A stretch of DNA of 64,000 nt from a virus (Duplodnaviria; Caudoviricetes), in the IMG/VR virus record IMGVR_UViG_3300021400_000045, positions 32,001 through 96,000 of that record; one strand, given 5' to 3'. Position numbers and translations under genes: made by a program. Positions 1-64,000 of the stretch are shown here, piece by piece. Below the pieces are notes generated by a model. It was not told where the DNA came from. It saw only the letters and a program-made list of their open reading frames with translations, and made no database searches. The stretch's first letter is position 1; each line of letters begins with the position of its first letter.

Positions 1-20
1 AGACTGAAAGGAGACAGAAT

Positions 21-323
21 ATGAAACTTGGTGACTATGAATGCATGACGACATTCTGGGATGATTTCACCATCGCGGAGAAGTTCGGTACGGGCGCAAT
101 TATCGATACCTATAACCGGGCGTTCGATGAATGGAAATCGAATTTCATGTACCTGACGGAGCTGGTGATGGTGCTGAACCACAAGCTCTGGTGGTGGTAC
201 GAGCATGGCAATGATCCCGGCTATACGGAACTGTACAATATCTTCTATGACGAGACGTCCCGTTATGCGGAAGAGAACCTGAATGGGGAGCAGTTCGATT
301 ATTACTGGCGGATCACGGACTGA
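21..323 (+). CDS. hypothetical phage protein
   Basis: 100-aa ORF with AAAGGGAG RBS; start of a tightly packed + strand run. Confidence 0.75.
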   Translation: MKLGDYECMTTFWDDFTIAEKFGTGAIIDTYNRAFDEWKSNFMYLTELVMVLNHKLWWWYEHGNDPGYTELYNIFYDETSRYAEENLNGEQFDYYWRITD

Positions 324-336
324 AAGGAGAATGATT

Positions 337-630
337 ATGACACCTAAAGAACGTTTTAATCTCATCGTCAAGATTGTGGAACGCGCAGATGAACTTAAAA
401 TCGGGGTCGGCACTCGCATTACGCAGATGATGGACATCGAGAATGCGGACAAGCAGTTCAACCTGAGACTCGAAGAGTTCCTAAACGCCGACTCGATGGA
501 CTTCTGCCACGACTTCTGCGGCATCCAGCGCCACATGGATCGGACACTCGGAGTGTGCAAGGTGGTTGATTTCTTTGTGCCGAGGTTCGCTGGTCTCACG
601 AAAGAAGAGATCGTGTTCTGGGAGGAATGA
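337..630 (+). CDS. hypothetical protein (DUF6874-like)
   Basis: AAAGGAG RBS 7 nt before ATG337; motif LxxFLxADxxDFxHDFxGIxRHMDR...FVPRFA recalls DUF6874. Confidence 0.6.
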   Translation: MTPKERFNLIVKIVERADELKIGVGTRITQMMDIENADKQFNLRLEEFLNADSMDFCHDFCGIQRHMDRTLGVCKVVDFFVPRFAGLTKEEIVFWEE

Positions 631-800
631 GTATGGAATACCATAATCTCTACGACCACATCTGTGCCGTACTGACAAACTATGAAGGGTATGGGAACGA
701 CTACGACAAAGGAAATCCCGAACCGCTGTATGAACTGCTGGTGGACATCTGTAACATGATGTCCGGTGGCGAACTGATAGTGAGGACGGAAGGAGAATAA
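627..800 (+). CDS. small hypothetical protein (57 aa, not in ORF track)
   Basis: GGAGG RBS, ATGA overlap with upstream stop; MSMEYHNLYDHICAVLTNYEG...RTEGE*. Confidence 0.6.
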   Translation: MSMEYHNLYDHICAVLTNYEGYGNDYDKGNPEPLYELLVDICNMMSGGELIVRTEGE

Positions 801-802
801 GT

Positions 803-1276
803 ATGTTTGATTGGACTGGAGACTGCGCTTGCAAGTATGGATTTGATGATATGTATGATGATTTTGAGTACGCGCTGCGGAAAGCGATTGACGATGGTGA
901 TCCGTTTGATACTGGATGGGTCGGCTCTGCTAAAGAGCTCATGTCTTTTCACTTGTGTTATGACGGAGACAGACTCCAAATCGAAACCCATGCCGAGATG
1001 GATGACGTCGATGATCTGATCAGCCTCGACTGTGAACAAGGCTACAAGCTGAATGAGAAACAGTATAAGGCCGTGCGGAGAATATGGGATCAGAATGATG
1101 AATGGGCAACGGAAACCAATAACATCCGCATTATTGAATTGACAACATATGAAGACATTCTCGGTAATCTCGTGGAGATGGCCGGAGAGGATGACAATGT
1201 TTTGAGCGATGTGTTCAATCAACTCAATGAAACAATCAATTGGGTGCTTGAAAACAATTACATGGAGGAAGAATAA
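803..1276 (+). CDS. acidic hypothetical protein
   Basis: AAGGAG RBS; 157 aa, Asp/Glu-rich. Confidence 0.7.
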   Translation: MFDWTGDCACKYGFDDMYDDFEYALRKAIDDGDPFDTGWVGSAKELMSFHLCYDGDRLQIETHAEMDDVDDLISLDCEQGYKLNEKQYKAVRRIWDQNDEWATETNNIRIIELTTYEDILGNLVEMAGEDDNVLSDVFNQLNETINWVLENNYMEEE

Positions 1277-1277
1277 T

Positions 1278-1685
1278 ATGAACAATGGTTTCAATCGTCG
1301 TCTGGGTCTGGATATCTCCCCTGCCGAAATGCTCTCCATGCGTGAGAGCGGGCTGAATAACAAACGCATTGCCGAGCGGCTTGGCGTGTCAATCAACACT
1401 GTCTACCGTTACATCGGCAAACAGCCGAAGGGTATGCCCCGTGAGCGCAAGCCGGAGCCGGAACTGGAACCGGTTTCGATCAAGGTCACAAACGCTCCTG
1501 CGCTGAAGCTGGTCAGTACCGTGTCGCTCCTGAAGGGCGAGACGTCGGAGTACAAGATCGACAGCGTGAAGAACATGGTCGAGATCAGCGGCTTGCTGAA
1601 CGGAGTGCTCGACCAGCACACCATTGACCAGACCATCCGCGAACTAAATGAGGTCAAGCGGGTGTTCGCCAGCATGAAACTGTGA
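1278..1685 (+). CDS. helix-turn-helix DNA-binding protein
   Basis: GLNNKRIAERLGVSINTVYRYI HTH signature; GGAGG RBS. Confidence 0.75.
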   Translation: MNNGFNRRLGLDISPAEMLSMRESGLNNKRIAERLGVSINTVYRYIGKQPKGMPRERKPEPELEPVSIKVTNAPALKLVSTVSLLKGETSEYKIDSVKNMVEISGLLNGVLDQHTIDQTIRELNEVKRVFASMKL

Positions 1686-1686
1686 G

Positions 1687-1878
1687 GTGATTGGAATGAC
1701 GATTGCGGAAGCGATTGTAAAGCTAATGAACACGGAAAACACTCTGGAGAATATCTGGGGCTGGTCTGCCACAGATCCCCATGCGCAGGAATTCAGGGGC
1801 ATGGTTGATGCACTCAATGAGTGTATCGAGTATCTGGATGGGAATCTGGAACTCTTCCAGAAAACCGAAGGGAGGTAA
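1687..1878 (+). CDS. hypothetical protein
   Basis: short ORF in operon; probable start at ATG1696 after GAGGTG. Confidence 0.55.
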   Translation: MIGMTIAEAIVKLMNTENTLENIWGWSATDPHAQEFRGMVDALNECIEYLDGNLELFQKTEGR

Positions 1879-1883
1879 CAGGA

Positions 1884-2195
1884 ATGAAAACCCATTACGA
1901 TTATACAAAGACTTTCCTCGGAGAGTCTGACGCCGCAAGGCTGATTGTCGAGTCCTGCGTGGATGGGCACAGCGTTCTTGAATACCTGAAGTTCGGACAG
2001 GACGGCGGTTACCACGCCTATGTGGTGGATGTGGACTGCGAGATCCCGAATGGTTACGTCTGTGCCGTTCACCGCAATGGCGCTGGCTGGCTGAAGACAT
2101 ACGATGATATTGGAACAGTAAACAAGTTCAGTTTCGAGACCGGCGTCAGGATCTACCGGCGCGGCGAGTTCGGCTGCATTATCCAGCTGATGTGA
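1884..2195 (+). CDS. hypothetical protein
   Basis: GGGAGGT RBS before ATG1884. Confidence 0.7.
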   Translation: MKTHYDYTKTFLGESDAARLIVESCVDGHSVLEYLKFGQDGGYHAYVVDVDCEIPNGYVCAVHRNGAGWLKTYDDIGTVNKFSFETGVRIYRRGEFGCIIQLM

Positions 2196-2208
2196 AAGGA
2201 GAAAGAAA

Positions 2209-2601
2209 ATGACATTTGTTGACATGATGATGAAGCACGACGTGGATGAAGACAAGATGTACGGACTTCTTGGGAAATTCATTGCCACCGGAATCGGCGA
2301 GAAAGAAGTCTTGCGTGATATCAGGGATGACATCATGACGATTATCAATTACATCAATAACGAGCCGATCACCGTCGACAACTATGACGTTGCGGATCAT
2401 GCGATCGCAGTCGTGTTCGGCGAGTCACAGCGCTTGCTGGGGAAGTGTCAGGCGCTATGGAATCTGCACATCATATCAGACAAACTGTACAATGAGGCGG
2501 AAGTTATTTGCATGTCCATCGAGGAAGCGTTCTGGCGCTGGGCCGACAGCAAGAACATCATCCTGCTGGACGACGAGGACGACGAGGAGGAACAGAAATG
2601 A
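2209..2601 (+). CDS. hypothetical protein
   Basis: GAAAGGAG RBS, acidic C-terminal tail. Confidence 0.7.
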   Translation: MTFVDMMMKHDVDEDKMYGLLGKFIATGIGEKEVLRDIRDDIMTIINYINNEPITVDNYDVADHAIAVVFGESQRLLGKCQALWNLHIISDKLYNEAEVICMSIEEAFWRWADSKNIILLDDEDDEEEQK

Positions 2602-2951
2602 ATAATGATTTCGCTCAGAAGCTGACGGAAGCGGGAGTGACGCCCGCCCGTCTGGACGCGCTGCTGGAAAGACTGGACGATGAGGACGGCGGTGATTTCC
2701 TGTACAGCCACCCTGGACGGTACATCAAGCGTCTGATCAGAGTGATCAAGCATGTCTTCGATGACCCCGATATTGCCAGCGACGTGGAAGGAATTATGAC
2801 AACAGCCTACGAGCTGCTGGGTGCTGTGTGTGTGCTGTATGAGGATGATATGGTAAGCAACTCTCGGATCAGCGATGAGACGATGGATGAGGTCGATGAT
2901 CTCTCCGGTGCAATTGCCACAGTGTGCAGAAAGGAGCTGCAAAATGAATAA
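2598..2951 (+). CDS. hypothetical protein
   Basis: GAGGAGG RBS, ATGA overlap. Confidence 0.7.
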   Translation: MNNDFAQKLTEAGVTPARLDALLERLDDEDGGDFLYSHPGRYIKRLIRVIKHVFDDPDIASDVEGIMTTAYELLGAVCVLYEDDMVSNSRISDETMDEVDDLSGAIATVCRKELQNE

Positions 2952-3171
2952 GGAACGCCGTCGTGAGCTGCGGGTGGCCATCACCCGTCTGGAGGAAGCG
3001 TACGAGCATCTGAATGAGGTGCTGGCGGATGAGCAGGACGCCTTCGATAATCTGCCGGAAGGGCTTCAGGCGTCGGAGCGGGGCGAGGCAATGGAAGAAG
3101 GGATCTCCACGATGGAAGACGCGCTGGAAGCTCTGGACGAGATCAGGGAAAGCCTTGAGGAACTGATGTGA
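2944..3171 (+). CDS. conserved phage coiled-coil hypothetical protein
   Basis: MNKERRREL...EQDAFDNLPEGLQASERGE pattern common in phages; AAAGGAG RBS. Confidence 0.75.
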   Translation: MNKERRRELRVAITRLEEAYEHLNEVLADEQDAFDNLPEGLQASERGEAMEEGISTMEDALEALDEIRESLEELM

Positions 3172-3185
3172 AAGGAGCAGAAACC

Positions 3186-3590
3186 ATGACGAAGGAAGAA
3201 GCGAAGCAGGAGCTGTTCAAACGGCTGGATCTGGACGGAAGCATCATCTTTCATGTGTACGAGCTGAATGACAAGTATCTGGTTGGATCTGGAATCATCG
3301 GAAACGAGGACGACCTGTACAACAGCGACCGCCTCTATGATTACGGGTACGATTACTATCATGAGGAATCGTTTGATGTCGGAATCGTGAACACATACAT
3401 GATCGGGGAGGGCGAGGCTGACCATGCATACGCATCTGACTGCGCTATTATCGAGGACATGCTGAACAGCAAGAGCTACGGCGAAGCGTTGTGGAAGTAT
3501 CTAGAAGAAGACGCCGACTTCATCAATGCCTGTATGTGTGGGACGGTGAACAATCCGTGCTATGAGCCTGACGAAGAGGAGGGAGAATAA
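3186..3590 (+). CDS. acidic hypothetical protein
   Basis: GAAAGGAG RBS before ATG3186. Confidence 0.7.
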   Translation: MTKEEAKQELFKRLDLDGSIIFHVYELNDKYLVGSGIIGNEDDLYNSDRLYDYGYDYYHEESFDVGIVNTYMIGEGEADHAYASDCAIIEDMLNSKSYGEALWKYLEEDADFINACMCGTVNNPCYEPDEEEGE

Positions 3591-3593
3591 GAA

Positions 3594-4043
3594 ATGATCA
3601 GCGGAATCAAATCGAACCAGCGCATCATGAGCTATCGTTTCGTCATTGACCCGAACTTCAGACCGATCTATGGGGAGGACAATGGCCGCCCGATGGTCAA
3701 GCTCTTCCTACAAGACACAGAATACCTGACACGCCAGTTCGACCATGTCAGAACGGAGCATGGTTTTCTCCCGATGATCCCACCCAAAGACAGCCGTGGG
3801 GAGTTCGACGACGAGGGTTGGTACTTCATCACTGCTGAAGTCGTCTCTCTTCCCAGCGGCATTGACATCAACGTCTGGGCAGAAGTCAGAAGCTACGGGG
3901 CCGAGGACGACGGAACCATGTACAAGCTCGACATGTCTGTCTCGGACACTCTGATGGTAGCGCTCACGCTGAACGACCAATGCGTCAACCTGTGGGACGA
4001 CAACCTCGTGACCATGCTGAAAGAGTGCAAGGAAAGCCTGTAA
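3594..4043 (+). CDS. hypothetical protein
   Basis: GGAG RBS; contiguous with neighbours. Confidence 0.7.
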   Translation: MISGIKSNQRIMSYRFVIDPNFRPIYGEDNGRPMVKLFLQDTEYLTRQFDHVRTEHGFLPMIPPKDSRGEFDDEGWYFITAEVVSLPSGIDINVWAEVRSYGAEDDGTMYKLDMSVSDTLMVALTLNDQCVNLWDDNLVTMLKECKESL

Positions 4044-4056
4044 GGAGGGAATCAGA

Positions 4057-4278
4057 ATGAAGACCTACATTTCCAAGATCGATGGTAAGTACTATGCCTT
4101 CGCCGGTGACATGATCAACAACCAGGTGGTATCGATCGGTGCGGACAACCCACCATCCGGGCAATGGTGCGCGAAATGGACGGATGCCGGAATCAAGTAT
4201 GTCTCTACGTGGTCACCCTCCCGGGAGGCCGCACGGAAAAAGGCCCAGTGCCACGGCGAGTATGTCGGTGAGGTGTGA
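4057..4278 (+). CDS. hypothetical protein
   Basis: AAGGAGG RBS. Confidence 0.7.
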   Translation: MKTYISKIDGKYYAFAGDMINNQVVSIGADNPPSGQWCAKWTDAGIKYVSTWSPSREAARKKAQCHGEYVGEV

Positions 4279-4353
4279 CCCGTTCGACATATATATAGGA
4301 AAGAACCAGAAATTTCTGTGACATAATGTCACAAATCGAAAGGAACAGGAACC

Positions 4354-4536
4354 ATGATTCACATGCATATCGTCTGGTACGACCGGAAGGAAGACTTTAC
4401 GCCCAACTATGACGCTGACCATCATGGTACGATTGCCGGAGCCACGCCGCAGGAATGTATGCGGCAGTTCTTTGAACTCAGAAGCAATCACGACCTCGCG
4501 AAGTACACCTGCATGGAGATCAGCTTCATCTACTGA
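4354..4536 (+). CDS. hypothetical protein
   Basis: GAAAGGA RBS; 60 aa. Confidence 0.6.
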   Translation: MIHMHIVWYDRKEDFTPNYDADHHGTIAGATPQECMRQFFELRSNHDLAKYTCMEISFIY

Positions 4537-4551
4537 CGGAAGGAGAACAGC

Positions 4552-5121
4552 ATGGAAACAGTATTCAAGGCCGACGATTTCAACACCATCCTCAAGTCCT
4601 GCGGACTGGCAGTCACTGACAAATACGATGGGCGGGTGGTTCTGCGGAACATCTGCCTCGACATCTGGCGTGACCACTGTGTGGCGGTGGCGTTGGATGG
4701 AACCATCCTGATGCAAGTCACTGTTCCCTGCGAGTCGGATGTGACGGAGAAGACGCGCATCCTGCTCCAGCCCCTGAAGCCGGTGCCCAAGATGACCCAT
4801 GTCGTCATCACATCGCCGGACTCCAGCCCCAGACCGGAGCGGATCGAGATCAACTTCAACCGCTATTCCTACACGGAGTTGACGGTCGTGCAGTATCCCG
4901 TGAAGGGCGATTACGTTGACTACGAGAAGATCATCCCAGCGGAACGCACGGAGTACAGGATCGCTGTCAGCCCGAAGAAGCTGATGACCGTCCTCAAGGG
5001 GATCGACTCCAAGTATGTGTGGCTCTCCTTCGGCAAGCCGCTGGAATCATTCCTCGTCACGCCCACGGATGAAGAGCATGACATCACAGGCCTGGTGCTT
5101 CCGGCTCGGATCAGCTCCTGA
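4552..5121 (+). CDS. truncated beta-sliding-clamp (DnaN)-like protein
   Basis: RVVLRNI...VAVALDG, GDYVDYEKIIP and C-terminal GLVLPAR resemble DnaN motifs (RxxLxG..vAtDG, GxYPdYxxvIP, lvlPvR); only 189 aa. Confidence 0.55.
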   Translation: METVFKADDFNTILKSCGLAVTDKYDGRVVLRNICLDIWRDHCVAVALDGTILMQVTVPCESDVTEKTRILLQPLKPVPKMTHVVITSPDSSPRPERIEINFNRYSYTELTVVQYPVKGDYVDYEKIIPAERTEYRIAVSPKKLMTVLKGIDSKYVWLSFGKPLESFLVTPTDEEHDITGLVLPARISS

Positions 5122-5122
5122 T

Positions 5123-5151
5123 TTGACAGGCCAGAACACGGGCAGTATAAT
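5123..5151 (+). promoter_or_regulatory. sigmaA/sigma70 consensus promoter
   Basis: TTGACA(5123-5128)-17 bp-TATAAT(5146-5151). Confidence 0.85.
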
Positions 5152-5177
5152 GGTCGCACGAAAGGAGGGAATATCGC

Positions 5178-5384
5178 TTGTACATTTGCACGGTTGAAAG
5201 CAACTCGACCAGCCCTCGTGAGTACGAGGTGGACACCAAGTCTGCGATGCGATGTGCCAGGAAGTACGGACGCTGCGAAGGCGATGAGACCGTGACCGTC
5301 CGCACCAAGTCCGGCAGAATCGTATCGTGTGTGAAGTGGACGCCGCAGGACGGCGGACAGTACTACTACGCTCACACCATGTGA
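5178..5384 (+). CDS. hypothetical protein
   Basis: AAAGGAGG RBS, TTG start; lies between a consensus promoter and a terminator. Confidence 0.7.
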   Translation: MYICTVESNSTSPREYEVDTKSAMRCARKYGRCEGDETVTVRTKSGRIVSCVKWTPQDGGQYYYAHTM

Positions 5385-5395
5385 GCAGAACAGGA

Positions 5396-5420
5396 ACCGC
5401 CATTGACGGCGGTGTTTTTT
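5396..5420 (+). terminator. intrinsic terminator
   Basis: ACCGCC-ATTGAC-GGCGGT followed by GTTTTTT. Confidence 0.7.
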
Positions 5421-5432
5421 ATTGGAGGGAAT

Positions 5433-5714
5433 ATGGCGTTAGTTGTGTATTCATGTGAGACCTGTGGCCGTGTCTGGGCCACGGAGGAGGAAGCGAACAC
5501 CTGTCAGGCCACGCACCAGCTGGTGACAGCCGTCAAGGAATGCCGGTTCAAGAAGAGGGCCGACCCTGAAAAGTATCCCAGCAGTCTCGTCTGCACAATG
5601 GCCGATGGAGCGGAGCTCATCTACTACATCGGACGTGCGGAAAACCAGACGGCGAAAGCGCTGGATTACAAGTCCCAGCGGCGGGCACAGAACCAGCCCA
5701 GCGTAAGAGCTTAA
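5433..5714 (+). CDS. small zinc-finger-like protein
   Basis: YSCETCGRVW...ANTCQATH; GGAGG RBS. Confidence 0.6.
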   Translation: MALVVYSCETCGRVWATEEEANTCQATHQLVTAVKECRFKKRADPEKYPSSLVCTMADGAELIYYIGRAENQTAKALDYKSQRRAQNQPSVRA

Positions 5715-5776
5715 CGATCATACGGATTAAACCATGACAGCGATCTGGAATCCGTTTACAGAAAGGAAAATTGAAT

Positions 5777-6934
5777 ATGAAGTTGGGGAGTTTGTTCTCC
5801 GGTTCCGGCAGCTTTGAGCTCGCCGGACTTTTTAATGGGATCGAACCCGTGTTTAATTCGGAAGTAGATGCCTTCCCTGTAGCAGTCACGGATAAACGGC
5901 TCCCCAACGTCAAGCAGTTGGGCGACGTAACGAAGATCAGCGGAGCGAAAGTCGAGCCGGTGGACATCATCACCTTCGGTTCGCCGTGTCAGGATCTGTC
6001 CATCGCCGGTAATCAGGCTGGCATCCATGAAGGAACCAGAAGCTCCCTGTTCTTTGAAGCCATCAGGATCATTAAGGAGATGCGGAATGCAACATCAAAT
6101 CAGTTTCCAAGATTTGCTGTCTGGGAAAACGTCAAGGGATCTCTCAGCTCCCACAGCGGAGCAGACTTCAAAGCCGTCCTCGAAGCGTTCTGCGAAGCCG
6201 CAGGAGCCGACGTTCATGTACCTCTCCCTGAAGTCAACAAAGGGAAATGGGCCACAGCCGGAACCGTCGTGGGAGATGGTTTCTCGATTGCCTGGCGTGT
6301 CTACAACGCCGTCGGTTGGGGCGTTCCCCAGCGCCGTGAGAGAGTCTACCTTGTCGCAGATTTTGGAAGCGAACGTGCCGGAGAAATACTCTTTGAGTCC
6401 GAGAGCGGCGACGGGTATTCAACGCAGAGCTACGAGGCGTGGCAAGCCTTTGCCTTCGGTACTGAAGGAAGCGCTGGACGAAGTGATAGCCAGTGCATGA
6501 TCTGGGATGCCCGTGGCAATGGCGACGGACTCACTTCCCCCACCATCACCGGCGACCACAACAACCGGATCACCGACTATACCGCCGTCATTGTAGAACC
6601 GAGACCTGCGACCCACTACTTCTCCATGCAGCGCTTCGATGAGTTCAAGGAGAGCGATGCGGCATCCACCCTCAAACAGCGTGACTACAAAGATGTAACA
6701 GACATCGTGGTCGAGGAACGGGAACCAATACAGGAACGCAAGTACATCGTCCGGCGGCTGACGCCCACGGAAAGCCTGATTCTTCAGGGCTTGCCGAAAT
6801 GGTGGTGCGATGATGTGAAAGGTCGGTCGGACACAAAGGTCTATCGTCTCAGTGGGAACGGCATCGCTCTCCCCTGCGCGATCGATGTCCTCTATAAAAT
6901 CACCAAAGCATACGACATGAAAGGAGCGGCGTAA
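5777..6934 (+). CDS. dcm: DNA (cytosine-5)-methyltransferase
   Basis: motif I LFSGSG, motif IV GSPCQDLS, motif VI ENV, motif VIII QRRERVY, motif IX RRLTPTE, motif X GNG. Confidence 0.93.
   Translation: MKLGSLFSGSGSFELAGLFNGIEPVFNSEVDAFPVAVTDKRLPNVKQLGDVTKISGAKVEPVDIITFGSPCQDLSIAGNQAGIHEGTRSSLFFEAIRIIKEMRNATSNQFPRFAVWENVKGSLSSHSGADFKAVLEAFCEAAGADVHVPLPEVNKGKWATAGTVVGDGFSIAWRVYNAVGWGVPQRRERVYLVADFGSERAGEILFESESGDGYSTQSYEAWQAFAFGTEGSAGRSDSQCMIWDARGNGDGLTSPTITGDHNNRITDYTAVIVEPRPATHYFSMQRFDEFKESDAASTLKQRDYKDVTDIVVEEREPIQERKYIVRRLTPTESLILQGLPKWWCDDVKGRSDTKVYRLSGNGIALPCAIDVLYKITKAYDMKGAA
6087..6500 (+). CDS. nested +1-frame ORF inside the methyltransferase gene (137 aa)
   Basis: own RBS AAGGAG(6074-6079) 7 nt before ATG6087; C-terminus ESTLSQILEANVPEKYSLSPRAATGIQRRATRRGKPLP looks protein-like. 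Confidence 0.55.
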   Translation: MQHQISFQDLLSGKTSRDLSAPTAEQTSKPSSKRSAKPQEPTFMYLSLKSTKGNGPQPEPSWEMVSRLPGVSTTPSVGAFPSAVRESTLSQILEANVPEKYSLSPRAATGIQRRATRRGKPLPSVLKEALDEVIASA

Positions 6935-8010
6935 TGAGAAAACTTGCAAGCGTTCAGGTCATCTGGAATGTGGAACCCATCGAGGGTGCGGACAGGATCG
7001 AGCTTGTCCATGTCCTCGGCTGGCAGTGCGTGGCCAACAAGGGCCAGTTCAAGAAGGGCGATGTCGGAGTGTATTTCGAGATCGATTCCTTCCTCCCCAT
7101 CCGTGAGGAGTTTGAGTTCCTGCGGGCTTCCTCATACAAGAAGACGGACATCATGGGCGAGGGCTTCAGACTGCGGACTCAGAAATTCCGTGGCCAGCTC
7201 TCTCAGGGACTGGTGCTTCCGCTGTCTGTCTTCCCTGAGATCCCGGCGGACACGCCTGTCGGAACCAGCGTAGCGGAACAGCTCGGTGTCATAAAGTGGG
7301 AGATTGAGGAACGCGCCACCACTGGAGGCACTGTTGCCGGAGTACTCCCCGCCTGTGTGCCTCATACAGACGAGACGCGAGTGCAGAACGAGCCGGATCT
7401 CCTTCAGGAGTTTGCCGGACTGGAATACTACATCACAACCAAGATGGACGGCTCGTCTCATTCGATTGCCATTGACGAGGACGGAATGCACGTCACCGGA
7501 CACAACTTCGAGTACAAGGACGATGGTTCAAGTGCCTTCTACGAGTTCGTGAAGAAGACCGGTATTCTGGAACGGGTCAAAACACTTCACGATATTGTTC
7601 GCGACAGGCACTGGTTCTGTGATGACGGAGAGGAATTGGAATCTCTGGTCGTTCAGGGTGAGTTCTGTGCTCCCGGCATCCAGAGGAACCGCCTGAAGCT
7701 GACGAAGCCGGAATGGTACGTGTTCACCATTATCGTGAACGGCAACCGCCTTGGAATGAAGGATATGGTCATGCTGTGTGACGCCGCTTCCCTGACATAC
7801 GTGCCGATCGATGAAGTGGACACTGATCTTCCATCCAAGTATCCCACGGTGGAAGCCATACTGGAACGAGCGGACGGGCAGTATCCCAACGGCGGGCCGA
7901 ATGAGGGGCTGGTCATCAGGCCGACTGTACCGGTCATATCCAAGACAATCGGAACCTGGCTTTCCATGAAGGCCATCAACAACAAATACCTGCTGAAGAA
8001 TAAGGAGTGA
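6934..8010 (+). CDS. ATP-dependent RNA ligase, DRB0094/Rnl5 family
   Basis: N-terminal MRKLASVQ...IEGADRIE...GWQCV..KG.F..GD..VYFEIDSFLP; nucleotidyltransferase motifs TKMDGSS, QGE, EGLV, KAIN. Confidence 0.88.
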   Translation: MRKLASVQVIWNVEPIEGADRIELVHVLGWQCVANKGQFKKGDVGVYFEIDSFLPIREEFEFLRASSYKKTDIMGEGFRLRTQKFRGQLSQGLVLPLSVFPEIPADTPVGTSVAEQLGVIKWEIEERATTGGTVAGVLPACVPHTDETRVQNEPDLLQEFAGLEYYITTKMDGSSHSIAIDEDGMHVTGHNFEYKDDGSSAFYEFVKKTGILERVKTLHDIVRDRHWFCDDGEELESLVVQGEFCAPGIQRNRLKLTKPEWYVFTIIVNGNRLGMKDMVMLCDAASLTYVPIDEVDTDLPSKYPTVEAILERADGQYPNGGPNEGLVIRPTVPVISKTIGTWLSMKAINNKYLLKNKE

Positions 8011-8014
8011 GCCT

Positions 8015-8263
8015 ATGAACATGGAATACGCGGCAATGCGGATCGTGCGTGAATATGCGCTGGAACACCTCGACAAGTCCGACTCCGTGCCGGACTTCGA
8101 TGTGTTCACGGTCTGGAAATGCAAGACGTTGCAGAACTGGAAGTTTCTGATCAGCACGAGCCTGTACGACGGAATGTACTATGAGCTGACCTACAACGGT
8201 GACCAGCAGGAATGGTATCTGGACGCCTACAAGAAGTTCGAGAACAGGGTGGTGAAACTGTGA
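8015..8263 (+). CDS. DUF6275-like protein
   Basis: VWKCKTLQNWK.LIST...DGMYYELTYNGD..E.YLDAYKKFEN signature. Confidence 0.8.
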   Translation: MNMEYAAMRIVREYALEHLDKSDSVPDFDVFTVWKCKTLQNWKFLISTSLYDGMYYELTYNGDQQEWYLDAYKKFENRVVKL

Positions 8264-8829
8264 TGGATCGTGATGAATTGATTGAGGCCCTCAAACATTG
8301 TGCACTAGATAAGGAAGAACAGTGCGATGGCTGCCCCGGCGAGAACGGTATATGTTGCAGGTATATGAAGGATGGCTCGTGGGCCGAGGTTCCTCAGAGT
8401 CTGGTGAAACAGGTACTGAGTGAACTCGGAAACGCTACTGCGGACTATGAGCGCGGGCAGAGGGACGCGTGGGAGCTGGCCCAGAAGATCCTAAAACCTG
8501 TCATCGACGGCGGGTATTCGCATCAGCAACTGCTGGATATCTTTGGGGATCACGACGCAACAGCTGCTGATATCATAACAGAACTAGCGATCGATCGCGC
8601 CGTCGCAAGAGTCAAGGAATACGAAAAAAGAATTGCCCTCCATGTCGGCGATGAAGTGCTGAACTTGGCGGGTGTACGCCTGGTAGTGCTCAAGCGGCGG
8701 GAGGATGGATTGGTCTATACGTCTTCGGCGAACGGCGATGTGGACATGTACAAGCGTGATCATCTGACCAAGACGGGGAGGCACTTCGACGAATTGGAAC
8801 AGCTGATGAAGAAGATGCAGAAGGAGTGA
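8263..8829 (+). CDS. hypothetical phage protein
   Basis: Cys-rich N-terminus; TGATG translational coupling. Confidence 0.7.
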   Translation: MDRDELIEALKHCALDKEEQCDGCPGENGICCRYMKDGSWAEVPQSLVKQVLSELGNATADYERGQRDAWELAQKILKPVIDGGYSHQQLLDIFGDHDATAADIITELAIDRAVARVKEYEKRIALHVGDEVLNLAGVRLVVLKRREDGLVYTSSANGDVDMYKRDHLTKTGRHFDELEQLMKKMQKE

Positions 8830-9149
8830 GGCTGCGCACGATGGAGATGGTGAATAAGGTTTGCCCAAGGTGCGGCAATGCCAATTACGTAGTGAGCATC
8901 GGTGAATTCAGCAAAGCATTTCCTTACAAGTGTATAAACTGCAACTCTTATTTGACGGACGAAGATTTTGCCGTGAACAGCAGAGAGCTGAAGGAACATG
9001 TGATGGTCACACCCGAAAGGCGTTACATCAATCCCGACCCGCATTTTGATACATACAGGTGTATGGGGTGTGATTACATGCGTCTGCATTATGGTCAGCG
9101 TTATTGCGGTGGGTGCGGGAATGAGGTGAAGTGGGATGAGACCGATTGA
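8826..9149 (+). CDS. zinc-ribbon protein
   Basis: four CxxC pairs (CPRC, CINC, CMGC, CGGC). Confidence 0.65.
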   Translation: MRLRTMEMVNKVCPRCGNANYVVSIGEFSKAFPYKCINCNSYLTDEDFAVNSRELKEHVMVTPERRYINPDPHFDTYRCMGCDYMRLHYGQRYCGGCGNEVKWDETD

Positions 9150-9489
9150 CGCGGACACGCTAAAAAAAGACCTGACACGGTTCTACTACGGCGATGTAAC
9201 AGCAAGAGAGCTTATTGACGAACAGCCGACCATTGGCTGGATCAGCGTCAAGGATCGCAAGCCGCCAGCGATTCCTGGTACCGGCGAGCACTTCAGGAAA
9301 GAGAACAAGCCCGTACTGTTGCTTGCTGGCAAGCAGGGCTCCGTCTATGTCGGCTGGTACATCGGCGAAGATTACAGAGGGATCGACTGCTACATCTCCC
9401 GTACCAGCCTGAACGCTTTCCAGTACATCACCAGGAAGATCACCCACTGGATGCAGATACCGGAATTGTGTGAGGAGGATCAGCAATGA
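9136..9489 (+). CDS. DUF551-like phage protein
   Basis: MRPIDADTL, WISVKDRKP...ITHWMQIP motifs. Confidence 0.75.
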   Translation: MRPIDADTLKKDLTRFYYGDVTARELIDEQPTIGWISVKDRKPPAIPGTGEHFRKENKPVLLLAGKQGSVYVGWYIGEDYRGIDCYISRTSLNAFQYITRKITHWMQIPELCEEDQQ

Positions 9490-9686
9490 TAACAGTAACG
9501 TTTGACGCGACCGCCCTGTTCATAGGCTTCTTCATCGGAATGTTTGTCGGTGCACTGCTTTCCCTCTTTATCGAAACGCGAGAGGGCGGGCCGTGGAGCG
9601 ATGGATACACAACTGGATACCGTAGCGGAACGGAGCTGCGGAAGTATATTGAAGAGTCAGTAAGAAAAGAATTGTCGAAGGAGTGA
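9486..9686 (+). CDS. small membrane protein
   Basis: hydrophobic N-terminal helix; ATGA coupling. Confidence 0.6.
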   Translation: MITVTFDATALFIGFFIGMFVGALLSLFIETREGGPWSDGYTTGYRSGTELRKYIEESVRKELSKE

Positions 9687-9919
9687 TGAGCATGACCGTG
9701 CGCGACTTGATGGAAGACCTGCTGGACGCGGAATGCCGCGACAGCATAGTGATTACGATCCCCTTGTTGGACGGGACGGAAGCAGTAACGGAAATTGCCG
9801 ACGTGCACGTTCGCAACTGGGGAGTCGAGATCGTGACGGGGATGATCGACGCTGCGCCGAACCCGTGCGCGAACTGTCAGGAGTTCTCCTGCGATGGGTG
9901 TGCGCATGCGAAGGAGTAG
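9683..9919 (+). CDS. hypothetical protein
   Basis: AAGGAG RBS; C-terminal CANCQEFSCDGC. Confidence 0.6.
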   Translation: MMSMTVRDLMEDLLDAECRDSIVITIPLLDGTEAVTEIADVHVRNWGVEIVTGMIDAAPNPCANCQEFSCDGCAHAKE

Positions 9920-9922
9920 CCT

Positions 9923-10213
9923 GTGGACTTGAAAGATTTTGTGATTGATAAGGTGCTTGGCCTGAAATGCGAACCCGTTATAAAAGGAAATGGTACACAA
10001 ATGAGCTTTCAGGAATATGCTGACTGGATTCACGATGACATCACCTGGTGCAGTGACATCGGGTGCGCGTTCATCAACTGTGTGCGGAACCAGGTCAACC
10101 GCCGTAGCAAGGACGGCCCCTATTCGATGGCTGACTTCGCCGGAACGGACGAGTGTCCGCTGGAACACATGAAGAACCAGAGATGGGAGATGACCTATGA
10201 GACTGATCGATAA
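9923..10213 (+). CDS. hypothetical Cys-rich protein
   Basis: DITWC...C...C.RN motif. Confidence 0.6.
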   Translation: MDLKDFVIDKVLGLKCEPVIKGNGTQMSFQEYADWIHDDITWCSDIGCAFINCVRNQVNRRSKDGPYSMADFAGTDECPLEHMKNQRWEMTYETDR

Positions 10214-10484
10214 GGACGCGCTGATCGAGGCCATCGGCGAGGAACCGGAAGTCTGGATACCGGACGATTATACACAGGGCCTCCACGACCAGTGGATCTG
10301 TGATCTGGAAGCGATCAACTCCCTACCGGAGATCAACGCGTGGAACCGCGTCGCCCACTGGACATATGATCGGCCTCACCACTGGTTCTGCTCTTCCTGC
10401 AAGACCATGCAGGGCTTAACGGCGCGGATCATGAACTTCTGTCCCCAGTGCGGAGCGAAAATGGAAGGCGGTGCTACCGAATGA
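10197..10484 (+). CDS. zinc-ribbon phage protein
   Basis: MRLID.DAL...CSSC...NFCPQCGAKM. Confidence 0.75.
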   Translation: MRLIDKDALIEAIGEEPEVWIPDDYTQGLHDQWICDLEAINSLPEINAWNRVAHWTYDRPHHWFCSSCKTMQGLTARIMNFCPQCGAKMEGGATE

Positions 10485-10597
10485 GTCCGCTGGCTGTCGT
10501 CGCGTTGTTGTTTCTGATACTGCTCGCCCTGCTCGTCGGCTTTATGGGCGGAGTGATCTACTCTGTCGACCATAATGTAAAGGAGATTTTGAAATGA
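10481..10597 (+). CDS. 38-aa membrane peptide (not in ORF track)
   Basis: MSPLAVVALLFLILLALLVGFMGGVIYSV...; ATGA overlaps on both sides. Confidence 0.6.
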   Translation: MSPLAVVALLFLILLALLVGFMGGVIYSVDHNVKEILK

Positions 10598-10884
10598 GTA
10601 TTGTTGCTGTCGTGATTATCTGCTCCCTGCTGTTCCTGCTCGGCTTCACCACCACCGCCGCCATGTTCTGCATGCGTGAACGGAATACCGCCAATGACCG
10701 TTACAACCGTCTGTACGAGGCGTGGCACAATCAGGTCGAAGAGATCACCAATCTTCAGTCCGACATCGCCTGGGCGGAATCGCAGAGGGACTACTGGTGT
10801 GACAAGTATAACGACATCGTCGCTCCCGAACCTTCCAAGACCAGCATCGCCGTGCCCGCCACGAAGGAAGGTGATGTGGCTTGA
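10594..10884 (+). CDS. membrane-anchored coiled-coil protein
   Basis: N-terminal TM helix, AAGGAG RBS. Confidence 0.65.
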   Translation: MSIVAVVIICSLLFLLGFTTTAAMFCMRERNTANDRYNRLYEAWHNQVEEITNLQSDIAWAESQRDYWCDKYNDIVAPEPSKTSIAVPATKEGDVA

Positions 10885-10988
10885 TCAGTGTCTGGCATCT
10901 CGTGTGGATCATGCCGCTGTCTGCGGTCTTCGGTCTCTTCGTCGCAGTGCTTGCGATCGCGGCGAAATTCAGAGGTGATGCGGAATGA
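10881..10988 (+). CDS. 35-aa membrane peptide (not in ORF track)
   Basis: TTG start after AAGGTGA; MISVWHLVWIMPLSAVFGLFVAVLAIAAKFRGDAE*; stop overlaps next ATG. Confidence 0.5.
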   Translation: MISVWHLVWIMPLSAVFGLFVAVLAIAAKFRGDAE

Positions 10989-11845
10989 ATATGCCATTGC
11001 TGCGTGCAGAGCAGATCTGGGAAATCCTCATTGAGTTCATCAGGAATCCCTACGGCGTTGCCGGTGTAATATGCAACCTGTATGCGGAGTCTGGTTTGAA
11101 CCCGAAAAACCTGCAAAACAGCTACGAGCGCCGCCTTGAAATGTCGGACGATGAATACACCAAAGCAGTGGATGAAGGCCGGTACAAGGATTTTGCCACG
11201 GACTCGGCGGGCTATGGTCTGGCTCAGTGGACGTACCGTTCACGGAAGCAGAACCTGCTGGCCTTCGCCAAAGCTGTCGGCCAATCCATTGGCAACATGA
11301 ATATGCAGTGCCTCTTCCTCTGTCTGGAGCTGTACAATTACTCCATCGTGCTGGCCAAGCTCAAGAACGCCACGTCCGTCCGCGAAGCGTCCGACGCCTT
11401 CTACTATCAGTACGAGAAGCCATCGTCCTCGTCAAGCGACGACACGTCCTCTGCGGACAACCGCGCTGCATTTGGTGAGGAATTCTATCGGGCCTTCGGT
11501 AATATCGGGCCGAAGCAGGATCTGTCCGGTCTGGAGTACCGGGTTCTGAAGCGCGGAAGTAAGGGCGACGATGTGGCGAAGCTGCAGCGCGGACTGAAAA
11601 ATCTGGGTTACACGCTGGATGTGGACGGCGGGTACGGCGTTCTCACGGAACGTCAGGTGATGCAGTTCCAGTCCGACCACGGGCTGGCGGTGGATGGCAA
11701 GGCCGGTGCTTTCACACAGGTCATCGTGAGCCATCTGTTGGAAATGCAGAACGACAAGTACTACACCGTGCGCGTCAAAGGACTCACAGAGACGGAGGCG
11801 ATGGATCTCAAGGCCCGGTATCCCGACGCCGAAATTATTAACTAA
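10985..11845 (+). CDS. phage-tail-lysozyme-type muramidase with peptidoglycan-binding domain
   Basis: GVAGVICNLYAESGL and GYGLAQWT (Phage_lysozyme2); LKRGSKGDDVAKLQ..L..LGY..VDG.YG..T (PG_binding_1). Confidence 0.88.
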   Translation: MNMPLLRAEQIWEILIEFIRNPYGVAGVICNLYAESGLNPKNLQNSYERRLEMSDDEYTKAVDEGRYKDFATDSAGYGLAQWTYRSRKQNLLAFAKAVGQSIGNMNMQCLFLCLELYNYSIVLAKLKNATSVREASDAFYYQYEKPSSSSSDDTSSADNRAAFGEEFYRAFGNIGPKQDLSGLEYRVLKRGSKGDDVAKLQRGLKNLGYTLDVDGGYGVLTERQVMQFQSDHGLAVDGKAGAFTQVIVSHLLEMQNDKYYTVRVKGLTETEAMDLKARYPDAEIIN

Positions 11846-11977
11846 TTGTTAAGTTCGGTTCACAAAATGTTTCAGTTTGACGGACACGTTCCCAAATTTT
11901 GGGATTGCGCCGAAAACGTCTGATAATACATCAGATTTATCATATAGTTCTTCCCGTTTTCCGGTCAAAAGTTGTCC

Positions 11978-12006
11978 TTTACAGGAACGCGATTGGCCGT
12001 TATCAT
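11978..12006 (+). promoter_or_regulatory. probable sigmaA promoter of replication operon
   Basis: TTTACA-17 bp-TATCAT in a 200-bp AT-rich intergenic gap. Confidence 0.5.
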
Positions 12007-12050
12007 AGATGTGCGATCGCTACCAAATGCATTGAAAGAGGAGTAAGTGA

Positions 12051-13130
12051 ATGAACGATTGTTTTGTTGTACGCAAGGTGGCCGAGCTGAAACCGCATCC
12101 CAAGAATGATTACTTCTTCGACGCGATCGAAGGCGACAAGTGGGTCGAGTTCGTCGAGTCGGTCAAGCTCCACGGCGTCATCAATCCCATAGTCATCGCT
12201 CCTGATGGAACCATCATCAGCGGGCACATGCGGGTGAGCGCGTGTAAAGCACTCGGAATCGAAACCATCAAGTGCTTCGTTCTGGATGTCGATGAGGACG
12301 ACCAGGAAGTCGCCCTGATTGAGAGCAACATCCGCCAACGTGGCGTGGTCAACAGCCCGTCGGTCAAGCTGGGGCGTGTCATTAAGGCGCTTGAAAAGTA
12401 CAAGTCAAAGAATGAGGTACGCAATGAGCTTCGGATCGACCGCAAGACAGTCAGCCGTTCCAAGTGCCTCGCCGACCTGCCGGAAGAGGTGCAGGAGCTG
12501 GTGGATCTGGAGGTGATCACGCCGACCACAGCGCTGAAAGTAGTACGAAAGCTCACGCCTGAACAGCAGGTGGAGCTCGCCAAGCAGCTCGATCCCATCC
12601 GTCAGTACACGGAGCGGGAGATCTCAGCCGCTATTGCGGAGCAGTTCACGTCACGGGAAAAGATCGAGGAGCTGGAGAACCGCCTCGTCGAGTTCCAGAA
12701 CAGCGCTGGCGAGGATGAGCTGGCACTCCGGCAGAAGATCAACGAGCTGACCGAGCGTGAGCGTAAGGCGTATGAAGACCTTCAGGCGGAGAAGAAGTCA
12801 AAGAAGCATCTGATCGCGGACTATGAACGCCGCATCGAGAATGTGGAGTCCCTGCTGGAAGGTGCGGCTAACAACACCCTTGACCTAGCGACCCTGGTCG
12901 AGGAACGGGATGAGTATCAGCAGAGCGCTGAGTCCGCGCAACGAGACGCAGACCTGATGCTCCTCTGCTCTCTGGTGGAGACGGCGGCAAACGGTCTGGC
13001 TGAAGTCTCCAATGACCCCACGCCGCTGTACGGCGGCTTGTCAGACCGGGCTATCAACGGAATAAACAGATTGCAGGACACTCTGGCGCGGATCACATCC
13101 CGCCTTCAGGCAGTCCACGGAGCGGCGTAA
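12051..13130 (+). CDS. ParB/Srx N-terminal domain protein
   Basis: LKPHPKN...GVINPIVI..DGTIISGHMRVSAC..LG; LIESNIRQR; coiled-coil C-terminus. Confidence 0.85.
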   Translation: MNDCFVVRKVAELKPHPKNDYFFDAIEGDKWVEFVESVKLHGVINPIVIAPDGTIISGHMRVSACKALGIETIKCFVLDVDEDDQEVALIESNIRQRGVVNSPSVKLGRVIKALEKYKSKNEVRNELRIDRKTVSRSKCLADLPEEVQELVDLEVITPTTALKVVRKLTPEQQVELAKQLDPIRQYTEREISAAIAEQFTSREKIEELENRLVEFQNSAGEDELALRQKINELTERERKAYEDLQAEKKSKKHLIADYERRIENVESLLEGAANNTLDLATLVEERDEYQQSAESAQRDADLMLLCSLVETAANGLAEVSNDPTPLYGGLSDRAINGINRLQDTLARITSRLQAVHGAA

Positions 13131-13214
13131 AATCGCCGCTCTTTCCTATATTGGGTTTACCCAATTATTATGTATCGATGATGCTGTATCACCCTGTATC
13201 ACGAAAGGAGTCAC

Positions 13215-13946
13215 ATGGAAAAGAAAGACGAAGTCGCCGAGCTGAATTTGTATCAGCGTCTGGCAAAGGTGCGCGATATCGCCGATGTCGTACAGAAGAA
13301 CAAGAGTGGGTATGGCTACAAGTACACATCGGAGGACGAGATCCTCGCAAAGGTCAAGGCCGGTATGTCCAAGTACCGTGTGTCTGTGTATCCGCGAGTG
13401 GACACGGAGTCCTTTGAAAACGTGCCGCGAGAGTATGAGAAGAGCAAGTACGACAAGTCCGCTGGGAAGATGGTCACCACCAAGGAAGTGGAATGGGTCG
13501 TGCGCGGGGTCGTCATGTACAAGATCCTGAATGACGATAACCCCGAAGAGTTCTTCGAGGTTGCGTGGCCCATGTGCGGAACGCAGTCGGACATGTCTCA
13601 GGCTTTCGGCTCCGCGCTGACCTACGCCAACCGCTACTTCTATCTGAAGTTCTTCAACATCGCCACGTCCGAGGATGATCCCGATGAGTGGAAGCGCAAG
13701 AAGATGGAAGCCGCAGAAGCGGAAGACAAGGAAGCCGCCGACGCTATGATCCAGCGGATCGACGACCTCTGCAAAGAGATGGTCACGGACGCGAACAAGG
13801 CCGAGGTGACCAGCCTGATCAAGAAGTACGCCACCGACGGCGGCAAGCCGACGGCCAATTACAAGCGGATCAGGAAGCTCGACGAGGCCACCAAACTGTA
13901 CACCGCACTGACGAACTACTTTAATGATGTCAAGGAGGAAAAGTAA
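13215..13946 (+). CDS. ERF-family ssDNA annealing protein
   Basis: KNKSGYGYKY; QAFGSALTYANRYF...FNIAT.EDDPD ERF motif. Confidence 0.88.
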   Translation: MEKKDEVAELNLYQRLAKVRDIADVVQKNKSGYGYKYTSEDEILAKVKAGMSKYRVSVYPRVDTESFENVPREYEKSKYDKSAGKMVTTKEVEWVVRGVVMYKILNDDNPEEFFEVAWPMCGTQSDMSQAFGSALTYANRYFYLKFFNIATSEDDPDEWKRKKMEAAEAEDKEAADAMIQRIDDLCKEMVTDANKAEVTSLIKKYATDGGKPTANYKRIRKLDEATKLYTALTNYFNDVKEEK

Positions 13947-13947
13947 T

Positions 13948-14394
13948 ATGGGATTTCGTGATGGCGCTTATTGCAAACTGTGGAAGCTGGATACTTCCCG
14001 CAAGTTCCCTCAGGGGCAGATCTCTATCTCACGCAAGGACAAGCAGACGGGCGAGTATGTGGATGACTTCAGCGGCTATGTAGACTTCATGGGCGAAGCC
14101 GCGAACGCGATCCAGAAGATCCCTGCCCAGGGCCGGTTCAAGATCAAGGGCTGTGATGTCTCCCGTATCTGGAGCAAGGAAAAGCAGCGCGAGTTCATCA
14201 ACTTCCGTATCTTCGATCTGGAACCGGTCGAGCAGAACAGTGCCGCTCCCGCCCAGCGCTCAGCCAAGAGCAAGACCAACGATGACATGAGCGTCGCCGA
14301 ACTGGAAGCCCGTCTCGCGGAGGCGAAGATGAAGGCGGCTGGCAAGAAAGTGGCGACTGATAATGAGGATGAGGATGAACTCCCTTTTGATTGA
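13948..14394 (+). CDS. ssb: single-stranded DNA-binding protein
   Basis: OB-like N-terminus, acidic tail ending DEDELPFD; follows ERF. Confidence 0.75.
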   Translation: MGFRDGAYCKLWKLDTSRKFPQGQISISRKDKQTGEYVDDFSGYVDFMGEAANAIQKIPAQGRFKIKGCDVSRIWSKEKQREFINFRIFDLEPVEQNSAAPAQRSAKSKTNDDMSVAELEARLAEAKMKAAGKKVATDNEDEDELPFD

Positions 14395-14434
14395 CGGGTT
14401 AGCCTTCCCAACACAAAAAGGTGGGTGTTAAATC

Positions 14435-15184
14435 ATGAGTTCAGTCTTGTTTTCAGACTGGGTCTGGAGCTACAGCCGTCTCACTCTGTATGAACAGTGC
14501 CCCTATGCGTTCGCGCTCAAGTACATCTACGGCGAGCCTAACGGCCAGACCAACTTCTACGCCGGGTTCGGTACGTACATGCACCGCATACACGAGCTGT
14601 TCTATACCGGAGTCCTGAAGCAGGAAGACCTCGTCCCCTACTACATCGAGCACTTCGATGAAGTCGGGTATCACAAGGGCCGCAGCAAGTACTTCGTGGA
14701 AGGCCTCAATTATCTGGAGGGCGGGATACAGGTTGTCCCGTCCTCTGTTCTTGGGGTGGAGCAGGTGATCAACTTCAAGGTTGACAAATACGACTTCACC
14801 GGCGTCATCGACCTGCTGTACAAAAACGCAGATGGAACGCTCACGATCTGTGACCACAAGTCCCACCCGCTCCAGCCGCGCTCGAACCGGAAGAAGCCAA
14901 CGGCCAGCGACCGCGAACTGGACTCCTATCTAAAACAGCTTTATCTCTATGCCCACGGCGTTCATCAGCTGGGGTTAGGAGATGTAGGGGTGCTCCAGTT
15001 CAACTGCTTCAGGATTGCTAAAACATTGGATAATATTTATTTGAAAGAGAAGGAAGAGGAAGCCGTGGCGTGGGCGGTCGACACCATCAGGTCAGCCGAA
15101 AACGCGGAGCGGTTTCCTCCGTTCCAGGACTGGTTCTATTGCCATAATCTGTGCGACCACCGTGAGGTGTGTGAATACAAATAA
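14435..15184 (+). CDS. PD-(D/E)XK (RecB/Cas4-like) nuclease
   Basis: SYSRL..Y.QCP, GVIDL, DHKS, QLYLYA, terminal CxxxC..C. Confidence 0.85.
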   Translation: MSSVLFSDWVWSYSRLTLYEQCPYAFALKYIYGEPNGQTNFYAGFGTYMHRIHELFYTGVLKQEDLVPYYIEHFDEVGYHKGRSKYFVEGLNYLEGGIQVVPSSVLGVEQVINFKVDKYDFTGVIDLLYKNADGTLTICDHKSHPLQPRSNRKKPTASDRELDSYLKQLYLYAHGVHQLGLGDVGVLQFNCFRIAKTLDNIYLKEKEEEAVAWAVDTIRSAENAERFPPFQDWFYCHNLCDHREVCEYK

Positions 15185-15189
15185 GGGGG

Positions 15190-17163
15190 ATGGGTATGGA
15201 GCAGATATCGAAAGAGTCTATACAGGAAGCAAAGGAAAAGCTCGGAGACAGACAGGCGGACATGATCGCCGATATCCTCTCCCTCAAGCAGTATAACCCG
15301 TCCAGGCACATCGCCTGCTGTCCTCTGCACGACGACAAGACACCGTCCTTCAGTTACAACGCCCGGAGCGGAAGCTATTTCTGCTTCGGGTGTCATCGTT
15401 CTGTGGACATCCTTGACGCGTGGATGATGAAGGGCGACACGTTCCTGCAAGCGGTGGAAAAACTGTTTCAGGAAGCGGAGATGCCGCACAACTTCTCCTA
15501 TCGTGGCGTCAGGGATAATGAGGAGACGGAGTTCTGCTACCCTGAACCGAAGTACGCCCCGTCCAAGGAGCATGTGTACGCCTACTGGAAGAAGCGCTGT
15601 ATCTCCCCTGAGACCATCGACGCGATGGACGTGCAGGAAGATCCCGACGGCAACACTTTGTTTCAGTTCTACGACTCGGCAGATGTGCTCCGCGCCGTCA
15701 AGTTCCGCCCCTCCCGCCCTGTGCCCCACGGCGAGCGCAAGTGCTGGTGGATGAAGGACGAGAAGAACCGTGACCTCAAACCCTATGTCGGGCTCCTGTT
15801 CAATCAGCACAAGCTTAACATCTCGGAGCCAATCATCATCTGCACCGGCGAGGGTGACGCGATGGCGGCGTATGAGTGCGGCTTTCACAACGCCTCCAGC
15901 ATTCCCGGCGGCGATCAGAACCTGAACTGGGTCTCCTATCAGTGGGGCTTTCTGGACAAGTGCCACCAGTTCGTCCTCGTCTATGACAACGATGACTCCG
16001 GCAGGAAGTACATCAAGGAGATTACGCGCCGCCTCGGCGAGGAACGCTGCAAGGTGGTAGATCTCCCGGAGACCTGGGAAATGCCAGACGGCTCCACAAA
16101 GCGCATCAAAGACCTGAACGAGCTCTTGTTCTACGGCGGCAAGGACGCCGTCATTAACGCCATCAACAATGCGCAGGAGCGGCAGATCGAGTCTGTCATC
16201 GACTGCTCCGACGTGCAGGATATCGACATGGACGGCATCGACGGCATGAAGACCGGCTTCAAGGAGCTGGACTCCTGCATCAACCGCTCCTACTGTGGCA
16301 CAGTGTCAATCGTCACCGGCGTCCCCGGCGCTGGCAAAACGTCCTTCCTCTCCACCATCATCAATGAGGGCGTGGATCAGGGCTTCCCCACCTGGGTCTA
16401 CTCCGGCGAGCTTTCCAATAACGCGCTCAGAAACTGGACGATCAAGTGCCGCGCCGGTCAGTACTGGCTGGACAAGGTGGAGCGTGACGGATTCACTTCC
16501 TACCAGATCAGGCCCGAAGCCATCAAAAAGATGGACGAGTTCTACCGTGACAAGCTCCTCTTCTTCAAGGACACCTACGACGCCACGCCTGATGCGCTCT
16601 TCCACTCGCTGGAGTCCTGCGTCAGAAAGTACGGTGTGAAGATGGCTGTGATCGACAACCTGTCTTCCGTCAACCTCGGCTCCTTCGGTGACAAGTACTG
16701 GGACATGCAAAACCAGTTCATCCGCGATTGCATTGCCACGGCGAAGCGGCTGGATGTGGTCATGTGGATCGTCCTGCACCCCAAGAAGATGGTGGAGTTC
16801 AACCACGCGCCCGAACTGTATGATCTGTCCGGCTCTGTTTCGGCGGCGAACCTCGCGCACCGCGTGTTCTCCCTGTACAGGGTCAAGGAGGAGGATCGCC
16901 AGCCCGACAAGAACGGCAAACGCCGCCCGTACACGGACTGCTCCGTCCAGCTGCACATCATCAAAGACCGCTTCACCAGCGCTCTGGGCCGCGTCTATCC
17001 CCTGTACTATGATCCCAGCAGTCGCCGCTTCTACGATAATCTGGATACCCTCAGGAAAAACTATGCGTGGGATACGCAGGAGCACAAGGAGCCTCTGCCT
17101 TATCTGACTGAGGAACAGCTGCGCATGGCCAGCGGGGAAGCCGACGATAGCGATCCGTTTTAA
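15190..17163 (+). CDS. fused primase-helicase (CHC2 zinc finger, TOPRIM, DnaB/SF4 helicase)
   Basis: CCPLHDDKTPSF...CFGC; TGEGDAMA, YDNDDSG; Walker A GVPGAGKT; IDNL; HPKK; IKDR. Confidence 0.92.
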   Translation: MGMEQISKESIQEAKEKLGDRQADMIADILSLKQYNPSRHIACCPLHDDKTPSFSYNARSGSYFCFGCHRSVDILDAWMMKGDTFLQAVEKLFQEAEMPHNFSYRGVRDNEETEFCYPEPKYAPSKEHVYAYWKKRCISPETIDAMDVQEDPDGNTLFQFYDSADVLRAVKFRPSRPVPHGERKCWWMKDEKNRDLKPYVGLLFNQHKLNISEPIIICTGEGDAMAAYECGFHNASSIPGGDQNLNWVSYQWGFLDKCHQFVLVYDNDDSGRKYIKEITRRLGEERCKVVDLPETWEMPDGSTKRIKDLNELLFYGGKDAVINAINNAQERQIESVIDCSDVQDIDMDGIDGMKTGFKELDSCINRSYCGTVSIVTGVPGAGKTSFLSTIINEGVDQGFPTWVYSGELSNNALRNWTIKCRAGQYWLDKVERDGFTSYQIRPEAIKKMDEFYRDKLLFFKDTYDATPDALFHSLESCVRKYGVKMAVIDNLSSVNLGSFGDKYWDMQNQFIRDCIATAKRLDVVMWIVLHPKKMVEFNHAPELYDLSGSVSAANLAHRVFSLYRVKEEDRQPDKNGKRRPYTDCSVQLHIIKDRFTSALGRVYPLYYDPSSRRFYDNLDTLRKNYAWDTQEHKEPLPYLTEEQLRMASGEADDSDPF

Positions 17164-17217
17164 CTTTCGTTTATCTTATGACTTGAATCAAGTTACGATA
17201 CATTTTGAGGTTAAGAT

Positions 17218-17445
17218 ATGAAAAAAGAAGAACGCGATATCATGGCCGATATGTTCTACTTCCTGCGCGACTTCGGCGATCCTCCCCCTCCCGGCACAAA
17301 GGAGAGTGCCCCCTTCTGGGAGAAGGCATCTGACTCCATCGCCTCCGTCGTGGGCAAGAAGTGGCAAAACCATCCACTTGCCATGCAGGTCGGTATCACC
17401 ATGTACAACTACATCGTGGACAAGAGCAAGGGTGTGATCGGGTGA
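17218..17445 (+). CDS. hypothetical protein
   Basis: GAGGT RBS; 75 aa. Confidence 0.65.
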   Translation: MKKEERDIMADMFYFLRDFGDPPPPGTKESAPFWEKASDSIASVVGKKWQNHPLAMQVGITMYNYIVDKSKGVIG

Positions 17446-17491
17446 TGGATAAGTGGACAGAACTGCGGGAGACCATATAGGAGAACAAAGT

Positions 17492-17836
17492 ATGATAGAT
17501 TATAGTCTTGCCAAACAGACAGACGAACTCAAAAGGCTGATCACAGAGCATCCAGATTATCAAATCGTTGTGCTTGCTGGTGAGGAGGCAAACGGCGGCG
17601 ATTATACGTGGATGTGCTGTAGCGATGTCAGGTTTGCTACCGGTGAAATCTTAGACACAGACTATTACGATTATAACGATACCATTATTACCGATAGAGA
17701 GCGTCTTGAAGAAATAATAGAAGATCGTCTTTATGATGAGTTAAAAGGCGATGAGCTTGACAAAGCCGTGAAAGACAAGATGGCAGAGCTTGAACCGTAT
17801 TGGAAGAATGTTATTTTTATATACGCAACAAACTAA
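17492..17836 (+). CDS. cassette gene 1, hypothetical acidic protein
   Basis: ATG 8 nt after TAGGAG; stop TAA inside next repeat. Confidence 0.8.
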   Translation: MIDYSLAKQTDELKRLITEHPDYQIVVLAGEEANGGDYTWMCCSDVRFATGEILDTDYYDYNDTIITDRERLEEIIEDRLYDELKGDELDKAVKDKMAELEPYWKNVIFIYATN

Positions 17837-17852
17837 AATAGGAGGATAACGT

Positions 17853-17987
17853 ATGAACGTGTTCTTTGCTATGTTTGGTGTTGCGATTGGAGTGTTGCTA
17901 TATCGCCTGATTATCGCACCAATTGAACGCAAAAAGGCCAGAGAAGAATGTATCCGTAAAGGCCTTGTGCCGCGTGGCAAGACTTAA
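17853..17987 (+). CDS. cassette gene 2, 44-aa membrane peptide
   Basis: MNVFFAMFGVAIGVLLYRLII...; bounded exactly by repeats. Confidence 0.7.
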   Translation: MNVFFAMFGVAIGVLLYRLIIAPIERKKAREECIRKGLVPRGKT

Positions 17988-18002
17988 ATAGGAGTTTAGA
18001 AG

Positions 18003-18110
18003 ATGATTGAATGGCTTATGGCACATATCATCGAGGTGTATTACAAGATAGTTGAGATCGCATATGGAAAGTATACTTTTAAGAAATGCTATCGTATTCA
18101 TTTGCGTTAA
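18003..18110 (+). CDS. cassette gene 3, 35-aa peptide
   Basis: MIEWLMAHIIEVYYKIVEIAYGK...; bounded exactly by repeats. Confidence 0.6.
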   Translation: MIEWLMAHIIEVYYKIVEIAYGKYTFKKCYRIHLR

Positions 18111-18126
18111 ATAGGAGGTTTAGTGC

Positions 18127-18438
18127 ATGAGTAGTATGCCATTTACTATTGGGCTTTCGGTTGTTGACCGTCTGGAGCCAGTGGATGGTAGTGTAATACT
18201 TCGGACGAAAACCCGTGATGAAATGAGCGATGAAGTAAACCGTATTCAGGAAATGCTATCAAAGAACGACTTAATTAAGGTGTGCCCTATTGGTTTAAGG
18301 CCGGATAAGCCGATACCAACAGCGATGTATTTTACTGAAATTTGTATTAGCAAAAACAAGGCCGAAGAATGGATGTTTTCATTAGGACTATTTAGCGGTG
18401 CCTGGCCTTGTGTTGTCACGGGGAGAGCGGTAACTTAA
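18127..18438 (+). CDS. cassette gene 4, hypothetical protein
   Basis: 103 aa; bounded exactly by repeats. Confidence 0.75.
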   Translation: MSSMPFTIGLSVVDRLEPVDGSVILRTKTRDEMSDEVNRIQEMLSKNDLIKVCPIGLRPDKPIPTAMYFTEICISKNKAEEWMFSLGLFSGAWPCVVTGRAVT

Positions 18439-18454
18439 ATAGGAGAATAAGACA

Positions 18455-18628
18455 ATGACCGTAAATGATGCCATGCGTGAGTTCCGAAAAGCCAAAGATG
18501 CAATCGACACACTCGACCGATACAGTCACGGCGAAATGCCAAACATAGCGGAACAGCACGTTGACGAGATACGCGAAATGCTGGAACATTATATGGATAT
18601 GATTGCAAAACTGAAGATAGTCGAATGA
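18455..18628 (+). CDS. cassette gene 5, 57-aa helical protein
   Basis: MTVNDAMREFRKAKDAID...KIVE*; bounded by repeats. Confidence 0.7.
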   Translation: MTVNDAMREFRKAKDAIDTLDRYSHGEMPNIAEQHVDEIREMLEHYMDMIAKLKIVE

Positions 18629-18648
18629 CTTAAATAGGAGTTTAATAC

Positions 18649-18849
18649 ATGACGAATGAAGAAGCGATAAAAGCTATAAGGGCAAATTGGCCACCAGAAA
18701 ATTACTCTATACTTCGTGAAGCATTGACGCTTTCCATTCGTGCTCTTAGTGAAGAAGATCAACATTCAAAAAGTTGCTCTTACTATGCAGAGAACGGCAA
18801 GAAACCTTGTTGCACTCATGATTGTGATGGGTGTGTGTGGTATGTTTAA
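18649..18849 (+). CDS. cassette gene 6, hypothetical Cys-rich protein
   Basis: MTNEEAIKAI..NWPPENYSILREAL...; bounded by repeats. Confidence 0.75.
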   Translation: MTNEEAIKAIRANWPPENYSILREALTLSIRALSEEDQHSKSCSYYAENGKKPCCTHDCDGCVWYV

Positions 18850-18876
18850 GGTTGACTTAAATAGGAGTTTAAGACA

Positions 18877-19197
18877 ATGGGAACCGTACAAATAAACAGA
18901 CAGGCAAAGTATAAGTCAGAGGAATATACAGATCTGGAGATGCCGTCTGATGATATGGATGACTATCTGGAAAACTATCACAGCAAACTTGTTAAGGCAA
19001 GAAAAGAAACCAAGTGTCATTACTGCGGAACAACTATCAAAGCAGGCGATCAAGCGCTGAGTGAAAAGTGCTTTATCGATGGCAAGCCTTATTACATCCA
19101 TGACTGTCTTGACTGCGTGGAAGACGTCATAAAAGGATGGGATGACGAGGCACAGACCAGATGGGAGCAGAGAGCAAAGGAATCGGGATATATTTAA
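18877..19197 (+). CDS. cassette gene 7, zinc-binding protein
   Basis: KARKETKCHYCG..I..GD...CLDC; bounded by repeats. Confidence 0.75.
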   Translation: MGTVQINRQAKYKSEEYTDLEMPSDDMDDYLENYHSKLVKARKETKCHYCGTTIKAGDQALSEKCFIDGKPYYIHDCLDCVEDVIKGWDDEAQTRWEQRAKESGYI

Positions 19198-19226
19198 TGA
19201 TCGTAATCAAAATAGGAGGTTAAATC

Positions 19227-19349
19227 ATGGAGAAAGTAGCAATCGAGTTCACGAAAGAAGAGTTCGACAAAATCATTGAGTTTATGGATGGTGGCGAATA
19301 TGAAACCGTCCAGCAGGCTATTATGGCGGCAGTCGAAAACGCAGGATAA
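19227..19349 (+). CDS. cassette gene 8, 40-aa peptide
   Basis: MEKVAIEFTKEEFDKIIEFM...; bounded by repeats. Confidence 0.65.
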   Translation: MEKVAIEFTKEEFDKIIEFMDGGEYETVQQAIMAAVENAG

Positions 19350-19369
19350 CTAAAATAACACTTTTATAC

Positions 19370-19440
19370 GCGGTGCCTGGTTCTCAGCAAGTTCGTTCGC
19401 ACTACTGGGCTTAATTTTACGTTCGATTCGTAAAGCCGCA
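19370..19440 (+). ncRNA. tRNA-like structured element (non-canonical)
   Basis: T-arm TTTACG-TTCGATT-CGTAAA, closing stem GCGGT/GCCGC+A, internal stem GCCTGGT/ACTGGGC; no canonical D or anticodon arm. Confidence 0.45.
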
Positions 19441-19461
19441 GTCAATTCTATGAGGTGAAAC

Positions 19462-20634
19462 ATGCCAAACTACACCATGTATCACTGTCACAGCGATTAC
19501 AGTCTGCTGGACAGCTGCACCAAGTTCGATGATTACATCGCGCTTGCCAAGCGGGACGGCATGACGGCTATCGGGTCTACGGAGCACGGTCTCCCCAGGG
19601 GCAACATTCATAAGATGATCGCCTGTCAGGAGGCTGGCCTCAAGTTTCTCTACGGCGTCGAGGTCTATCTGACCAGATCGCTGTCGGGGGACAAGGTCAG
19701 GGATAACTACCACACCGTGCTGATCGCGAAGAACCATGATGGCATGAAGGAGATCAACCTGGCCGTCAAGCTGGCGTCCAGAGACGACCACTTCTATTAC
19801 CAGCCGCGCATGACCTTCGATGAGCTGACCCGGCTGTCAAAAAACGTCATCGTGATCTCGGCCTGTATCGCGTCGCCCATGAGCAAGCTACCCGTCAGCG
19901 ATCCTGACTATCAGAAACTGCTCAACCGTTACGATTATCTGGAGATCCAGCACCACGATAACCCCGATCAGGCGGCGTACAACCAGCACCTGTACCAGCT
20001 GTCGCTGGAGACGGGCAAACCACTCATCGCTGGGACAGACACCCACTCTTCCACACCGTACAAGGCAGAGTGCCGCGACCTGCTGATGCTTGCCAAGGGC
20101 AAGTCCTTCCCCGATGAGGAGACATTCGACCTGACCTACAAGACCTACGATGAGCTGGTGGCAGCCTACGAGAAGCAGGCCGCGCTCCCCCGTGATGTCT
20201 ACCTTCAGGCGCTGGAGAACACCAATGTCATGGCGGCAAGCGTAGAAGAGTTTACAGTGGACAGGAGCAATAAGTATCCCATCTCCTATGGCTCCGCCGA
20301 AGAGGATGTGCGGAGGTACAGAGAACTGACCTGGCAGATGTTTGAGGATAAGCTGAAGAACGGTGTGATACCGAGGAGCCAGGAAGATGCGTTCAGGAAG
20401 GCGATAGAAGAGGAGCTCGCTACGTTTGAAAAGCTTGGCATGTGCGGCTTCATGCTGTCAGAGAGCGAGCTCATTCAGTGGTGCCATGCCAACGGCATTC
20501 CGACCGGCCCTGCCCGTGGTTCTGTCGGCGGTTCGCGGGTAGCCTATGTCACGGACATTATCGATATGAACCCAGAAGACTACGGCACGATTTTCAGCAG
20601 GTTCTGTAACGAAAATCGTGTAGAAATCGGTGAT
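19462..20634 (+). CDS. dnaE: DNA polymerase III alpha subunit, exon 1 (PHP domain and start of palm)
   Basis: HCHSDYSLLDS, STEHG, GVEVY, TDTH, GPARGSVGGS, FSRFCNENR..GD. Confidence 0.93.
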
Positions 20635-20959
20635 TAACCTTGGTCACCCTTTGCAGTAATGCATCGAAAATAAGCTGGTGAACCAACACATGTTGGGTGT
20701 GCGGCAATTGCCGTGCTAACGGTGAAAGCTAAACCGAGAGGCATGCTAATACCGTGGTAAGCCTTTGGGAAAGGAGGTAACCATAAGGTTAGCTGTGGTT
20801 ATCGGCTTATTAAGCTTCCGAAGGAAACTGTAACGACTATCCAGACAGGAGTAGCGTAACGGTGAAATTCCGTTATGTGAAGCGCCAGCCTCCGCAACTA
20901 TGCGGATGAAGATATAGTCTACTCCCCTAATAAATATCGGGAAACCGAGGGTATAAAGG
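20635..20959 (+). mobile_element. group I intron (ORF-less, 325 nt) in dnaE
   Basis: 5' exon GGTGAU pairs with IGS GTCACC (U-G at splice site); P3 GCTGG/CCAGC; P7 GACTAT(20835)/ATAGTC(20914); ends in G; removal restores in-frame GD|IDTD. Confidence 0.9.
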
Positions 20960-22972
20960 ATTGACACAGACCTGATCGACACCGATAGGACGAAGGTATT
21001 CCAGCATATCATTGAAAAGTTCGGCGAGCGCAAGACGGCCCGTGTTTCGGCCTATGGCACGGTCGCTGACAAGGGCGTGATCGACGACATCTGCCGTGGT
21101 CTCAAGACACGCTGGGTGAAGGAAAACCGGAAAGACCTGAACCCCAAGACATTCAAGGATGAGATGATTCCCGAGTGCCCGTTCACACTAAAATCGGCGG
21201 ATAAAATCAAGGCCGAGTATATGAGCAACCAGACAGCCGCCAGGCAGAAATATCCCGACGTCTTCTACTACTTCGATGGCACGGTCAACACCATCGTCAG
21301 CCAGTCCATCCACGCCGCAGGCATCGTCATCTCTCCGGTCACCCTGGACGACAACTACGGCACGTTCTGGAATAACGGTGAGCACTGCCTCCTGCTCGAT
21401 ATGGATGAGGCTCACGACGTGGGCATGTGCAAGTATGACATGCTGATCCTGACGAACGTGAAGATCATCGCCGATACCTACAAAGCGCTGGGGAAACCGT
21501 TCCCTAAAACGCACGAAATCGACTTCAATGATCAGGCTGTATGGGAAGACATGCGTCGAAGCCCTTACGGCATCTTCCAAATGGAGAGCTCGCTTGGGTA
21601 CAACTCCCTGTGCAAGATGAAACCGACCAGCATCAAAGAGATGGCGTTGTTGACTGCGTCAATCCGTCCGTCTGGAGCGTCATACAGGGACGATGTGTTT
21701 GCCCGAAAGGTACACGCCAACCCCACCAAGGAGATGGACGAACTCTTTAAGGACAACTTCGGCTTCTGCGTCTATCAGGAGGACATCCTGCGTGCTCTGA
21801 TCGAGCTTTGCGGATTCAGCGGCAGTCAGGCAGACACAGTGCGGCGAGATATCGCAAAGAAGAATCCTGAGAAGGTCGCCAAGGATATCGTACTAATCAA
21901 ACAGGGATATATCGAGCGTTCCAATAAACCGATGGAAGAGGCCGAACGCGATGTGGCAGACCTGCTTCAGGTCATTCAGGACGCCAGTGGGTACTCCTTT
22001 AATAGCTCGCACGCAGTCGCATATTCCATTGTGGGCTTCATGTGCGCCTATTGCCGCTACTACCACCCCCTTGAGTTCTGTACCGCCTACCTGAACGGTG
22101 CTCACTCACAGGACGATATCGCCCACGGCACACTGCTGGCACAGCTTTATGGCATCAAGGTGGCGTCGCCAACCTTCGGCCACTCCAGCAGTGAGTACAC
22201 CTTTGACAGGGCTACCAATACCATCTATCAGGGGCTGGAGTCAGTCAAGGATCTGTCGTCAGGTATCGGCGAGAAGCTGGCAGAGGTGGAGAGCACCTTT
22301 GCTCCTACCGGCAAAAACCGTTTTATGGACGTCGTCTGGGCGCTGAAACTTGCCGGTATCGGCAATAAGCAGATCGAGATACTGATCAGCATCGGGTACT
22401 TCAAGGATTTCGGCAACCCCAACAAATTACAGAAAATATTTGAGATCGCGTCCATGCTCAAGTTCGGCGAGCTGACCTGGCTCTCCAACGAGAAGAAGAT
22501 CACAATCTTCGGGAGCCGCGACGATGAGGTTTCCCAGTATGCCGAGCGCAGGACGGAGAAGAACTGGCGCGTTAAGGATGGCAAAGGCCTGATCGGTCTG
22601 GTCGAGGATATTATCCAGAAGCAGGACATCCAGCCGCCCGCCCTCAGTGACAGGCTCGCAACGTGGAAGGAATACCTGGGCTACGTCCCAGCGCTGGGCA
22701 GCAACTACCGCTCACTGCTCTATGTCTCCGAGCCTCCGCGCCCGCTATATGCCAAGAAGTCGGGTAAGCTCTGGGCGTACAGCGTTATGGCAATTTCGCT
22801 CAGAACTGCCGAAGTGCATGAGTGGACGATCCCCAGAGAGATGTACGTACACAACGTTCGCGAGGGCGATCTCCTGCGCGTCATCGGTGGTAAGAACGGG
22901 TATATGAAGAAAGAGTACATGGGCGTGATGCGATATCATCTGCTCGACTATCAAATCGTAGATAACTTATAA
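20960..22972 (+). CDS. dnaE: DNA polymerase III alpha subunit, exon 2
   Basis: IDTD, SIHAAGIVI, KYDML, GIFQMES, IRP, VYQED, YSFNSSHAVAYS, YYHPLEF; spliced product about 1061 aa. Confidence 0.93.
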   Translation: MDTDLIDTDRTKVFQHIIEKFGERKTARVSAYGTVADKGVIDDICRGLKTRWVKENRKDLNPKTFKDEMIPECPFTLKSADKIKAEYMSNQTAARQKYPDVFYYFDGTVNTIVSQSIHAAGIVISPVTLDDNYGTFWNNGEHCLLLDMDEAHDVGMCKYDMLILTNVKIIADTYKALGKPFPKTHEIDFNDQAVWEDMRRSPYGIFQMESSLGYNSLCKMKPTSIKEMALLTASIRPSGASYRDDVFARKVHANPTKEMDELFKDNFGFCVYQEDILRALIELCGFSGSQADTVRRDIAKKNPEKVAKDIVLIKQGYIERSNKPMEEAERDVADLLQVIQDASGYSFNSSHAVAYSIVGFMCAYCRYYHPLEFCTAYLNGAHSQDDIAHGTLLAQLYGIKVASPTFGHSSSEYTFDRATNTIYQGLESVKDLSSGIGEKLAEVESTFAPTGKNRFMDVVWALKLAGIGNKQIEILISIGYFKDFGNPNKLQKIFEIASMLKFGELTWLSNEKKITIFGSRDDEVSQYAERRTEKNWRVKDGKGLIGLVEDIIQKQDIQPPALSDRLATWKEYLGYVPALGSNYRSLLYVSEPPRPLYAKKSGKLWAYSVMAISLRTAEVHEWTIPREMYVHNVREGDLLRVIGGKNGYMKKEYMGVMRYHLLDYQIVDNL

Positions 22973-22976
22973 GGAG

Positions 22977-23189
22977 ATGGTGCCTATGCAGAGCCAGCGG
23001 GCAAGCCCTACTATCCAATCCCTGAAAGCCGAGATCAAACGGCACGAAGCGCTGGAGCGCAAGCTGTTTGAGGTGCTGGTCTGTGTCCCCATCCGAAAGA
23101 CGACAGACATATATGAGGAGCTCTGGAACTACGCAGAAGAACAGTCCGGCCTTGTGCCTGACGAGGAGGAATTCTATGACGACTATTGA
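22977..23189 (+). CDS. hypothetical protein
   Basis: AAGGAG RBS; fills gap in operon. Confidence 0.6.
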   Translation: MVPMQSQRASPTIQSLKAEIKRHEALERKLFEVLVCVPIRKTTDIYEELWNYAEEQSGLVPDEEEFYDDY

Positions 23190-23200
23190 GGTGATTATGT

Positions 23201-23908
23201 ATGATCAACGGCAAGCTCTATATCGGCGCTGACAACATCGCAAACGGTTGGTTCACGGCACGCAACATAAAGCCCGACGGCCACCGCAACAAGCTCCGCG
23301 TCGCCGCCAACGGCCAGAGCGTTTACTACGATCTCAGTCTCTACGGCGTTGACGGGGAGGAGACCTTTCCCCTTCAGTTCGGCGACGGGCGCTATACGGT
23401 GGAGCTTTACCGCAACACCAGCGGCTCGCGCTATGCCGTCATCGGCAAGGTGAACCTGAACGTCAAACTGTCCAGCCCCACAGCACCTTACCTCCACCCG
23501 AACCAGTACGTCGACTATACGTCTGAGTCCCCTTGCACCCTCAAGGCGGCGGAGCTGTGCAAAAATTGCACCTCGAGTGCCGAGCGCGTGACACAGGTCA
23601 GGAAATGGATAGAGTCCACTATCGTGTACGACTTTGTCAAAGCCGCCGTCGTGGGCAAGAGCGTCCTGCCTGATATCGACGACTGCTTCCGGCGGCACAT
23701 GGGCATCTGCCAGGATATCGCCGCGCTGATGGTAGCCATGCTCCGGTCTCAGGGCATTCCGGCCTCGCTGGTCATCGGGTACGCTGACACCAAGTATCAC
23801 GCCTGGGTCAGGGTATATATCGACGACGAGGTCAGGACGTATGACCCGTCCGCAACCATCATCCACAAGAAAAACGTGAAGAAGTACACCGCCCAGCGGT
23901 GGTATTGA
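23201..23908 (+). CDS. transglutaminase-like domain protein
   Basis: GICQDIAALMVAMLRSQGIPA.LV.G...HAW..V...YDPS (Cys-His-Asp triad). Confidence 0.85.
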   Translation: MINGKLYIGADNIANGWFTARNIKPDGHRNKLRVAANGQSVYYDLSLYGVDGEETFPLQFGDGRYTVELYRNTSGSRYAVIGKVNLNVKLSSPTAPYLHPNQYVDYTSESPCTLKAAELCKNCTSSAERVTQVRKWIESTIVYDFVKAAVVGKSVLPDIDDCFRRHMGICQDIAALMVAMLRSQGIPASLVIGYADTKYHAWVRVYIDDEVRTYDPSATIIHKKNVKKYTAQRWY

Positions 23909-23920
23909 TCGGAGGTTTGT

Positions 23921-24595
23921 ATGCAAGTAGAACTGCTTTCCCACACCATTGACCCGTTGTTTACCTGTGAAGAAGCGGCATGCGAGTGCTACGACTCCGT
24001 GCCGGACATCGAACATCCTACGCGCATCCTCAGTGCGTGTATCAAAAGCGGGCATCAGTCCGTCGCCGAACACGCCACATTTACCTTCAAGATCAGTGGC
24101 ATCAGCCGCGCCTGTCTGGCCCAGCTTACGCGCCACCGTCTCGCGGCGTTCTCCGTGCGCTCCCAGCGCTACTGCAAAGAGGATGATTTCGGCTACGTCA
24201 CGCCGCAAACCATCGCTGACAACCCCGACGCCGCAGAGATCTACCATGAGCTGATGAACACCATCAGCCACGCCTATACCTATCTCACGGACAAGTGCGG
24301 TATCCCCAATGAGGATGCCCGCTTCGTGCTTCCCAACGCCTGTGAGACATCGCTGACCATGACCGTCAACCTGCGCGAGCTCATCCACATCTGCCACGAA
24401 CGCCTGTGCAACCGCGCCCAGTGGGAGATCAGTGAGCTGGTACAGCGTATGGCAAATTGCGTGACTGATGTTGTCCCAGAAGCAGAGGTCTGGCTGGTGC
24501 CCAAGTGCGAGACAAACCCAGACTATCCCTTCTGCCCGGAGCGCAACAGCTGCGGTCGCCATCGCAAACTTTCGGAGGTGTACGAAGATGAGTGA
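23921..24595 (+). CDS. thyX: FAD-dependent thymidylate synthase
   Basis: GHQSVAEH, ISRACLAQLTRHR..FSVRSQRY, EDARFVLP, RAQWEI. Confidence 0.95.
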   Translation: MQVELLSHTIDPLFTCEEAACECYDSVPDIEHPTRILSACIKSGHQSVAEHATFTFKISGISRACLAQLTRHRLAAFSVRSQRYCKEDDFGYVTPQTIADNPDAAEIYHELMNTISHAYTYLTDKCGIPNEDARFVLPNACETSLTMTVNLRELIHICHERLCNRAQWEISELVQRMANCVTDVVPEAEVWLVPKCETNPDYPFCPERNSCGRHRKLSEVYEDE

Positions 24596-25040
24596 TGCTG
24601 TCAACCATCCCGCCTATTACAATCGCGGGAGCGTGGAAGTGATCGATTTTATTGAGGACTGGAGACTCGACTTTTCAATGGGCTCCTTCGTCAAGTATAT
24701 CAGCCGCGCCGGTCATAAGAAAGACGCCGTCGAAGACCTGAAGAAGGCAAAGTGGTATATCTGCCGCTTTGTGGATCATCCGTCTGAGCCAATGCCTGAT
24801 GAGTGGGGTACATATGACTGGCGTGAGTTCGCAGAGTCCCAGGGATGTGATCCGGAGCTCTGTGTGGCTATGGATATCGCGCACAAGATCTATCGCGGCG
24901 ACGACGCGTGGTGGCTCCGTCTGAATGACGTGACCGCCCTAATCGACGTGTGCATTGCTCGGTATGAGCATCCACAAAACAAAGAACGCTATAAAAATAT
25001 TGAGCACGGTGTGCTCGAAATGGGGAGTGATAACAAATGA
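24588..25040 (+). CDS. DUF3310 domain protein
   Basis: AVNHPAYY...EVIDFI...KYISRAGHK...EDLKKAKWY. Confidence 0.85.
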   Translation: MSDAVNHPAYYNRGSVEVIDFIEDWRLDFSMGSFVKYISRAGHKKDAVEDLKKAKWYICRFVDHPSEPMPDEWGTYDWREFAESQGCDPELCVAMDIAHKIYRGDDAWWLRLNDVTALIDVCIARYEHPQNKERYKNIEHGVLEMGSDNK

Positions 25041-25240
25041 GTTACAAACTGTATGGTCTTCATGGGTGCGGTATGTGCTCCGCGCTCGAGCAGCGCATGA
25101 AGGTTAAGAAAATTCCTTATGAAAAGATTGAGGATATGGAGCAGATTAGGGCGCTGAACCTCGATAGCATCCCGGCGCTTGACGCTGGTGGCAAAATTAT
25201 GTATTTCCCCGAAGCAGTGAAATTTCTTCAAAACGCATAA
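25037..25240 (+). CDS. glutaredoxin/NrdH-like protein
   Basis: CGMC active site, 67 aa, upstream of nrdD. Confidence 0.7.
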   Translation: MSYKLYGLHGCGMCSALEQRMKVKKIPYEKIEDMEQIRALNLDSIPALDAGGKIMYFPEAVKFLQNA

Positions 25241-25252
25241 TTTTCAGAAAGG

Positions 25253-26689
25253 ATGATTCAACAAATGGTTCCCGATAAATACGAAAGATACAGAGCTGAT
25301 TTGAATTTTATCAAGAAATACAGCAAGGCCGTCAATGCCGCTACTGGCAGCGAGGTCGATGCCAATTCCAATGTCAGCAACAAGAATATCGCCACGATGG
25401 CCACGGAGATTCACAAGAAGGCCAACATCTACGCCAATCGTCTGGCGATGCACGACAAAATCAAAGAGCTTTACGGCGAAGATCTCGCCGATGAATATAT
25501 CAGACAGCTTGAAAACCACGAGATATATAGACACGACGAGAGCGGCACGCCGATTGGAACGCCCTACTGCATCAGTATTACTATGTACCCGTTCCTGCTT
25601 AACGGTCTTAGTACTCTCGGCGGTTCCAGCACGGCTCCTAAGAACCTTGACTCTTTCTGCGGCGGTTTCTGCAACCTGGTGTTCCTGATTGCGGCGCAGT
25701 TCGCTGGGGCTGTGGCAACTCCAGAATGGCTGGCGTATATGTCTTACTTCCTGATCAAAGAATACGGTGAAGATTACTACAAACGCGCAGACGAGGTTGT
25801 AGAACTCGGCAATCATCCGCGTACGATCAAGGATATCATTCATGCGAAGTTCCAACAGGTAGTTTATACGCTTAATCAGCCCGCCGCCGCTCGTGGAAGT
25901 CAATCAGTCTTCTGGAACGTGGCCGTGTTCGATGAACCATATTTCAAGAGCCTGTTTGAAACATTCTACTTCCCGGACGGTACGGCGATGGTCGATATCT
26001 GGGACTCTGTCAATTGGCTTCAGAAGACATTTATGAAATGGCTGAACCACGAGCGCACAAAGAAAGTAATCACCTTTCCTGTTCTCAGTGCAAGCCTTTT
26101 AAACGATGGAGAGAAGTATGTCGATCAAGAAATGGCCGACTGGGTGGCTCAGATGTATTCCGAGGGAGATAGCTTTTTTACCTATACGAGCAATTCTGTT
26201 GATAGTCTGTCAAGCTGCTGCCGCTTGAAATCCGAGATCCATGAGAACACCTTCAGCTACACTCTCGGCGCTGGCGGCGTTGCCACTGGCTCCAAGTGTG
26301 TTATGACGATGAACCTGAACCGCCTGGTGCAGAACGTTGCACGGGCTAACCCTGAATGCATTGGCGATGAACTGTTCCCGAAAATCTCTGAAGCTGTAGC
26401 CATCCAGACAGAAAAGATCCACAAGTACCTGACTGCCTTTAACGAGATCCTCAAAGAGATGCTCGCCAACCATATGCTTCCTGTATATGAGGCTGAGTAC
26501 ATTTCTCTTGAAAAGCAGTATCTCACAGTCGGCACGAACGGTCTGAATGAGGCAGCTGAGTTCCTTGGCATCGAGATTTCTGACAACCAGCTTTACCGTG
26601 ACTTCGTCGAGGCTGTCTTCCGTCCAATCTCCGAGATCGATAAGAGGGACAAGACGAAGGAAATTATGTGGAATACAGAACAAGTGCCT
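25253..26689 (+). CDS. nrdD: anaerobic ribonucleotide reductase, exon 1
   Basis: IYRHD...PYC, QFAGAV, LNQPAAARGSQS, TFPV, SSCCRL, GSKCVMTMNLNR. Confidence 0.92.
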
Positions 26690-27559
26690 CGCCACTAATC
26701 TCAAGTGGGCACTATAAACCCGATCTAATTGACTTGGAACTCCCTCTGGGACAACAAGGGGCAAGCGTAATGGTAGCCTGAACGACTAAATGATTGGGCA
26801 CACGAAAGTGTGATGCGATAGTCTGAACTGCATGGCAACATGCAGAGGCGCGATCAGGTGTATCCAGACACCTTTGGAAGAACCGCGCCCGTCTGATAAT
26901 TATTATTCCATATAGAAGGAGGTGATATATATTGAAATGTAATTACTGCGACAGAACGGATAATGATTGCAGAATCCGTAGATTGCATGGCGAATATCTT
27001 TGCCCTAAACATTACTCGCGTCTCTATAGAAAAAGTGATATGCATGGCAGAAGTATATACGATGCTAATGATTATGTTTTATATGACGATCACGCAGAGA
27101 TAATCTTGAGAGACAAGAAGTGCAATGAGGTGGCACGAGCGATTATTGATCTTGATGACGTAGAAAAATGCAAGCAGTATAAGTGGCATGCAAGAAAAAG
27201 TCTGAACCACAAAGGCTACTATGTTATTGCATCATTGCACGGACAAAACAATGAAAAGCTTCACCTGCACAGACTTATACTTGATTATTACGGCGAATTA
27301 GACGTAGATCATATAAATAGAAATTCATTGGATAATCGTAAGTGTAATTTAAGGGCAGTAGACCATAGTACTAATGCTGCCAACAATAATCATACTGGTG
27401 TTAGGCAGGCTCCTAGCGGCAGATGGACGGCGTCTTGTACTCGAAATTATAAATCAATATATATCGGTACTTTCGATACTCAAGAAGAGGCGCTTGCAGC
27501 ACGCAGAAGCTTTGTTGCGGCACTCGCATCATAAACAATTATCAGATGGTAACAGATTG
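26690..27559 (+). mobile_element. group I intron (870 nt) in nrdD carrying a homing endonuclease
   Basis: exon GTGCCU pairs with IGS GGGCAC; P7 GACTA/TAGTC; ends in G; removal gives in-frame EQVP|AENLG. Confidence 0.9.
26932..27534 (+). CDS. HNH homing endonuclease with AP2-like C-terminal domain
   Basis: LHRLIL...VDHINRNSLDNRKCNLR; GV...GRW.A...IYIGTFDTQEEA..AR; GGAGGTG RBS; AT-rich. Confidence 0.9.
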   Translation: MKCNYCDRTDNDCRIRRLHGEYLCPKHYSRLYRKSDMHGRSIYDANDYVLYDDHAEIILRDKKCNEVARAIIDLDDVEKCKQYKWHARKSLNHKGYYVIASLHGQNNEKLHLHRLILDYYGELDVDHINRNSLDNRKCNLRAVDHSTNAANNNHTGVRQAPSGRWTASCTRNYKSIYIGTFDTQEEALAARRSFVAALAS

Positions 27560-28030
27560 GCTGAGAACCTGGGGGTCAAAAATGCCTCATACGACAAGCG
27601 AGATGGCTATGTAGTCCCCCGCGATTGTTACAATTCTTATTTCTTCCTCTCCGAAGACACGACGCTCTCACCGATGGATAAGCTGAAGCTCCACGGCAGT
27701 GACTACACCAAGTACCTCGACGGTGGTTCTGCCTGTCACATCAATCTCTCGGAGCATCTGTCCAAGGAACAGTACAAATTCATTATGCAGAAGGCGATTG
27801 AATACGGGACACCGTATTTCACCTTCAACATCCCCAACACTGTCTGCCGCGACTGTGGGCATATTTCCAAGCACTACCTTGACAAGTGCCCAAAGTGCGG
27901 TAGCGATAACGTTGACTATGCGACACGCGTCATCGGCTACCTGACTCTGATTTCCAAATGGTCTTTAGACCGCCAGAAAGAAGGTGCGAAGCGGTATTAC
28001 GCCGGTGCAGACAAGGTGAAAGTAGTATGA
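27560..28030 (+). CDS. nrdD: anaerobic ribonucleotide reductase, exon 2
   Basis: AENLG, YNSY, LDGGSA.H, CRDCG...CPKCGS, glycyl-radical motif RVIGYL. Confidence 0.92.
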   Translation, partial: AENLGVKNASYDKRDGYVVPRDCYNSYFFLSEDTTLSPMDKLKLHGSDYTKYLDGGSACHINLSEHLSKEQYKFIMQKAIEYGTPYFTFNIPNTVCRDCGHISKHYLDKCPKCGSDNVDYATRVIGYLTLISKWSLDRQKEGAKRYYAGADKVKVV

Positions 28031-28524
28031 TCAAATACGTCAGTTATGCCGTGACGTTTGCTGAAGTCCCCGACGAGATCAGTCTGACTCTGGCCATCTC
28101 CAATTGCGGTGGTCATTGCCCAGGCTGTCACTCGCCGGAGCTCCGGCAGGATATCGGTCGTGACCTTGAGGCCGACCTCCCCGCCCTCCTGAAGAAGTAC
28201 AAGGGCCAGATCACCTGCGTCTGTTTCCTCGGCCAGGGCAACGACCCCGAAGCGCTCAAGGAGTGTCTTGAATACGTCAAGTATCACGGCCTCAAAACCT
28301 GTCTTTATACGGGTAGCGACAACTTCAGTCCCAATACTTCCCCGGCGTTCGGCTTTCTTGACTATATCAAGGTTGGGCCGTACATTGAGGGGCTTGGCGG
28401 GCTCGACAGCTCCACCACCAATCAGCGCATGTACAAGCGCTATTATAGCAAGAATATCGCCGGTGTCATCCTGCCCGATCAATGGCTTGACATCACGTCG
28501 GTGTTCCGTCGAAAAAAGCTATAA
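28027..28524 (+). CDS. nrdG: anaerobic RNR activase (radical SAM)
   Basis: EVPDEISL..ISNCGGHCPGCHS, DYIKVGPY, TTNQRMY. Confidence 0.9.
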   Translation: MIKYVSYAVTFAEVPDEISLTLAISNCGGHCPGCHSPELRQDIGRDLEADLPALLKKYKGQITCVCFLGQGNDPEALKECLEYVKYHGLKTCLYTGSDNFSPNTSPAFGFLDYIKVGPYIEGLGGLDSSTTNQRMYKRYYSKNIAGVILPDQWLDITSVFRRKKL

Positions 28525-28561
28525 GTTACCATTAACATGTGTGAACGCTAAGTTTGAGGAC

Positions 28562-28611
28562 ACAGTAAACGCACAGTAAAAGAATTTGAAACAGTAAACC
28601 GACAGTAAAAG
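28562..28611. repeat. four ACAGTAAA direct repeats
   Basis: starts at 28562, 28573, 28591, 28602 (11/18/11 spacing). Confidence 0.85.
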
Positions 28612-28621
28612 AGGTGAGACT

Positions 28622-29188
28622 ATGCATAAACCCAACCCGACCGCCATCTACTATTCCAAGAACAAGACGCGATACGACTACCCCAGCCGCAGCTACATCT
28701 GCCGCGAGGGCGAAAACGGGACGCTCTGGTCAATGGGCACTTACCCTACCAAGATCAGACCCAAAGACCTGCCCGACTATTACATATATGTTTACCTATA
28801 CGGCGGTTACAAGTACCTCCGCGCCACTCATGTCAAGGATATGATCTACAAGCCAAACATGTGGGTCAATCATTTCCTGAAGGACGACGTACTGTACATC
28901 TCCTATAACAAGCCGCTTGAAATGGTAGACACCAAGTGGGGCGGCAAGACCTGTGAGAACTACGATATCGCCCTGTTCGGCAATGATATCCTGATCTTCG
29001 TGGCGGCGGCCAAGTACTATTCCCATTACGACACAGCCGAGATCGAGCAGGCCATCAAGGACAAGTGGGAGCATTTCTGCAAGACCCACCCCGAAGAGCT
29101 TGAGCACTGGGCCAATAAGGACTGGCACTATGATCCGGCTGAATACGACGAGAAAGTGAGAGAGAACAAACTATGGCGCGGTACCTGA
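28622..29188 (+). CDS. hypothetical protein
   Basis: GAGGTG RBS; 188 aa, Tyr-rich. Confidence 0.75.
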   Translation: MHKPNPTAIYYSKNKTRYDYPSRSYICREGENGTLWSMGTYPTKIRPKDLPDYYIYVYLYGGYKYLRATHVKDMIYKPNMWVNHFLKDDVLYISYNKPLEMVDTKWGGKTCENYDIALFGNDILIFVAAAKYYSHYDTAEIEQAIKDKWEHFCKTHPEELEHWANKDWHYDPAEYDEKVRENKLWRGT

Positions 29189-29640
29189 AAAACGAACGGC
29201 AGAGCAAAGTCCTTGAGCTGATTGAAAAGTATGCCGTCCCCGACGCTGGCACACTCCAGCAGTTGCTGGCTGAAAACGGCTTCGTCTATGACGAGGCCAC
29301 CATCTACCGTGACATCACTGACCTGCATCTCGCCACCTCCGTACGCCCCGATGGCCGCATCGGCTTCGCGACGCCAGGTCAGATCGCCCACGAAAGTCTC
29401 GCCGAGCGCCTGTCCAAGCTGACCATTGAGGCCGCTATGCAGGTTGAGATGCTCAACATCTACGTCAAGATCCGCTGTATTCACGGCTGTGCGGAGGCGG
29501 TTGCCACATCCATCAACGCGCTGACCCTTGATCAGGTCTTCTGTTGTGTGGTGGCGCGTGACGACGTGCTCATCATATGCCGTTCTGAGGACGACGCCAA
29601 GTTTGTATTCAAAATTCTGGAGAAGGTGATAAACCAATGA
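29173..29640 (+). CDS. ArgR/AhrC-like arginine repressor homolog
   Basis: RQSKVLELI...LQQLL.ENGF...ATIYRDI.DL winged helix; C-terminal VK...G.AEAVA..I...ARDDVLIICR. Confidence 0.75.
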   Translation: MARYLKNERQSKVLELIEKYAVPDAGTLQQLLAENGFVYDEATIYRDITDLHLATSVRPDGRIGFATPGQIAHESLAERLSKLTIEAAMQVEMLNIYVKIRCIHGCAEAVATSINALTLDQVFCCVVARDDVLIICRSEDDAKFVFKILEKVINQ

Positions 29641-30155
29641 TCAAGTTCGAGAAAGTCCCTTTCAATACATTTATTCAGAGCGGCGAAGTAGTCGAGTGGA
29701 TAGCGCCCGACGTGCTTGAAGACCAGGAGTTCTGGGTCTCTGCCTATCAGGCCTTCGACCTGCCCACCCGCGCCACCAAAGCCTCTGCCGGTTACGATAT
29801 CCACACGCCGTTCGCGTTCACGCTGAAACCTGGCAAGGCGATCACCGTTCCAACCGGCCTGCGTTGCATCATGCCTGAGGACAGAGTCCTGCTCATCGCC
29901 CCGCGCTCCGGCCTTGGCTTCAAGTTCCGCATCGGGCTGGCAAATACTTTAGCCGTGATCGACGCAGACTACGCGAACTCCGACAACTATGGCCACATCA
30001 TGCTGAAGCTGGTCAACGACGGCGACAAGCCCGTCTACTTCCGGCGTAACGACCGTATCTGTCAGGGCATCATCGTGCGCTATGACGTGACCGACGATGA
30101 CACGGCAGACGGCGTCCGCAACGGCGGCTTCGGCAGTACCGACAACGCCTCATAA
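29637..30155 (+). CDS. dut: trimeric dUTPase
   Basis: PTRATKASAGYD, PTGL, PRSGLG, VIDADY, RICQGI, RNGGFGST. Confidence 0.93.
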   Translation: MIKFEKVPFNTFIQSGEVVEWIAPDVLEDQEFWVSAYQAFDLPTRATKASAGYDIHTPFAFTLKPGKAITVPTGLRCIMPEDRVLLIAPRSGLGFKFRIGLANTLAVIDADYANSDNYGHIMLKLVNDGDKPVYFRRNDRICQGIIVRYDVTDDDTADGVRNGGFGSTDNAS

Positions 30156-30166
30156 GGAGTATATTT

Positions 30167-30937
30167 ATGAACGATATCACCGTATTATGCGCAAATATTC
30201 CGGCGCTGTGCTGCCTGCGCCTAACCTGCACCTATCCTCTGGATACGCTGGGCGGCATCACCAAGCTGGTCGTCACGCGCAGGAACGTGGCAACCGGCAC
30301 GGACACCATTGTCATCAACAAGGCCGTCGAGGAGGTCGCCGATCTCATCTTCTCCTATGATGATCTTGAGGTCGTGTCCGGCTGCAAGTACCGCTACACG
30401 GTCAACATGCTCAACGGCAGTCTTGAGGTCATCCAGAGCGGGTTTGCCACCGCCGAGTTCTCCTTCAGCGGTATCTCGCTGGCCGACAGCACCGGCTCCT
30501 GGCACACCAATTTCGGTACCAGCGCCAACCAGTACTCTGAGTCCTACAAGTACACGCGCCCGCTCCAGTACGTCAACACACTGAGTAGCAAGTTCCCGCA
30601 CCGTGTTTCCAACGGCGAGGCGAGCTACGCGGTGGGCTCCTGTAACGGCTGGTGGGTACCCATGACCAAGGACGACTGCGGTTCCCCCGACCTCACTCAG
30701 GACGTGGCCGGTTACCGTGACGCGTTCATCGCGTTCCTGCGCAACGGGCATAACAAGCTCATGCGCACCGGCGACGGCAAGGCCTACATCGTGTCCATCG
30801 ACAGCGATGTCACGGAGAACTGGAGCCCGCGCACCAAGCTCACTACGATCGCTTTTAACTGGACGCAGGTCGGCGAGGTTGACCGGCCTGCCTACACCAA
30901 CGACACACCCAAGTGGCAAGGCGAGGTGGGGTTATGA
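30167..30937 (+). CDS. putative minor tail protein
   Basis: beta-rich; FL.NG..K.....G....V.I...I.FNW..VG pattern recalled from genes adjoining phage baseplate-hub genes. Confidence 0.5.
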   Translation: MNDITVLCANIPALCCLRLTCTYPLDTLGGITKLVVTRRNVATGTDTIVINKAVEEVADLIFSYDDLEVVSGCKYRYTVNMLNGSLEVIQSGFATAEFSFSGISLADSTGSWHTNFGTSANQYSESYKYTRPLQYVNTLSSKFPHRVSNGEASYAVGSCNGWWVPMTKDDCGSPDLTQDVAGYRDAFIAFLRNGHNKLMRTGDGKAYIVSIDSDVTENWSPRTKLTTIAFNWTQVGEVDRPAYTNDTPKWQGEVGL

Positions 30938-32517
30938 ACGTCACTCAGGACGACATCAACGCTGTCAACCAGCTCGACCACGTCGTCAGGTACAAGCTGG
31001 AGCTGCTCGACGAGTATCTGCTCGTCACCAGCGAAGTGACAGCAAGTGCCAAAGATGTCACTTTCAACATCGACGCTGAGTCCAACATGCGCCGCACCGG
31101 CACACTCACCCTGATCGTCGATGACGCCGACTGGGTCAAGGAAAACTTCGAGCTCGGCTGGATGGACAAGTTCGTCCGTTTTAGCATAGGTCTCCTGTAT
31201 AACGGCGATTACCGCTGGTATGTCCTCGGCACGATGGTCGCGACCTCAGACGCCTTTACCTTTGACGAGACCACCAACGAGCTCCAGCTGACGCTCACCG
31301 ATATCATGGGCCTGCTCAACTCCGAGCGCGGCAGTCAGATCGGCTGGCCCGTCAAGGTCACCATGAACTCCGTCATCAAAGAACAGCTCGACGTCACTAT
31401 CTCCAGATGGTCTCTCCTAAAGCGCACCGACATCGAGGACTTCCCCGATGTCATCCCTTACGACCAGGAGTTCTCCGAGGGCGTCTACCCATACGACATC
31501 CTGAAGAAGATCCTCGACCTCTTCCCGTGGTACGAGCAGTACTTCGATGTTGACGGTGTCTACCACGCTGGCAAGATCCCGATGCGCTTCAGTGACCCGT
31601 GCGTCGTGAATGCCGCCGACATCAATGACCTGATCATCTCTGAAAAGCGTTCCCTCGACTTCGGCCAGATCAAGAACACCACCGAGATCTGGGGCAAAAG
31701 GATCGCGGCCAACTATACCTCCCAGACCTGTGAGCTCGACACGACGTCGAACACCTATAAGCTGGGCTTCCTCATGCAGCTCCAGACCGTCGAGCCCAAC
31801 AAGCGCTACTGCTTCACACCAGACAAGGTCTCCCCGACCAACCCGACGCTAACCTTCACTGTGGTCGATGAAGATGACGAAACCAAGACGAAAACCGTCA
31901 CGCTCCCGCTTCTCGACTCCGACGGCAACGCGCTCCAGGCTGGCGCTCTCGCCGCAGGCTACGCTTATGTCGCCCGATGCGTGGCGACCGTGGTCGACGG
32001 CGACATCGTCAAGAAGATGTACCTGATGGGCATGAAGCAGATCCATGTCATCGTGCGCGAGATGAACGTCCAGCCCACCGCTGAAGTCATCGCCTCCGAC
32101 AAGCGCCGCAACGAGTGCCAGGATATCCGCTACATCATCAACCCAGACAGCCCCTACGCCTGTGACCGCTGGAACAACTCGTCCAACGTCCAAGCCCGCT
32201 TCAGTATTGAGAACGGCGAGATACGGCAGGTGCTAAAGGACGGCGACTACGCCAGCATCAACACGACCAGCCTTGCCTACCAGCGCGGCGAGTTCGAGAA
32301 TTACCTGCGCTGCCGCATGAACACGGCGGTCGAGCTGACCACCATCCTAATCCCGTTTATCGACGTGAACCAGAAGATCGAGTACACATCGCCCACCACT
32401 GGCGAGACCCACCAGTACATCGTTAAGTCCATTAACATGGACGTGACCCGCTTTACCATGACGATGCAGCTCTCGCGCTTCTACAACTACTACCCCTTCT
32501 TCCAGGACGAAGAGTGA
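30934..32517 (+). CDS. putative baseplate hub/tail protein (DUF5048-like)
   Basis: IDAESNMRRTGTL, IPYDQEF, YFDVDG, IKNTTEIWG, IPFIDVNQKIEY, YIVKSI. Confidence 0.6.
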   Translation: MNVTQDDINAVNQLDHVVRYKLELLDEYLLVTSEVTASAKDVTFNIDAESNMRRTGTLTLIVDDADWVKENFELGWMDKFVRFSIGLLYNGDYRWYVLGTMVATSDAFTFDETTNELQLTLTDIMGLLNSERGSQIGWPVKVTMNSVIKEQLDVTISRWSLLKRTDIEDFPDVIPYDQEFSEGVYPYDILKKILDLFPWYEQYFDVDGVYHAGKIPMRFSDPCVVNAADINDLIISEKRSLDFGQIKNTTEIWGKRIAANYTSQTCELDTTSNTYKLGFLMQLQTVEPNKRYCFTPDKVSPTNPTLTFTVVDEDDETKTKTVTLPLLDSDGNALQAGALAAGYAYVARCVATVVDGDIVKKMYLMGMKQIHVIVREMNVQPTAEVIASDKRRNECQDIRYIINPDSPYACDRWNNSSNVQARFSIENGEIRQVLKDGDYASINTTSLAYQRGEFENYLRCRMNTAVELTTILIPFIDVNQKIEYTSPTTGETHQYIVKSINMDVTRFTMTMQLSRFYNYYPFFQDEE

Positions 32518-32519
32518 GT

Positions 32520-32572
32520 AAAAAATAGGGAACCGTTTCAGGCTTCGTGCCCGAAATAGTTCCCTATTTTTT
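32520..32572. terminator. bidirectional intrinsic terminator
   Basis: AAAAAATAGGGAAC...GTTCCCTATTTTTT between convergent units. Confidence 0.8.
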
Positions 32573-32595
32573 AGCGGGTTATTAACAAAACATCA

Positions 32596-32714
32596 AAAAA
32601 AACAAGAGTCTGTTACACGTTGTGTGACAGGCTCTTTCAGGATGGGTGGGGTGACATTCCCACATCTCCTAACTAAGGGCGACGGCTGCCTGTTCCGTCC
32701 TCCGATCCTGTGGT
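32596..32714 (-). ncRNA. structured small RNA downstream of the PBECR nuclease
   Basis: own consensus promoter; closing stem CAGGAU/AUCCUG; hairpins GACGG..CCGUC and GUGGG..CCCAC; hairpin plus U8 terminator; no ORF. Confidence 0.7.
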
Positions 32715-32720
32715 AGTCAT

Positions 32721-32749
32721 ATTATAAATTATTATTCTTCTTATGTCAA
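32721..32749 (-). promoter_or_regulatory. sigmaA consensus promoter
   Basis: minus strand TTGACA(32749-32744)-17 bp-TATAAT(32726-32721); the -35 box overlaps the nuclease stop codon. Confidence 0.88.
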
Positions 32750-33117
32750 CATATTTTCTTTAGTGTTCCGCTTTTTACATATTGTTCAACGCGTTCTTTC
32801 CTTATCACGTATAGTGTTCTGGCATAGTACTTATCAGATTTGGTTGCCCGCACAGCTAATTTAACGTACTCGCCATCAACAATTATCTGTTTAATAAATT
32901 CTATCGTATTATCTCTTCTGTCATAGAAAACATAATCCGGCTCGGAGATTATTAACCCAATCCTGTCACCATATTTTCGGTAATCGTCTGGATGACTTGA
33001 TAACATATGTTTGATATTCTGATCTCCGAGATAAATTTTGGGATCGTCTGGCATGTCTATGCCAAGTGCTATCATTATGTTTTGTTCCAATCTCCCAACG
33101 ACCACTGTACGAGCCAC
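32746..33117 (-). CDS. PBECR (phage Barnase/EndoU/ColicinE5-D/RelE-like) fold nuclease
   Basis: IY.....IKHM...HP.DY..Y...I..II..PDYV...IEFIK...VAVR....YARTLY; AT-rich. Confidence 0.7.
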   Translation of the reverse strand: MARTVVVGRLEQNIMIALGIDMPDDPKIYLGDQNIKHMLSSHPDDYRKYGDRIGLIISEPDYVFYDRRDNTIEFIKQIIVDGEYVKLAVRATKSDKYYARTLYVIRKERVEQYVKSGTLKKIC

Positions 33118-33118
33118 C

Positions 33119-33295
33119 TCATGATATGTTCACTTTGATATCGATTTGGATCTTTGTGTCCCCAGCTATTGCCTCTTCCGGCACATCGTACGGCATTGTC
33201 TCCATCAAAGCTTGCGTCAATGTCTTTATTGTTGGAGATGATTTCATTTTATCGAAGTGAATCGCATCACTGTTGCTTTCGATTTCAGGTTTCAT
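33119..33295 (-). CDS. 58-aa hypothetical protein (not in ORF track)
   Basis: GAGGAGGTG RBS; MKPEIESNSDAIHFDKMKSS...KVNIS*; stop abuts nuclease start. Confidence 0.6.
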   Translation of the reverse strand: MKPEIESNSDAIHFDKMKSSPTIKTLTQALMETMPYDVPEEAIAGDTKIQIDIKVNIS

Positions 33296-33461
33296 AACAC
33301 CACCTCCTCTTAAAGTATAGCATATTCCGTCGCAAAAGCCAACAGGTTATTAACAAAACATCACCGCGATGGTGCTTTGTTAATGATCTGACAGTCCAAT
33401 AACGAGTAAGGTCTGCGTATTTCTTGATGTAATAATTGGTTACTTTTCTTTACCAAATCTG

Positions 33462-33508
33462 CCTTGGTAAGGATGAGGTCACCGGTTCAAATCCGGTCAT
33501 CAGCTCCA
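33462..33508 (+). other. attP core: 3' part of tRNA-Thr(GGT)
   Basis: CC-TTGGTAA-GGATGAGGTCACCGGTTCAAATCCGGTCATCAGCTCCA = anticodon loop, T-arm, acceptor 3' strand and CCA; 5' half absent; next to integrase. Confidence 0.88.
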
Positions 33509-33511
33509 CTG

Positions 33512-33545
33512 AAAACCTGCCGGAAACGGTGGGTTTTTTCTTTGT
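33512..33545 (+). terminator. terminator after the tRNA fragment
   Basis: AAAACCTGCCG-GAAA-CGGTGGGTTTT TTC. Confidence 0.75.
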
Positions 33546-33622
33546 TTTATACATGTTTTGCCCATATTTTTCCGACTGAGCTACCCAGCAACAGCGCATG
33601 TACGATCTGGTTTGGCCCAAAA

Positions 33623-33722
33623 TGTCACATAAACTGTGCATTTTTCGTGACATCGACCGTATCAAAGTCCCTTATTTCACTGCGGTTTTTGTCGGCGCAT
33701 CGTGTCACATCGCGTGTCACAT
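33623..33722. repeat. probable integrase arm-type sites (TGTCACAT)
   Basis: TGTCACAT at 33623; CGTGTCACAT tandem at 33701 and 33713; inverted GTGACA at 33647. Confidence 0.55.
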
Positions 33723-33750
33723 TGATATTCTTTGATCTTTTGACTTTCTT

Positions 33751-34962
33751 TTACCTATAGACACTCGCCACGATATTTCCTGCGGTGTCAATGCCAGCCC
33801 GCGTTTCGATATAGTGATCCATTGCTGTTGTACTGTACTTGGCATGGCCGAGCATACGCTGTACCAGCTTCTCATCATGCGTGGCGGCATACAGGTCGCT
33901 CGCAACTGTTGTCCTGAACCGGCGCGGTACGATCGTCCCGTCATAGCCGATGTCTTTTGCTATGCGCTTGCGCAGGTGGCATACCTGGGTGTAGCTCATG
34001 GGCTTCTCCCCGCTCACCACAAACTCTTCTGGCTCGCCTTTCCCGATGTACGGCAGTGCTGCCTCAGAGATCGCCATCTCACGCCTGCTTGCCTCAGTCT
34101 TCAGCCGCTCTCTGTATACCGGCCTGACTCTGTCCGGGTGTGTGACCGTGGCCCAGATGCGCATAATAGTCTGATCGCTAGTGCGTACTATGTTCTTGTA
34201 CTTCAGCCCCAGGCACTCCTCTGGCCGCAGAGGGTGAAACAGCATGAGTGCAAACCATGTCCTGTCACGCGGGTCTTTCACGCGGTCGATGTTCTGCACA
34301 AAGTATTTCATTTCCTCGACCGAGTACGCGGGCGTCTTCTCCTCCGGCTTCCCGATGATCCTGATACTGCGTGACTTCAGCGGGTTCTTGACCATGTAGT
34401 CCATTGATACCGCGTAATCGAACACCATGTTCATGACATGCTTGAGCTTGTCCTTGGTCGCCTTGGCAACATCGCCCATACTATTGAACAGTTTCTGGAC
34501 GTCGTCGCTGGTGATATCCTCTATGTACTTGTCGCCCCACGCCGGGTACATGTAGTATTCCAGCTGACGTTCATTGGTGATAGCGCTGGATCGTGTCAGG
34601 TTCGGCTTGTTGTACGTCTCGAACCAGTCAGACGCGAACTCCTTGAAGTTGTGCTTGTTTTCCTGTATCGGCGCTGTTTGTGGCACTGCGGCATTCTGTC
34701 CCAGCTCAAACACCTTTTGTAAAAGCGCCTGCTCTGAACTGGCAGTCACCCATATATCGGTTCCCCCGATATTGATGCGCCGCTTAATACGATTTGCCAT
34801 ATCGTTCTCCTTTAACTCCGGCAAACCGTTACTCGTTATCAGGCTGTCAAGATTCTCTTGGCCCAGAGCCATCTTCTGCAGCACACTCTGGACGACAGCT
34901 TGAGTATAAGCGTTCAGGAAGTCCATGTCAATAGTGGTGTTGGCGATCATATTCTCCATCAT
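33751..34962 (-). CDS. int: tyrosine integrase
   Basis: SAM-like domain (F..FA.DWF..Y, I.DIT.DDVQ, NP); catalytic LRPEECLGL, LKT, RRFRTT, LGHA, HY. Confidence 0.9.
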   Translation of the reverse strand: MMENMIANTTIDMDFLNAYTQAVVQSVLQKMALGQENLDSLITSNGLPELKENDMANRIKRRINIGGTDIWVTASSEQALLQKVFELGQNAAVPQTAPIQENKHNFKEFASDWFETYNKPNLTRSSAITNERQLEYYMYPAWGDKYIEDITSDDVQKLFNSMGDVAKATKDKLKHVMNMVFDYAVSMDYMVKNPLKSRSIRIIGKPEEKTPAYSVEEMKYFVQNIDRVKDPRDRTWFALMLFHPLRPEECLGLKYKNIVRTSDQTIMRIWATVTHPDRVRPVYRERLKTEASRREMAISEAALPYIGKGEPEEFVVSGEKPMSYTQVCHLRKRIAKDIGYDGTIVPRRFRTTVASDLYAATHDEKLVQRMLGHAKYSTTAMDHYIETRAGIDTAGNIVASVYR

Positions 34963-35037
34963 ATACGTTCTCCTTTATATTTACTTGCGCCTCAGTATTG
35001 TGATGTGATACAATAATAATGAATAATCATAAGCGAG

Positions 35038-35259
35038 GTGTTCCCTGTGTTAATGCAAAACGTTATTTCATCAAACATTGTAGGCATCGGCTACGATCCA
35101 GAAACCATGAGACTCGCAATTCGTTTCAGGTCTGGAGAGGTGTATACCTATATGAATGTTCCCCATGAGGTGTATGACGGTATAATGTCAGCCACATCAA
35201 AGGGAACATACCATGCTCAATACATCAAAAATGTTTATCCGTACAAGCGAGGTGTTTAA
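35038..35259 (+). CDS. KTSC domain protein
   Basis: SSNI..IGYD.....L.IRFRSG.VY.Y.NVP..VY...M.A.SKG.Y...IK. Confidence 0.9.
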   Translation: MFPVLMQNVISSNIVGIGYDPETMRLAIRFRSGEVYTYMNVPHEVYDGIMSATSKGTYHAQYIKNVYPYKRGV

Positions 35260-35438
35260 TCAATATTGATCAATACCTGCGCTGGCCCCTCCACAACAAA
35301 TGTTTTCTGATCGTAGGGGTTAATAAACTCGCTCGTAACGCCATCGCGCAAGGCAAGCTCTGCGGCAAGCCAGCTCGTCGGATAGTCTTTCAGCATATTG
35401 TGTATCTCTAAAATATCAGCAGGTTCCACCATATACAT
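35256..35438 (-). CDS. BC1881-like small protein
   Basis: L....T..L..EL..RDGV....I.PY......V.GPA.VLI.ID; AAGGAGG RBS. Confidence 0.65.
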   Translation of the reverse strand: MYMVEPADILEIHNMLKDYPTSWLAAELALRDGVTSEFINPYDQKTFVVEGPAQVLINID

Positions 35439-35527
35439 CCTCCTTAAATTTACATGATCTACCCGATAGGGTATAAAACCATCGACATCTACAATTCATG
35501 TACCCGTTCGGGAATAAACAAAGAAAG

Positions 35528-35560
35528 CCCACCAGCGAACGCTACTGGTGGGTATTTTTT
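35528..35560. terminator. terminator at the end of the late operon
   Basis: CCCACCAG...CTGGTGGG hairpin flanked by A- and T-tracts, just after the tape measure stop. Confidence 0.65.
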
Positions 35561-35568
35561 AACTCGAC

Positions 35569-38500
35569 TTACGAGCCCTTGGCGTATATCGCTTGCACGA
35601 GGTAGCCCGGAAGCTGTGCGATAATGGCGTCGCCCAGAGACTGAGCGTCGTTCACGCCGTTGAGGATAATGTCACCGATATCAATAGAGATGTCGCCGCC
35701 CTGAGTCTGAGACAGCAGGTCAGGGATATCAATATTGTTCAGGAGGTTGGTCAGCAGAGCGGAGGTCTCCGTTCCGCGATTGATAGAGTCATAGTACTGG
35801 GTAAAGTCGATGCCCGCCAGCATATCCGTCACGGGGATCAGCTCATTGCCCATCGCGTCATAGATGTTGTTATTGTCTTTCTGCTTCTCAAGGCCGTTGA
35901 TGACCAGGTCATAGATCTGGTTGTTGACGGCATCGGTCGCGTTCTCCATCGCGTCCTCGTCGGCCACATAGTGATAGCCCTGCTGGTTATCATACATGAG
36001 CACCTTGCGCTGGCGAGCGTCTTCGAGGTCATTGAGGGCCTTCATCAGGTTCAGCTGACGCTGATACTCATCATTCTGCTTTTCGAGGATCTCGATCTTC
36101 ATGTCGATGATGGCGTCGTTCCACTCTTCCTGACTTGCCTTGATGTTCAGAATCTCGCCGTCGTTGTCCTGAAGCTGTTTGTACAGCTCCTGATACTTTT
36201 CGGACAGCGTGTCGAGACCGGCCATCTGCTCGCGGATCTGCTGGTTCTGCTGTTCGAGGTTCGCGATCTGCTTCATGCCATTGGAGATGAGCATACGGAA
36301 CTCATTGACCTGGCCCACACTTCCCTGTGCCTCACGCAGTTTCTGGATGCCCTCGATCTTTTCCTGAAGGTTGTTCAGGTAGTAGATGCTCGTCTCAAGG
36401 TTGCCCAGCGTGATGTTCTTGACCTCGTCGTTCAGTTCAGACAGGTTGATCTTCGCCTCGCTGATGGTTCTCTTCAGTTCCTCAATCTGCTTGGCATAAT
36501 TATACCAGTCGTCACTGCCCGCCTTGATAACGCCGGAGGCGACCTGATCGTCGAGCTCTTTCTGAAGCGTTGACTGCTCCTCGCTCAAGTTATTTATGAC
36601 TTCTTCCGTCAGCTTGATCGCATCAAGATAGTCGGTGCGCGTCATCTCCTGACCGTAGGCTTCCTTGACCTCATTCAGTTTGTTATAGGTTTCGATCTGC
36701 TGGTTCAGCATATCATCGATGTTACCAAAGTAGTTGACGATATTGTCAAGCTTCTGTTTCGACAGGTCGTAGAGCTGGTCTTTCAGTTCTTCGATGGTGT
36801 CGCGGCAGGCCACAGCTTTCTCCCACCAGTTCTGGTAGGTTGTAATGGCTTTGCGTGTCTTCTCATCGCTGTACTCTTCGATGTCGATCGTGCCCTGCTG
36901 AATCTTTCTAATGATGTCAGCAGTCAAACCTGCGCGTTGTCCGAACTCCTCTGCCTGCCGTTCATATCTAAGCGCTGCCTTTTCGTTGAGCTCAATTTCA
37001 GCGTTCGTGTTATTGATGGCGTTGGTCAGTTCACGATTCCGTGCAAGATACCCGACCGCCTTTTCAGCAGACTTGATGTACTCCTGCGTCTTCCGCTTGA
37101 TCAGGTCGAGCGCTTTCGGGATCCAGTCAACCAGCTTCTCAGCCCACTTCAGCGCGTTATTAGCTCCGCTACCGGTGCCATTGGAAACGGTCTTGGTCGT
37201 CGTGTTGTTCGACGGTGTCAAGTTCGTGCCTGTGCCTTGCTTACCGGTATCGTTGGCGTAAGACTGGTTCCTGTCGTTGGCATCATAAATAGTATCTGCT
37301 TTCGTGACATTGACAGTTGTCTTAGCGGGGGCAAAAACGATTTGTGCAGATTTTTCCTTGTCAGCACCAGCGGCAAGCTGTTGCAAGCGGGTAGACATAC
37401 CAGTGGCGAACTTTCTTCCGCCCTTTACCCCGCCGTTCCTGAACGCATCAAATACACGCCCGATGATGCCTCTGCGCTTGATCTTCTTGGTATCCTCGGC
37501 GGTGTGTACGATATCACCCTTGTCAAGCTGCGCAAACCTCGGCCCGTTGTCGGTGCCCAGTTCAAACGTCCCACGGCTGACATGCTCGATCAACTCCGCG
37601 CCTTCCTCGTCAACCAGAGACATGCCGGGTGCGGCGTTACTCGTACCTTCGGCGTTCTTCTGAACGGTGGTCGTTACAGTCTTGTTTGCGACATTATTGA
37701 TCTTCGACTGCATCTGCGTGACGTTGGCATCTACGTTGACTGTGACGGTCTTGCCGTTGACACTATTGACCGCCGACTGTGCAGCCGTCGTGTTGGCTGT
37801 GACGGGGATCTCAATAGGCTTCATGTTCCGAAGCTCGTTGAAACCAGCCAGCAGATCACCAGGGATCTGCATATCAGGGATAGACTGGATGGTGCTTAGC
37901 CTCTGGTTGTACTGCTTGGCGGCTTCAGGTGTCGTGATAGCGCTTCTGTTATTGAAGTATGCCGCCATGTTTCTGAAGTCTTCATACGGGTTTCCGGTGC
38001 TCCAGGCTTGTGCGCTACCGGTGTCAGCCGTCTTTGACTCTTTTCTTTCCTCTTCAGCGCCTTGCCTTGCCGAGTCACTCATTGCCTTGGCCGCTGTTTC
38101 AGACGCGGTCGCCGCGTCTTTCAGAGCTTTTGCTGTGTCTGTCGGTGTACCGGGAGTTGTGGCTTCAGTCTGCTGTTCGACAGTTACAGGTTCCGGCTGC
38201 ACCTGCTGTTGCGCGACAGGCGCTACTACTGTTTCGATAGTCTCTCCGACTTCATCAATTGCTTTTGCTACGGGGTCTGCCGCAGGGGTCGTCGGTTCTT
38301 CGGTGCCCTGTTCTTCGGGTGCTTTCGGTTGCGGCACTGTAGGCGCGGGGCCAGTGGACACCTGGGCACTCGTCTCCGCCTTTTCTGCGGTCTCGCTCAG
38401 TGCTTCGGCCACATTCTGTTTAACCTGCGCGGCAATGTCTTCCATCGTGAACTTGGGCGGTTCGCGATCTGTATCAATCGGCTTTTGTGGTGCGTTCTCA

Positions 38501-41500
38501 GGCTTGCCGCCATCAGGCGAGAACATGATCTCAACATCGTCAGAAACGTTGTCTAAAGACTTTGATGTCTCTTCTGCGGCACTGGCAACAATGGGGGCCA
38601 GCCCACGCAGTTCCTCAAAGTCGGCTTTCAGGTCGTCTGGGATTCGCTCTTCCGGTGTATTCTGTAGCTCTTGCAGCCTGTCGTTGTATGACTTGATCAC
38701 ATCCGGTGTGACCGCGCCGTCAGCGCCATTGATTATTGACGATACATTTCTGAGGTTTGCAATCTTCCCCATTAAAGCCCAGCGTCCTTCGTAAGAAATG
38801 CCAGACTTGTCCTTATCAGAAGCCGGTGCAAACGTAAATGCCTTGGAGCCGCCTTTGCCTTCACCGCCAGTAGCGCCACCTTTGGTAGCGTTGTCAACTT
38901 TCTCTTTCAGTTTGCTGTCTTCGGCGTCTAATTCAACGGTGACTTTCTTACCGTCGGTCTCATCGATAGCATTATCGAGTTCTGATTTATCTGCGGCGAG
39001 CGGCACTTCAATCGGCTTCATGTTCATGAAGTCTTTGAATACTCCCATCGGGTCGCCGTAGGTATTTACATAATTCTGTATTGCAGACAGTGCTCGATTG
39101 TATTGCTGATCTGTAACTGTTTTTCCGGGCAGTGGCTTCATTTGACTGGCTGCTTCATTGACAGCCTTCATTTCGGCCTGATAGGTTCGCAGTGTATCTG
39201 CCGCGTTCAGAAGATCACTTTCTGCCGGGGCCTGCACACCCGTGTCCTTGGAGAGCTCGGCCTGTGCTTCATGGAGCGTTTGATCATACTCGTCCACCGA
39301 TTTCTGAGCCTCATCCCAGCCTTCAGCGACTTCCTGAACAGCGGTTACCAAACCCTTGCTGTCCGTATCGTGCTCCAATTTCGGTTGCTGCCCACTACTC
39401 TCTTCCTGCTCAACCTTGACATCCACTTCCTGCGGTGGCGGTGTGGTCTGGTCGGCACTTACTGTCTCAGCGGCCTTTGCTGCCTCTTCAGCCGTCTTGG
39501 CCACGCCAGTTACGATCGGCTCAAGCGCCTTTAACTGCTTGAAACCTTCTTTCAACGCGTCTGGGATCAATTCATCCGGCAGATTCTTGATAGCCGCAAG
39601 CCTCTGGTTGTATGCATCAATTTGTTCGGCAGTCTTGGCAGCCTCAGGATTATTAAGATACGCGGCCAGGTTTCTGAAATCCTCGAACTGATTTCCAGTA
39701 CTCCATGCCGCCGCTGAAGGCGGCGGGGTCTGGGCGGCACTTTCTGCATTATGTTCCTTTACATCAGATGCCTTTGTCTCGGCGGCTTTTGCGGCTTCTT
39801 CAGCTGTCTTTGCCGCGCCAGTTACTATAGGCTCAAGCGACTTTAACTGTCTGAAAATGTTTTGATAATCTGACGGTATCAGCTCTTCGGGTGTATTCTT
39901 GATTTGGGCCAACAGTCGATTATACTCTTCAATCCCTTCAGGAGTTGTAACTCCTGCGCGGTTATTGAAGTACGCAGCCATTTCCCTGACTTCCTGCGGG
40001 CTGTAAGTCGCGTTCGCGCTCTTGGTTTCTGCTTTCGGTTGTTCTTTCTTGGTCTTGATATATTCAAGCCCTTCAATTTCTTTGATGAGTTCTTCCTGTT
40101 CACTGTGGTCTTCAGCATATCTCTTTACAGTTGCCAGCGCCTGATTGTAATCTTCATCGCTTATGGTGCGTTTGGGCACGGGTTGGCCAGTTTTCGCGCT
40201 CTTTTCGATCGTTTCCATTTCAGACGCGAACGTCTGCAATGTTTCGACAGCACGCGCCACATTGTCGGGCATCTGCTCTGAGACTACAGGCGTTTCGGCT
40301 ACGCCCTCTGTTGCAGGTGGTACTTCACTACCTTCTGCGGTCTCGCCGCCTTCGCCTTCAGAACCTTCCTTCTCTGACTCTTTCTCCATCTGAGCGGCAA
40401 GAGTGTCAATCTTCCCACCCACATCACCGAGTGCGCCCGTGTTTTCTTCCACGGCCCCTGTGTTGCCAGTCACAGCGCCGGTTAATTCGCTTTCAGATGC
40501 ATCTTTTGCTTCTTCGCGCAAATCGGGCTTATTCAGTCCGGCCTTCTCTGCGGCTTTTGTGAACTTGTTACCGGTATCTATCAGGTCTTGCAGTGTTTTT
40601 GCGTTCGCATCATGGTTGTACGCTTCTACAGCCTGCTGATAATTCTTGCGGGCTTCAGTGTACGCCTCGTAGTTCGCGTTCTGCGTCGCCGCGTCCATCT
40701 CGACTGTCTTCGACTCGAACTTGTACTTCTTTGTTTCGTCTGCGATGAACTCATTCAGCTCGCCGAACATATGTTCGACCAGGTCTACACTGACGCCCAT
40801 CTTCTCGGCGATCTGCTCAACGCTCCAATTGGCTGAGAACGAACCGTCTGCGTTCAGGATCCCGGCTTTCTTCGCGTCAGCCTGCCAGTTCCTCGCGCCC
40901 CAGCCTACGTCTTTGCCTTCCTTGTCATCGGGATTACTCTTGGACAGATACCGCACCAGCTTGCTCCGCTGTCCGGCGTTGCCGTAGTAATTCCCGTCCG
41001 GGCCAAGCAGGTATTCCTGCGCCGCCTTGTACGCCGCTGTGCCGACGCGGCCAGACTTGAAGCCTTCTTCCAGCGCCTTCAGCGCGTTCATAGCCTCGTC
41101 GTAGTTGTCGCCCTCTTCGGGCCCGCCTTTCGCCAACTGCCATCTGCCGTATGCCGACATGGCCATCTTCATCTGCATGCCGAGCCGGTTGTACAGATCG
41201 ATTTCGCCCTGAATACCTACCATGTTCTTGGTGATCGCGGCAATCTCTTCCTGTGCATTTCTTAACTTGGTCTGATGATCGGCCTCTTCTTCTTTTGCGA
41301 CGCTCTCATTCTGCATCTTCTGATATTCAGCCAGCTTCGTAGCCAGCTTTTTCGATTCATTGACGTAGTCATTCTGTTTCGCGATCATGTCCTTGTACAT
41401 GACGTCGTACTGCTCGGACATTTTGCTTGACATGACCTTGCTGAACGTATCCATGTCGAAGAACGTCGTACCGTAGTCGTACTTGACCGCCTTCAACAGG

Positions 41501-44500
41501 TCAGGATCATTCATGTCTTTCAGCGTCTTATAGTCTTCCTCGCTGAGCGCGTTCGCGCCGTAACCGGTGTTCTTGAAGATGCTCATCGCTTTGGTACGAT
41601 TGTCGAGCATGCCGGTGATGCGGGTCTGAAGACCAGTTGCTGTGGTATCAGTAAGGTTGTCAGGAGCCGGGGTTTCTCTAAGACTGTTCAGATGGTCGAT
41701 AAACGAGTCGATATCACCGCCAGCCTCAATAAGTGCTTGTCTGAACCCGTCAAATTTCTGCTGATTTAACGTATCAGCCGTGATTTCCGATGTCTTGGCG
41801 AGCTCCTCAAGCTCGTCACAGAGCGCGTCAAAATCCTTATCCGACTTTCTAAGCTCGTTGACCTTGTTTTGAGTATGGATGATCGGGAAAATCTGCCTGC
41901 CGATAGCTTCAAACGCAGTTCGCATTTCTGTATAAAGCATATCAGCGGTATCGCCCTGTGCCTCCATTTCGGCAATATTCTTGGCAAGCTGTTGATATTC
42001 TTTAATGAGCTGGCCTTCTACTTGATTGATCAGGTCGTGGCCCTGGGAATCCTTGGGAGAAGACATTTTTCTGAAGCGCTCGATATACATCTCGTTCTCG
42101 CGGCGCGTTTCTTCATCTTGCTTATCCCAGAATTCGAGCTCTTCGACAGCATCTGCGCGAACATCTTTCAGGTACTTATACATCTCAACGGTACCAAGAA
42201 GATCGTTACCAACCAACCCATTTTTCAGATATCTGTTGAGCTCATCAGTCACCTGACCAAAGCTGTTATTCGCGTTTGCCTTGATTATACTCTTTGTGAC
42301 GTCGTCTATATTTTCACCAGCATACCCCATCATGTCGTCGATGTATGCCTGTGTAGTCTCTTTTGCTTCACTAACGAGCTTGCGCCCGTCACCGGCCAGT
42401 CCTGGATTAGACAGCTTGAAAGCAAGCGAGCCATTCATAGAATACTGCTGTCGCCACGACTCTTTATTTGTCGTATATGCAACTTTGCCAGCCTCTGCGG
42501 CTATCTGCTTCTGAACTTCGAGCTGCAGCTCCATTTCCGCTGTCTGCTCTTTTAGATCTGCCTTGGTCTGCTGGTCGGCGAAGCTCAACGGCCCCTTGCG
42601 ATCAAGTTCATCATATTGCTGTTTAAGCTTGGCCAGCTCATCTTCGAGGGCCTTAACCTCATTCTGAGCGCTCTGATAATTTGCTGATGCATCGTCTGCA
42701 GCCTGCACCGCATATTTCTCTGCGTTTGCATATCTATCGAACGCTTTGAGCCCCTGGTCGGCGAGCCAGCCAACACCAGCCATGAGGCCAGATACTAACA
42801 GATTCGCTCCGACATTCTTTAATATACTACCAATGCCTTGTAGCTTCATCTGCATGATGGTCATGCCATCTGTGGCGTTCGAGATGCCGTCACTGTACTC
42901 CATCGCAAAGCGCGTCGCCTTGGTCATTGCCGTGCCTTCGCCGAGCTTCTTCTGGGCTCTGGTCATGGCCTCAAGTTTATTCGCGCCCTCACCGAGTGCG
43001 GTATTGTATTCCTTAATGGCCTTACCCTGTACCGTACCGCCTCTATTAGTGATGGCGTCCATCATGCCAGTCAGGATGTTTCCATTGCCGTTCTTCGCAA
43101 ACAGACCTGCCAGTCCTGCAATCCCACCGCCGGTAAGAACCGTTCCGGCTGAGCCAAGTCCGCCAACAATGCCATTGATGATATTCAGTATATCAGACCC
43201 GACCTGATACCAGCCCTTGATCACATCGCTACTCATCACTGTCTGCGACAGCTGTTCCCACGACGCGGTCATCTGTGCCTGCTTTGCCGCGATAGAGTCG
43301 AGCCAGCGCTCGTGTACTTCCTGCATCGTGCCTTGCGAGTTTTCCGATGTGTGCAGGATCTCTTCAGCACGGCTCATATTGTTAAGCAGTGCCGCGACCT
43401 GGTTCGACCTGACCTTACCGGCCAGCAGTTCCAGCAACGCGCTCTGCTTTACGTCTGTCATCTGATCCCAGACTTTGGAGATACCAAGCATGATGTCGTA
43501 GATACTCTTGTAGGTATCTTCATCCTGCATGATGTCAAAGCCGCCCTTGCCTGTGACGTTCGTCAGCGCGGCGACCTGTGCGCGGAGTTTCGAGGTAGAC
43601 TCGGCCATGCCGGTCGTATCTTCACCCGCCGATTCCAGCTCAGTTTTTGCGCCTCTCACGCGCATGCTTAACGTCTTGATGGCGTTACCTGCACTCGCAC
43701 TGTCACGCGTGATTTCAGAGATCGCTGTGATCATAGCGGTCGCCTGGTCAAGATTCACGCCGCCCATGTTCAATGCGCTGGCGCTTCGCTGGAGACCGGT
43801 CGCGATGTCTGAGGCCGTGACCGCGTATGCGTTGGCAACGGCAGTCAGCTTGTCAGACACCATCTCCGCGTCGCTGACATCAAGCCCGTCAAAGCCTCTG
43901 ATGATGGCGATCAGGGCGTCGGACGCGTCAGTCACACTGTTGAAGTTGCCGGTGTTCGCGAACTTGGTCGTGACCACGCCCAGCTGCTGGCTCTCCGCCA
44001 GGGAGTAGCCCATGCGCCCGTATTCCACAGACGTATTGATCAGGTCGGAGATAGACGAACCGATCTGTACGGCGGTCTGGCCGCTCTGCTTCTGGAAGCG
44101 TGTATACGCCGCACTCGACTCGTCCGTGACCTTTCTGAGCTCGGTCATCGCGGTATCGATCTGCGTGACGTAGCCCGCCATCTTCCGCATCGTGCCCAGC
44201 ACTTTGTTGAACGCCATAAACCCGGAGCCGAGGCCCAGCAGTCTGGTCGCCAACTTCGTGATCTTGCCTTCGTAGATCCCGACAAAACCGCCGCCACTCG
44301 CAAACGACTGGTTCAGCGCCTTGATATGGTTCTCCAGCTTGCTCGCACTGTCAGCCGCGCCTGTCATATCTCCGGCATCAACCTGTGTATTGTATTTCCT
44401 TTGCAGCTCGTGCATCTCGTTGTACATCTGCTGCTGGCCGGGTTTCCACTTGCTGACATCGCCCTGCTTCTGCTTCATCAAGTCGAGCTGGCCCATATAG

Positions 44501-47500
44501 TTGGTCACCTGCTCGCCGAGCTTACCGAAGGCGTCCCACTTGGATACGTTCGCGAGGTAGGCTTCCATCTGCCGGAGTTCGTCATTAAGCTTTCGGAAGG
44601 CCTCAACGTCGCCTTGCGCACTATTGAATGTGTTGTAGGCTTCGGTCAGCGCCTTCCTTCGCGTATCACCCTCGGTTTTCTGCTTCTCCGTCAGATGGCC
44701 ATTGTCGATCAGCTCCATGTCCTTATCGCCGGTCACACGACGGTAGCGCTGCATGGTATCAACCTGCATGCGAGCTACGCGCTCGGTCTCGGTGATTTGT
44801 GACATCACATTGCTGAACTGTTCAAGCCCGCCAGACTTGTTCAAGTCAATATTGCCGAGATCTTCAAGCAGTGTTTTCAGCGATTTGATCTTATCGAGCT
44901 GAACATCTTCAATGCCAAGCCCTTCGATCCACTTGTTAAGAGAGGCTGTCTTTGTATCGCGTCTTGTATCGGCGCTGAAGATTGCTGTGTCTCTCTGACG
45001 CTGAACGCGAAGCCGCGTAAGCTCCTGCCTGATCTTTGCCTGCGCTTCGGCAACGGCGTTCTTGTCATTGACGTCAGTGCCCATCAGCTGCTCAAGCAGA
45101 CCGCCCTCGCCTTCAAGCTTGCTCGTGTCGATGGTTTTGCCCATCTTCTCATAGGCAGTCTTGATGGTATTGATTTGCGCAAGGTACTGCTCATACGATG
45201 TGTTAAGCCGTTCCTGCGCTGTCGCTTCTTTCTTGCTGTCTGTCTGGGCCTTATCGTATTCCTTCAGCGCCTCAGACGCGGCCTTGATATTTGCGGTCAG
45301 GTTCGCCCACGCGTCGGCCTGCTCAACAGACGAACTCGACTGGCTCAAAGTCGTTACGCGATAAAGCGCGTCCTGAAGATTGTTATGTACTTCGGTGTCG
45401 GCCAGCGAGTCGGTGTTCGCGATCTTTTCGAGAAGCCCGTTGGCCTCCTGAATATCATTGACCTGTTTGTTGCTTTCCTTCGCCAGTTTCAGCGCGTCCT
45501 TCAGCGACGATACTCGCTTCGCTTTGACAGAAGGATCTTTCTCGTTTTGTGCCGCAGTGATTTGTTTCAGAACGTCTGTGATGAAATCGGGCAGGTCATC
45601 GGCAGAAAGCCCGCCATACGGCTGTGCAATCTCGGCAAGCTCTTTGCGCACATTGTTGATCTGCTGTGTCTGCTTCTTGCCATTCCAGTAGCGGGTGCTG
45701 TTATCCTTCTTCAGTTTGGCACTGCGCTTTTCTTTTTCTTTCCACTTGGGGTAGGCGACAGCGAGGTCGTCCTTCATCCAGTTCATGTTCTGCTCATAGT
45801 CTCTATAAGCAGCCTCGCGTTCCGTCGCATCTTTCGCATTATCGTAACGTCGCTTTGCGTCGCGGGCTTTCTTGTACTGCTCGGGACGCCCGTCGCCCAT
45901 TTTATCGTACTTCTCTTTGTATCCAGCAAGCGTTACCTTACTGCTGTGACTGATTTTTTGCTGTTGTTTCGCTAGTCTTATGTTCTCATTGTAGGCGGAG
46001 TTCTCCTCTGTCAGAGTCTTTTTGACTGTGCGAATCGCCTTTGCCATCTCATTATAAGCAAGGGCCTGATCTTTGGGGTCTACTGCCTGATGAAATCTGG
46101 TTGCCGCCTCATCGAATTCCTTGAACAGGTCGCCGCTCGTGATACCAATTTTCGAGAACATATTGGGCAGAGTCTTGCGCATCGACTCCATTTCCTCTAC
46201 GTTCTCGTTCATCTTTTCGATCGAGTTGTTGGCCCATTTCTTGGTGACCAGGTCATTGATGGCTTTTACGCTATCTTTAAGCGAAGCGTAACCGTTCTCC
46301 GCTTCTTCAATATCGGCGAGGCTACCCTTTTTAATCAGTTCAACTCCGCCATCTGCTCCGATTCTGGCTATTTCTTCCCACTGTTTGAGCAATCCATTGG
46401 TCGATGAATCGCCCTGCATGATCGGGAGATTACGCATTGCCGTAAGCTTGGTGATCAGCGCCTGCTCTCTCGCTTCAAGGTCTGCCTGATACTTGGCGAT
46501 CTTGTCAGTAAAGGTCTGTGTATGGGTTTGTGCCCTGTTGACCGTGTAGAAAGTTGGACTATCTTCGTCTTCCGGGTCGACCGGTTTCAATCCAAAGCTG
46601 TACTGCATTCTCGCCACTTCGGCAGAACCATACTTCTTACTAACAGCTGATAATCCGATGCCGCGAAGTGTTCCGTCGTTATCGAACATAGCCGAGATAT
46701 TTTTCGCTTCTGGATCAAGACCGTTCAGCGACTCAAGTATACTTCTGATTTCGGCGCTGACAGATCTGAGCTCGCCAGTGCCAATATTGTTGAGATACTC
46801 AGTAAGCTCCGTTAATGACTCAAAGTACCTGATCCCGTTGTTATTGGGCGGGATATTGGGCGGTGTAGAGCCACCTCCATTGGGCGGTATTGGCGGGGAT
46901 GAAGGTGCGGGCGACATGGGCGCTACCTGTGCCTGGGCCCTTCTTTCAGCCGCCGCTTTCTGCGCTTCAGCAGTAGACTTCTCTATATCAGCTACTTCTT
47001 GTCTGAATTTAGCCTGCTCTTCTTCTACTTTCTTATGCGCTTCATCAGCGCGACGATCGGCTTCAGCCTTCTGACGTTCCGTTTCAGCCTTCTGGCGTTC
47101 TGCCTCTGCAAGTTGTTTTTGCGTTTCAGTGGCTTGTCTGTCCGCTTGGGCTTTTTGTTCAGCCGCCTGCCGCTGGGCTTCCGCCGCCTGTTTGTCAGCC
47201 GCCGCTTTATCTTCCGCCGCACGCTTGGTTTCTTTTGCCGCTGCCGATAGATCATTGGCTGTTTTTGCGAGTTCTTCATTTCGCTTCTCTGCGAACTCAT
47301 TTACAGCTTCCTCATTTGCCTTTGTGCTTTCAACCAGCCCTCTCGCTCCGTTTCGCCTTACGATCTGTTCCTGAATCGCAAGCTTCTCCGGTGCGGTAAG
47401 CCCGCCAACATAGTCCATATTGCCGCGCTTTACGGCGTCCCTCATCTTCATCCGCTCTTTGACATCAATGTCATACGCGGCATCCTGAAGCATGTGCGGC

Positions 47501-48204
47501 AAATTGATGATATCTTTTCTGGCCTTCAGCAAAGTATTGATAGCAAGAGTCGTCCTTCCATCAGACAGCTCTTCTTCTACTTCCTTCAGCACTTCGCGCT
47601 GGTATTTCGCTGTCGCGTCAAACCGCCGCGCCGCAGGTACAAGGCCGTTGCCTTCATTGTCTATGTAATGCCGCCCACCGAACTTCTTGAATTGTTCTTC
47701 AGCGTCGTCGATGGCCGCAGTCAGCCCACGAAGCATCGCCTGAGGATCTTTCACGGCCATGTTCATAGTTCTGACCGTCGAAATATAATCATCGATAGAG
47801 TCGCCGTTGTATCCTTTTTCGATATTCTTTTTGATATCGTTCAGCCTCGCGAAGTCATCGACGGTTCTCTGTATACCTTCAAGACTCGCCGACAGCTTCG
47901 ACATTTCACTGGCAAGCGTCTTGAATGATTCCTCTGAATTTCCCCTGCTTGCACTGTCGTCGCCAAGCCATGAAGCTCTCGCGAACTGCCACCCGAATTT
48001 ATCGAAGGGATTATCGTTGCTGGTAGTGTTGTTGGTATTGTTGATCGTTTGATTGATGGTTACGTTAGTGACGCCGCCAGCCGCGTTCCCGCCATTATTT
48101 TTGTTGCCGAGTGCAGCGTCGATTCTGTTTAGCACTTTGTCAAGTTGAGCATTTGTCATTCCAGAACCCGGTATTTTTCCACCGATATTCACTGGTTCTC
48201 CCAT
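35569..48204 (-). CDS. tail tape measure protein (4211 aa)
   Basis: TP901-type core (IDTAMTELRKVT, GRMGYS, DKLTAVANAYAV, GNAIKTLSMRVRG, LLELLAGK); TM segments; ALVDEEGAEL motif; long coiled coils. Confidence 0.92.
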   Translation of the reverse strand: MGEPVNIGGKIPGSGMTNAQLDKVLNRIDAALGNKNNGGNAAGGVTNVTINQTINNTNNTTSNDNPFDKFGWQFARASWLGDDSASRGNSEESFKTLASEMSKLSASLEGIQRTVDDFARLNDIKKNIEKGYNGDSIDDYISTVRTMNMAVKDPQAMLRGLTAAIDDAEEQFKKFGGRHYIDNEGNGLVPAARRFDATAKYQREVLKEVEEELSDGRTTLAINTLLKARKDIINLPHMLQDAAYDIDVKERMKMRDAVKRGNMDYVGGLTAPEKLAIQEQIVRRNGARGLVESTKANEEAVNEFAEKRNEELAKTANDLSAAAKETKRAAEDKAAADKQAAEAQRQAAEQKAQADRQATETQKQLAEAERQKAETERQKAEADRRADEAHKKVEEEQAKFRQEVADIEKSTAEAQKAAAERRAQAQVAPMSPAPSSPPIPPNGGGSTPPNIPPNNNGIRYFESLTELTEYLNNIGTGELRSVSAEIRSILESLNGLDPEAKNISAMFDNDGTLRGIGLSAVSKKYGSAEVARMQYSFGLKPVDPEDEDSPTFYTVNRAQTHTQTFTDKIAKYQADLEAREQALITKLTAMRNLPIMQGDSSTNGLLKQWEEIARIGADGGVELIKKGSLADIEEAENGYASLKDSVKAINDLVTKKWANNSIEKMNENVEEMESMRKTLPNMFSKIGITSGDLFKEFDEAATRFHQAVDPKDQALAYNEMAKAIRTVKKTLTEENSAYNENIRLAKQQQKISHSSKVTLAGYKEKYDKMGDGRPEQYKKARDAKRRYDNAKDATEREAAYRDYEQNMNWMKDDLAVAYPKWKEKEKRSAKLKKDNSTRYWNGKKQTQQINNVRKELAEIAQPYGGLSADDLPDFITDVLKQITAAQNEKDPSVKAKRVSSLKDALKLAKESNKQVNDIQEANGLLEKIANTDSLADTEVHNNLQDALYRVTTLSQSSSSVEQADAWANLTANIKAASEALKEYDKAQTDSKKEATAQERLNTSYEQYLAQINTIKTAYEKMGKTIDTSKLEGEGGLLEQLMGTDVNDKNAVAEAQAKIRQELTRLRVQRQRDTAIFSADTRRDTKTASLNKWIEGLGIEDVQLDKIKSLKTLLEDLGNIDLNKSGGLEQFSNVMSQITETERVARMQVDTMQRYRRVTGDKDMELIDNGHLTEKQKTEGDTRRKALTEAYNTFNSAQGDVEAFRKLNDELRQMEAYLANVSKWDAFGKLGEQVTNYMGQLDLMKQKQGDVSKWKPGQQQMYNEMHELQRKYNTQVDAGDMTGAADSASKLENHIKALNQSFASGGGFVGIYEGKITKLATRLLGLGSGFMAFNKVLGTMRKMAGYVTQIDTAMTELRKVTDESSAAYTRFQKQSGQTAVQIGSSISDLINTSVEYGRMGYSLAESQQLGVVTTKFANTGNFNSVTDASDALIAIIRGFDGLDVSDAEMVSDKLTAVANAYAVTASDIATGLQRSASALNMGGVNLDQATAMITAISEITRDSASAGNAIKTLSMRVRGAKTELESAGEDTTGMAESTSKLRAQVAALTNVTGKGGFDIMQDEDTYKSIYDIMLGISKVWDQMTDVKQSALLELLAGKVRSNQVAALLNNMSRAEEILHTSENSQGTMQEVHERWLDSIAAKQAQMTASWEQLSQTVMSSDVIKGWYQVGSDILNIINGIVGGLGSAGTVLTGGGIAGLAGLFAKNGNGNILTGMMDAITNRGGTVQGKAIKEYNTALGEGANKLEAMTRAQKKLGEGTAMTKATRFAMEYSDGISNATDGMTIMQMKLQGIGSILKNVGANLLVSGLMAGVGWLADQGLKAFDRYANAEKYAVQAADDASANYQSAQNEVKALEDELAKLKQQYDELDRKGPLSFADQQTKADLKEQTAEMELQLEVQKQIAAEAGKVAYTTNKESWRQQYSMNGSLAFKLSNPGLAGDGRKLVSEAKETTQAYIDDMMGYAGENIDDVTKSIIKANANNSFGQVTDELNRYLKNGLVGNDLLGTVEMYKYLKDVRADAVEELEFWDKQDEETRRENEMYIERFRKMSSPKDSQGHDLINQVEGQLIKEYQQLAKNIAEMEAQGDTADMLYTEMRTAFEAIGRQIFPIIHTQNKVNELRKSDKDFDALCDELEELAKTSEITADTLNQQKFDGFRQALIEAGGDIDSFIDHLNSLRETPAPDNLTDTTATGLQTRITGMLDNRTKAMSIFKNTGYGANALSEEDYKTLKDMNDPDLLKAVKYDYGTTFFDMDTFSKVMSSKMSEQYDVMYKDMIAKQNDYVNESKKLATKLAEYQKMQNESVAKEEEADHQTKLRNAQEEIAAITKNMVGIQGEIDLYNRLGMQMKMAMSAYGRWQLAKGGPEEGDNYDEAMNALKALEEGFKSGRVGTAAYKAAQEYLLGPDGNYYGNAGQRSKLVRYLSKSNPDDKEGKDVGWGARNWQADAKKAGILNADGSFSANWSVEQIAEKMGVSVDLVEHMFGELNEFIADETKKYKFESKTVEMDAATQNANYEAYTEARKNYQQAVEAYNHDANAKTLQDLIDTGNKFTKAAEKAGLNKPDLREEAKDASESELTGAVTGNTGAVEENTGALGDVGGKIDTLAAQMEKESEKEGSEGEGGETAEGSEVPPATEGVAETPVVSEQMPDNVARAVETLQTFASEMETIEKSAKTGQPVPKRTISDEDYNQALATVKRYAEDHSEQEELIKEIEGLEYIKTKKEQPKAETKSANATYSPQEVREMAAYFNNRAGVTTPEGIEEYNRLLAQIKNTPEELIPSDYQNIFRQLKSLEPIVTGAAKTAEEAAKAAETKASDVKEHNAESAAQTPPPSAAAWSTGNQFEDFRNLAAYLNNPEAAKTAEQIDAYNQRLAAIKNLPDELIPDALKEGFKQLKALEPIVTGVAKTAEEAAKAAETVSADQTTPPPQEVDVKVEQEESSGQQPKLEHDTDSKGLVTAVQEVAEGWDEAQKSVDEYDQTLHEAQAELSKDTGVQAPAESDLLNAADTLRTYQAEMKAVNEAASQMKPLPGKTVTDQQYNRALSAIQNYVNTYGDPMGVFKDFMNMKPIEVPLAADKSELDNAIDETDGKKVTVELDAEDSKLKEKVDNATKGGATGGEGKGGSKAFTFAPASDKDKSGISYEGRWALMGKIANLRNVSSIINGADGAVTPDVIKSYNDRLQELQNTPEERIPDDLKADFEELRGLAPIVASAAEETSKSLDNVSDDVEIMFSPDGGKPENAPQKPIDTDREPPKFTMEDIAAQVKQNVAEALSETAEKAETSAQVSTGPAPTVPQPKAPEEQGTEEPTTPAADPVAKAIDEVGETIETVVAPVAQQQVQPEPVTVEQQTEATTPGTPTDTAKALKDAATASETAAKAMSDSARQGAEEERKESKTADTGSAQAWSTGNPYEDFRNMAAYFNNRSAITTPEAAKQYNQRLSTIQSIPDMQIPGDLLAGFNELRNMKPIEIPVTANTTAAQSAVNSVNGKTVTVNVDANVTQMQSKINNVANKTVTTTVQKNAEGTSNAAPGMSLVDEEGAELIEHVSRGTFELGTDNGPRFAQLDKGDIVHTAEDTKKIKRRGIIGRVFDAFRNGGVKGGRKFATGMSTRLQQLAAGADKEKSAQIVFAPAKTTVNVTKADTIYDANDRNQSYANDTGKQGTGTNLTPSNNTTTKTVSNGTGSGANNALKWAEKLVDWIPKALDLIKRKTQEYIKSAEKAVGYLARNRELTNAINNTNAEIELNEKAALRYERQAEEFGQRAGLTADIIRKIQQGTIDIEEYSDEKTRKAITTYQNWWEKAVACRDTIEELKDQLYDLSKQKLDNIVNYFGNIDDMLNQQIETYNKLNEVKEAYGQEMTRTDYLDAIKLTEEVINNLSEEQSTLQKELDDQVASGVIKAGSDDWYNYAKQIEELKRTISEAKINLSELNDEVKNITLGNLETSIYYLNNLQEKIEGIQKLREAQGSVGQVNEFRMLISNGMKQIANLEQQNQQIREQMAGLDTLSEKYQELYKQLQDNDGEILNIKASQEEWNDAIIDMKIEILEKQNDEYQRQLNLMKALNDLEDARQRKVLMYDNQQGYHYVADEDAMENATDAVNNQIYDLVINGLEKQKDNNNIYDAMGNELIPVTDMLAGIDFTQYYDSINRGTETSALLTNLLNNIDIPDLLSQTQGGDISIDIGDIILNGVNDAQSLGDAIIAQLPGYLVQAIYAKGS

Positions 48205-48219
48205 TTGTCTCCACCGCCT

Positions 48220-48855
48220 TTACGTAATTAGTGATATTATTTCTGAAATTGCCGCATCAAGCGCCTTCTCGTGTATCTCCGGCAACACACCTTGTATCTT
48301 GCTTAATACCATTCCCCACGCCCGTTCTGGGTCATATTCTTCCTCATACACCTGGTAGAAATTACGCGGAGGATGGAAGTCGCCACGGTAGTGATTGTGC
48401 TTTGGTAACGGGTACCTATAACCGTAACCGCCAATAACCTGATCCTCAAGCGAACCTCCACCGCCTCCACCGCCATCGGAGGCATCGGTAATTCCCGGAG
48501 GGGTGACGTTGATCATCTCACCGCTGAAGTTTATATAGTCACCATCTATGGTGCCGTCAGATATATTGATGACAACATTGTTGGGATCTCCAAGACCTCC
48601 ACTACTGCCGCGTCTGATATAGTATGGTTCCTCATTCTCATAAGCTCCGTAAACATATCTGTGTACGCCCTGTACCACCAGGCCTGATATGTAGTCCCAT
48701 ATATCGCCACCATTGCCACACAATGTTTTCATCGCGTCTTGCAATACAGGTAACAGCATCTCCGCGAAGTGCTTTCTGTATATATTGTCAAAGACTTCCA
48801 GTGTGATCTCCACTCCCACCCCTCCAATCTTCTTATCTCCAGTGCGTCTCCGCAC
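48220..48855 (-). CDS. hypothetical virion-associated protein
   Basis: VY..Y....Y.RRG..GGLGD..N motif; real start probably GTG at about 48810. Confidence 0.6.
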   Translation of the reverse strand: MRRRTGDKKIGGVGVEITLEVFDNIYRKHFAEMLLPVLQDAMKTLCGNGGDIWDYISGLVVQGVHRYVYGAYENEEPYYIRRGSSGGLGDPNNVVINISDGTIDGDYINFSGEMINVTPPGITDASDGGGGGGGSLEDQVIGGYGYRYPLPKHNHYRGDFHPPRNFYQVYEEEYDPERAWGMVLSKIQGVLPEIHEKALDAAISEIISLIT

Positions 48856-48911
48856 GTTGTTTTCATTTCAAAAGACGGCTACCAGATTTCTCCGGTAGCC
48901 GCCATGCAGTA

Positions 48912-49337
48912 TTACAGTGAGACGTCCCACTGTTCCATTTCTTTTACAATTGTCTGAACGTAACTGTTTCCATGATTCTTGTCATAGGCCTTTGCCATCT
49001 TAATCATGTCTTCCTTCTCGTAAGCGGCAAGCTTCTTGTCTTCCAAATGTGCGTAGTACAAATCTGTGATCTCATGCCGCAACATCGCCTGTAGCGCCAG
49101 CTGTTGGTCTGCACTGGTCGTCTTCTGCATTTCGATCAGATTATTCACAGCGCCCTTCAGGCCCTCGATCTCGTTCCGCATCTCGTCAGCGTCAGTGTTC
49201 TTCCTGACAACACTCTTGAATACTCCACGGGCCTTCCTGCTGACAGCCAGCACCGCGCCGACGATAGCCGTCACAGCGCCGATCAGCGACGAAAGCCAGA
49301 TAAGCCAGGACGCAATTTCCACATTTTCCATAATCAA
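48912..49337 (-). CDS. membrane protein (holin/hemolysin-like)
   Basis: N-terminal TM helix; LR..I...Y......Y....GNSY motif common next to lysis genes. Confidence 0.6.
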   Translation of the reverse strand: MIMENVEIASWLIWLSSLIGAVTAIVGAVLAVSRKARGVFKSVVRKNTDADEMRNEIEGLKGAVNNLIEMQKTTSADQQLALQAMLRHEITDLYYAHLEDKKLAAYEKEDMIKMAKAYDKNHGNSYVQTIVKEMEQWDVSL

Positions 49338-49346
49338 GCACTCTCC

Positions 49347-49835
49347 TTACGGGGCGGTCGATCCCTCCCCTTCATTGTTCGCGACCCCGCGAATAAGTTT
49401 CAGCATTTCCTCAACTCCGGTGCTCCCGTCAGCATTCTTCTGAAGGAGCGCATTCATGTTGTCGGCCAGAGCGATCAGGCTGTCCATCAGCATCTCCACA
49501 TGCTGCGCCTTGTCAGCGGCCTTGTCCGCATTGCCAAGCATGCGCGTGAACGCGTCATAGTATTCCGGCCCCATGCTGTTGTGCTCGCGCACATACTCCA
49601 GCCACCGGCCATAGCCATAGGCATACACGCCCGCCATCACCTCGTCGCCGTTCAGGGGATTCTGACCAACCTCCGCAAAAGTATACATAATTGCGGATAT
49701 CCATCGAAAATCCCGTGCGACATCGCCGTTCTCCAGCGCCGCCTCTCTCGCGTCCTTCGCGTACCGCAGCGCCACCGCCAGCATTTCACTGTAAGACACA
49801 TGACTCTTGAACTTCATTTCCTTAATGTTATACAT
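49347..49835 (-). CDS. hypothetical protein (possible tail assembly chaperone)
   Basis: helical 162 aa, in late operon. Confidence 0.5.
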   Translation of the reverse strand: MYNIKEMKFKSHVSYSEMLAVALRYAKDAREAALENGDVARDFRWISAIMYTFAEVGQNPLNGDEVMAGVYAYGYGRWLEYVREHNSMGPEYYDAFTRMLGNADKAADKAQHVEMLMDSLIALADNMNALLQKNADGSTGVEEMLKLIRGVANNEGEGSTAP

Positions 49836-49872
49836 ACTCCAATACCTCTCTGAATTTCAATTTTAACCAATG

Positions 49873-50175
49873 TTATTCAGCCGACAGACCGTACGCATCC
49901 TTGCCACCGAACAAGGTGTCCAGTGCGTCGTAACCACCGTTGGCGGTCAAGGAAACGACCACTGCATTGATCAGGTCAAGCACAGCCACATCCCAGCCGG
50001 TCATGGTACCGGTCGCAAACTGGCCCACGACCAGGATGACGAGAGCGATCACATAGCTCACCAGCTGAGCGGGCATCTTGTACAGCAGCTTCTTCAGAAA
50101 CTCAGTCAGAATGCCGGTCGCGAGTACGCATCCGGCGAAGGTCGCGAGATATTCCCAAGTAAAGAAAGTATCCAT
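49873..50175 (-). CDS. holin
   Basis: FFTWEYLATFAGC...TEFLK; three hydrophobic segments; ANGGYD; follows endolysin. Confidence 0.75.
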   Translation of the reverse strand: MDTFFTWEYLATFAGCVLATGILTEFLKKLLYKMPAQLVSYVIALVILVVGQFATGTMTGWDVAVLDLINAVVVSLTANGGYDALDTLFGGKDAYGLSAE

Positions 50176-50190
50176 AATCCATTCCTCCAA

Positions 50191-51126
50191 TTAAATAATA
50201 GAAGCGGTCTCTTCTTCGACCGCCGTGTGTTGATACTGGCCGATGAGTTCATCAGCCGCGTCTTTGTCCAGATGCCTGACGATCACGGTGTACAGCTTCT
50301 CGTCCTCTTCGGCCTTCTGCCCCTCGTCATCGTCATAGTCGTCCACTGTATCGTTCAGTATCGCCGCCCAGGTCTTGGGCCCGCAGATCCCGTCCACACC
50401 GAGCTTGCGCTCTTTCTGGTACGCCTTCACCGCGCCTACGGTCTTCTTGCCATAGATGCCGTCCGGGTTTCCGCAATCAAAGCCGAGCGCGTTCAGCTTC
50501 TTTTGCAGCATCAGCACGGCCTCGCCTACGCTCCCCTTCTTCAGGATCACATGCGTGTCGGGCTCCAGCTTCTTGCCCAGGTTCTTCGCCACATCACTGC
50601 GCAGGGTGTACATGGTGTAGTTCTCCCACGCCGTGCCTTTCTTCCCCCACCAGTGCGTCACATCCGCGTGGTTGCTGGCCACGCCCTCCGCATGAAGCTC
50701 GCTGTGACACTTGATGTTGATCGGGTTGATATCGTACATCTTGCACAGCTCAGTGCACATGTACACCACGCACCCGTACAGGTACTCAGCGGCGTAGGCC
50801 GTGTCGTTGGCCTTGCTCGGCTCGCAGATCTCGAAGCCCACGCACCAGTCGTTCGCGTTCCCGTTCTTCCCGCTCCCGGACAGCCACGGTCTGACGTTCC
50901 AGTCCAGTGTCTGCATGATGCCGTGCGTATCGACGATCGCGTTCGCGCACTTGCTGATGGCCTTGGTGTTCCACCGACGCCACCTGTCGCGGTTCGTGCC
51001 CTTGCACCCGACCGAGTGCACCTGGATACCGGTGGGCTTGCGGCGTTTGTCTGCCTTATAGCACCGGTTTTCTGTCATGATGTACTCCTCTATGGGGTAC
51101 AGTTCATTGGGTTCCATAGGTATCAC
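50191..51126 (-). CDS. endolysin: N-acetylmuramoyl-L-alanine amidase with PG-binding domain
   Basis: IQVHSVG, WLSG, GFEICE, HSE..ASNHAD zinc amidase motifs; LKKGSVG..V..LQ..L...DGIYG.KT. Confidence 0.9.
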   Translation of the reverse strand: MIPMEPNELYPIEEYIMTENRCYKADKRRKPTGIQVHSVGCKGTNRDRWRRWNTKAISKCANAIVDTHGIMQTLDWNVRPWLSGSGKNGNANDWCVGFEICEPSKANDTAYAAEYLYGCVVYMCTELCKMYDINPINIKCHSELHAEGVASNHADVTHWWGKKGTAWENYTMYTLRSDVAKNLGKKLEPDTHVILKKGSVGEAVLMLQKKLNALGFDCGNPDGIYGKKTVGAVKAYQKERKLGVDGICGPKTWAAILNDTVDDYDDDEGQKAEEDEKLYTVIVRHLDKDAADELIGQYQHTAVEEETASII

Positions 51127-51129
51127 CTC

Positions 51130-51639
51130 TTAGTCAGCTACCCAATACTGCGGTGTGGCTTCGGGCGACCACACGACGGGGAAGTCCGGGTTCGGCCCCT
51201 GACATGTATAGGCAACGCCCTTGTATGTCACGCGGTCGCCGGTGTAGTACCACTTGCCTTCCACGAAGTCGGGCGGCATTACCACGGGCGGGTCTTCGCC
51301 CTCGCCGCCGCCTTCTTCTCCGCCTTCGTCGTCCTTGCCGATGTTCTCGATCATCGTGCGTAGCTCGTCCGCTGTCGCCCGCAGTTCTTCGATCGCGGCT
51401 TCCACGCTGCTCAAGCGTTTGCCAAACGCGGCCAGCGTCTGCATCGTATCCAGTGCCGCCGCGAAATGGTCAACCGCGTATTCTCTTGCCTCCACGTACA
51501 GCGCGTCGCGTTCCTCATCGGTCAGCTTGCCCTGGATATGGTAGGCGTCGATCTTCGCCAGCATTTCTTCGAGAGGGAGGTCTCCCTGCTGAATCGCAAA
51601 CGAAAATCTGCTCTTTGTAATATCACTCATTGGAAACAC
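51130..51639 (-). CDS. protein with C-terminal carbohydrate-binding (CBM5/12-like) module
   Basis: YYTGDRVTYKG..Y.C.....WSP...PQYW. Confidence 0.7.
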   Translation of the reverse strand: MFPMSDITKSRFSFAIQQGDLPLEEMLAKIDAYHIQGKLTDEERDALYVEAREYAVDHFAAALDTMQTLAAFGKRLSSVEAAIEELRATADELRTMIENIGKDDEGGEEGGGEGEDPPVVMPPDFVEGKWYYTGDRVTYKGVAYTCQGPNPDFPVVWSPEATPQYWVAD

Positions 51640-53956
51640 CTCTCTGGTAAATCTTCCTCATCATCAGCCTCGCGCCGTGTCCAGATGTCAGCGCCTTCTC
51701 CGGCACGATCTGCATACTGCTTCCATCTGTGTCCCGACAGATCACGAAGTCCGCTATTACGTTGTCGCCGCGCAGGCTCTCGCCCTCCATCAGAACTGTT
51801 GTGCCAAACTTGGTAATGGTAAAGTGTGTTATGCTTTTCCTGTCCGCGTTGGCCAAGGTCAGTGCGCACTGGCTCGCCCGTGTTGACCCACCGTAACGCA
51901 TCATGCTCCGGTAGTCAGCCACAGTTGTGTCGTTGTCAAAGAATACTTTGTAGTCTGTGTTCTCGTTCGCGCCGAGGATCACTGTGCCTTCCCACATGTC
52001 ACCGTCTTCCAGGTTCAGGTTGGTCACTTCCAGTACTGTTGCGTTTGCCGCTGTTGAGTTATTGTTGCTCAGTCTTCTGTGCGAGAAGTCCAGCATACCC
52101 AGTGCCGACTTCGCGCCGTCGATCGTGGTTGCGCCCGTACCGCCATGTGGTATGCCCAGCGTGCCGCCCAGCTTGCTCACATCGTCGCCCTCGAACATCA
52201 TCTTGTGCCACGCGCTGAAGGTCTGTGTGGAGCGTGTATACTGCCGCATGTATACGGCGTTCGCGTCTCTGGTGATGAACACCTGTGCCAGCGTAAAGCT
52301 GTCTGTGTGCTCGTCTCCGCTCACGCTCATCACGATCAGCTGTCCGGGCCTTGCCACGGGCTGGTGTCCCAGACTGCTCACGGTCACATCATAGGTACCG
52401 GGTGTCAAGTAGGTGTCGAAGTCACCGGTCACCATGCCGTTGTAGGTCAGGTGCTTGTGGTATGATGCCATGTCCACGCCGCCGATGTACACCTTCCAGT
52501 TCTCGTTGATGGTCAGTGTGTTGTCCGTGTCTGACGCGGCACGTCCTACACCAATGGCCTTTCCTCCGTCCCTGAAGTGAAACACATACGTCGCCGTCGG
52601 GATCATGACCACAGCCTCGCTGTGTCCGCCCAGATCGTCGGAGATCACGACCATGATGTCATAGCTCTTGTCCGCGCTCAGTGCACCGTCGCCCGTGCCA
52701 TCACCCGCGCCGATGATGAACGGTTCTCCGTTGGCGAACTCTGTTTCGGCGTTTGTGTAGCTTGACGTGCCTGTTTCACGGTAATAGGCGCTGGTATGCG
52801 CGGTGTTGTCGCCGACCTCGCTGATGGCAAAGTTCACTGTCACCAGTGCGCATGTGCCCAGGTCGCTCCTCGTCCCGTCGCTCAGACACCTGACTGCGCT
52901 CACGCTCGATATCCTCGGCGCAGCGCTCGACAGCACGCTGATCGTTCTGGTCTTCGTCGCCGTCCTGCCGCGTGAGTCCGTGATCGTCGCCGTCAGCGTG
53001 ATTTGTCCGCTGGTGTTCATGATCTCCGTGGTCGCTTTGTACGTCCCGTTGTCCGCTGTGCCGTCCAGTGTGTCGCCCCAGCCGGTGAATGTCACGCTCG
53101 TGATCGTGCTCCCGTAGCTTCCGTCCACGCTGGGCAGTTCCAGACCTATCGCTGTATAGCCCTGTACATACACGCTCGACCAGCTTTCGGACACGCTCGT
53201 CGTATAGACCGGTTTCGCGTTCAGAGCGCCCGCCGATGGCACGATGTCAGCCGGTACGTTGACCGTGAAGGTGTACTTCTGTGTGCTCCCGATTCGTGTG
53301 TCGCCGTTCAGGGTGATCAGCTGGGCCGAGCCGATGCCTGATGTGCTATTCGGGATCTCTGAGCAGAACGTCAGCGGTATCGACCATGACGACTCCGGCT
53401 TTTCAATGCCAGCTTCCAGCTCCTGCGTGTTCGTCTGTTTGCCGAAGCTCCAGATCACGCGGTGGCTGTACGCCTGGTTTGTCGGGTTCACTGTCAGGGT
53501 GATTGATGTGCCGCTTCCTGCGGTCACAGACTTTGTGCTGAGCGTGCCCGATGAGTTCGGCAGCTCGTACTCGATCGTGAGCACAATAGAGGAGAAGCTA
53601 CAATATACGCCGCCGCTTCCGCCTGTGCCCCTCGCGTACCCGCTGTACGCCTGAAAGCTGAACACGATGTTCAGTGTCGCCGGTATCGCACTCAGCCACC
53701 CAGCCACGTTCACAGCGCCGTTCGTGCTGCCTGTCGTGTGGTCATTGGTGACGCTGTAGGATACATTGCCGACCGCCGCCTTGCTGTCACCGGGGCCGTT
53801 GGTCTTGATGCTCAGTGTGGCCGACCGTACCACGCTGTCCGTAGGGATGTCAGACAGGTTCACAGCCACCGTCTTCGTCGCTGTCGATGGGTAGAACGAG
53901 TCCGACCATGTAGACCGTAATTGGAAATTATCTATATTGATTACTTTTGTTGCCAT
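51623..53956 (-). CDS. tail fibre/receptor-binding protein (DUF859-like)
   Basis: TVNVP..IVPS, GSYGSTI, TDSRGRT, RC..DGT..D.GT, HGGTGATT. Confidence 0.75.
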   Translation of the reverse strand: MATKVINIDNFQLRSTWSDSFYPSTATKTVAVNLSDIPTDSVVRSATLSIKTNGPGDSKAAVGNVSYSVTNDHTTGSTNGAVNVAGWLSAIPATLNIVFSFQAYSGYARGTGGSGGVYCSFSSIVLTIEYELPNSSGTLSTKSVTAGSGTSITLTVNPTNQAYSHRVIWSFGKQTNTQELEAGIEKPESSWSIPLTFCSEIPNSTSGIGSAQLITLNGDTRIGSTQKYTFTVNVPADIVPSAGALNAKPVYTTSVSESWSSVYVQGYTAIGLELPSVDGSYGSTITSVTFTGWGDTLDGTADNGTYKATTEIMNTSGQITLTATITDSRGRTATKTRTISVLSSAAPRISSVSAVRCLSDGTRSDLGTCALVTVNFAISEVGDNTAHTSAYYRETGTSSYTNAETEFANGEPFIIGAGDGTGDGALSADKSYDIMVVISDDLGGHSEAVVMIPTATYVFHFRDGGKAIGVGRAASDTDNTLTINENWKVYIGGVDMASYHKHLTYNGMVTGDFDTYLTPGTYDVTVSSLGHQPVARPGQLIVMSVSGDEHTDSFTLAQVFITRDANAVYMRQYTRSTQTFSAWHKMMFEGDDVSKLGGTLGIPHGGTGATTIDGAKSALGMLDFSHRRLSNNNSTAANATVLEVTNLNLEDGDMWEGTVILGANENTDYKVFFDNDTTVADYRSMMRYGGSTRASQCALTLANADRKSITHFTITKFGTTVLMEGESLRGDNVIADFVICRDTDGSSMQIVPEKALTSGHGARLMMRKIYQRGVSNE

Positions 53957-53968
53957 ATCTTCACCGCC

Positions 53969-54844
53969 TTACCCGACATAGATTAATGCCATGCCGGTAT
54001 CAGTCGGCACGAAAGCAAACTTGCCAATGTTCATTCTTGATGTGATTTCAGCGTTGGTGATGTGCATCGACTGGTTGTTGATGTGCGCCACCTTGTTGCC
54101 GTTCTGGTTGAAGGCCAACTCCTCGTTCGACAAGTCCATCGTGAACGCGCTGTCGCTCTTGCCCATATGCAGGCCTTTGCTGTCAGCGTCCATCCATGTC
54201 TTGTTCCGGGTCACCCACTCGGTGCCTTCGCCCGCTTTCTTCTCCAGCTCGCTGAAGGTCAGGTTCCACTTCTCCTCAGTGGCGGTCAGGTCAGACCGCG
54301 CCTGATCCAGGAAGTCGTTCATGCCCTGCCGGTAGGTGTCCGTACGCACCACATAGGCCGTGATCTTGTCGTAGTCCGCTTTCAGCTCCACGTCCCGCAC
54401 ACGGTTCACCAGTCTGGCGATGTCCGTCTCCGTGTCCTCCGGCGCGGGGCTCCAGTCAGAAGCTCTGTTACCCAGCTCCAGCATCGCCTTGTACAGGTAC
54501 AGGTCTTCACCCAGCTTGCTGTCTGCGGCCTTGCTGTAGATGGGCATGAAGTCGATGTTCTCGTTCGCGGGGCTCTCGCAGTACACTTCCAGCTTCTGCC
54601 AGCCTTCGCTCACAGCCAGCTCAAAGTTCTTCGCCGCGCCCAGCACGTTCACTACCAGCCGCATGTCCAGCATGGGCTTCACCCATACCGTGAACATGAA
54701 TATCCCATCAATACCAGACGCCCCTCCCACTTTGGGGAGTGGCAACGTCTGAACTCTGTACATACCGCCGTTCATATCGGTCAGTGCGAGCACACTGTCT
54801 TGGGTGTGGTCGTACACTTCCGCTGTCATGCTTTTGTATTCCAT
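53969..54844 (-). CDS. minor tail protein
   Basis: MLELGNRASDWSPAPED; C-terminal L.F.QNG.KVA.I.N..M.ITNAEI...IGKFAF. Confidence 0.7.
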   Translation of the reverse strand: MEYKSMTAEVYDHTQDSVLALTDMNGGMYRVQTLPLPKVGGASGIDGIFMFTVWVKPMLDMRLVVNVLGAAKNFELAVSEGWQKLEVYCESPANENIDFMPIYSKAADSKLGEDLYLYKAMLELGNRASDWSPAPEDTETDIARLVNRVRDVELKADYDKITAYVVRTDTYRQGMNDFLDQARSDLTATEEKWNLTFSELEKKAGEGTEWVTRNKTWMDADSKGLHMGKSDSAFTMDLSNEELAFNQNGNKVAHINNQSMHITNAEITSRMNIGKFAFVPTDTGMALIYVG

Positions 54845-54873
54845 GTTATCACGTCCATACTAAAGTGAACCGC

Positions 54874-55329
54874 CTACTGGTAGACGATTTCACTCATCTC
54901 CAGCAGGCAGTCTGACAGAAGTTTTATTTTGTTTTGCTGTTCAGTTATGATCTGCCGCATCTCGGCAATGGTCAGGGGCTTGTCCTCGTCGTCGGGCGTG
55001 ACCTCTTCGGGTTCGGGCTCGATGATCTCCGGTTCGATGTCGTCCGGCGAGATGGTCTCGCCGTTGATCAGTCTGGCGCGGAGCTCCTCGTACTCGTCCT
55101 CTTCGATGATCACCACCTGCGCCGCCTCGTAGTCCGTATAGGTTTCCGGCACCGGCTTCAGCCAGTTGTCGTGGTACGCCTTCAGCTCATCGCTTGACTG
55201 CGCGAACTGTGCCTCACTCACATCACAGGCGATCATACACCCATGCTTCTCGCTCCAATTCAGGAAGACGAAACCGACGTCGATCACGGCGTCATCTTTT
55301 ATGATCTTATAGAAATGCATATGTTTCAC
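54874..55329 (-). CDS. hypothetical tail-associated protein
   Basis: C-terminal L.DCLLEMSE.VY motif typical of tail-fibre assembly partners. Confidence 0.6.
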   Translation of the reverse strand: MKHMHFYKIIKDDAVIDVGFVFLNWSEKHGCMIACDVSEAQFAQSSDELKAYHDNWLKPVPETYTDYEAAQVVIIEEDEYEELRARLINGETISPDDIEPEIIEPEPEEVTPDDEDKPLTIAEMRQIITEQQNKIKLLSDCLLEMSEIVYQ

Positions 55330-55335
55330 CGCCTA

Positions 55336-58300
55336 TCAGATAGAGAAGCAGATGTAGAATCTGCTCGACGGGTTAGAACTAAACGATCCACTGCCCTGCG
55401 GGTTGATCCTGTACCAATACGAGTAAGAATAACCAGTCGGTTTTGTTCTTGTCGCCACATAGTCATAACCATATACCCACAGTCCGCCTTGCTGGCCTTG
55501 TGCCTTGAGGTGTTCTGAGCTCGTGACAGATCGTCCAGAAACATACCCAAGCTTTGCCACCGTCTCTGCGCTCAAGTAATAATACAGTGAGTAGTTGCGC
55601 GGTCTCCACACGTCGCCGTCTTTCACTGTGCCCGTCGAGGTTACGACAGTCGGGTCGTTGGCATAATTGGCGTTGGAGTTATAGTCATAGAAAGTCCTGT
55701 TTGACGGTATGATGATTGCTGGGGCCGTTACTCGGTTGGCAACGCTGTTGAATCTGCCGTACAATGAACCTTCTGACAGGTATGCCGCAGTACTTGTGCT
55801 ATAATACTCAGAATATGACGGGATATAGATCTTATCTTCGGAGTACTCTATTGTCGACGAGTTTGTCTCGCCAACAATAGCCGGGATCATGACCGCTCTG
55901 ATAATGACCTGCCACTCGGTCGGTAGCGCTGCAAAACACCTGTCGTTCAAGAAATTCCGTATCGGTGAATTTCCCCAGCCCAATTCTCTGTTTCCAAAGG
56001 CGTACGACAGGTAGGATAGTGAATTGGCCACGAAAGACGCCGCACATTTCTGCGCTGTACCGCCTGTTAGACGATACCTCTCAGCTCCACAGAACTCCAT
56101 GCGCCATGTCTCATGCGGCCAATTTGCGATCCTCTCACACACCGTGTTTCCGAGATCGTCATACCAGATCTTGCACCAGTGAATCCATCCCTTTGCGTAA
56201 TAATCCCAGGTGTTTCCGGCAAATGGCACACCGCCAAATGCAAGGTGCACATCAGAGGGCGTAAACGTCGTGCGGTACATAACAAGATTTGTTATCTCTT
56301 TATTATAAGAACCGCCGGTCGTGCCATTGGTCATAATCTGCATTAGCTGGGATCCTTTCTCATGTCTGATTACGATAATGCCTCGCTGGTAGCCGCTTCC
56401 GACAACATTGTTTCTGTCGCCCCACTGTATGTTCGGGTTCTGATTGTAACGTAGCCTGAATCCTTCGATCGCATTTCCGCTGATACAGGATACGAGTGTC
56501 GAGTCTACCTCGTTTGAAATAAACTCGTAGTCAATCGCCAATGTAAATGTCGGCGCATCTTCACCGAACAGCCTGATGCCAGTGTCAACCGCCCTTGTGC
56601 CATCAAAGAACTCCTCGTTCATGAGCACTTCTGAACGCACATTACCGGGTTGAGGCTCACCGCTTGTATCAAAGTCGAAATCAGCGCCAGCCACAATATC
56701 TATATAGTCCCTGTTCTCCCAATAGTTGTTGGCAACCCTTTCTCTGGCGACTGCATAGATCTGTGCGATCGTCATGTCTTTCAGGTCTACATACCCATCA
56801 GAGCCCTTCGCGGGCGGCAGGGATGCTGTATCCCATTTGGCATATACATCAGTATTGCCATTGATATGTCCTGTTGATTTGTCCCAGCCAGTGAACACAT
56901 AATAGATACCGTTGTTCTCCAGCGTGGTCATCGTCGGGAAGTCATACGGGTCATCGCTATAGGTGAGCTCAGCGCCATACTCTACATTCTCCACTGTCTT
57001 CAGTAAACGTCCTGGCTGTGCATACCAACGCACAGTATATGTGCGCACTTCTGTGTCATATGTCGCCACTACTCGTCTTGGCCCTGTAACCTTGCCGCTG
57101 ATGTTATCCCAACCACTCCATGTGTATGTATATTTTTCGTCTTCTTTGAGCTCCGGCGGGTCGATCTCGCCCGTGTCATACACAGGGTCAAGGATTGTCT
57201 GACCGGCTTCTACATACTGAATATACGCGGCTCCGCTCTTGTCCAAGATTGGGTTGCCGTCCATGTTCCAGAAGCTCACCTCGTACTCAGGGATAATGGT
57301 CACTTCTTCCTGGCTCTGGCTGATGGGCTTGATTTGCAGGTCGGGGTAGTAGGTCTGCATCAGCTCGTACACGCGCTGGCCGATGGCGTTGCACCTAATC
57401 GTGCCGGTGATAACGGGCCACAGCTTGTCCGCCCCCCTGCCTGTAACGAGGTCTCCTTCAGCGTTCAGCTGTTTGCCCTGTGCTACTGAAGAAGTCAGTA
57501 GTTTGAAGATGTCATAGTTGTCCTCGTCGTATACCTCGTCAATGTTCACCAGTCGCAGGCCGCGTGTCAGGCTGCTCAGCCGCTCGCTTACTATGTCTAG
57601 CATACCGGTGTTCGGCGTGTTTTCAATGTACAGGTAGTTTAGGTTATTGAGACTGTCATAACTGAAGTCGGTCAGGTACTTCTGATTGCGTAGCTCAATG
57701 CTTGTCGGTGCACCCAGTTCTAGCGTTTCCAGAATGCCGCCGTTCGCAAAGTAGATCGCGGGTGCTGAAGACCCGCTCGCCAGCACCACCCTGATCAGCT
57801 TGTTGTTTCTCAGATTGATGGCATTGAGAATGCCATTGCATCCCCTGATATTCAGAGTGTCCAGCAGCGAGCATGCGCTGGTGTCCAGTCCCTTCAGCGA
57901 GTCGTTGCTGTAGCCGTATGCGTTGGAGCCGATCAGCAGTGTCTTTAGTTTCTTTGCGTTCTGAAGCTGGATCTCGTAGGGTTTGAATGCCGCAAGGCTG
58001 GAAATATCGGTCAGGTTGGTCGCGCCCATGATATACACGGTATCAGAGACCTTCATAACATACACGTTTGAACCCTCGATCTTAACGTCGGGTGCAAAGA
58101 GTTCGGCAGTTTCGCCTGCGGCCTTCTTGGTGCTCATCACTGGCGTATTGCTGTCGCCGTACTTGATACCCATATACATGCTTTGGATTGCCTTCAGGTC
58201 GATCTTTGTGTCTTCACGCGCAAGAGGCGCACCGCATCTGAAGGTGATCTGGTCATACGTGAATTGCGGGGTCTGATACTTGGAGTACAGCATCATTGAC

Positions 58301-61300
58301 CTCCGGTAGATAAAGCTCTCCTTCTGTTCAGTACGGCTGCCGCGAAGCAGGTACTGATACTCGTGGGTCTTCGTCCACCGACTGTCCTGTGTTGGGTCTC
58401 CTACCACTTCACTTGTGTCTTTTGAATAATCGATATAGCCCTCTGTCCATGGCGCTTCATATTTGTATACCATGTCTTCATTGACAATGGTCGGGCACAC
58501 CAGATTTGCGTTTTCTGTGATGTGCGTCTGGGTCAGTACAGTATGGTTCAGTGTGCCGGTTCCTTCAGAGGGGTTGGCCAGCCTCTGCGCACGCTCCTTG
58601 ATCTCCGTGCCCATCGCTTCTTCAAACATGCACCACAGTCTGCTGTCGTGTCCGTTGAACTGGTATCTGCCGCCAAGGTAATATGTCCAGTCCGCGTAGT
58701 ACGGGATGTTCAGGTAGCCGGAGTTCTCTACGCCAAAGCAGCTGTCCAGGTCATACAGGTCGGTATACCAGATGCAGAAGGTCGAGTTTTCCCAGTCGAT
58801 TTTGCTGGCGTCCACAGCGCCGGTTTCATCATCCACAATATCCCAGATTGAATGCACGTTACTGTCTGTGAACACCAGATGTTCAACAGTCGTGTCTTTA
58901 CAAGACAAGAACATGTTCTTTGCACGATTGTCAGCCAGCGCTACCCACTCAATAAACAGATAGTATACCAGAGCGTGTTCCATATTGAAGTGTCTGGTAA
59001 ACTCATTGGTAAAGATGGCTTTCTTATAGTCGCGCTCATTGGTGTAGGACTGACCGTTATAGGTGTATGTGCCGGTCGTCTCTGCTGATGCATCCCAGAA
59101 GTTCGCCCGCTGGTACACCCACGTAAACAGCGCCTGTACATAGTCATATTTCGGCTCGATACCGGCCTTGTCCAGATCGCCCTCGTCGGGGTAACAGCTT
59201 TCAAGCGCGTCGCGCACGCTCCTGCGCCACGTCGTAATACCCGTAGCCGTGTCGGTCGAAGAAATCTTCGTCATCATACGGTCGGTCGTAAAGGTGCACA
59301 GCGGCTTCGAGTTATCCTTGAACTCCCACTTCTGCTCCTTGGTATTGGCTCCGCTGTCACCTTCCGTCTCCAGCCCGAAGGACTTGCTGTTTGACTTGTC
59401 ATTATTCAGGCACCCGTCACCGGCGAACGCGATCACGCCGTCCGCGTAATTGTTAAAGTCCAGGTTTTCCAGGAACTGCGCATACTTCTCCTGGTCAAAC
59501 TCTTCGCGGTTAAAGCCCTCCAGGAAGTCGCCCTCGCTCATATTGAACAGCAGACACCTGAAGCCCCAGATGGTGTTTTGCAGGATGTTCGCGTTCTTCA
59601 TACCGGCAAACGTCTCAGCCCTGTCCTCAAACAGCGTGTCCGCGATGTTCGCGTTGAAGGTGTTCGCGTGGTCAGTAGACATGTAGTCCATCTTAAAGCA
59701 CAGCGTGCTTTCGGGAACGCTCAGATTATTGCCGCTTGAGTCCTTCCCTTTGAGCGCGTATTTTACCTTCTCGGTGCCGGTGATGATCTTGTGGCCATCC
59801 TCGTCGAGCACAGGGTTCCCTTGCTCGTCCACTTCATATTTGTTCTTTTCAAGCTTGACCTTGAAGTTCTTTCTCATGAACTTCTGCGATGACGTACCCT
59901 GCACCTTGATGCTGGGTATGAACTTGGTGTCGTCCCTGTCCAGCAGGGAGAACTCTGTCTTATAACCGCCGTGTCCGTCGGGCTTCGTCAGCACCACGCC
60001 CACATATTGCGTGTCAGCTTTCGTGTTTGAAAGCCTGCCGATGAACAGCAGACACGGGTACTTGAGTCTTGCCTTTACATAGGAAATACTTTTGCTGTTG
60101 TCGAGCACATCATTGTACTCGTTCTCGGCGATGCGCTCGCGGATGTCCACAGAAGAGTTCTTATGGTTCTGCAGCACCTGCGTCCTGTCCAGTCCAATAT
60201 TGTACAGCCGCACGTCGTAAAGCTTTGTCACGCAGTCTTTGGAGCCGATGGTGATGATAGCGTTGCTGTCATACTTGTCCTTCTCGTCATACAGGAAGGA
60301 GTTCGCGTACTCGCCGTTGATGTAGATGTTGGCATGGCTGATAAAGTCATTGCTGGCCGTCTTGGCCCACGGCTCGATAACAAAGGATACCCTGATGCGT
60401 TTTTCATCCTTGATGTACGCGCACGGGATGGCGTCCTCGTTTTCAATAAAGCCAGTGCTGTCCATAACGGCCTGCTGTCCGTCAGCCAGCAGATAGCATA
60501 CCTGCGGCGTGATCACAAAGCCGACGCCATCCTCATTCATGCACGTAAAGACTGGCGTATTCTGGTTCGTCACATCACTGAGTTCAAACTCGAACTCCAT
60601 CGTGCGTCCCTTGGTCACCACTTTCGCACCTTGCTGGGAGTCCAGCATCACGTCGTCGCCGTCTGCGTTTTCATACCATGTCGAAAGTATCGGCAGGTCG
60701 ATGTTCATTCTCGCCGAACCGGTCAGCGTCAGCGCGTCGCCGCCCAGATAGCCGTCCGTGACCCAGTTGAAGCCAGTCATGCGCGTGTACACATTACACT
60801 CATTGCCGACCGCGTCCTCAAACTTGTACACATACTGCTCCTTGCCGGTGCTGTTGTTCGTATAGCCGATCGGCTTGTAGGAGTATACCAGCCCGGTTGT
60901 GATCGATGTCAGGTCGTAGTCCGAGGTAACGTCGGTCACCTCAAACTCCAGCACAGTCACGGTACTGCCGCTTGAAATCTCGATGTATGCCTTGCCCTTG
61001 TCCGGGTAATTGCTGATCTTGGGCGTCTGCATCACATTGTTGGGTACGTCGATTTCATTGGCGGTGAAGTACTCAGTGCCGTCATCGTCATACACCCTAA
61101 TGTTCAACTCGTCCGTCTTCTCCTGTCCGGGCGTAAAGCAAACGTAGTTCAGCTGTACCTGTTCGCCGTTCTCGATGGTGTAGTCGCTCAGCGTAGCGCC
61201 GATGATGGTCGCCGTGCTGTCACCGTTGTTGTATAGCACGATGAACTCCAGGATGTTCGACTTCGCGCCGTCGTCCAGTTCAAACCACAGCTTCAGGTTG

Positions 61301-62625
61301 TGTGCGCCGTATTCATAATTGTCGGTCATCTCCACCTGCATCGAAAGCGATTTGTTATGCGACTTGCCGACATTCACGCTCCTGTATTCCTTGTCGTCGA
61401 TAAAGCAGCGCACCGTCTTGTTGAGGTCGTAGCCGATACAGGTGTACTGAAGGCCGAAGTTGCCCGTGTACGTAGCCGTCTGGTCAAAATTGCAGACGAT
61501 TGAAATGGGCACGGTGGTGATGCTGAATGACAGCGCGTCAGCGGACGCCTTGTCGTCCTCTCTGCCGTTCGAGCACACGATGCGGATATTGGTCGTCAGC
61601 GATCTGTCCGCCGATACGGCCAGCATATCCGTTACGTCGATCGTCTGCATCACACTGCTGGGGATCTGCACGTTCGTCATACCGATCACGTTGTTCCAGC
61701 TCGTGTCTGTGGACAGCTTGTACTGCACGGTCATAAAGCCGTTCATGGTCTGTAGTGTATTGCCGAAGTACTCTGTATAGGTAAACTTGAGCAGCGTTCT
61801 CTGCTCCTTGGAAGACGCTACCGAGAACACGGACGACGTCATGTGGTTCTCCAGTCGCACGTTATACGTCGCCTGACCCGTGCCGCCCTCGATCAGGAAG
61901 GGGCCGTCATACAGTTCGTTGCCGGTCGCGTCCTTGAAGTGCAGGTAATGGTTGGCGTCATACGACACATTGTGTATCGTCTCCGGCACCTCAAACGGCT
62001 CAAACCCTTCCACGTCCGTGCCTTCCATTGTCAGGTGCAGCTTACGGTCGGCGTCCACATAACCGCCGTCGAACCCGACGCCGCTGGAGAAGTCCACGCC
62101 AGTACCGATGATGGCGTCGTCATGCTTCAGGTAGATCTTCCCGTCGATCACGGTCAGGTCGTCCACCTGATTCCCCTCCACGGTTTGCACGCGCCGCGTC
62201 AGCCCCGGTATCGTCGTCTCATTGATGGTCTGCACCGTCCCGCTCAGCGTGTCCACAGTGGTCTTGTCCGCTTTGTCCGCAAGGCTTTCCTGGATCGCGG
62301 GGATCGTCGTATCCTTGATCGCGTCCACGTCGTTCCGCAGGTTCACGATGGTCTCAGATGTCGCCATCTCCCCGACCGCCGTTTCCAGGTCTTCCACCTT
62401 CTGGTTGATCGCGGGGATCGTCGTATCCTTGATCGTGCCCACATCGGTCTCAAGACCCGTCACCTTCGTGGTCAGGCCGGGGAGGGTCGTGTTCTGTATC
62501 GTGTCCGTCTGCCCCTGTAGGCCTTCGATCGCTTCAGCGTTCGCCTCGATGCCGTCCTCCATGTTGTTCAGGTCGGGCGCTTCAATGATTTGTCCGGTCT
62601 CCCATACCTTTTTTGTATATGCCAA
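55336..62625 (-). CDS. giant virion/adhesin protein (2429 aa)
   Basis: N-terminal YTKKVW..G..I.A..LNNMEDGI; coiled repeats; LamG-like, CotH-like (QGTSS..F.RKNFK, DNRAKNMF, YDLDS), LRR-like and DUF6273-like C-terminal segments. Confidence 0.75.
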   Translation of the reverse strand: MAYTKKVWETGQIIEAPDLNNMEDGIEANAEAIEGLQGQTDTIQNTTLPGLTTKVTGLETDVGTIKDTTIPAINQKVEDLETAVGEMATSETIVNLRNDVDAIKDTTIPAIQESLADKADKTTVDTLSGTVQTINETTIPGLTRRVQTVEGNQVDDLTVIDGKIYLKHDDAIIGTGVDFSSGVGFDGGYVDADRKLHLTMEGTDVEGFEPFEVPETIHNVSYDANHYLHFKDATGNELYDGPFLIEGGTGQATYNVRLENHMTSSVFSVASSKEQRTLLKFTYTEYFGNTLQTMNGFMTVQYKLSTDTSWNNVIGMTNVQIPSSVMQTIDVTDMLAVSADRSLTTNIRIVCSNGREDDKASADALSFSITTVPISIVCNFDQTATYTGNFGLQYTCIGYDLNKTVRCFIDDKEYRSVNVGKSHNKSLSMQVEMTDNYEYGAHNLKLWFELDDGAKSNILEFIVLYNNGDSTATIIGATLSDYTIENGEQVQLNYVCFTPGQEKTDELNIRVYDDDGTEYFTANEIDVPNNVMQTPKISNYPDKGKAYIEISSGSTVTVLEFEVTDVTSDYDLTSITTGLVYSYKPIGYTNNSTGKEQYVYKFEDAVGNECNVYTRMTGFNWVTDGYLGGDALTLTGSARMNIDLPILSTWYENADGDDVMLDSQQGAKVVTKGRTMEFEFELSDVTNQNTPVFTCMNEDGVGFVITPQVCYLLADGQQAVMDSTGFIENEDAIPCAYIKDEKRIRVSFVIEPWAKTASNDFISHANIYINGEYANSFLYDEKDKYDSNAIITIGSKDCVTKLYDVRLYNIGLDRTQVLQNHKNSSVDIRERIAENEYNDVLDNSKSISYVKARLKYPCLLFIGRLSNTKADTQYVGVVLTKPDGHGGYKTEFSLLDRDDTKFIPSIKVQGTSSQKFMRKNFKVKLEKNKYEVDEQGNPVLDEDGHKIITGTEKVKYALKGKDSSGNNLSVPESTLCFKMDYMSTDHANTFNANIADTLFEDRAETFAGMKNANILQNTIWGFRCLLFNMSEGDFLEGFNREEFDQEKYAQFLENLDFNNYADGVIAFAGDGCLNNDKSNSKSFGLETEGDSGANTKEQKWEFKDNSKPLCTFTTDRMMTKISSTDTATGITTWRRSVRDALESCYPDEGDLDKAGIEPKYDYVQALFTWVYQRANFWDASAETTGTYTYNGQSYTNERDYKKAIFTNEFTRHFNMEHALVYYLFIEWVALADNRAKNMFLSCKDTTVEHLVFTDSNVHSIWDIVDDETGAVDASKIDWENSTFCIWYTDLYDLDSCFGVENSGYLNIPYYADWTYYLGGRYQFNGHDSRLWCMFEEAMGTEIKERAQRLANPSEGTGTLNHTVLTQTHITENANLVCPTIVNEDMVYKYEAPWTEGYIDYSKDTSEVVGDPTQDSRWTKTHEYQYLLRGSRTEQKESFIYRRSMMLYSKYQTPQFTYDQITFRCGAPLAREDTKIDLKAIQSMYMGIKYGDSNTPVMSTKKAAGETAELFAPDVKIEGSNVYVMKVSDTVYIMGATNLTDISSLAAFKPYEIQLQNAKKLKTLLIGSNAYGYSNDSLKGLDTSACSLLDTLNIRGCNGILNAINLRNNKLIRVVLASGSSAPAIYFANGGILETLELGAPTSIELRNQKYLTDFSYDSLNNLNYLYIENTPNTGMLDIVSERLSSLTRGLRLVNIDEVYDEDNYDIFKLLTSSVAQGKQLNAEGDLVTGRGADKLWPVITGTIRCNAIGQRVYELMQTYYPDLQIKPISQSQEEVTIIPEYEVSFWNMDGNPILDKSGAAYIQYVEAGQTILDPVYDTGEIDPPELKEDEKYTYTWSGWDNISGKVTGPRRVVATYDTEVRTYTVRWYAQPGRLLKTVENVEYGAELTYSDDPYDFPTMTTLENNGIYYVFTGWDKSTGHINGNTDVYAKWDTASLPPAKGSDGYVDLKDMTIAQIYAVARERVANNYWENRDYIDIVAGADFDFDTSGEPQPGNVRSEVLMNEEFFDGTRAVDTGIRLFGEDAPTFTLAIDYEFISNEVDSTLVSCISGNAIEGFRLRYNQNPNIQWGDRNNVVGSGYQRGIIVIRHEKGSQLMQIMTNGTTGGSYNKEITNLVMYRTTFTPSDVHLAFGGVPFAGNTWDYYAKGWIHWCKIWYDDLGNTVCERIANWPHETWRMEFCGAERYRLTGGTAQKCAASFVANSLSYLSYAFGNRELGWGNSPIRNFLNDRCFAALPTEWQVIIRAVMIPAIVGETNSSTIEYSEDKIYIPSYSEYYSTSTAAYLSEGSLYGRFNSVANRVTAPAIIIPSNRTFYDYNSNANYANDPTVVTSTGTVKDGDVWRPRNYSLYYYLSAETVAKLGYVSGRSVTSSEHLKAQGQQGGLWVYGYDYVATRTKPTGYSYSYWYRINPQGSGSFSSNPSSRFYICFSI

Positions 62626-62638
62626 GTTGTCTCATCTC

Positions 62639-63238
62639 CTATCCTACAGAATGCGTTCCCACGATGGCCGATCCGACGTAGGCGACCGTGATGACCACGA
62701 TTCCATAATGGTCTTCCCAAATCATGTCGCGGGAAAACTGTATGTAGTTCCTGCCGCCGATCTTCAGATAATTGACGGCCTCCCACGCACTGTCACAATA
62801 CGGCTCCGTATAGCTCGGTTCGCCCTTCGTATACGTGATCTTCGTGCGCGTCCAGATATATTTGTTCATCTCCCAGGCCGGTGCTTCGCTCAGCCACTCG
62901 CCGCCGACCTGTTCACTGTTGCTCTCTGATAAATAGTACTGTGCCTCCACGCTCGCAACGCCGTTGCCGTCGTCGCCGTGGTTGCCTGTGATGCATGCGG
63001 GTTGGCTCTCCACCGGGGCCACGTCCTCGTCGTCATACACCACCACTGTCTTTGTCCATATGTAGATGCCGGGAGACCAGGCCGGAGCTTCCTCGCTCCA
63101 GCCCGTCTCTCCCGCGTCGATCAGCTCCTGATTGCTGGTCGATGCAAAATATAATACCTTCGTGAACAATACGCCAATACCATCGTTCACGTCAGTGATC
63201 GTTATATGCCCCGTGGCAATGATCGCCATATCGTTCAC
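62639..63238 (-). CDS. tail fibre-related protein
   Basis: ATG.ITITDVNDG; two W....P.W....YIWT.T repeats; IGGRNY. Confidence 0.7.
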   Translation of the reverse strand: MNDMAIIATGHITITDVNDGIGVLFTKVLYFASTSNQELIDAGETGWSEEAPAWSPGIYIWTKTVVVYDDEDVAPVESQPACITGNHGDDGNGVASVEAQYYLSESNSEQVGGEWLSEAPAWEMNKYIWTRTKITYTKGEPSYTEPYCDSAWEAVNYLKIGGRNYIQFSRDMIWEDHYGIVVITVAYVGSAIVGTHSVG

Positions 63239-63251
63239 CGCTTCCTGTTAG

Positions 63252-63665
63252 TTATTCTGTGACTTCTTTCCAACCGGCGGGGTAGGCCGTCGGGCTCCAG
63301 ATATTGTTATCGATCACACTTTCGTAGACCTTCCCCTCAAACATCACCTTATCACCCTTCATGTACGGGTTAGTGCTGTCCGGCTGTACCCATTCAGGTA
63401 TGACCTCCGGGTCGGGTATCAGTACCTTCGCAAACAAACTGTAGCTTACGTCCGGCGTCCAATCCGTCTGGCTCGTATGTCCGATCAGTACTTTGTACAG
63501 TACACCTTCGTACTGAACCCTCTGCCCCACGGCATATTCGGTGTCAGGTTTCCACGGTTCGTACAGGTACGGTACTTGCATGGCTTGTTCGTCGCCGAGC
63601 TCTTCCATCATTTTCTTGAAGATCTCGTGGTACCTGATTGCTTCGGCCTTCGTGATATTAAACAT
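63252..63665 (-). CDS. tandem CBM5/12-like carbohydrate-binding protein
   Basis: W.P..EY.VG.RVQY.G.LYKV...HTSQ.DWTPD; WVQP...NPY.KGDKV...G..YES..DNN.WSP..YP.GW. Confidence 0.8.
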   Translation of the reverse strand: MFNITKAEAIRYHEIFKKMMEELGDEQAMQVPYLYEPWKPDTEYAVGQRVQYEGVLYKVLIGHTSQTDWTPDVSYSLFAKVLIPDPEVIPEWVQPDSTNPYMKGDKVMFEGKVYESVIDNNIWSPTAYPAGWKEVTE

Positions 63666-63862
63666 TACGCCTCGCCTCCGATCAGGATATCGACGAACTC
63701 AGCCGCAGTCAGTCCGCGTTCTGCGTCTTCTATATATGCTTCGCCGGTGATTTGTTCGTACTGTTCAGCCGTAATTTGGCTGTGTTCTACGGCATGGCCT
63801 ACGGCCTTTTTGCCCCAGAGGTGATTATCGTAATAGTTTTTAATCTGTTCAAACCTCTCCAT
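63665..63862 (-). CDS. XkdX-family protein
   Basis: FEQIK.YY...LW....V..AV....IT.EQY.QITG..Y. Confidence 0.85.
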   Translation of the reverse strand: MERFEQIKNYYDNHLWGKKAVGHAVEHSQITAEQYEQITGEAYIEDAERGLTAAEFVDILIGGEA

Positions 63863-63998
63863 CGGGTTCCACCTCTTCTTCTGACGGGTCTAACCAGATG
63901 CCCATCATTTCGTTATAATCTTTTTGCGCTTCAAGCTTGACCGCTTCAGCCGCCTGGTTCTCGGCCTGCGTGCGTTCAAGCAGAGTGCCTGATAATTG
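63849..63998 (-). CDS. 3' end of a gene truncated by the window edge
   Basis: open frame QLSGTLLERTQAENQ...DYNEMMGIWLDP..EV* overlapping the XkdX start. Confidence 0.55.
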   Translation of the reverse strand, partial: QLSGTLLERTQAENQAAEAVKLEAQKDYNEMMGIWLDPSEEEVEPDGEV

Positions 63999-64000
63999 TA

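Follow-up and report, generated by a model that had tools for sequence, protein, structure and literature searches.

We analysed a stretch of 64,000 nucleotides (hereafter the window) of a 116,012-bp phage genome; the features of the window described below lie on the + strand. Within the window an Erf-family single-strand annealing protein (13215-13946; Pfam ERF, 2.3e-17) and a PD-(D/E)XK nuclease (14435-15184; Pfam PDDEXK_1, 3.1e-20) precede the resident primase/helicase gene (15190-17163; Pfam Zn_ribbon_DnaG, Toprim and DnaB_C; PHROG 239, 1.7e-81; GC3 0.81), which forms the left flank of the region of interest. It is followed by a 75-aa ORF (17218-17445) of resident-like composition (GC3 0.74), which falls outside the low-GC cassette pool described here and for which no family match and no match in the relatives L001-L004 was found. 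The right flank is the N-terminal part of the resident dnaE (19462-20637; Pfam PHP and DNA_pol3_alpha).

Between these flanks nine junctions bound eight intervals, each filled by one short ORF (c1-c8), exactly as had been predicted from the sequence alone. Junction 1 (17471-17490) forms the left edge of the block and is a hybrid, in which GACCATA replaces the consensus left arm and is followed by TAGGAG and c1's own right arm. Cassette c1 (17492-17836, 114 aa) is followed by junction 2 (17832-17851, ACTAAAA-TAGGAG-GATAACG) and c2 (17853-17987, 44 aa, with a hydrophobic N-terminal half), junction 3 (17982-18001) by c3 (18003-18110, 35 aa), junction 4 (18105-18124) by c4 (18127-18438, 103 aa) and junction 5 (18433-18452) by c5 (18455-18628, 57 aa). 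Then come junction 6 (18628-18647) with c6 (18649-18849, 66 aa, Cys-rich at the C-terminus), junction 7 (18855-18874) with c7 (18877-19197, 106 aa, containing CxxC...CxxC motifs) and junction 8 (19206-19225, ATCAAAA-TAGGAG-GTTAAAT) with c8 (19227-19349, 40 aa). A terminal junction variant (19349-19368, ACTAAAA-TAACAC-TTTTA), in which the left arm is kept and TAACAC stands in place of TAGGAG, forms the right edge.

No cassette gave a Pfam match above threshold. PHROG matches were obtained only for c1, c6 (PHROG 30902, 1.4e-9) and c7 (PHROG 19515, 3.4e-13), all of unknown function; c4 had no Pfam or PHROG family match and no relative in IMG/VR. The original prediction described the ORFs as mutually unrelated, co-oriented, promoterless and more AT-rich than their surroundings, and each of these points was upheld. 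The cassettes were unrelated by blastp, their GC content was 40-46% compared to about 55% in the flanks, and their GC3 was 0.28-0.51 compared to 0.74-0.81 in the flanking genes. Cassettes were similarly low in GC whatever the GC content of the recipient. Between 16900 and 19600 no sigma70-like promoter site was found (5.7 expected), and no + strand terminator was found in or around the block. A sigma70 or T4-late-type promoter at the junction itself was rejected, as no site was found and the start point would fall past the Shine-Dalgarno sequence (SD). A T7/T3-type promoter, suggested by the resemblance of ACT..ATAGGAG to ...CACTATAGGGAGA, was rejected as well, as nothing is conserved upstream of position -8.

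The sequence AAATAGGAG occurred 7 times within 1.4 kb (17836-19218), all copies on the + strand, compared to 0.21 expected, and this count was reached in 0 of 100 shuffles. A whole-genome scan found no further copy in the 116,012 bp, in agreement with the earlier observation that the motif accompanied no other ribosome-binding site, and the TAGGAG copies outside the array stood in random context. The junction consensus, T[AG]ACTTAAA-TAGGAG-TTTAA, spans only about 20 nt. The ATG of the cassettes lies 8-9 nt downstream of GGAG, and the stop codons of c1-c4 lie within the motif, both as predicted; those of c5-c8 lie ahead of it. Among the carriers of the motif the distance from SD to start was 3-11 nt, all junction copies were on the coding strand, and the identical bases common to all junctions numbered 9-20, in direct orientation. 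Exact copies reached at most 10 per record and were always clustered; no genome carrying the motif genome-wide was found. In five genomes the SD was TAGGAG in 27 of the 32 array genes, whereas outside the arrays it was AAGGAG or GAGGAG and T was rare at this position. Pairing of the SD therefore does not explain the motif.

Inverted arms around a 6-bp spacer had also been proposed. The TTAAA...TTTAA symmetry is indeed present, as a property of the consensus; at the level of single sites the proposal failed, since the right arm was weakly conserved, the arms did not covary within sites and complementarity in cis did not exceed that of shuffled partners. RNA folds at the junctions were weak (-3 to -6 kcal/mol, z -1 to -2.9) and mostly no better than those of shuffled sequences. 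A selected RNA or DNA hairpin was rejected on account of the weak folds and the missing covariation, and the folding and arm-complementarity tests detected no attC-like hairpin at the junctions.

The TAACAC variant was not confined to the window. It ends or interrupts arrays in G001, G004, G005, G006, G009, G011, G012 and L092, it lacks an SD and stands at the end of arrays or ahead of genes with an SD of their own, and it was conserved to the letter in dozens of phage contigs. The same left arm was found joined to both cores. As the left arm is kept with a core that cannot act as SD, the motif is not just a Shine-Dalgarno sequence, in line with the original claim that the arms are conserved independently of translation. 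The left arm would either be the recombining homology itself or carry an additional function.

When the region was compared by blastn with 50,697 GenBank phage records, nothing matched, and the closest primase among the GenBank phages was 36% identical. In four relatives with primases 86-88% identical to the one in the window, the whole block was missing between primase and dnaE; their dnaE was 81-85% identical in nucleotides and started 14 to about 320 nt past the primase gene. The motif was absent from these empty sites. Elsewhere in their genomes these relatives have arrays built with the same junction. The relative G001 had motif arrays at two other loci, and at the one directly checked the corresponding G000 genes were adjacent.

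Evidence for recombination was obtained by comparing assembled contigs. Cassette c1 had a counterpart, at another locus, in G001 and G002 that was 91% identical in nucleotides from TAGGAG to TAGGAG, and the homology to these copies began at AGGAG (17479), inside junction 1. It was found with four different right-hand neighbours, all joined at the identical base, AACTAAAATAGGAG, so that junction 2 holds a breakpoint common to four contexts. Homologues of c1 at 45-77% identity lacked the motif. In general, cassette homologues elsewhere were flanked by the motif, as anticipated, when they were close (at least 88% amino-acid identity); distant ones were without it. Phages of 46 kb and 69 kb that are unrelated to this one also had single cassettes in common with it, at 88-97% nucleotide identity and with the homology ending inside the junction. 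Of the ORFs of 100 aa or longer, G006 and G007 had only 1 and 4 in common with G000, yet the cassettes that they share with it were 88-95% identical in nucleotides. In the unrelated phage G006, c8 was 88.7% identical over 159 nt, terminal site included, and in G007 the 5' half of c8 was 90% identical. The motif and the first 33 nt of c6 were alike in a cassette of G008, after which the two diverged. A copy of c7 with about 97% nucleotide identity stood as a solo cassette in L092 (a 42-kb contig; locus GC 61%), with the motif to its left and the TAACAC variant to its right.

Gain and loss of cassettes followed the same pattern. In contigs of other ruminant-gut metagenomes c5 and c6 together, and likewise c8, had been lost exactly at the motif, where c1 was also lost or replaced. 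Both c5 and c6 were absent in a goat-gut contig, and in run X4 the joint 18432->18855 led from junction 5 to junction 7 with 13 nt of the motif fitting both sides. In L092 and run X4 c8 was exactly absent, the left arm of junction 8 being joined to ACAC, and a metagenome joint 19208->19352 was observed in independent contigs. The joint 17482->17832 of run X3 may be a replacement rather than a clean deletion. The contig of run X4 departed from the window at junction 2, and this run had c2 followed by a different cassette beginning MTVKELIE; in run X3 c3 was followed by the TAACAC variant. Cassette c4 was found in runs X2, X3, X4 and X7, with the TAACAC variant next to it in X2 and X7. Contigs of other samples joined different sequence at 19353-19370, and many contigs diverged at the motif. 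The interpretation of runs X2, X3, X4 and X7 was confined to the covered parts of the stretch. A check proposed beforehand for gene shuffling, namely that cassettes would be missing or in another order in relatives and the breakpoints inside the motif, was thus answered positively.

Within 15 nt of a junction core we found 60 of 102 internal homology ends, compared to 5.4% of positions, an enrichment that is to be read with some care, as every boundary in the packed arrays is a junction, and selection against breaks within genes would thus likewise concentrate ends at the motif. About 40% of the homology ends lay away from a junction, some of the breakpoints falling inside an ORF or in the gap from right arm to ATG. 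The contig comparison shows recombination at the junction, and the cassettes appear as a pool from which phages of one habitat draw, whether related or not.

The original prediction had combined gene shuffling with an integron-like tyrosine recombinase system, and this second half was not borne out. Every complete carrier genome encoded at least one tyrosine recombinase, with PF00589 matches in G000, G001, G005, G006 and G007, but those of unrelated carriers were at most 25% identical, their distance to the arrays was 4-17 kb in the four genomes where it was read, none adjoined an array, and no recombinase common to the carriers was found. Those of G000 are encoded at 17980-18864 and 65751-66962 of that genome. 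The missing attC-like hairpin, the poor right arm, the off-junction homology ends and the motif-free empty sites also speak against it. An integrase at a tRNA-Thr gene had been named as a candidate; ARAGORN found no tRNA in the window. The sole family common to all five carriers was a small zinc-ribbon protein, which was rejected as a shared enzyme because the similarity was a weak one of Cys motifs and the protein is no enzyme. A protein of about 185 aa adjoining the arrays in G001 and G007 was rejected since it is absent from G000, G005 and G006. A shared annealing protein was rejected too: of the five genomes two (G000 and G001) had ERF and none had RecT or AAA_24, leaving G005, G006 and G007 without a match to any of the three. 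An 18-mer scan of 185,579 representative prokaryote genomes detected no arrays, no prophage arrays and no clue to a host; it returned 18 isolated single matches in AT-rich genomes, where about 17 were expected by chance as estimated from the collection size.

With moderate confidence we propose that the motif is a portable junction, comprising stop codon, SD and start spacing, that doubles as a short homology for general or microhomology recombination, as the promoter-early stem-loops (PeSLs) of T4-type phages do. Positions 17478-19368 of the window would then be of foreign origin and comprise eight small accessory genes without a promoter, lodged as a block between the primase/helicase and dnaE genes of a ruminant-gut phage. 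Each junction would hold the stop of the upstream gene, or begin a few bases past it, together with the SD of the next gene, and the block would most likely be read as one message from upstream with closely coupled translation. Recombination between junction copies, whether these belong to one genome or to co-infecting phages or prophages, could delete, duplicate or exchange whole genes in register, and each exchange would always restore a working stop-SD-start boundary. Replication slippage or template switching, the phage's Erf protein and nuclease, or host RecA would most likely provide the enzymology. The Erf protein and the PD-(D/E)XK nuclease, encoded 2-4 kb upstream of the block, are candidate catalysts as the phage's own general recombination functions, and a dedicated site-specific recombinase appears less likely than such general short-homology processes. 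The 9-20 nt of shared identity is short for RecA-type recombination. General recombination alone also leaves unexplained the letter-for-letter conservation of TAACAC, and that arrays end right past the right arm of TAACAC, beside unrelated resident DNA.

It is rather unlikely that the motif serves regulation in the first place, in the manner of the start-associated sequences (SAS) of cluster K mycobacteriophages or of stoperators, with a host or phage protein or RNA binding to it on mRNA or DNA to control the transcription or translation of early accessory genes, and with recombination as a by-product of repetition. In its favour are the strict conservation of TAACAC, which suggests a sequence-specific reader, the T kept where SD pairing would favour A or G, the retention of the motif where an SD role is impossible and the SAS-like architecture (PMC3203893). 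However, no candidate phage regulator was common to the unrelated carriers, so that a reader could come only from the host or from a cassette, and no cassette is universal. The weak RNA hairpins and the absent arm covariation also argue against it, and regulation does not by itself account for cassette exchange across phages. A regulatory role is compatible with the portable junction and does not exclude it.

An integron- or shufflon-like system is improbable. Here a recombinase of the tyrosine or another type, the product of a host gene or of an unrecognised one, would use the 7-6-7 junction (ACTTAAA / TAGGAG or TAACAC / TTTAAnn) as its core site to excise and insert single cassettes, the two cores being two spacer classes. 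Precise cassette boundaries, the defined right end of the array beside unrelated resident DNA, two discrete cores with one left arm, the symmetry of the consensus around 6 bp and the tyrosine recombinases of the complete carriers are all in keeping with it, and short sites have a precedent in Rci and the shufflon. Against it stand the divergence and distance of these recombinases, the zinc ribbon as the only family in common, the weakly conserved right arm and unrelated arms within sites, the breakpoints elsewhere than in the junction, the empty sites without motif and the chance-level matches in prokaryote genomes. Furthermore, one left arm is joined to both cores, and spacer heterology should block exchange by a classical tyrosine recombinase. 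We consider it quite improbable that a dedicated, probably host-encoded system recognises the junction, as a 'mini-integron' whose 18-20-bp sites double as stop and ribosome-binding site, with TAGGAG and TAACAC as internal and terminal sites, and that it moves single genes between unrelated rumen phages. Likewise improbable is common descent with selection, by which the cassettes would stem from one low-GC donor lineage with this ordinary ribosome-binding context and illegitimate recombinants would survive at gene boundaries: the low GC of all cassettes in any recipient, the motif around close but not distant homologues and the recurrent ribosome-binding contexts that other phages have in small-gene regions agree with it, but the motif was clustered in every record rather than spread over a donor genome, deletion joints used the motif itself as shared sequence (13 nt), one cassette was joined to four neighbours at the identical base, random illegitimate joints would give novel boundaries whereas every boundary is the consensus, and the non-SD TAACAC form is no ribosome-binding context.

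If the portable-junction explanation holds, 20 bases would suffice to make small phage genes interchangeable cassettes across phages otherwise almost without common genes. Because the junction supplies stop codon, SD and start spacing, it would guarantee expression wherever a gene lands, and this offers a concrete mechanism for the trade of accessory genes among phages. Early phage genes of this size frequently serve to take over the host or to counter its defences. A search of viromes for the motif would yield an inventory of the mobile small genes available across a habitat, and the paired TAGGAG and TAACAC forms give a handle for separating translation from recombination.

Several known systems resemble the array in part. 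With integrons it has in common the co-oriented, promoterless, unrelated single-gene cassettes, gained and lost singly and read from outside, and a cassette pool common to different replicons. Unlike in integrons, no array-adjacent IntI-type recombinase is conserved among the carriers, the 57-141-nt attC hairpins are absent, there is no attI/Pc at the array head (where a sigma70-like site is absent and junction 1 is a hybrid without left arm), and the junction supplies an SD, which attC sites do not. The sfx sites of shufflons are 19-bp, asymmetric and repeated between small coding segments; they are inverted, and the linked rci gene brings about inversion of C-terminal pilin segments. In contrast, all copies here are direct and no recombinase is linked. 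The boundary or linker sequences of lambdoid phages are short, conserved, situated at module boundaries and proposed as guides of homologous exchange between unrelated modules; they reportedly feature in the modular theory of Susskind and Botstein and in the HK620/HK97 comparisons. Such linkers are sporadic and at module boundaries, and neither flank every gene of an array nor form combined stop/SD units.

The SAS of cluster K mycobacteriophages, GGGATAGGAGCCC, has a 13-bp consensus with at most 2 mismatches, lies 3-7 bp before start codons and has flanking bases that are conserved though unable to pair with 16S rRNA (PMC3203893, PMC12699233). Shared with the junction are the ATAGGAG core, symmetric outer bases, one orientation, an upstream stop that is sometimes inside the repeat and a position a few bases 5' of the starts of unrelated, non-structural genes. 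The junction does not match the 13-bp consensus, its flanks are TTAAA/TTTAA in place of GGG/CCC, and the host group differs. SAS copies are scattered over half a genome whereas the present ones form contiguous arrays, and the parts of the SAS literature consulted report no cassette exchange at these sites.

The closest likeness was found with the PeSLs of T4-type phages, composites of a sigma70-like promoter and a stem-loop terminator, for which mini-circles were demonstrated and whose gene exchange needs no integrase (PMC2839356, PMC4122927). In both systems conserved intergenic repeats ending in an SD flank small orphan genes in variable regions, and recombination from copy to copy inserts, deletes and replaces single genes between phages. 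The junction described here differs in being about 20 nt long, without promoter-like site or stable stem-loop, in overlapping the upstream stop codon, in having a second, non-SD core form and in being common to unrelated phages, whereas PeSLs occur within one T4-like lineage. We concluded that the array represents, in minimal form, the kind of linker-mediated gene shuffling described for T4-type phages rather than a demonstrated integron.

All nine junctions of the original prediction were recovered in the array at 17471-19368, each where it had been placed, and every interval held exactly one + strand ORF as claimed; the eight cassettes c1 to c8 encode 114, 44, 35, 103, 57, 66, 106 and 40 aa, respectively. 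The 9-mer AAATAGGAG occurred in seven copies, on the + strand only and all inside 17836-19218 (0.21 expected by chance; none of 100 shuffles reached seven). The window represents positions 32001-96000 of a complete 116,012-bp virus with terminal repeats, and in this whole record the 9-mer was not found elsewhere, which agrees with the statement that other RBSs lack the motif; TAGGAG outside the array had a random context. The cassettes were unrelated to one another, as had been proposed, and foreign in composition, with a GC3 of 0.28-0.51 compared to 0.81 for the DnaG-DnaB type primase/helicase gene on the left (15190-17163), 0.74 for dnaE on the right, split into two ORFs (19462-20637 and 21077-22972), and 0.74 for a 75-aa ORF (17218-17445). 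As the latter shares the high GC3 of the flanks, the block proper was set to 17478-19368. No sigma70-like promoter site was detected in 16900-19600 (5.7 expected), in line with the reported absence of evident promoters, and no + strand terminator was found in the same interval.

Genes for nucleotide metabolism or repair surround the replication module: ThyX (23921-24595), which is among the few proteins common to the whole phage genome (G000) and the carriers G005 and G007 described below, an NrdD-like anaerobic ribonucleotide reductase (25253-26698) and an RNA ligase (6934-8010). The gap in dnaE matched the group I intron model RF00028 at 20625-20941 (+) over the full model length, with a sub-threshold score (27.3 bits, gathering threshold 50, E 7e-4); the gap varied in length among relatives and was about 500 nt longer in contig L001.

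In four IMG/VR contigs the primase was 86-88% identical, and in all four dnaE began 14 to about 320 nt past the primase gene. Thus window 17164-19461 is an insertion relative to them, and the suggested check of the primase-dnaE interval found the block missing in every case. The complete 107-kb phage G001, syntenic with G000 at 60-90% amino-acid identity, carried ten exact copies of [TA]AAATAGGAG in two small-gene arrays at 80.8-81.8 and 100.9-103.2 kb. At the first of these loci G000 has different genes without the motif and at the second two adjacent genes 98 nt apart; neither of the empty sites that were read had the motif. From this and the insertion between primase and dnaE we concluded that whole blocks distinguish the two close relatives, with an array present in one and missing from the other at three different positions. 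A protein without an assigned family (about 185 aa) came directly after the array in G001 (82474-83037; L021 4475-5041) and in the unrelated phage G007 (L066 2623-3174); it was 56% identical between the two and absent from G000, G005 and G006.

IMG/VR was scanned with the 16-mer CTTAAATAGGAGTTTA, and motif clusters were found in further records, including the complete genomes G006 (46 kb, GC 58%), G007 (69 kb), G005 (116 kb, GC 45%) and G008 (148 kb), in each of which the motif was restricted to one small region. ORFs of at least 100 aa in common with G000 numbered one in G006 and four in G007. Cassette c8 was 88.7% identical to G006 over 159 nt and its 5' half 90% identical to G007, and a further cassette was 89-95% identical between G001/G002 and G006. 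These identities show a cassette pool common to unrelated phages of one habitat. The consensus from 52 sites in 11 records was T[AG]ACTTAAA-TAGGAG-TTTAA, with no conservation beyond. T preceded AGGAG in 27 of 32 array SDs from five genomes, whereas outside arrays this base was almost always A or G; pairing with 16S rRNA was therefore rejected as an explanation of the motif. Distant homologues of c1 and c7 (45-77% identity) sit in other phages without the motif; the motif travels with the pool rather than with a gene family. Some of these phages own a different recurrent junction, …GGTGAAGTGGGA-ATG, located before many small genes in the gut phage contigs L204, L205 and L096 (e.g. L204 826-2900); array-specific conserved RBS junctions may be common.

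A different locus of G001/G002 has a cassette with 91% identity to c1, and the identity spanned AGGAG of one junction to the final G of the next TAGGAG. A protein search, in which the motif was not used as a criterion, retrieved c1 from two more contigs; the right neighbour differed in each of the four copies and was in every case joined after AACTAAAATAGGAG, and on the left there were three different contexts. A solo c7 (about 97% identity, motif on the left) was found in L092, a 42-kb contig (GC 61% at the locus), where its own left arm AATCAAAATA was fused to ACAC on the right, which is how the G000 array would read without c8. In 24 loci bearing arrays, 102 internal homology ends, which are non-independent events, were counted, and 60 of them lay within 15 nt of a junction core, a zone comprising 5.4% of positions. 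Since every boundary in packed arrays is a junction, selection alone would also enrich ends there.

Evidence free of this selection argument came from contigs of other samples, the stretch being present in sequencing runs from 12 studies of goat, bovine, sheep and other gut metagenomes. In a goat-gut contig from another study 18432 was joined to 18855, so that c5 and c6 were absent, and 13 bases at the joint, ACTTAAATAGGAG, matched both sides. A second contig of the same run joined 19208 to 19352 and lacked c8, and one from another sample taken in the source study joined 17482 to 17832, with c1 absent or replaced. Many contigs diverged from the window at a junction: two studies had the TAACAC form after c4, and c2 preceded a cassette starting MTVKELIE, whose tail is continued in a bovine sample by the terminal site of a G000-like phage and its dnaE leader. 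We take these contigs to be assembled from 31-mers; with no more than about 20 nt of motif in common, the joints should not arise by repeat collapse. These losses and the neighbour swaps of c1 support the cassette shuffling originally claimed, and the comparisons identify the junction copies as the sites of cassette loss, gain and re-joining. In contig L069 (G010; contig start, reverse-complement 3651-4000) one cassette was present in two tandem copies spaced 223 nt apart, with 100% identity along at least 127 nt; both begin at a junction, one with the left arm AATCAAA and the other with AACTTAA. This pair, at a contig end, looks like unequal exchange between junctions.

The window's final site (ACTAAAA-TAACAC-TTTTA) is no decayed copy: the TAACAC core with the same left arm recurs, closing or interrupting arrays in G001 (twice), G004, G005, G006, G009, G011 (twice), G012 (twice) and L092. 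Unrelated resident DNA with its own SD follows, and the array end is conserved and sharply bounded. Some arrays combine both cores, and some TAGGAG junctions in G007 and G008 are separated from the ATG by 16-19 nt that include a second SD; the proposal that the arms persist whether or not they serve translation is thus correct and holds more widely. Exact IMG/VR matches numbered 84 stretches for the non-SD form CTTAAATAACACTTTA and 39 for the SD form. Some of the 84 were clonal coincidences within genes, and several dozen were intergenic, closely past a stop codon and 10-30 nt ahead of a strong SD; at many matches among loci L122-L199 the stop was directly followed by the match, a semi-conserved A[AT][CT]CAC-type stretch and the strong SD. 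In L157 both cores abut (…CTTAAATAACACTTTAAATAGGAG…), and G001 has this cassette with the short form, the difference being a 12-nt unit between TTAAATA repeats. In G011 (L070, reverse-complement about 5090-5150) a near-consensus sigma70 promoter (TTGACA, 17 nt, TAGAAT) lies about 20 nt past the terminal TAACAC site, and the array end coincides with the start of a new transcription unit. The 11-mer GCGGTGCCTGG occurs at 18399-18409 in c4 and at 19371-19381, directly past the terminal junction, and the similar GCGGTGGCT comes after a TAACAC site in G001; this recurrence may be chance.

Tyrosine recombinases, the co-occurrence of which was to be checked, were present in all five complete carriers, with two in G000, one of them in the window (33751-34962, - strand). 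However, they were at most 25% identical between unrelated carriers and, in the four genomes read for distance, lay 4-17 kb from the arrays; besides the cassettes, the sole family common to all five genomes was a small zinc-ribbon protein. ARAGORN gave no tRNA in the window, at odds with the tRNA-Thr mentioned beside the integrase. Features of the junction also speak against a dedicated recombinase, though a host enzyme may yet serve as one. Of the inverted arms claimed, the left was strongly conserved (ACTTAAA in 18 of 60 sites) and the right variable past TTT; complementarity within sites equalled that of shuffled partners (3.83 vs 3.82 of 7 positions), RNA folds were weak, and one left arm was joined to both cores. 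Moreover, some exchanges ended within ORFs (c6 with G008, c8 with G007 and G006), and others apparently between right arm and ATG, e.g. c7 of L092. Shuffling at the junction was thus upheld and integron-type machinery was not.

We instead favour recombination via short homology. The routes would be slippage or a template switch from one direct repeat to another 120-360 nt away, the Erf protein of the phage together with its nuclease, or host RecA acting in co-infected cells or on resident prophages. An Erf-family single-strand annealing protein (13215-13946, +) and a PD-(D/E)XK (Cas4-like) nuclease (14435-15184, +), closely upstream of the primase gene, constitute a phage recombination module, which G000 and G001 have and which was not detected in G005-G007. 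Transcription of the block would come from the replication operon by read-through, and each junction would end one ORF and start the next; consensus-flanked cassettes would stay mobile, and mobility itself would preserve the motif.

The closest described mechanism is that of the promoter-early stem-loops (PeSLs) of T4-type phages, repeats of promoter, stem-loop and SD that mediate shuffling of this kind with no integrase involved (PMC2839356). The present junction has neither promoter nor stem-loop and, unlike PeSLs, crosses phage lineages. It is presumably also shorter by a factor of three to four. Among described motifs the closest is the start-associated sequence (SAS) of cluster K mycobacteriophages, GGGATAGGAGCCC (PMC3203893, PMC12699233), which has the ATAGGAG core and the layout in common with the junction. 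Compared to integrons the array has co-oriented promoterless single-gene cassettes and lacks the other three of four defining features (IntI, attC, attI/Pc). We concluded that the array represents cassette shuffling of a kind already described, in a new variant form.
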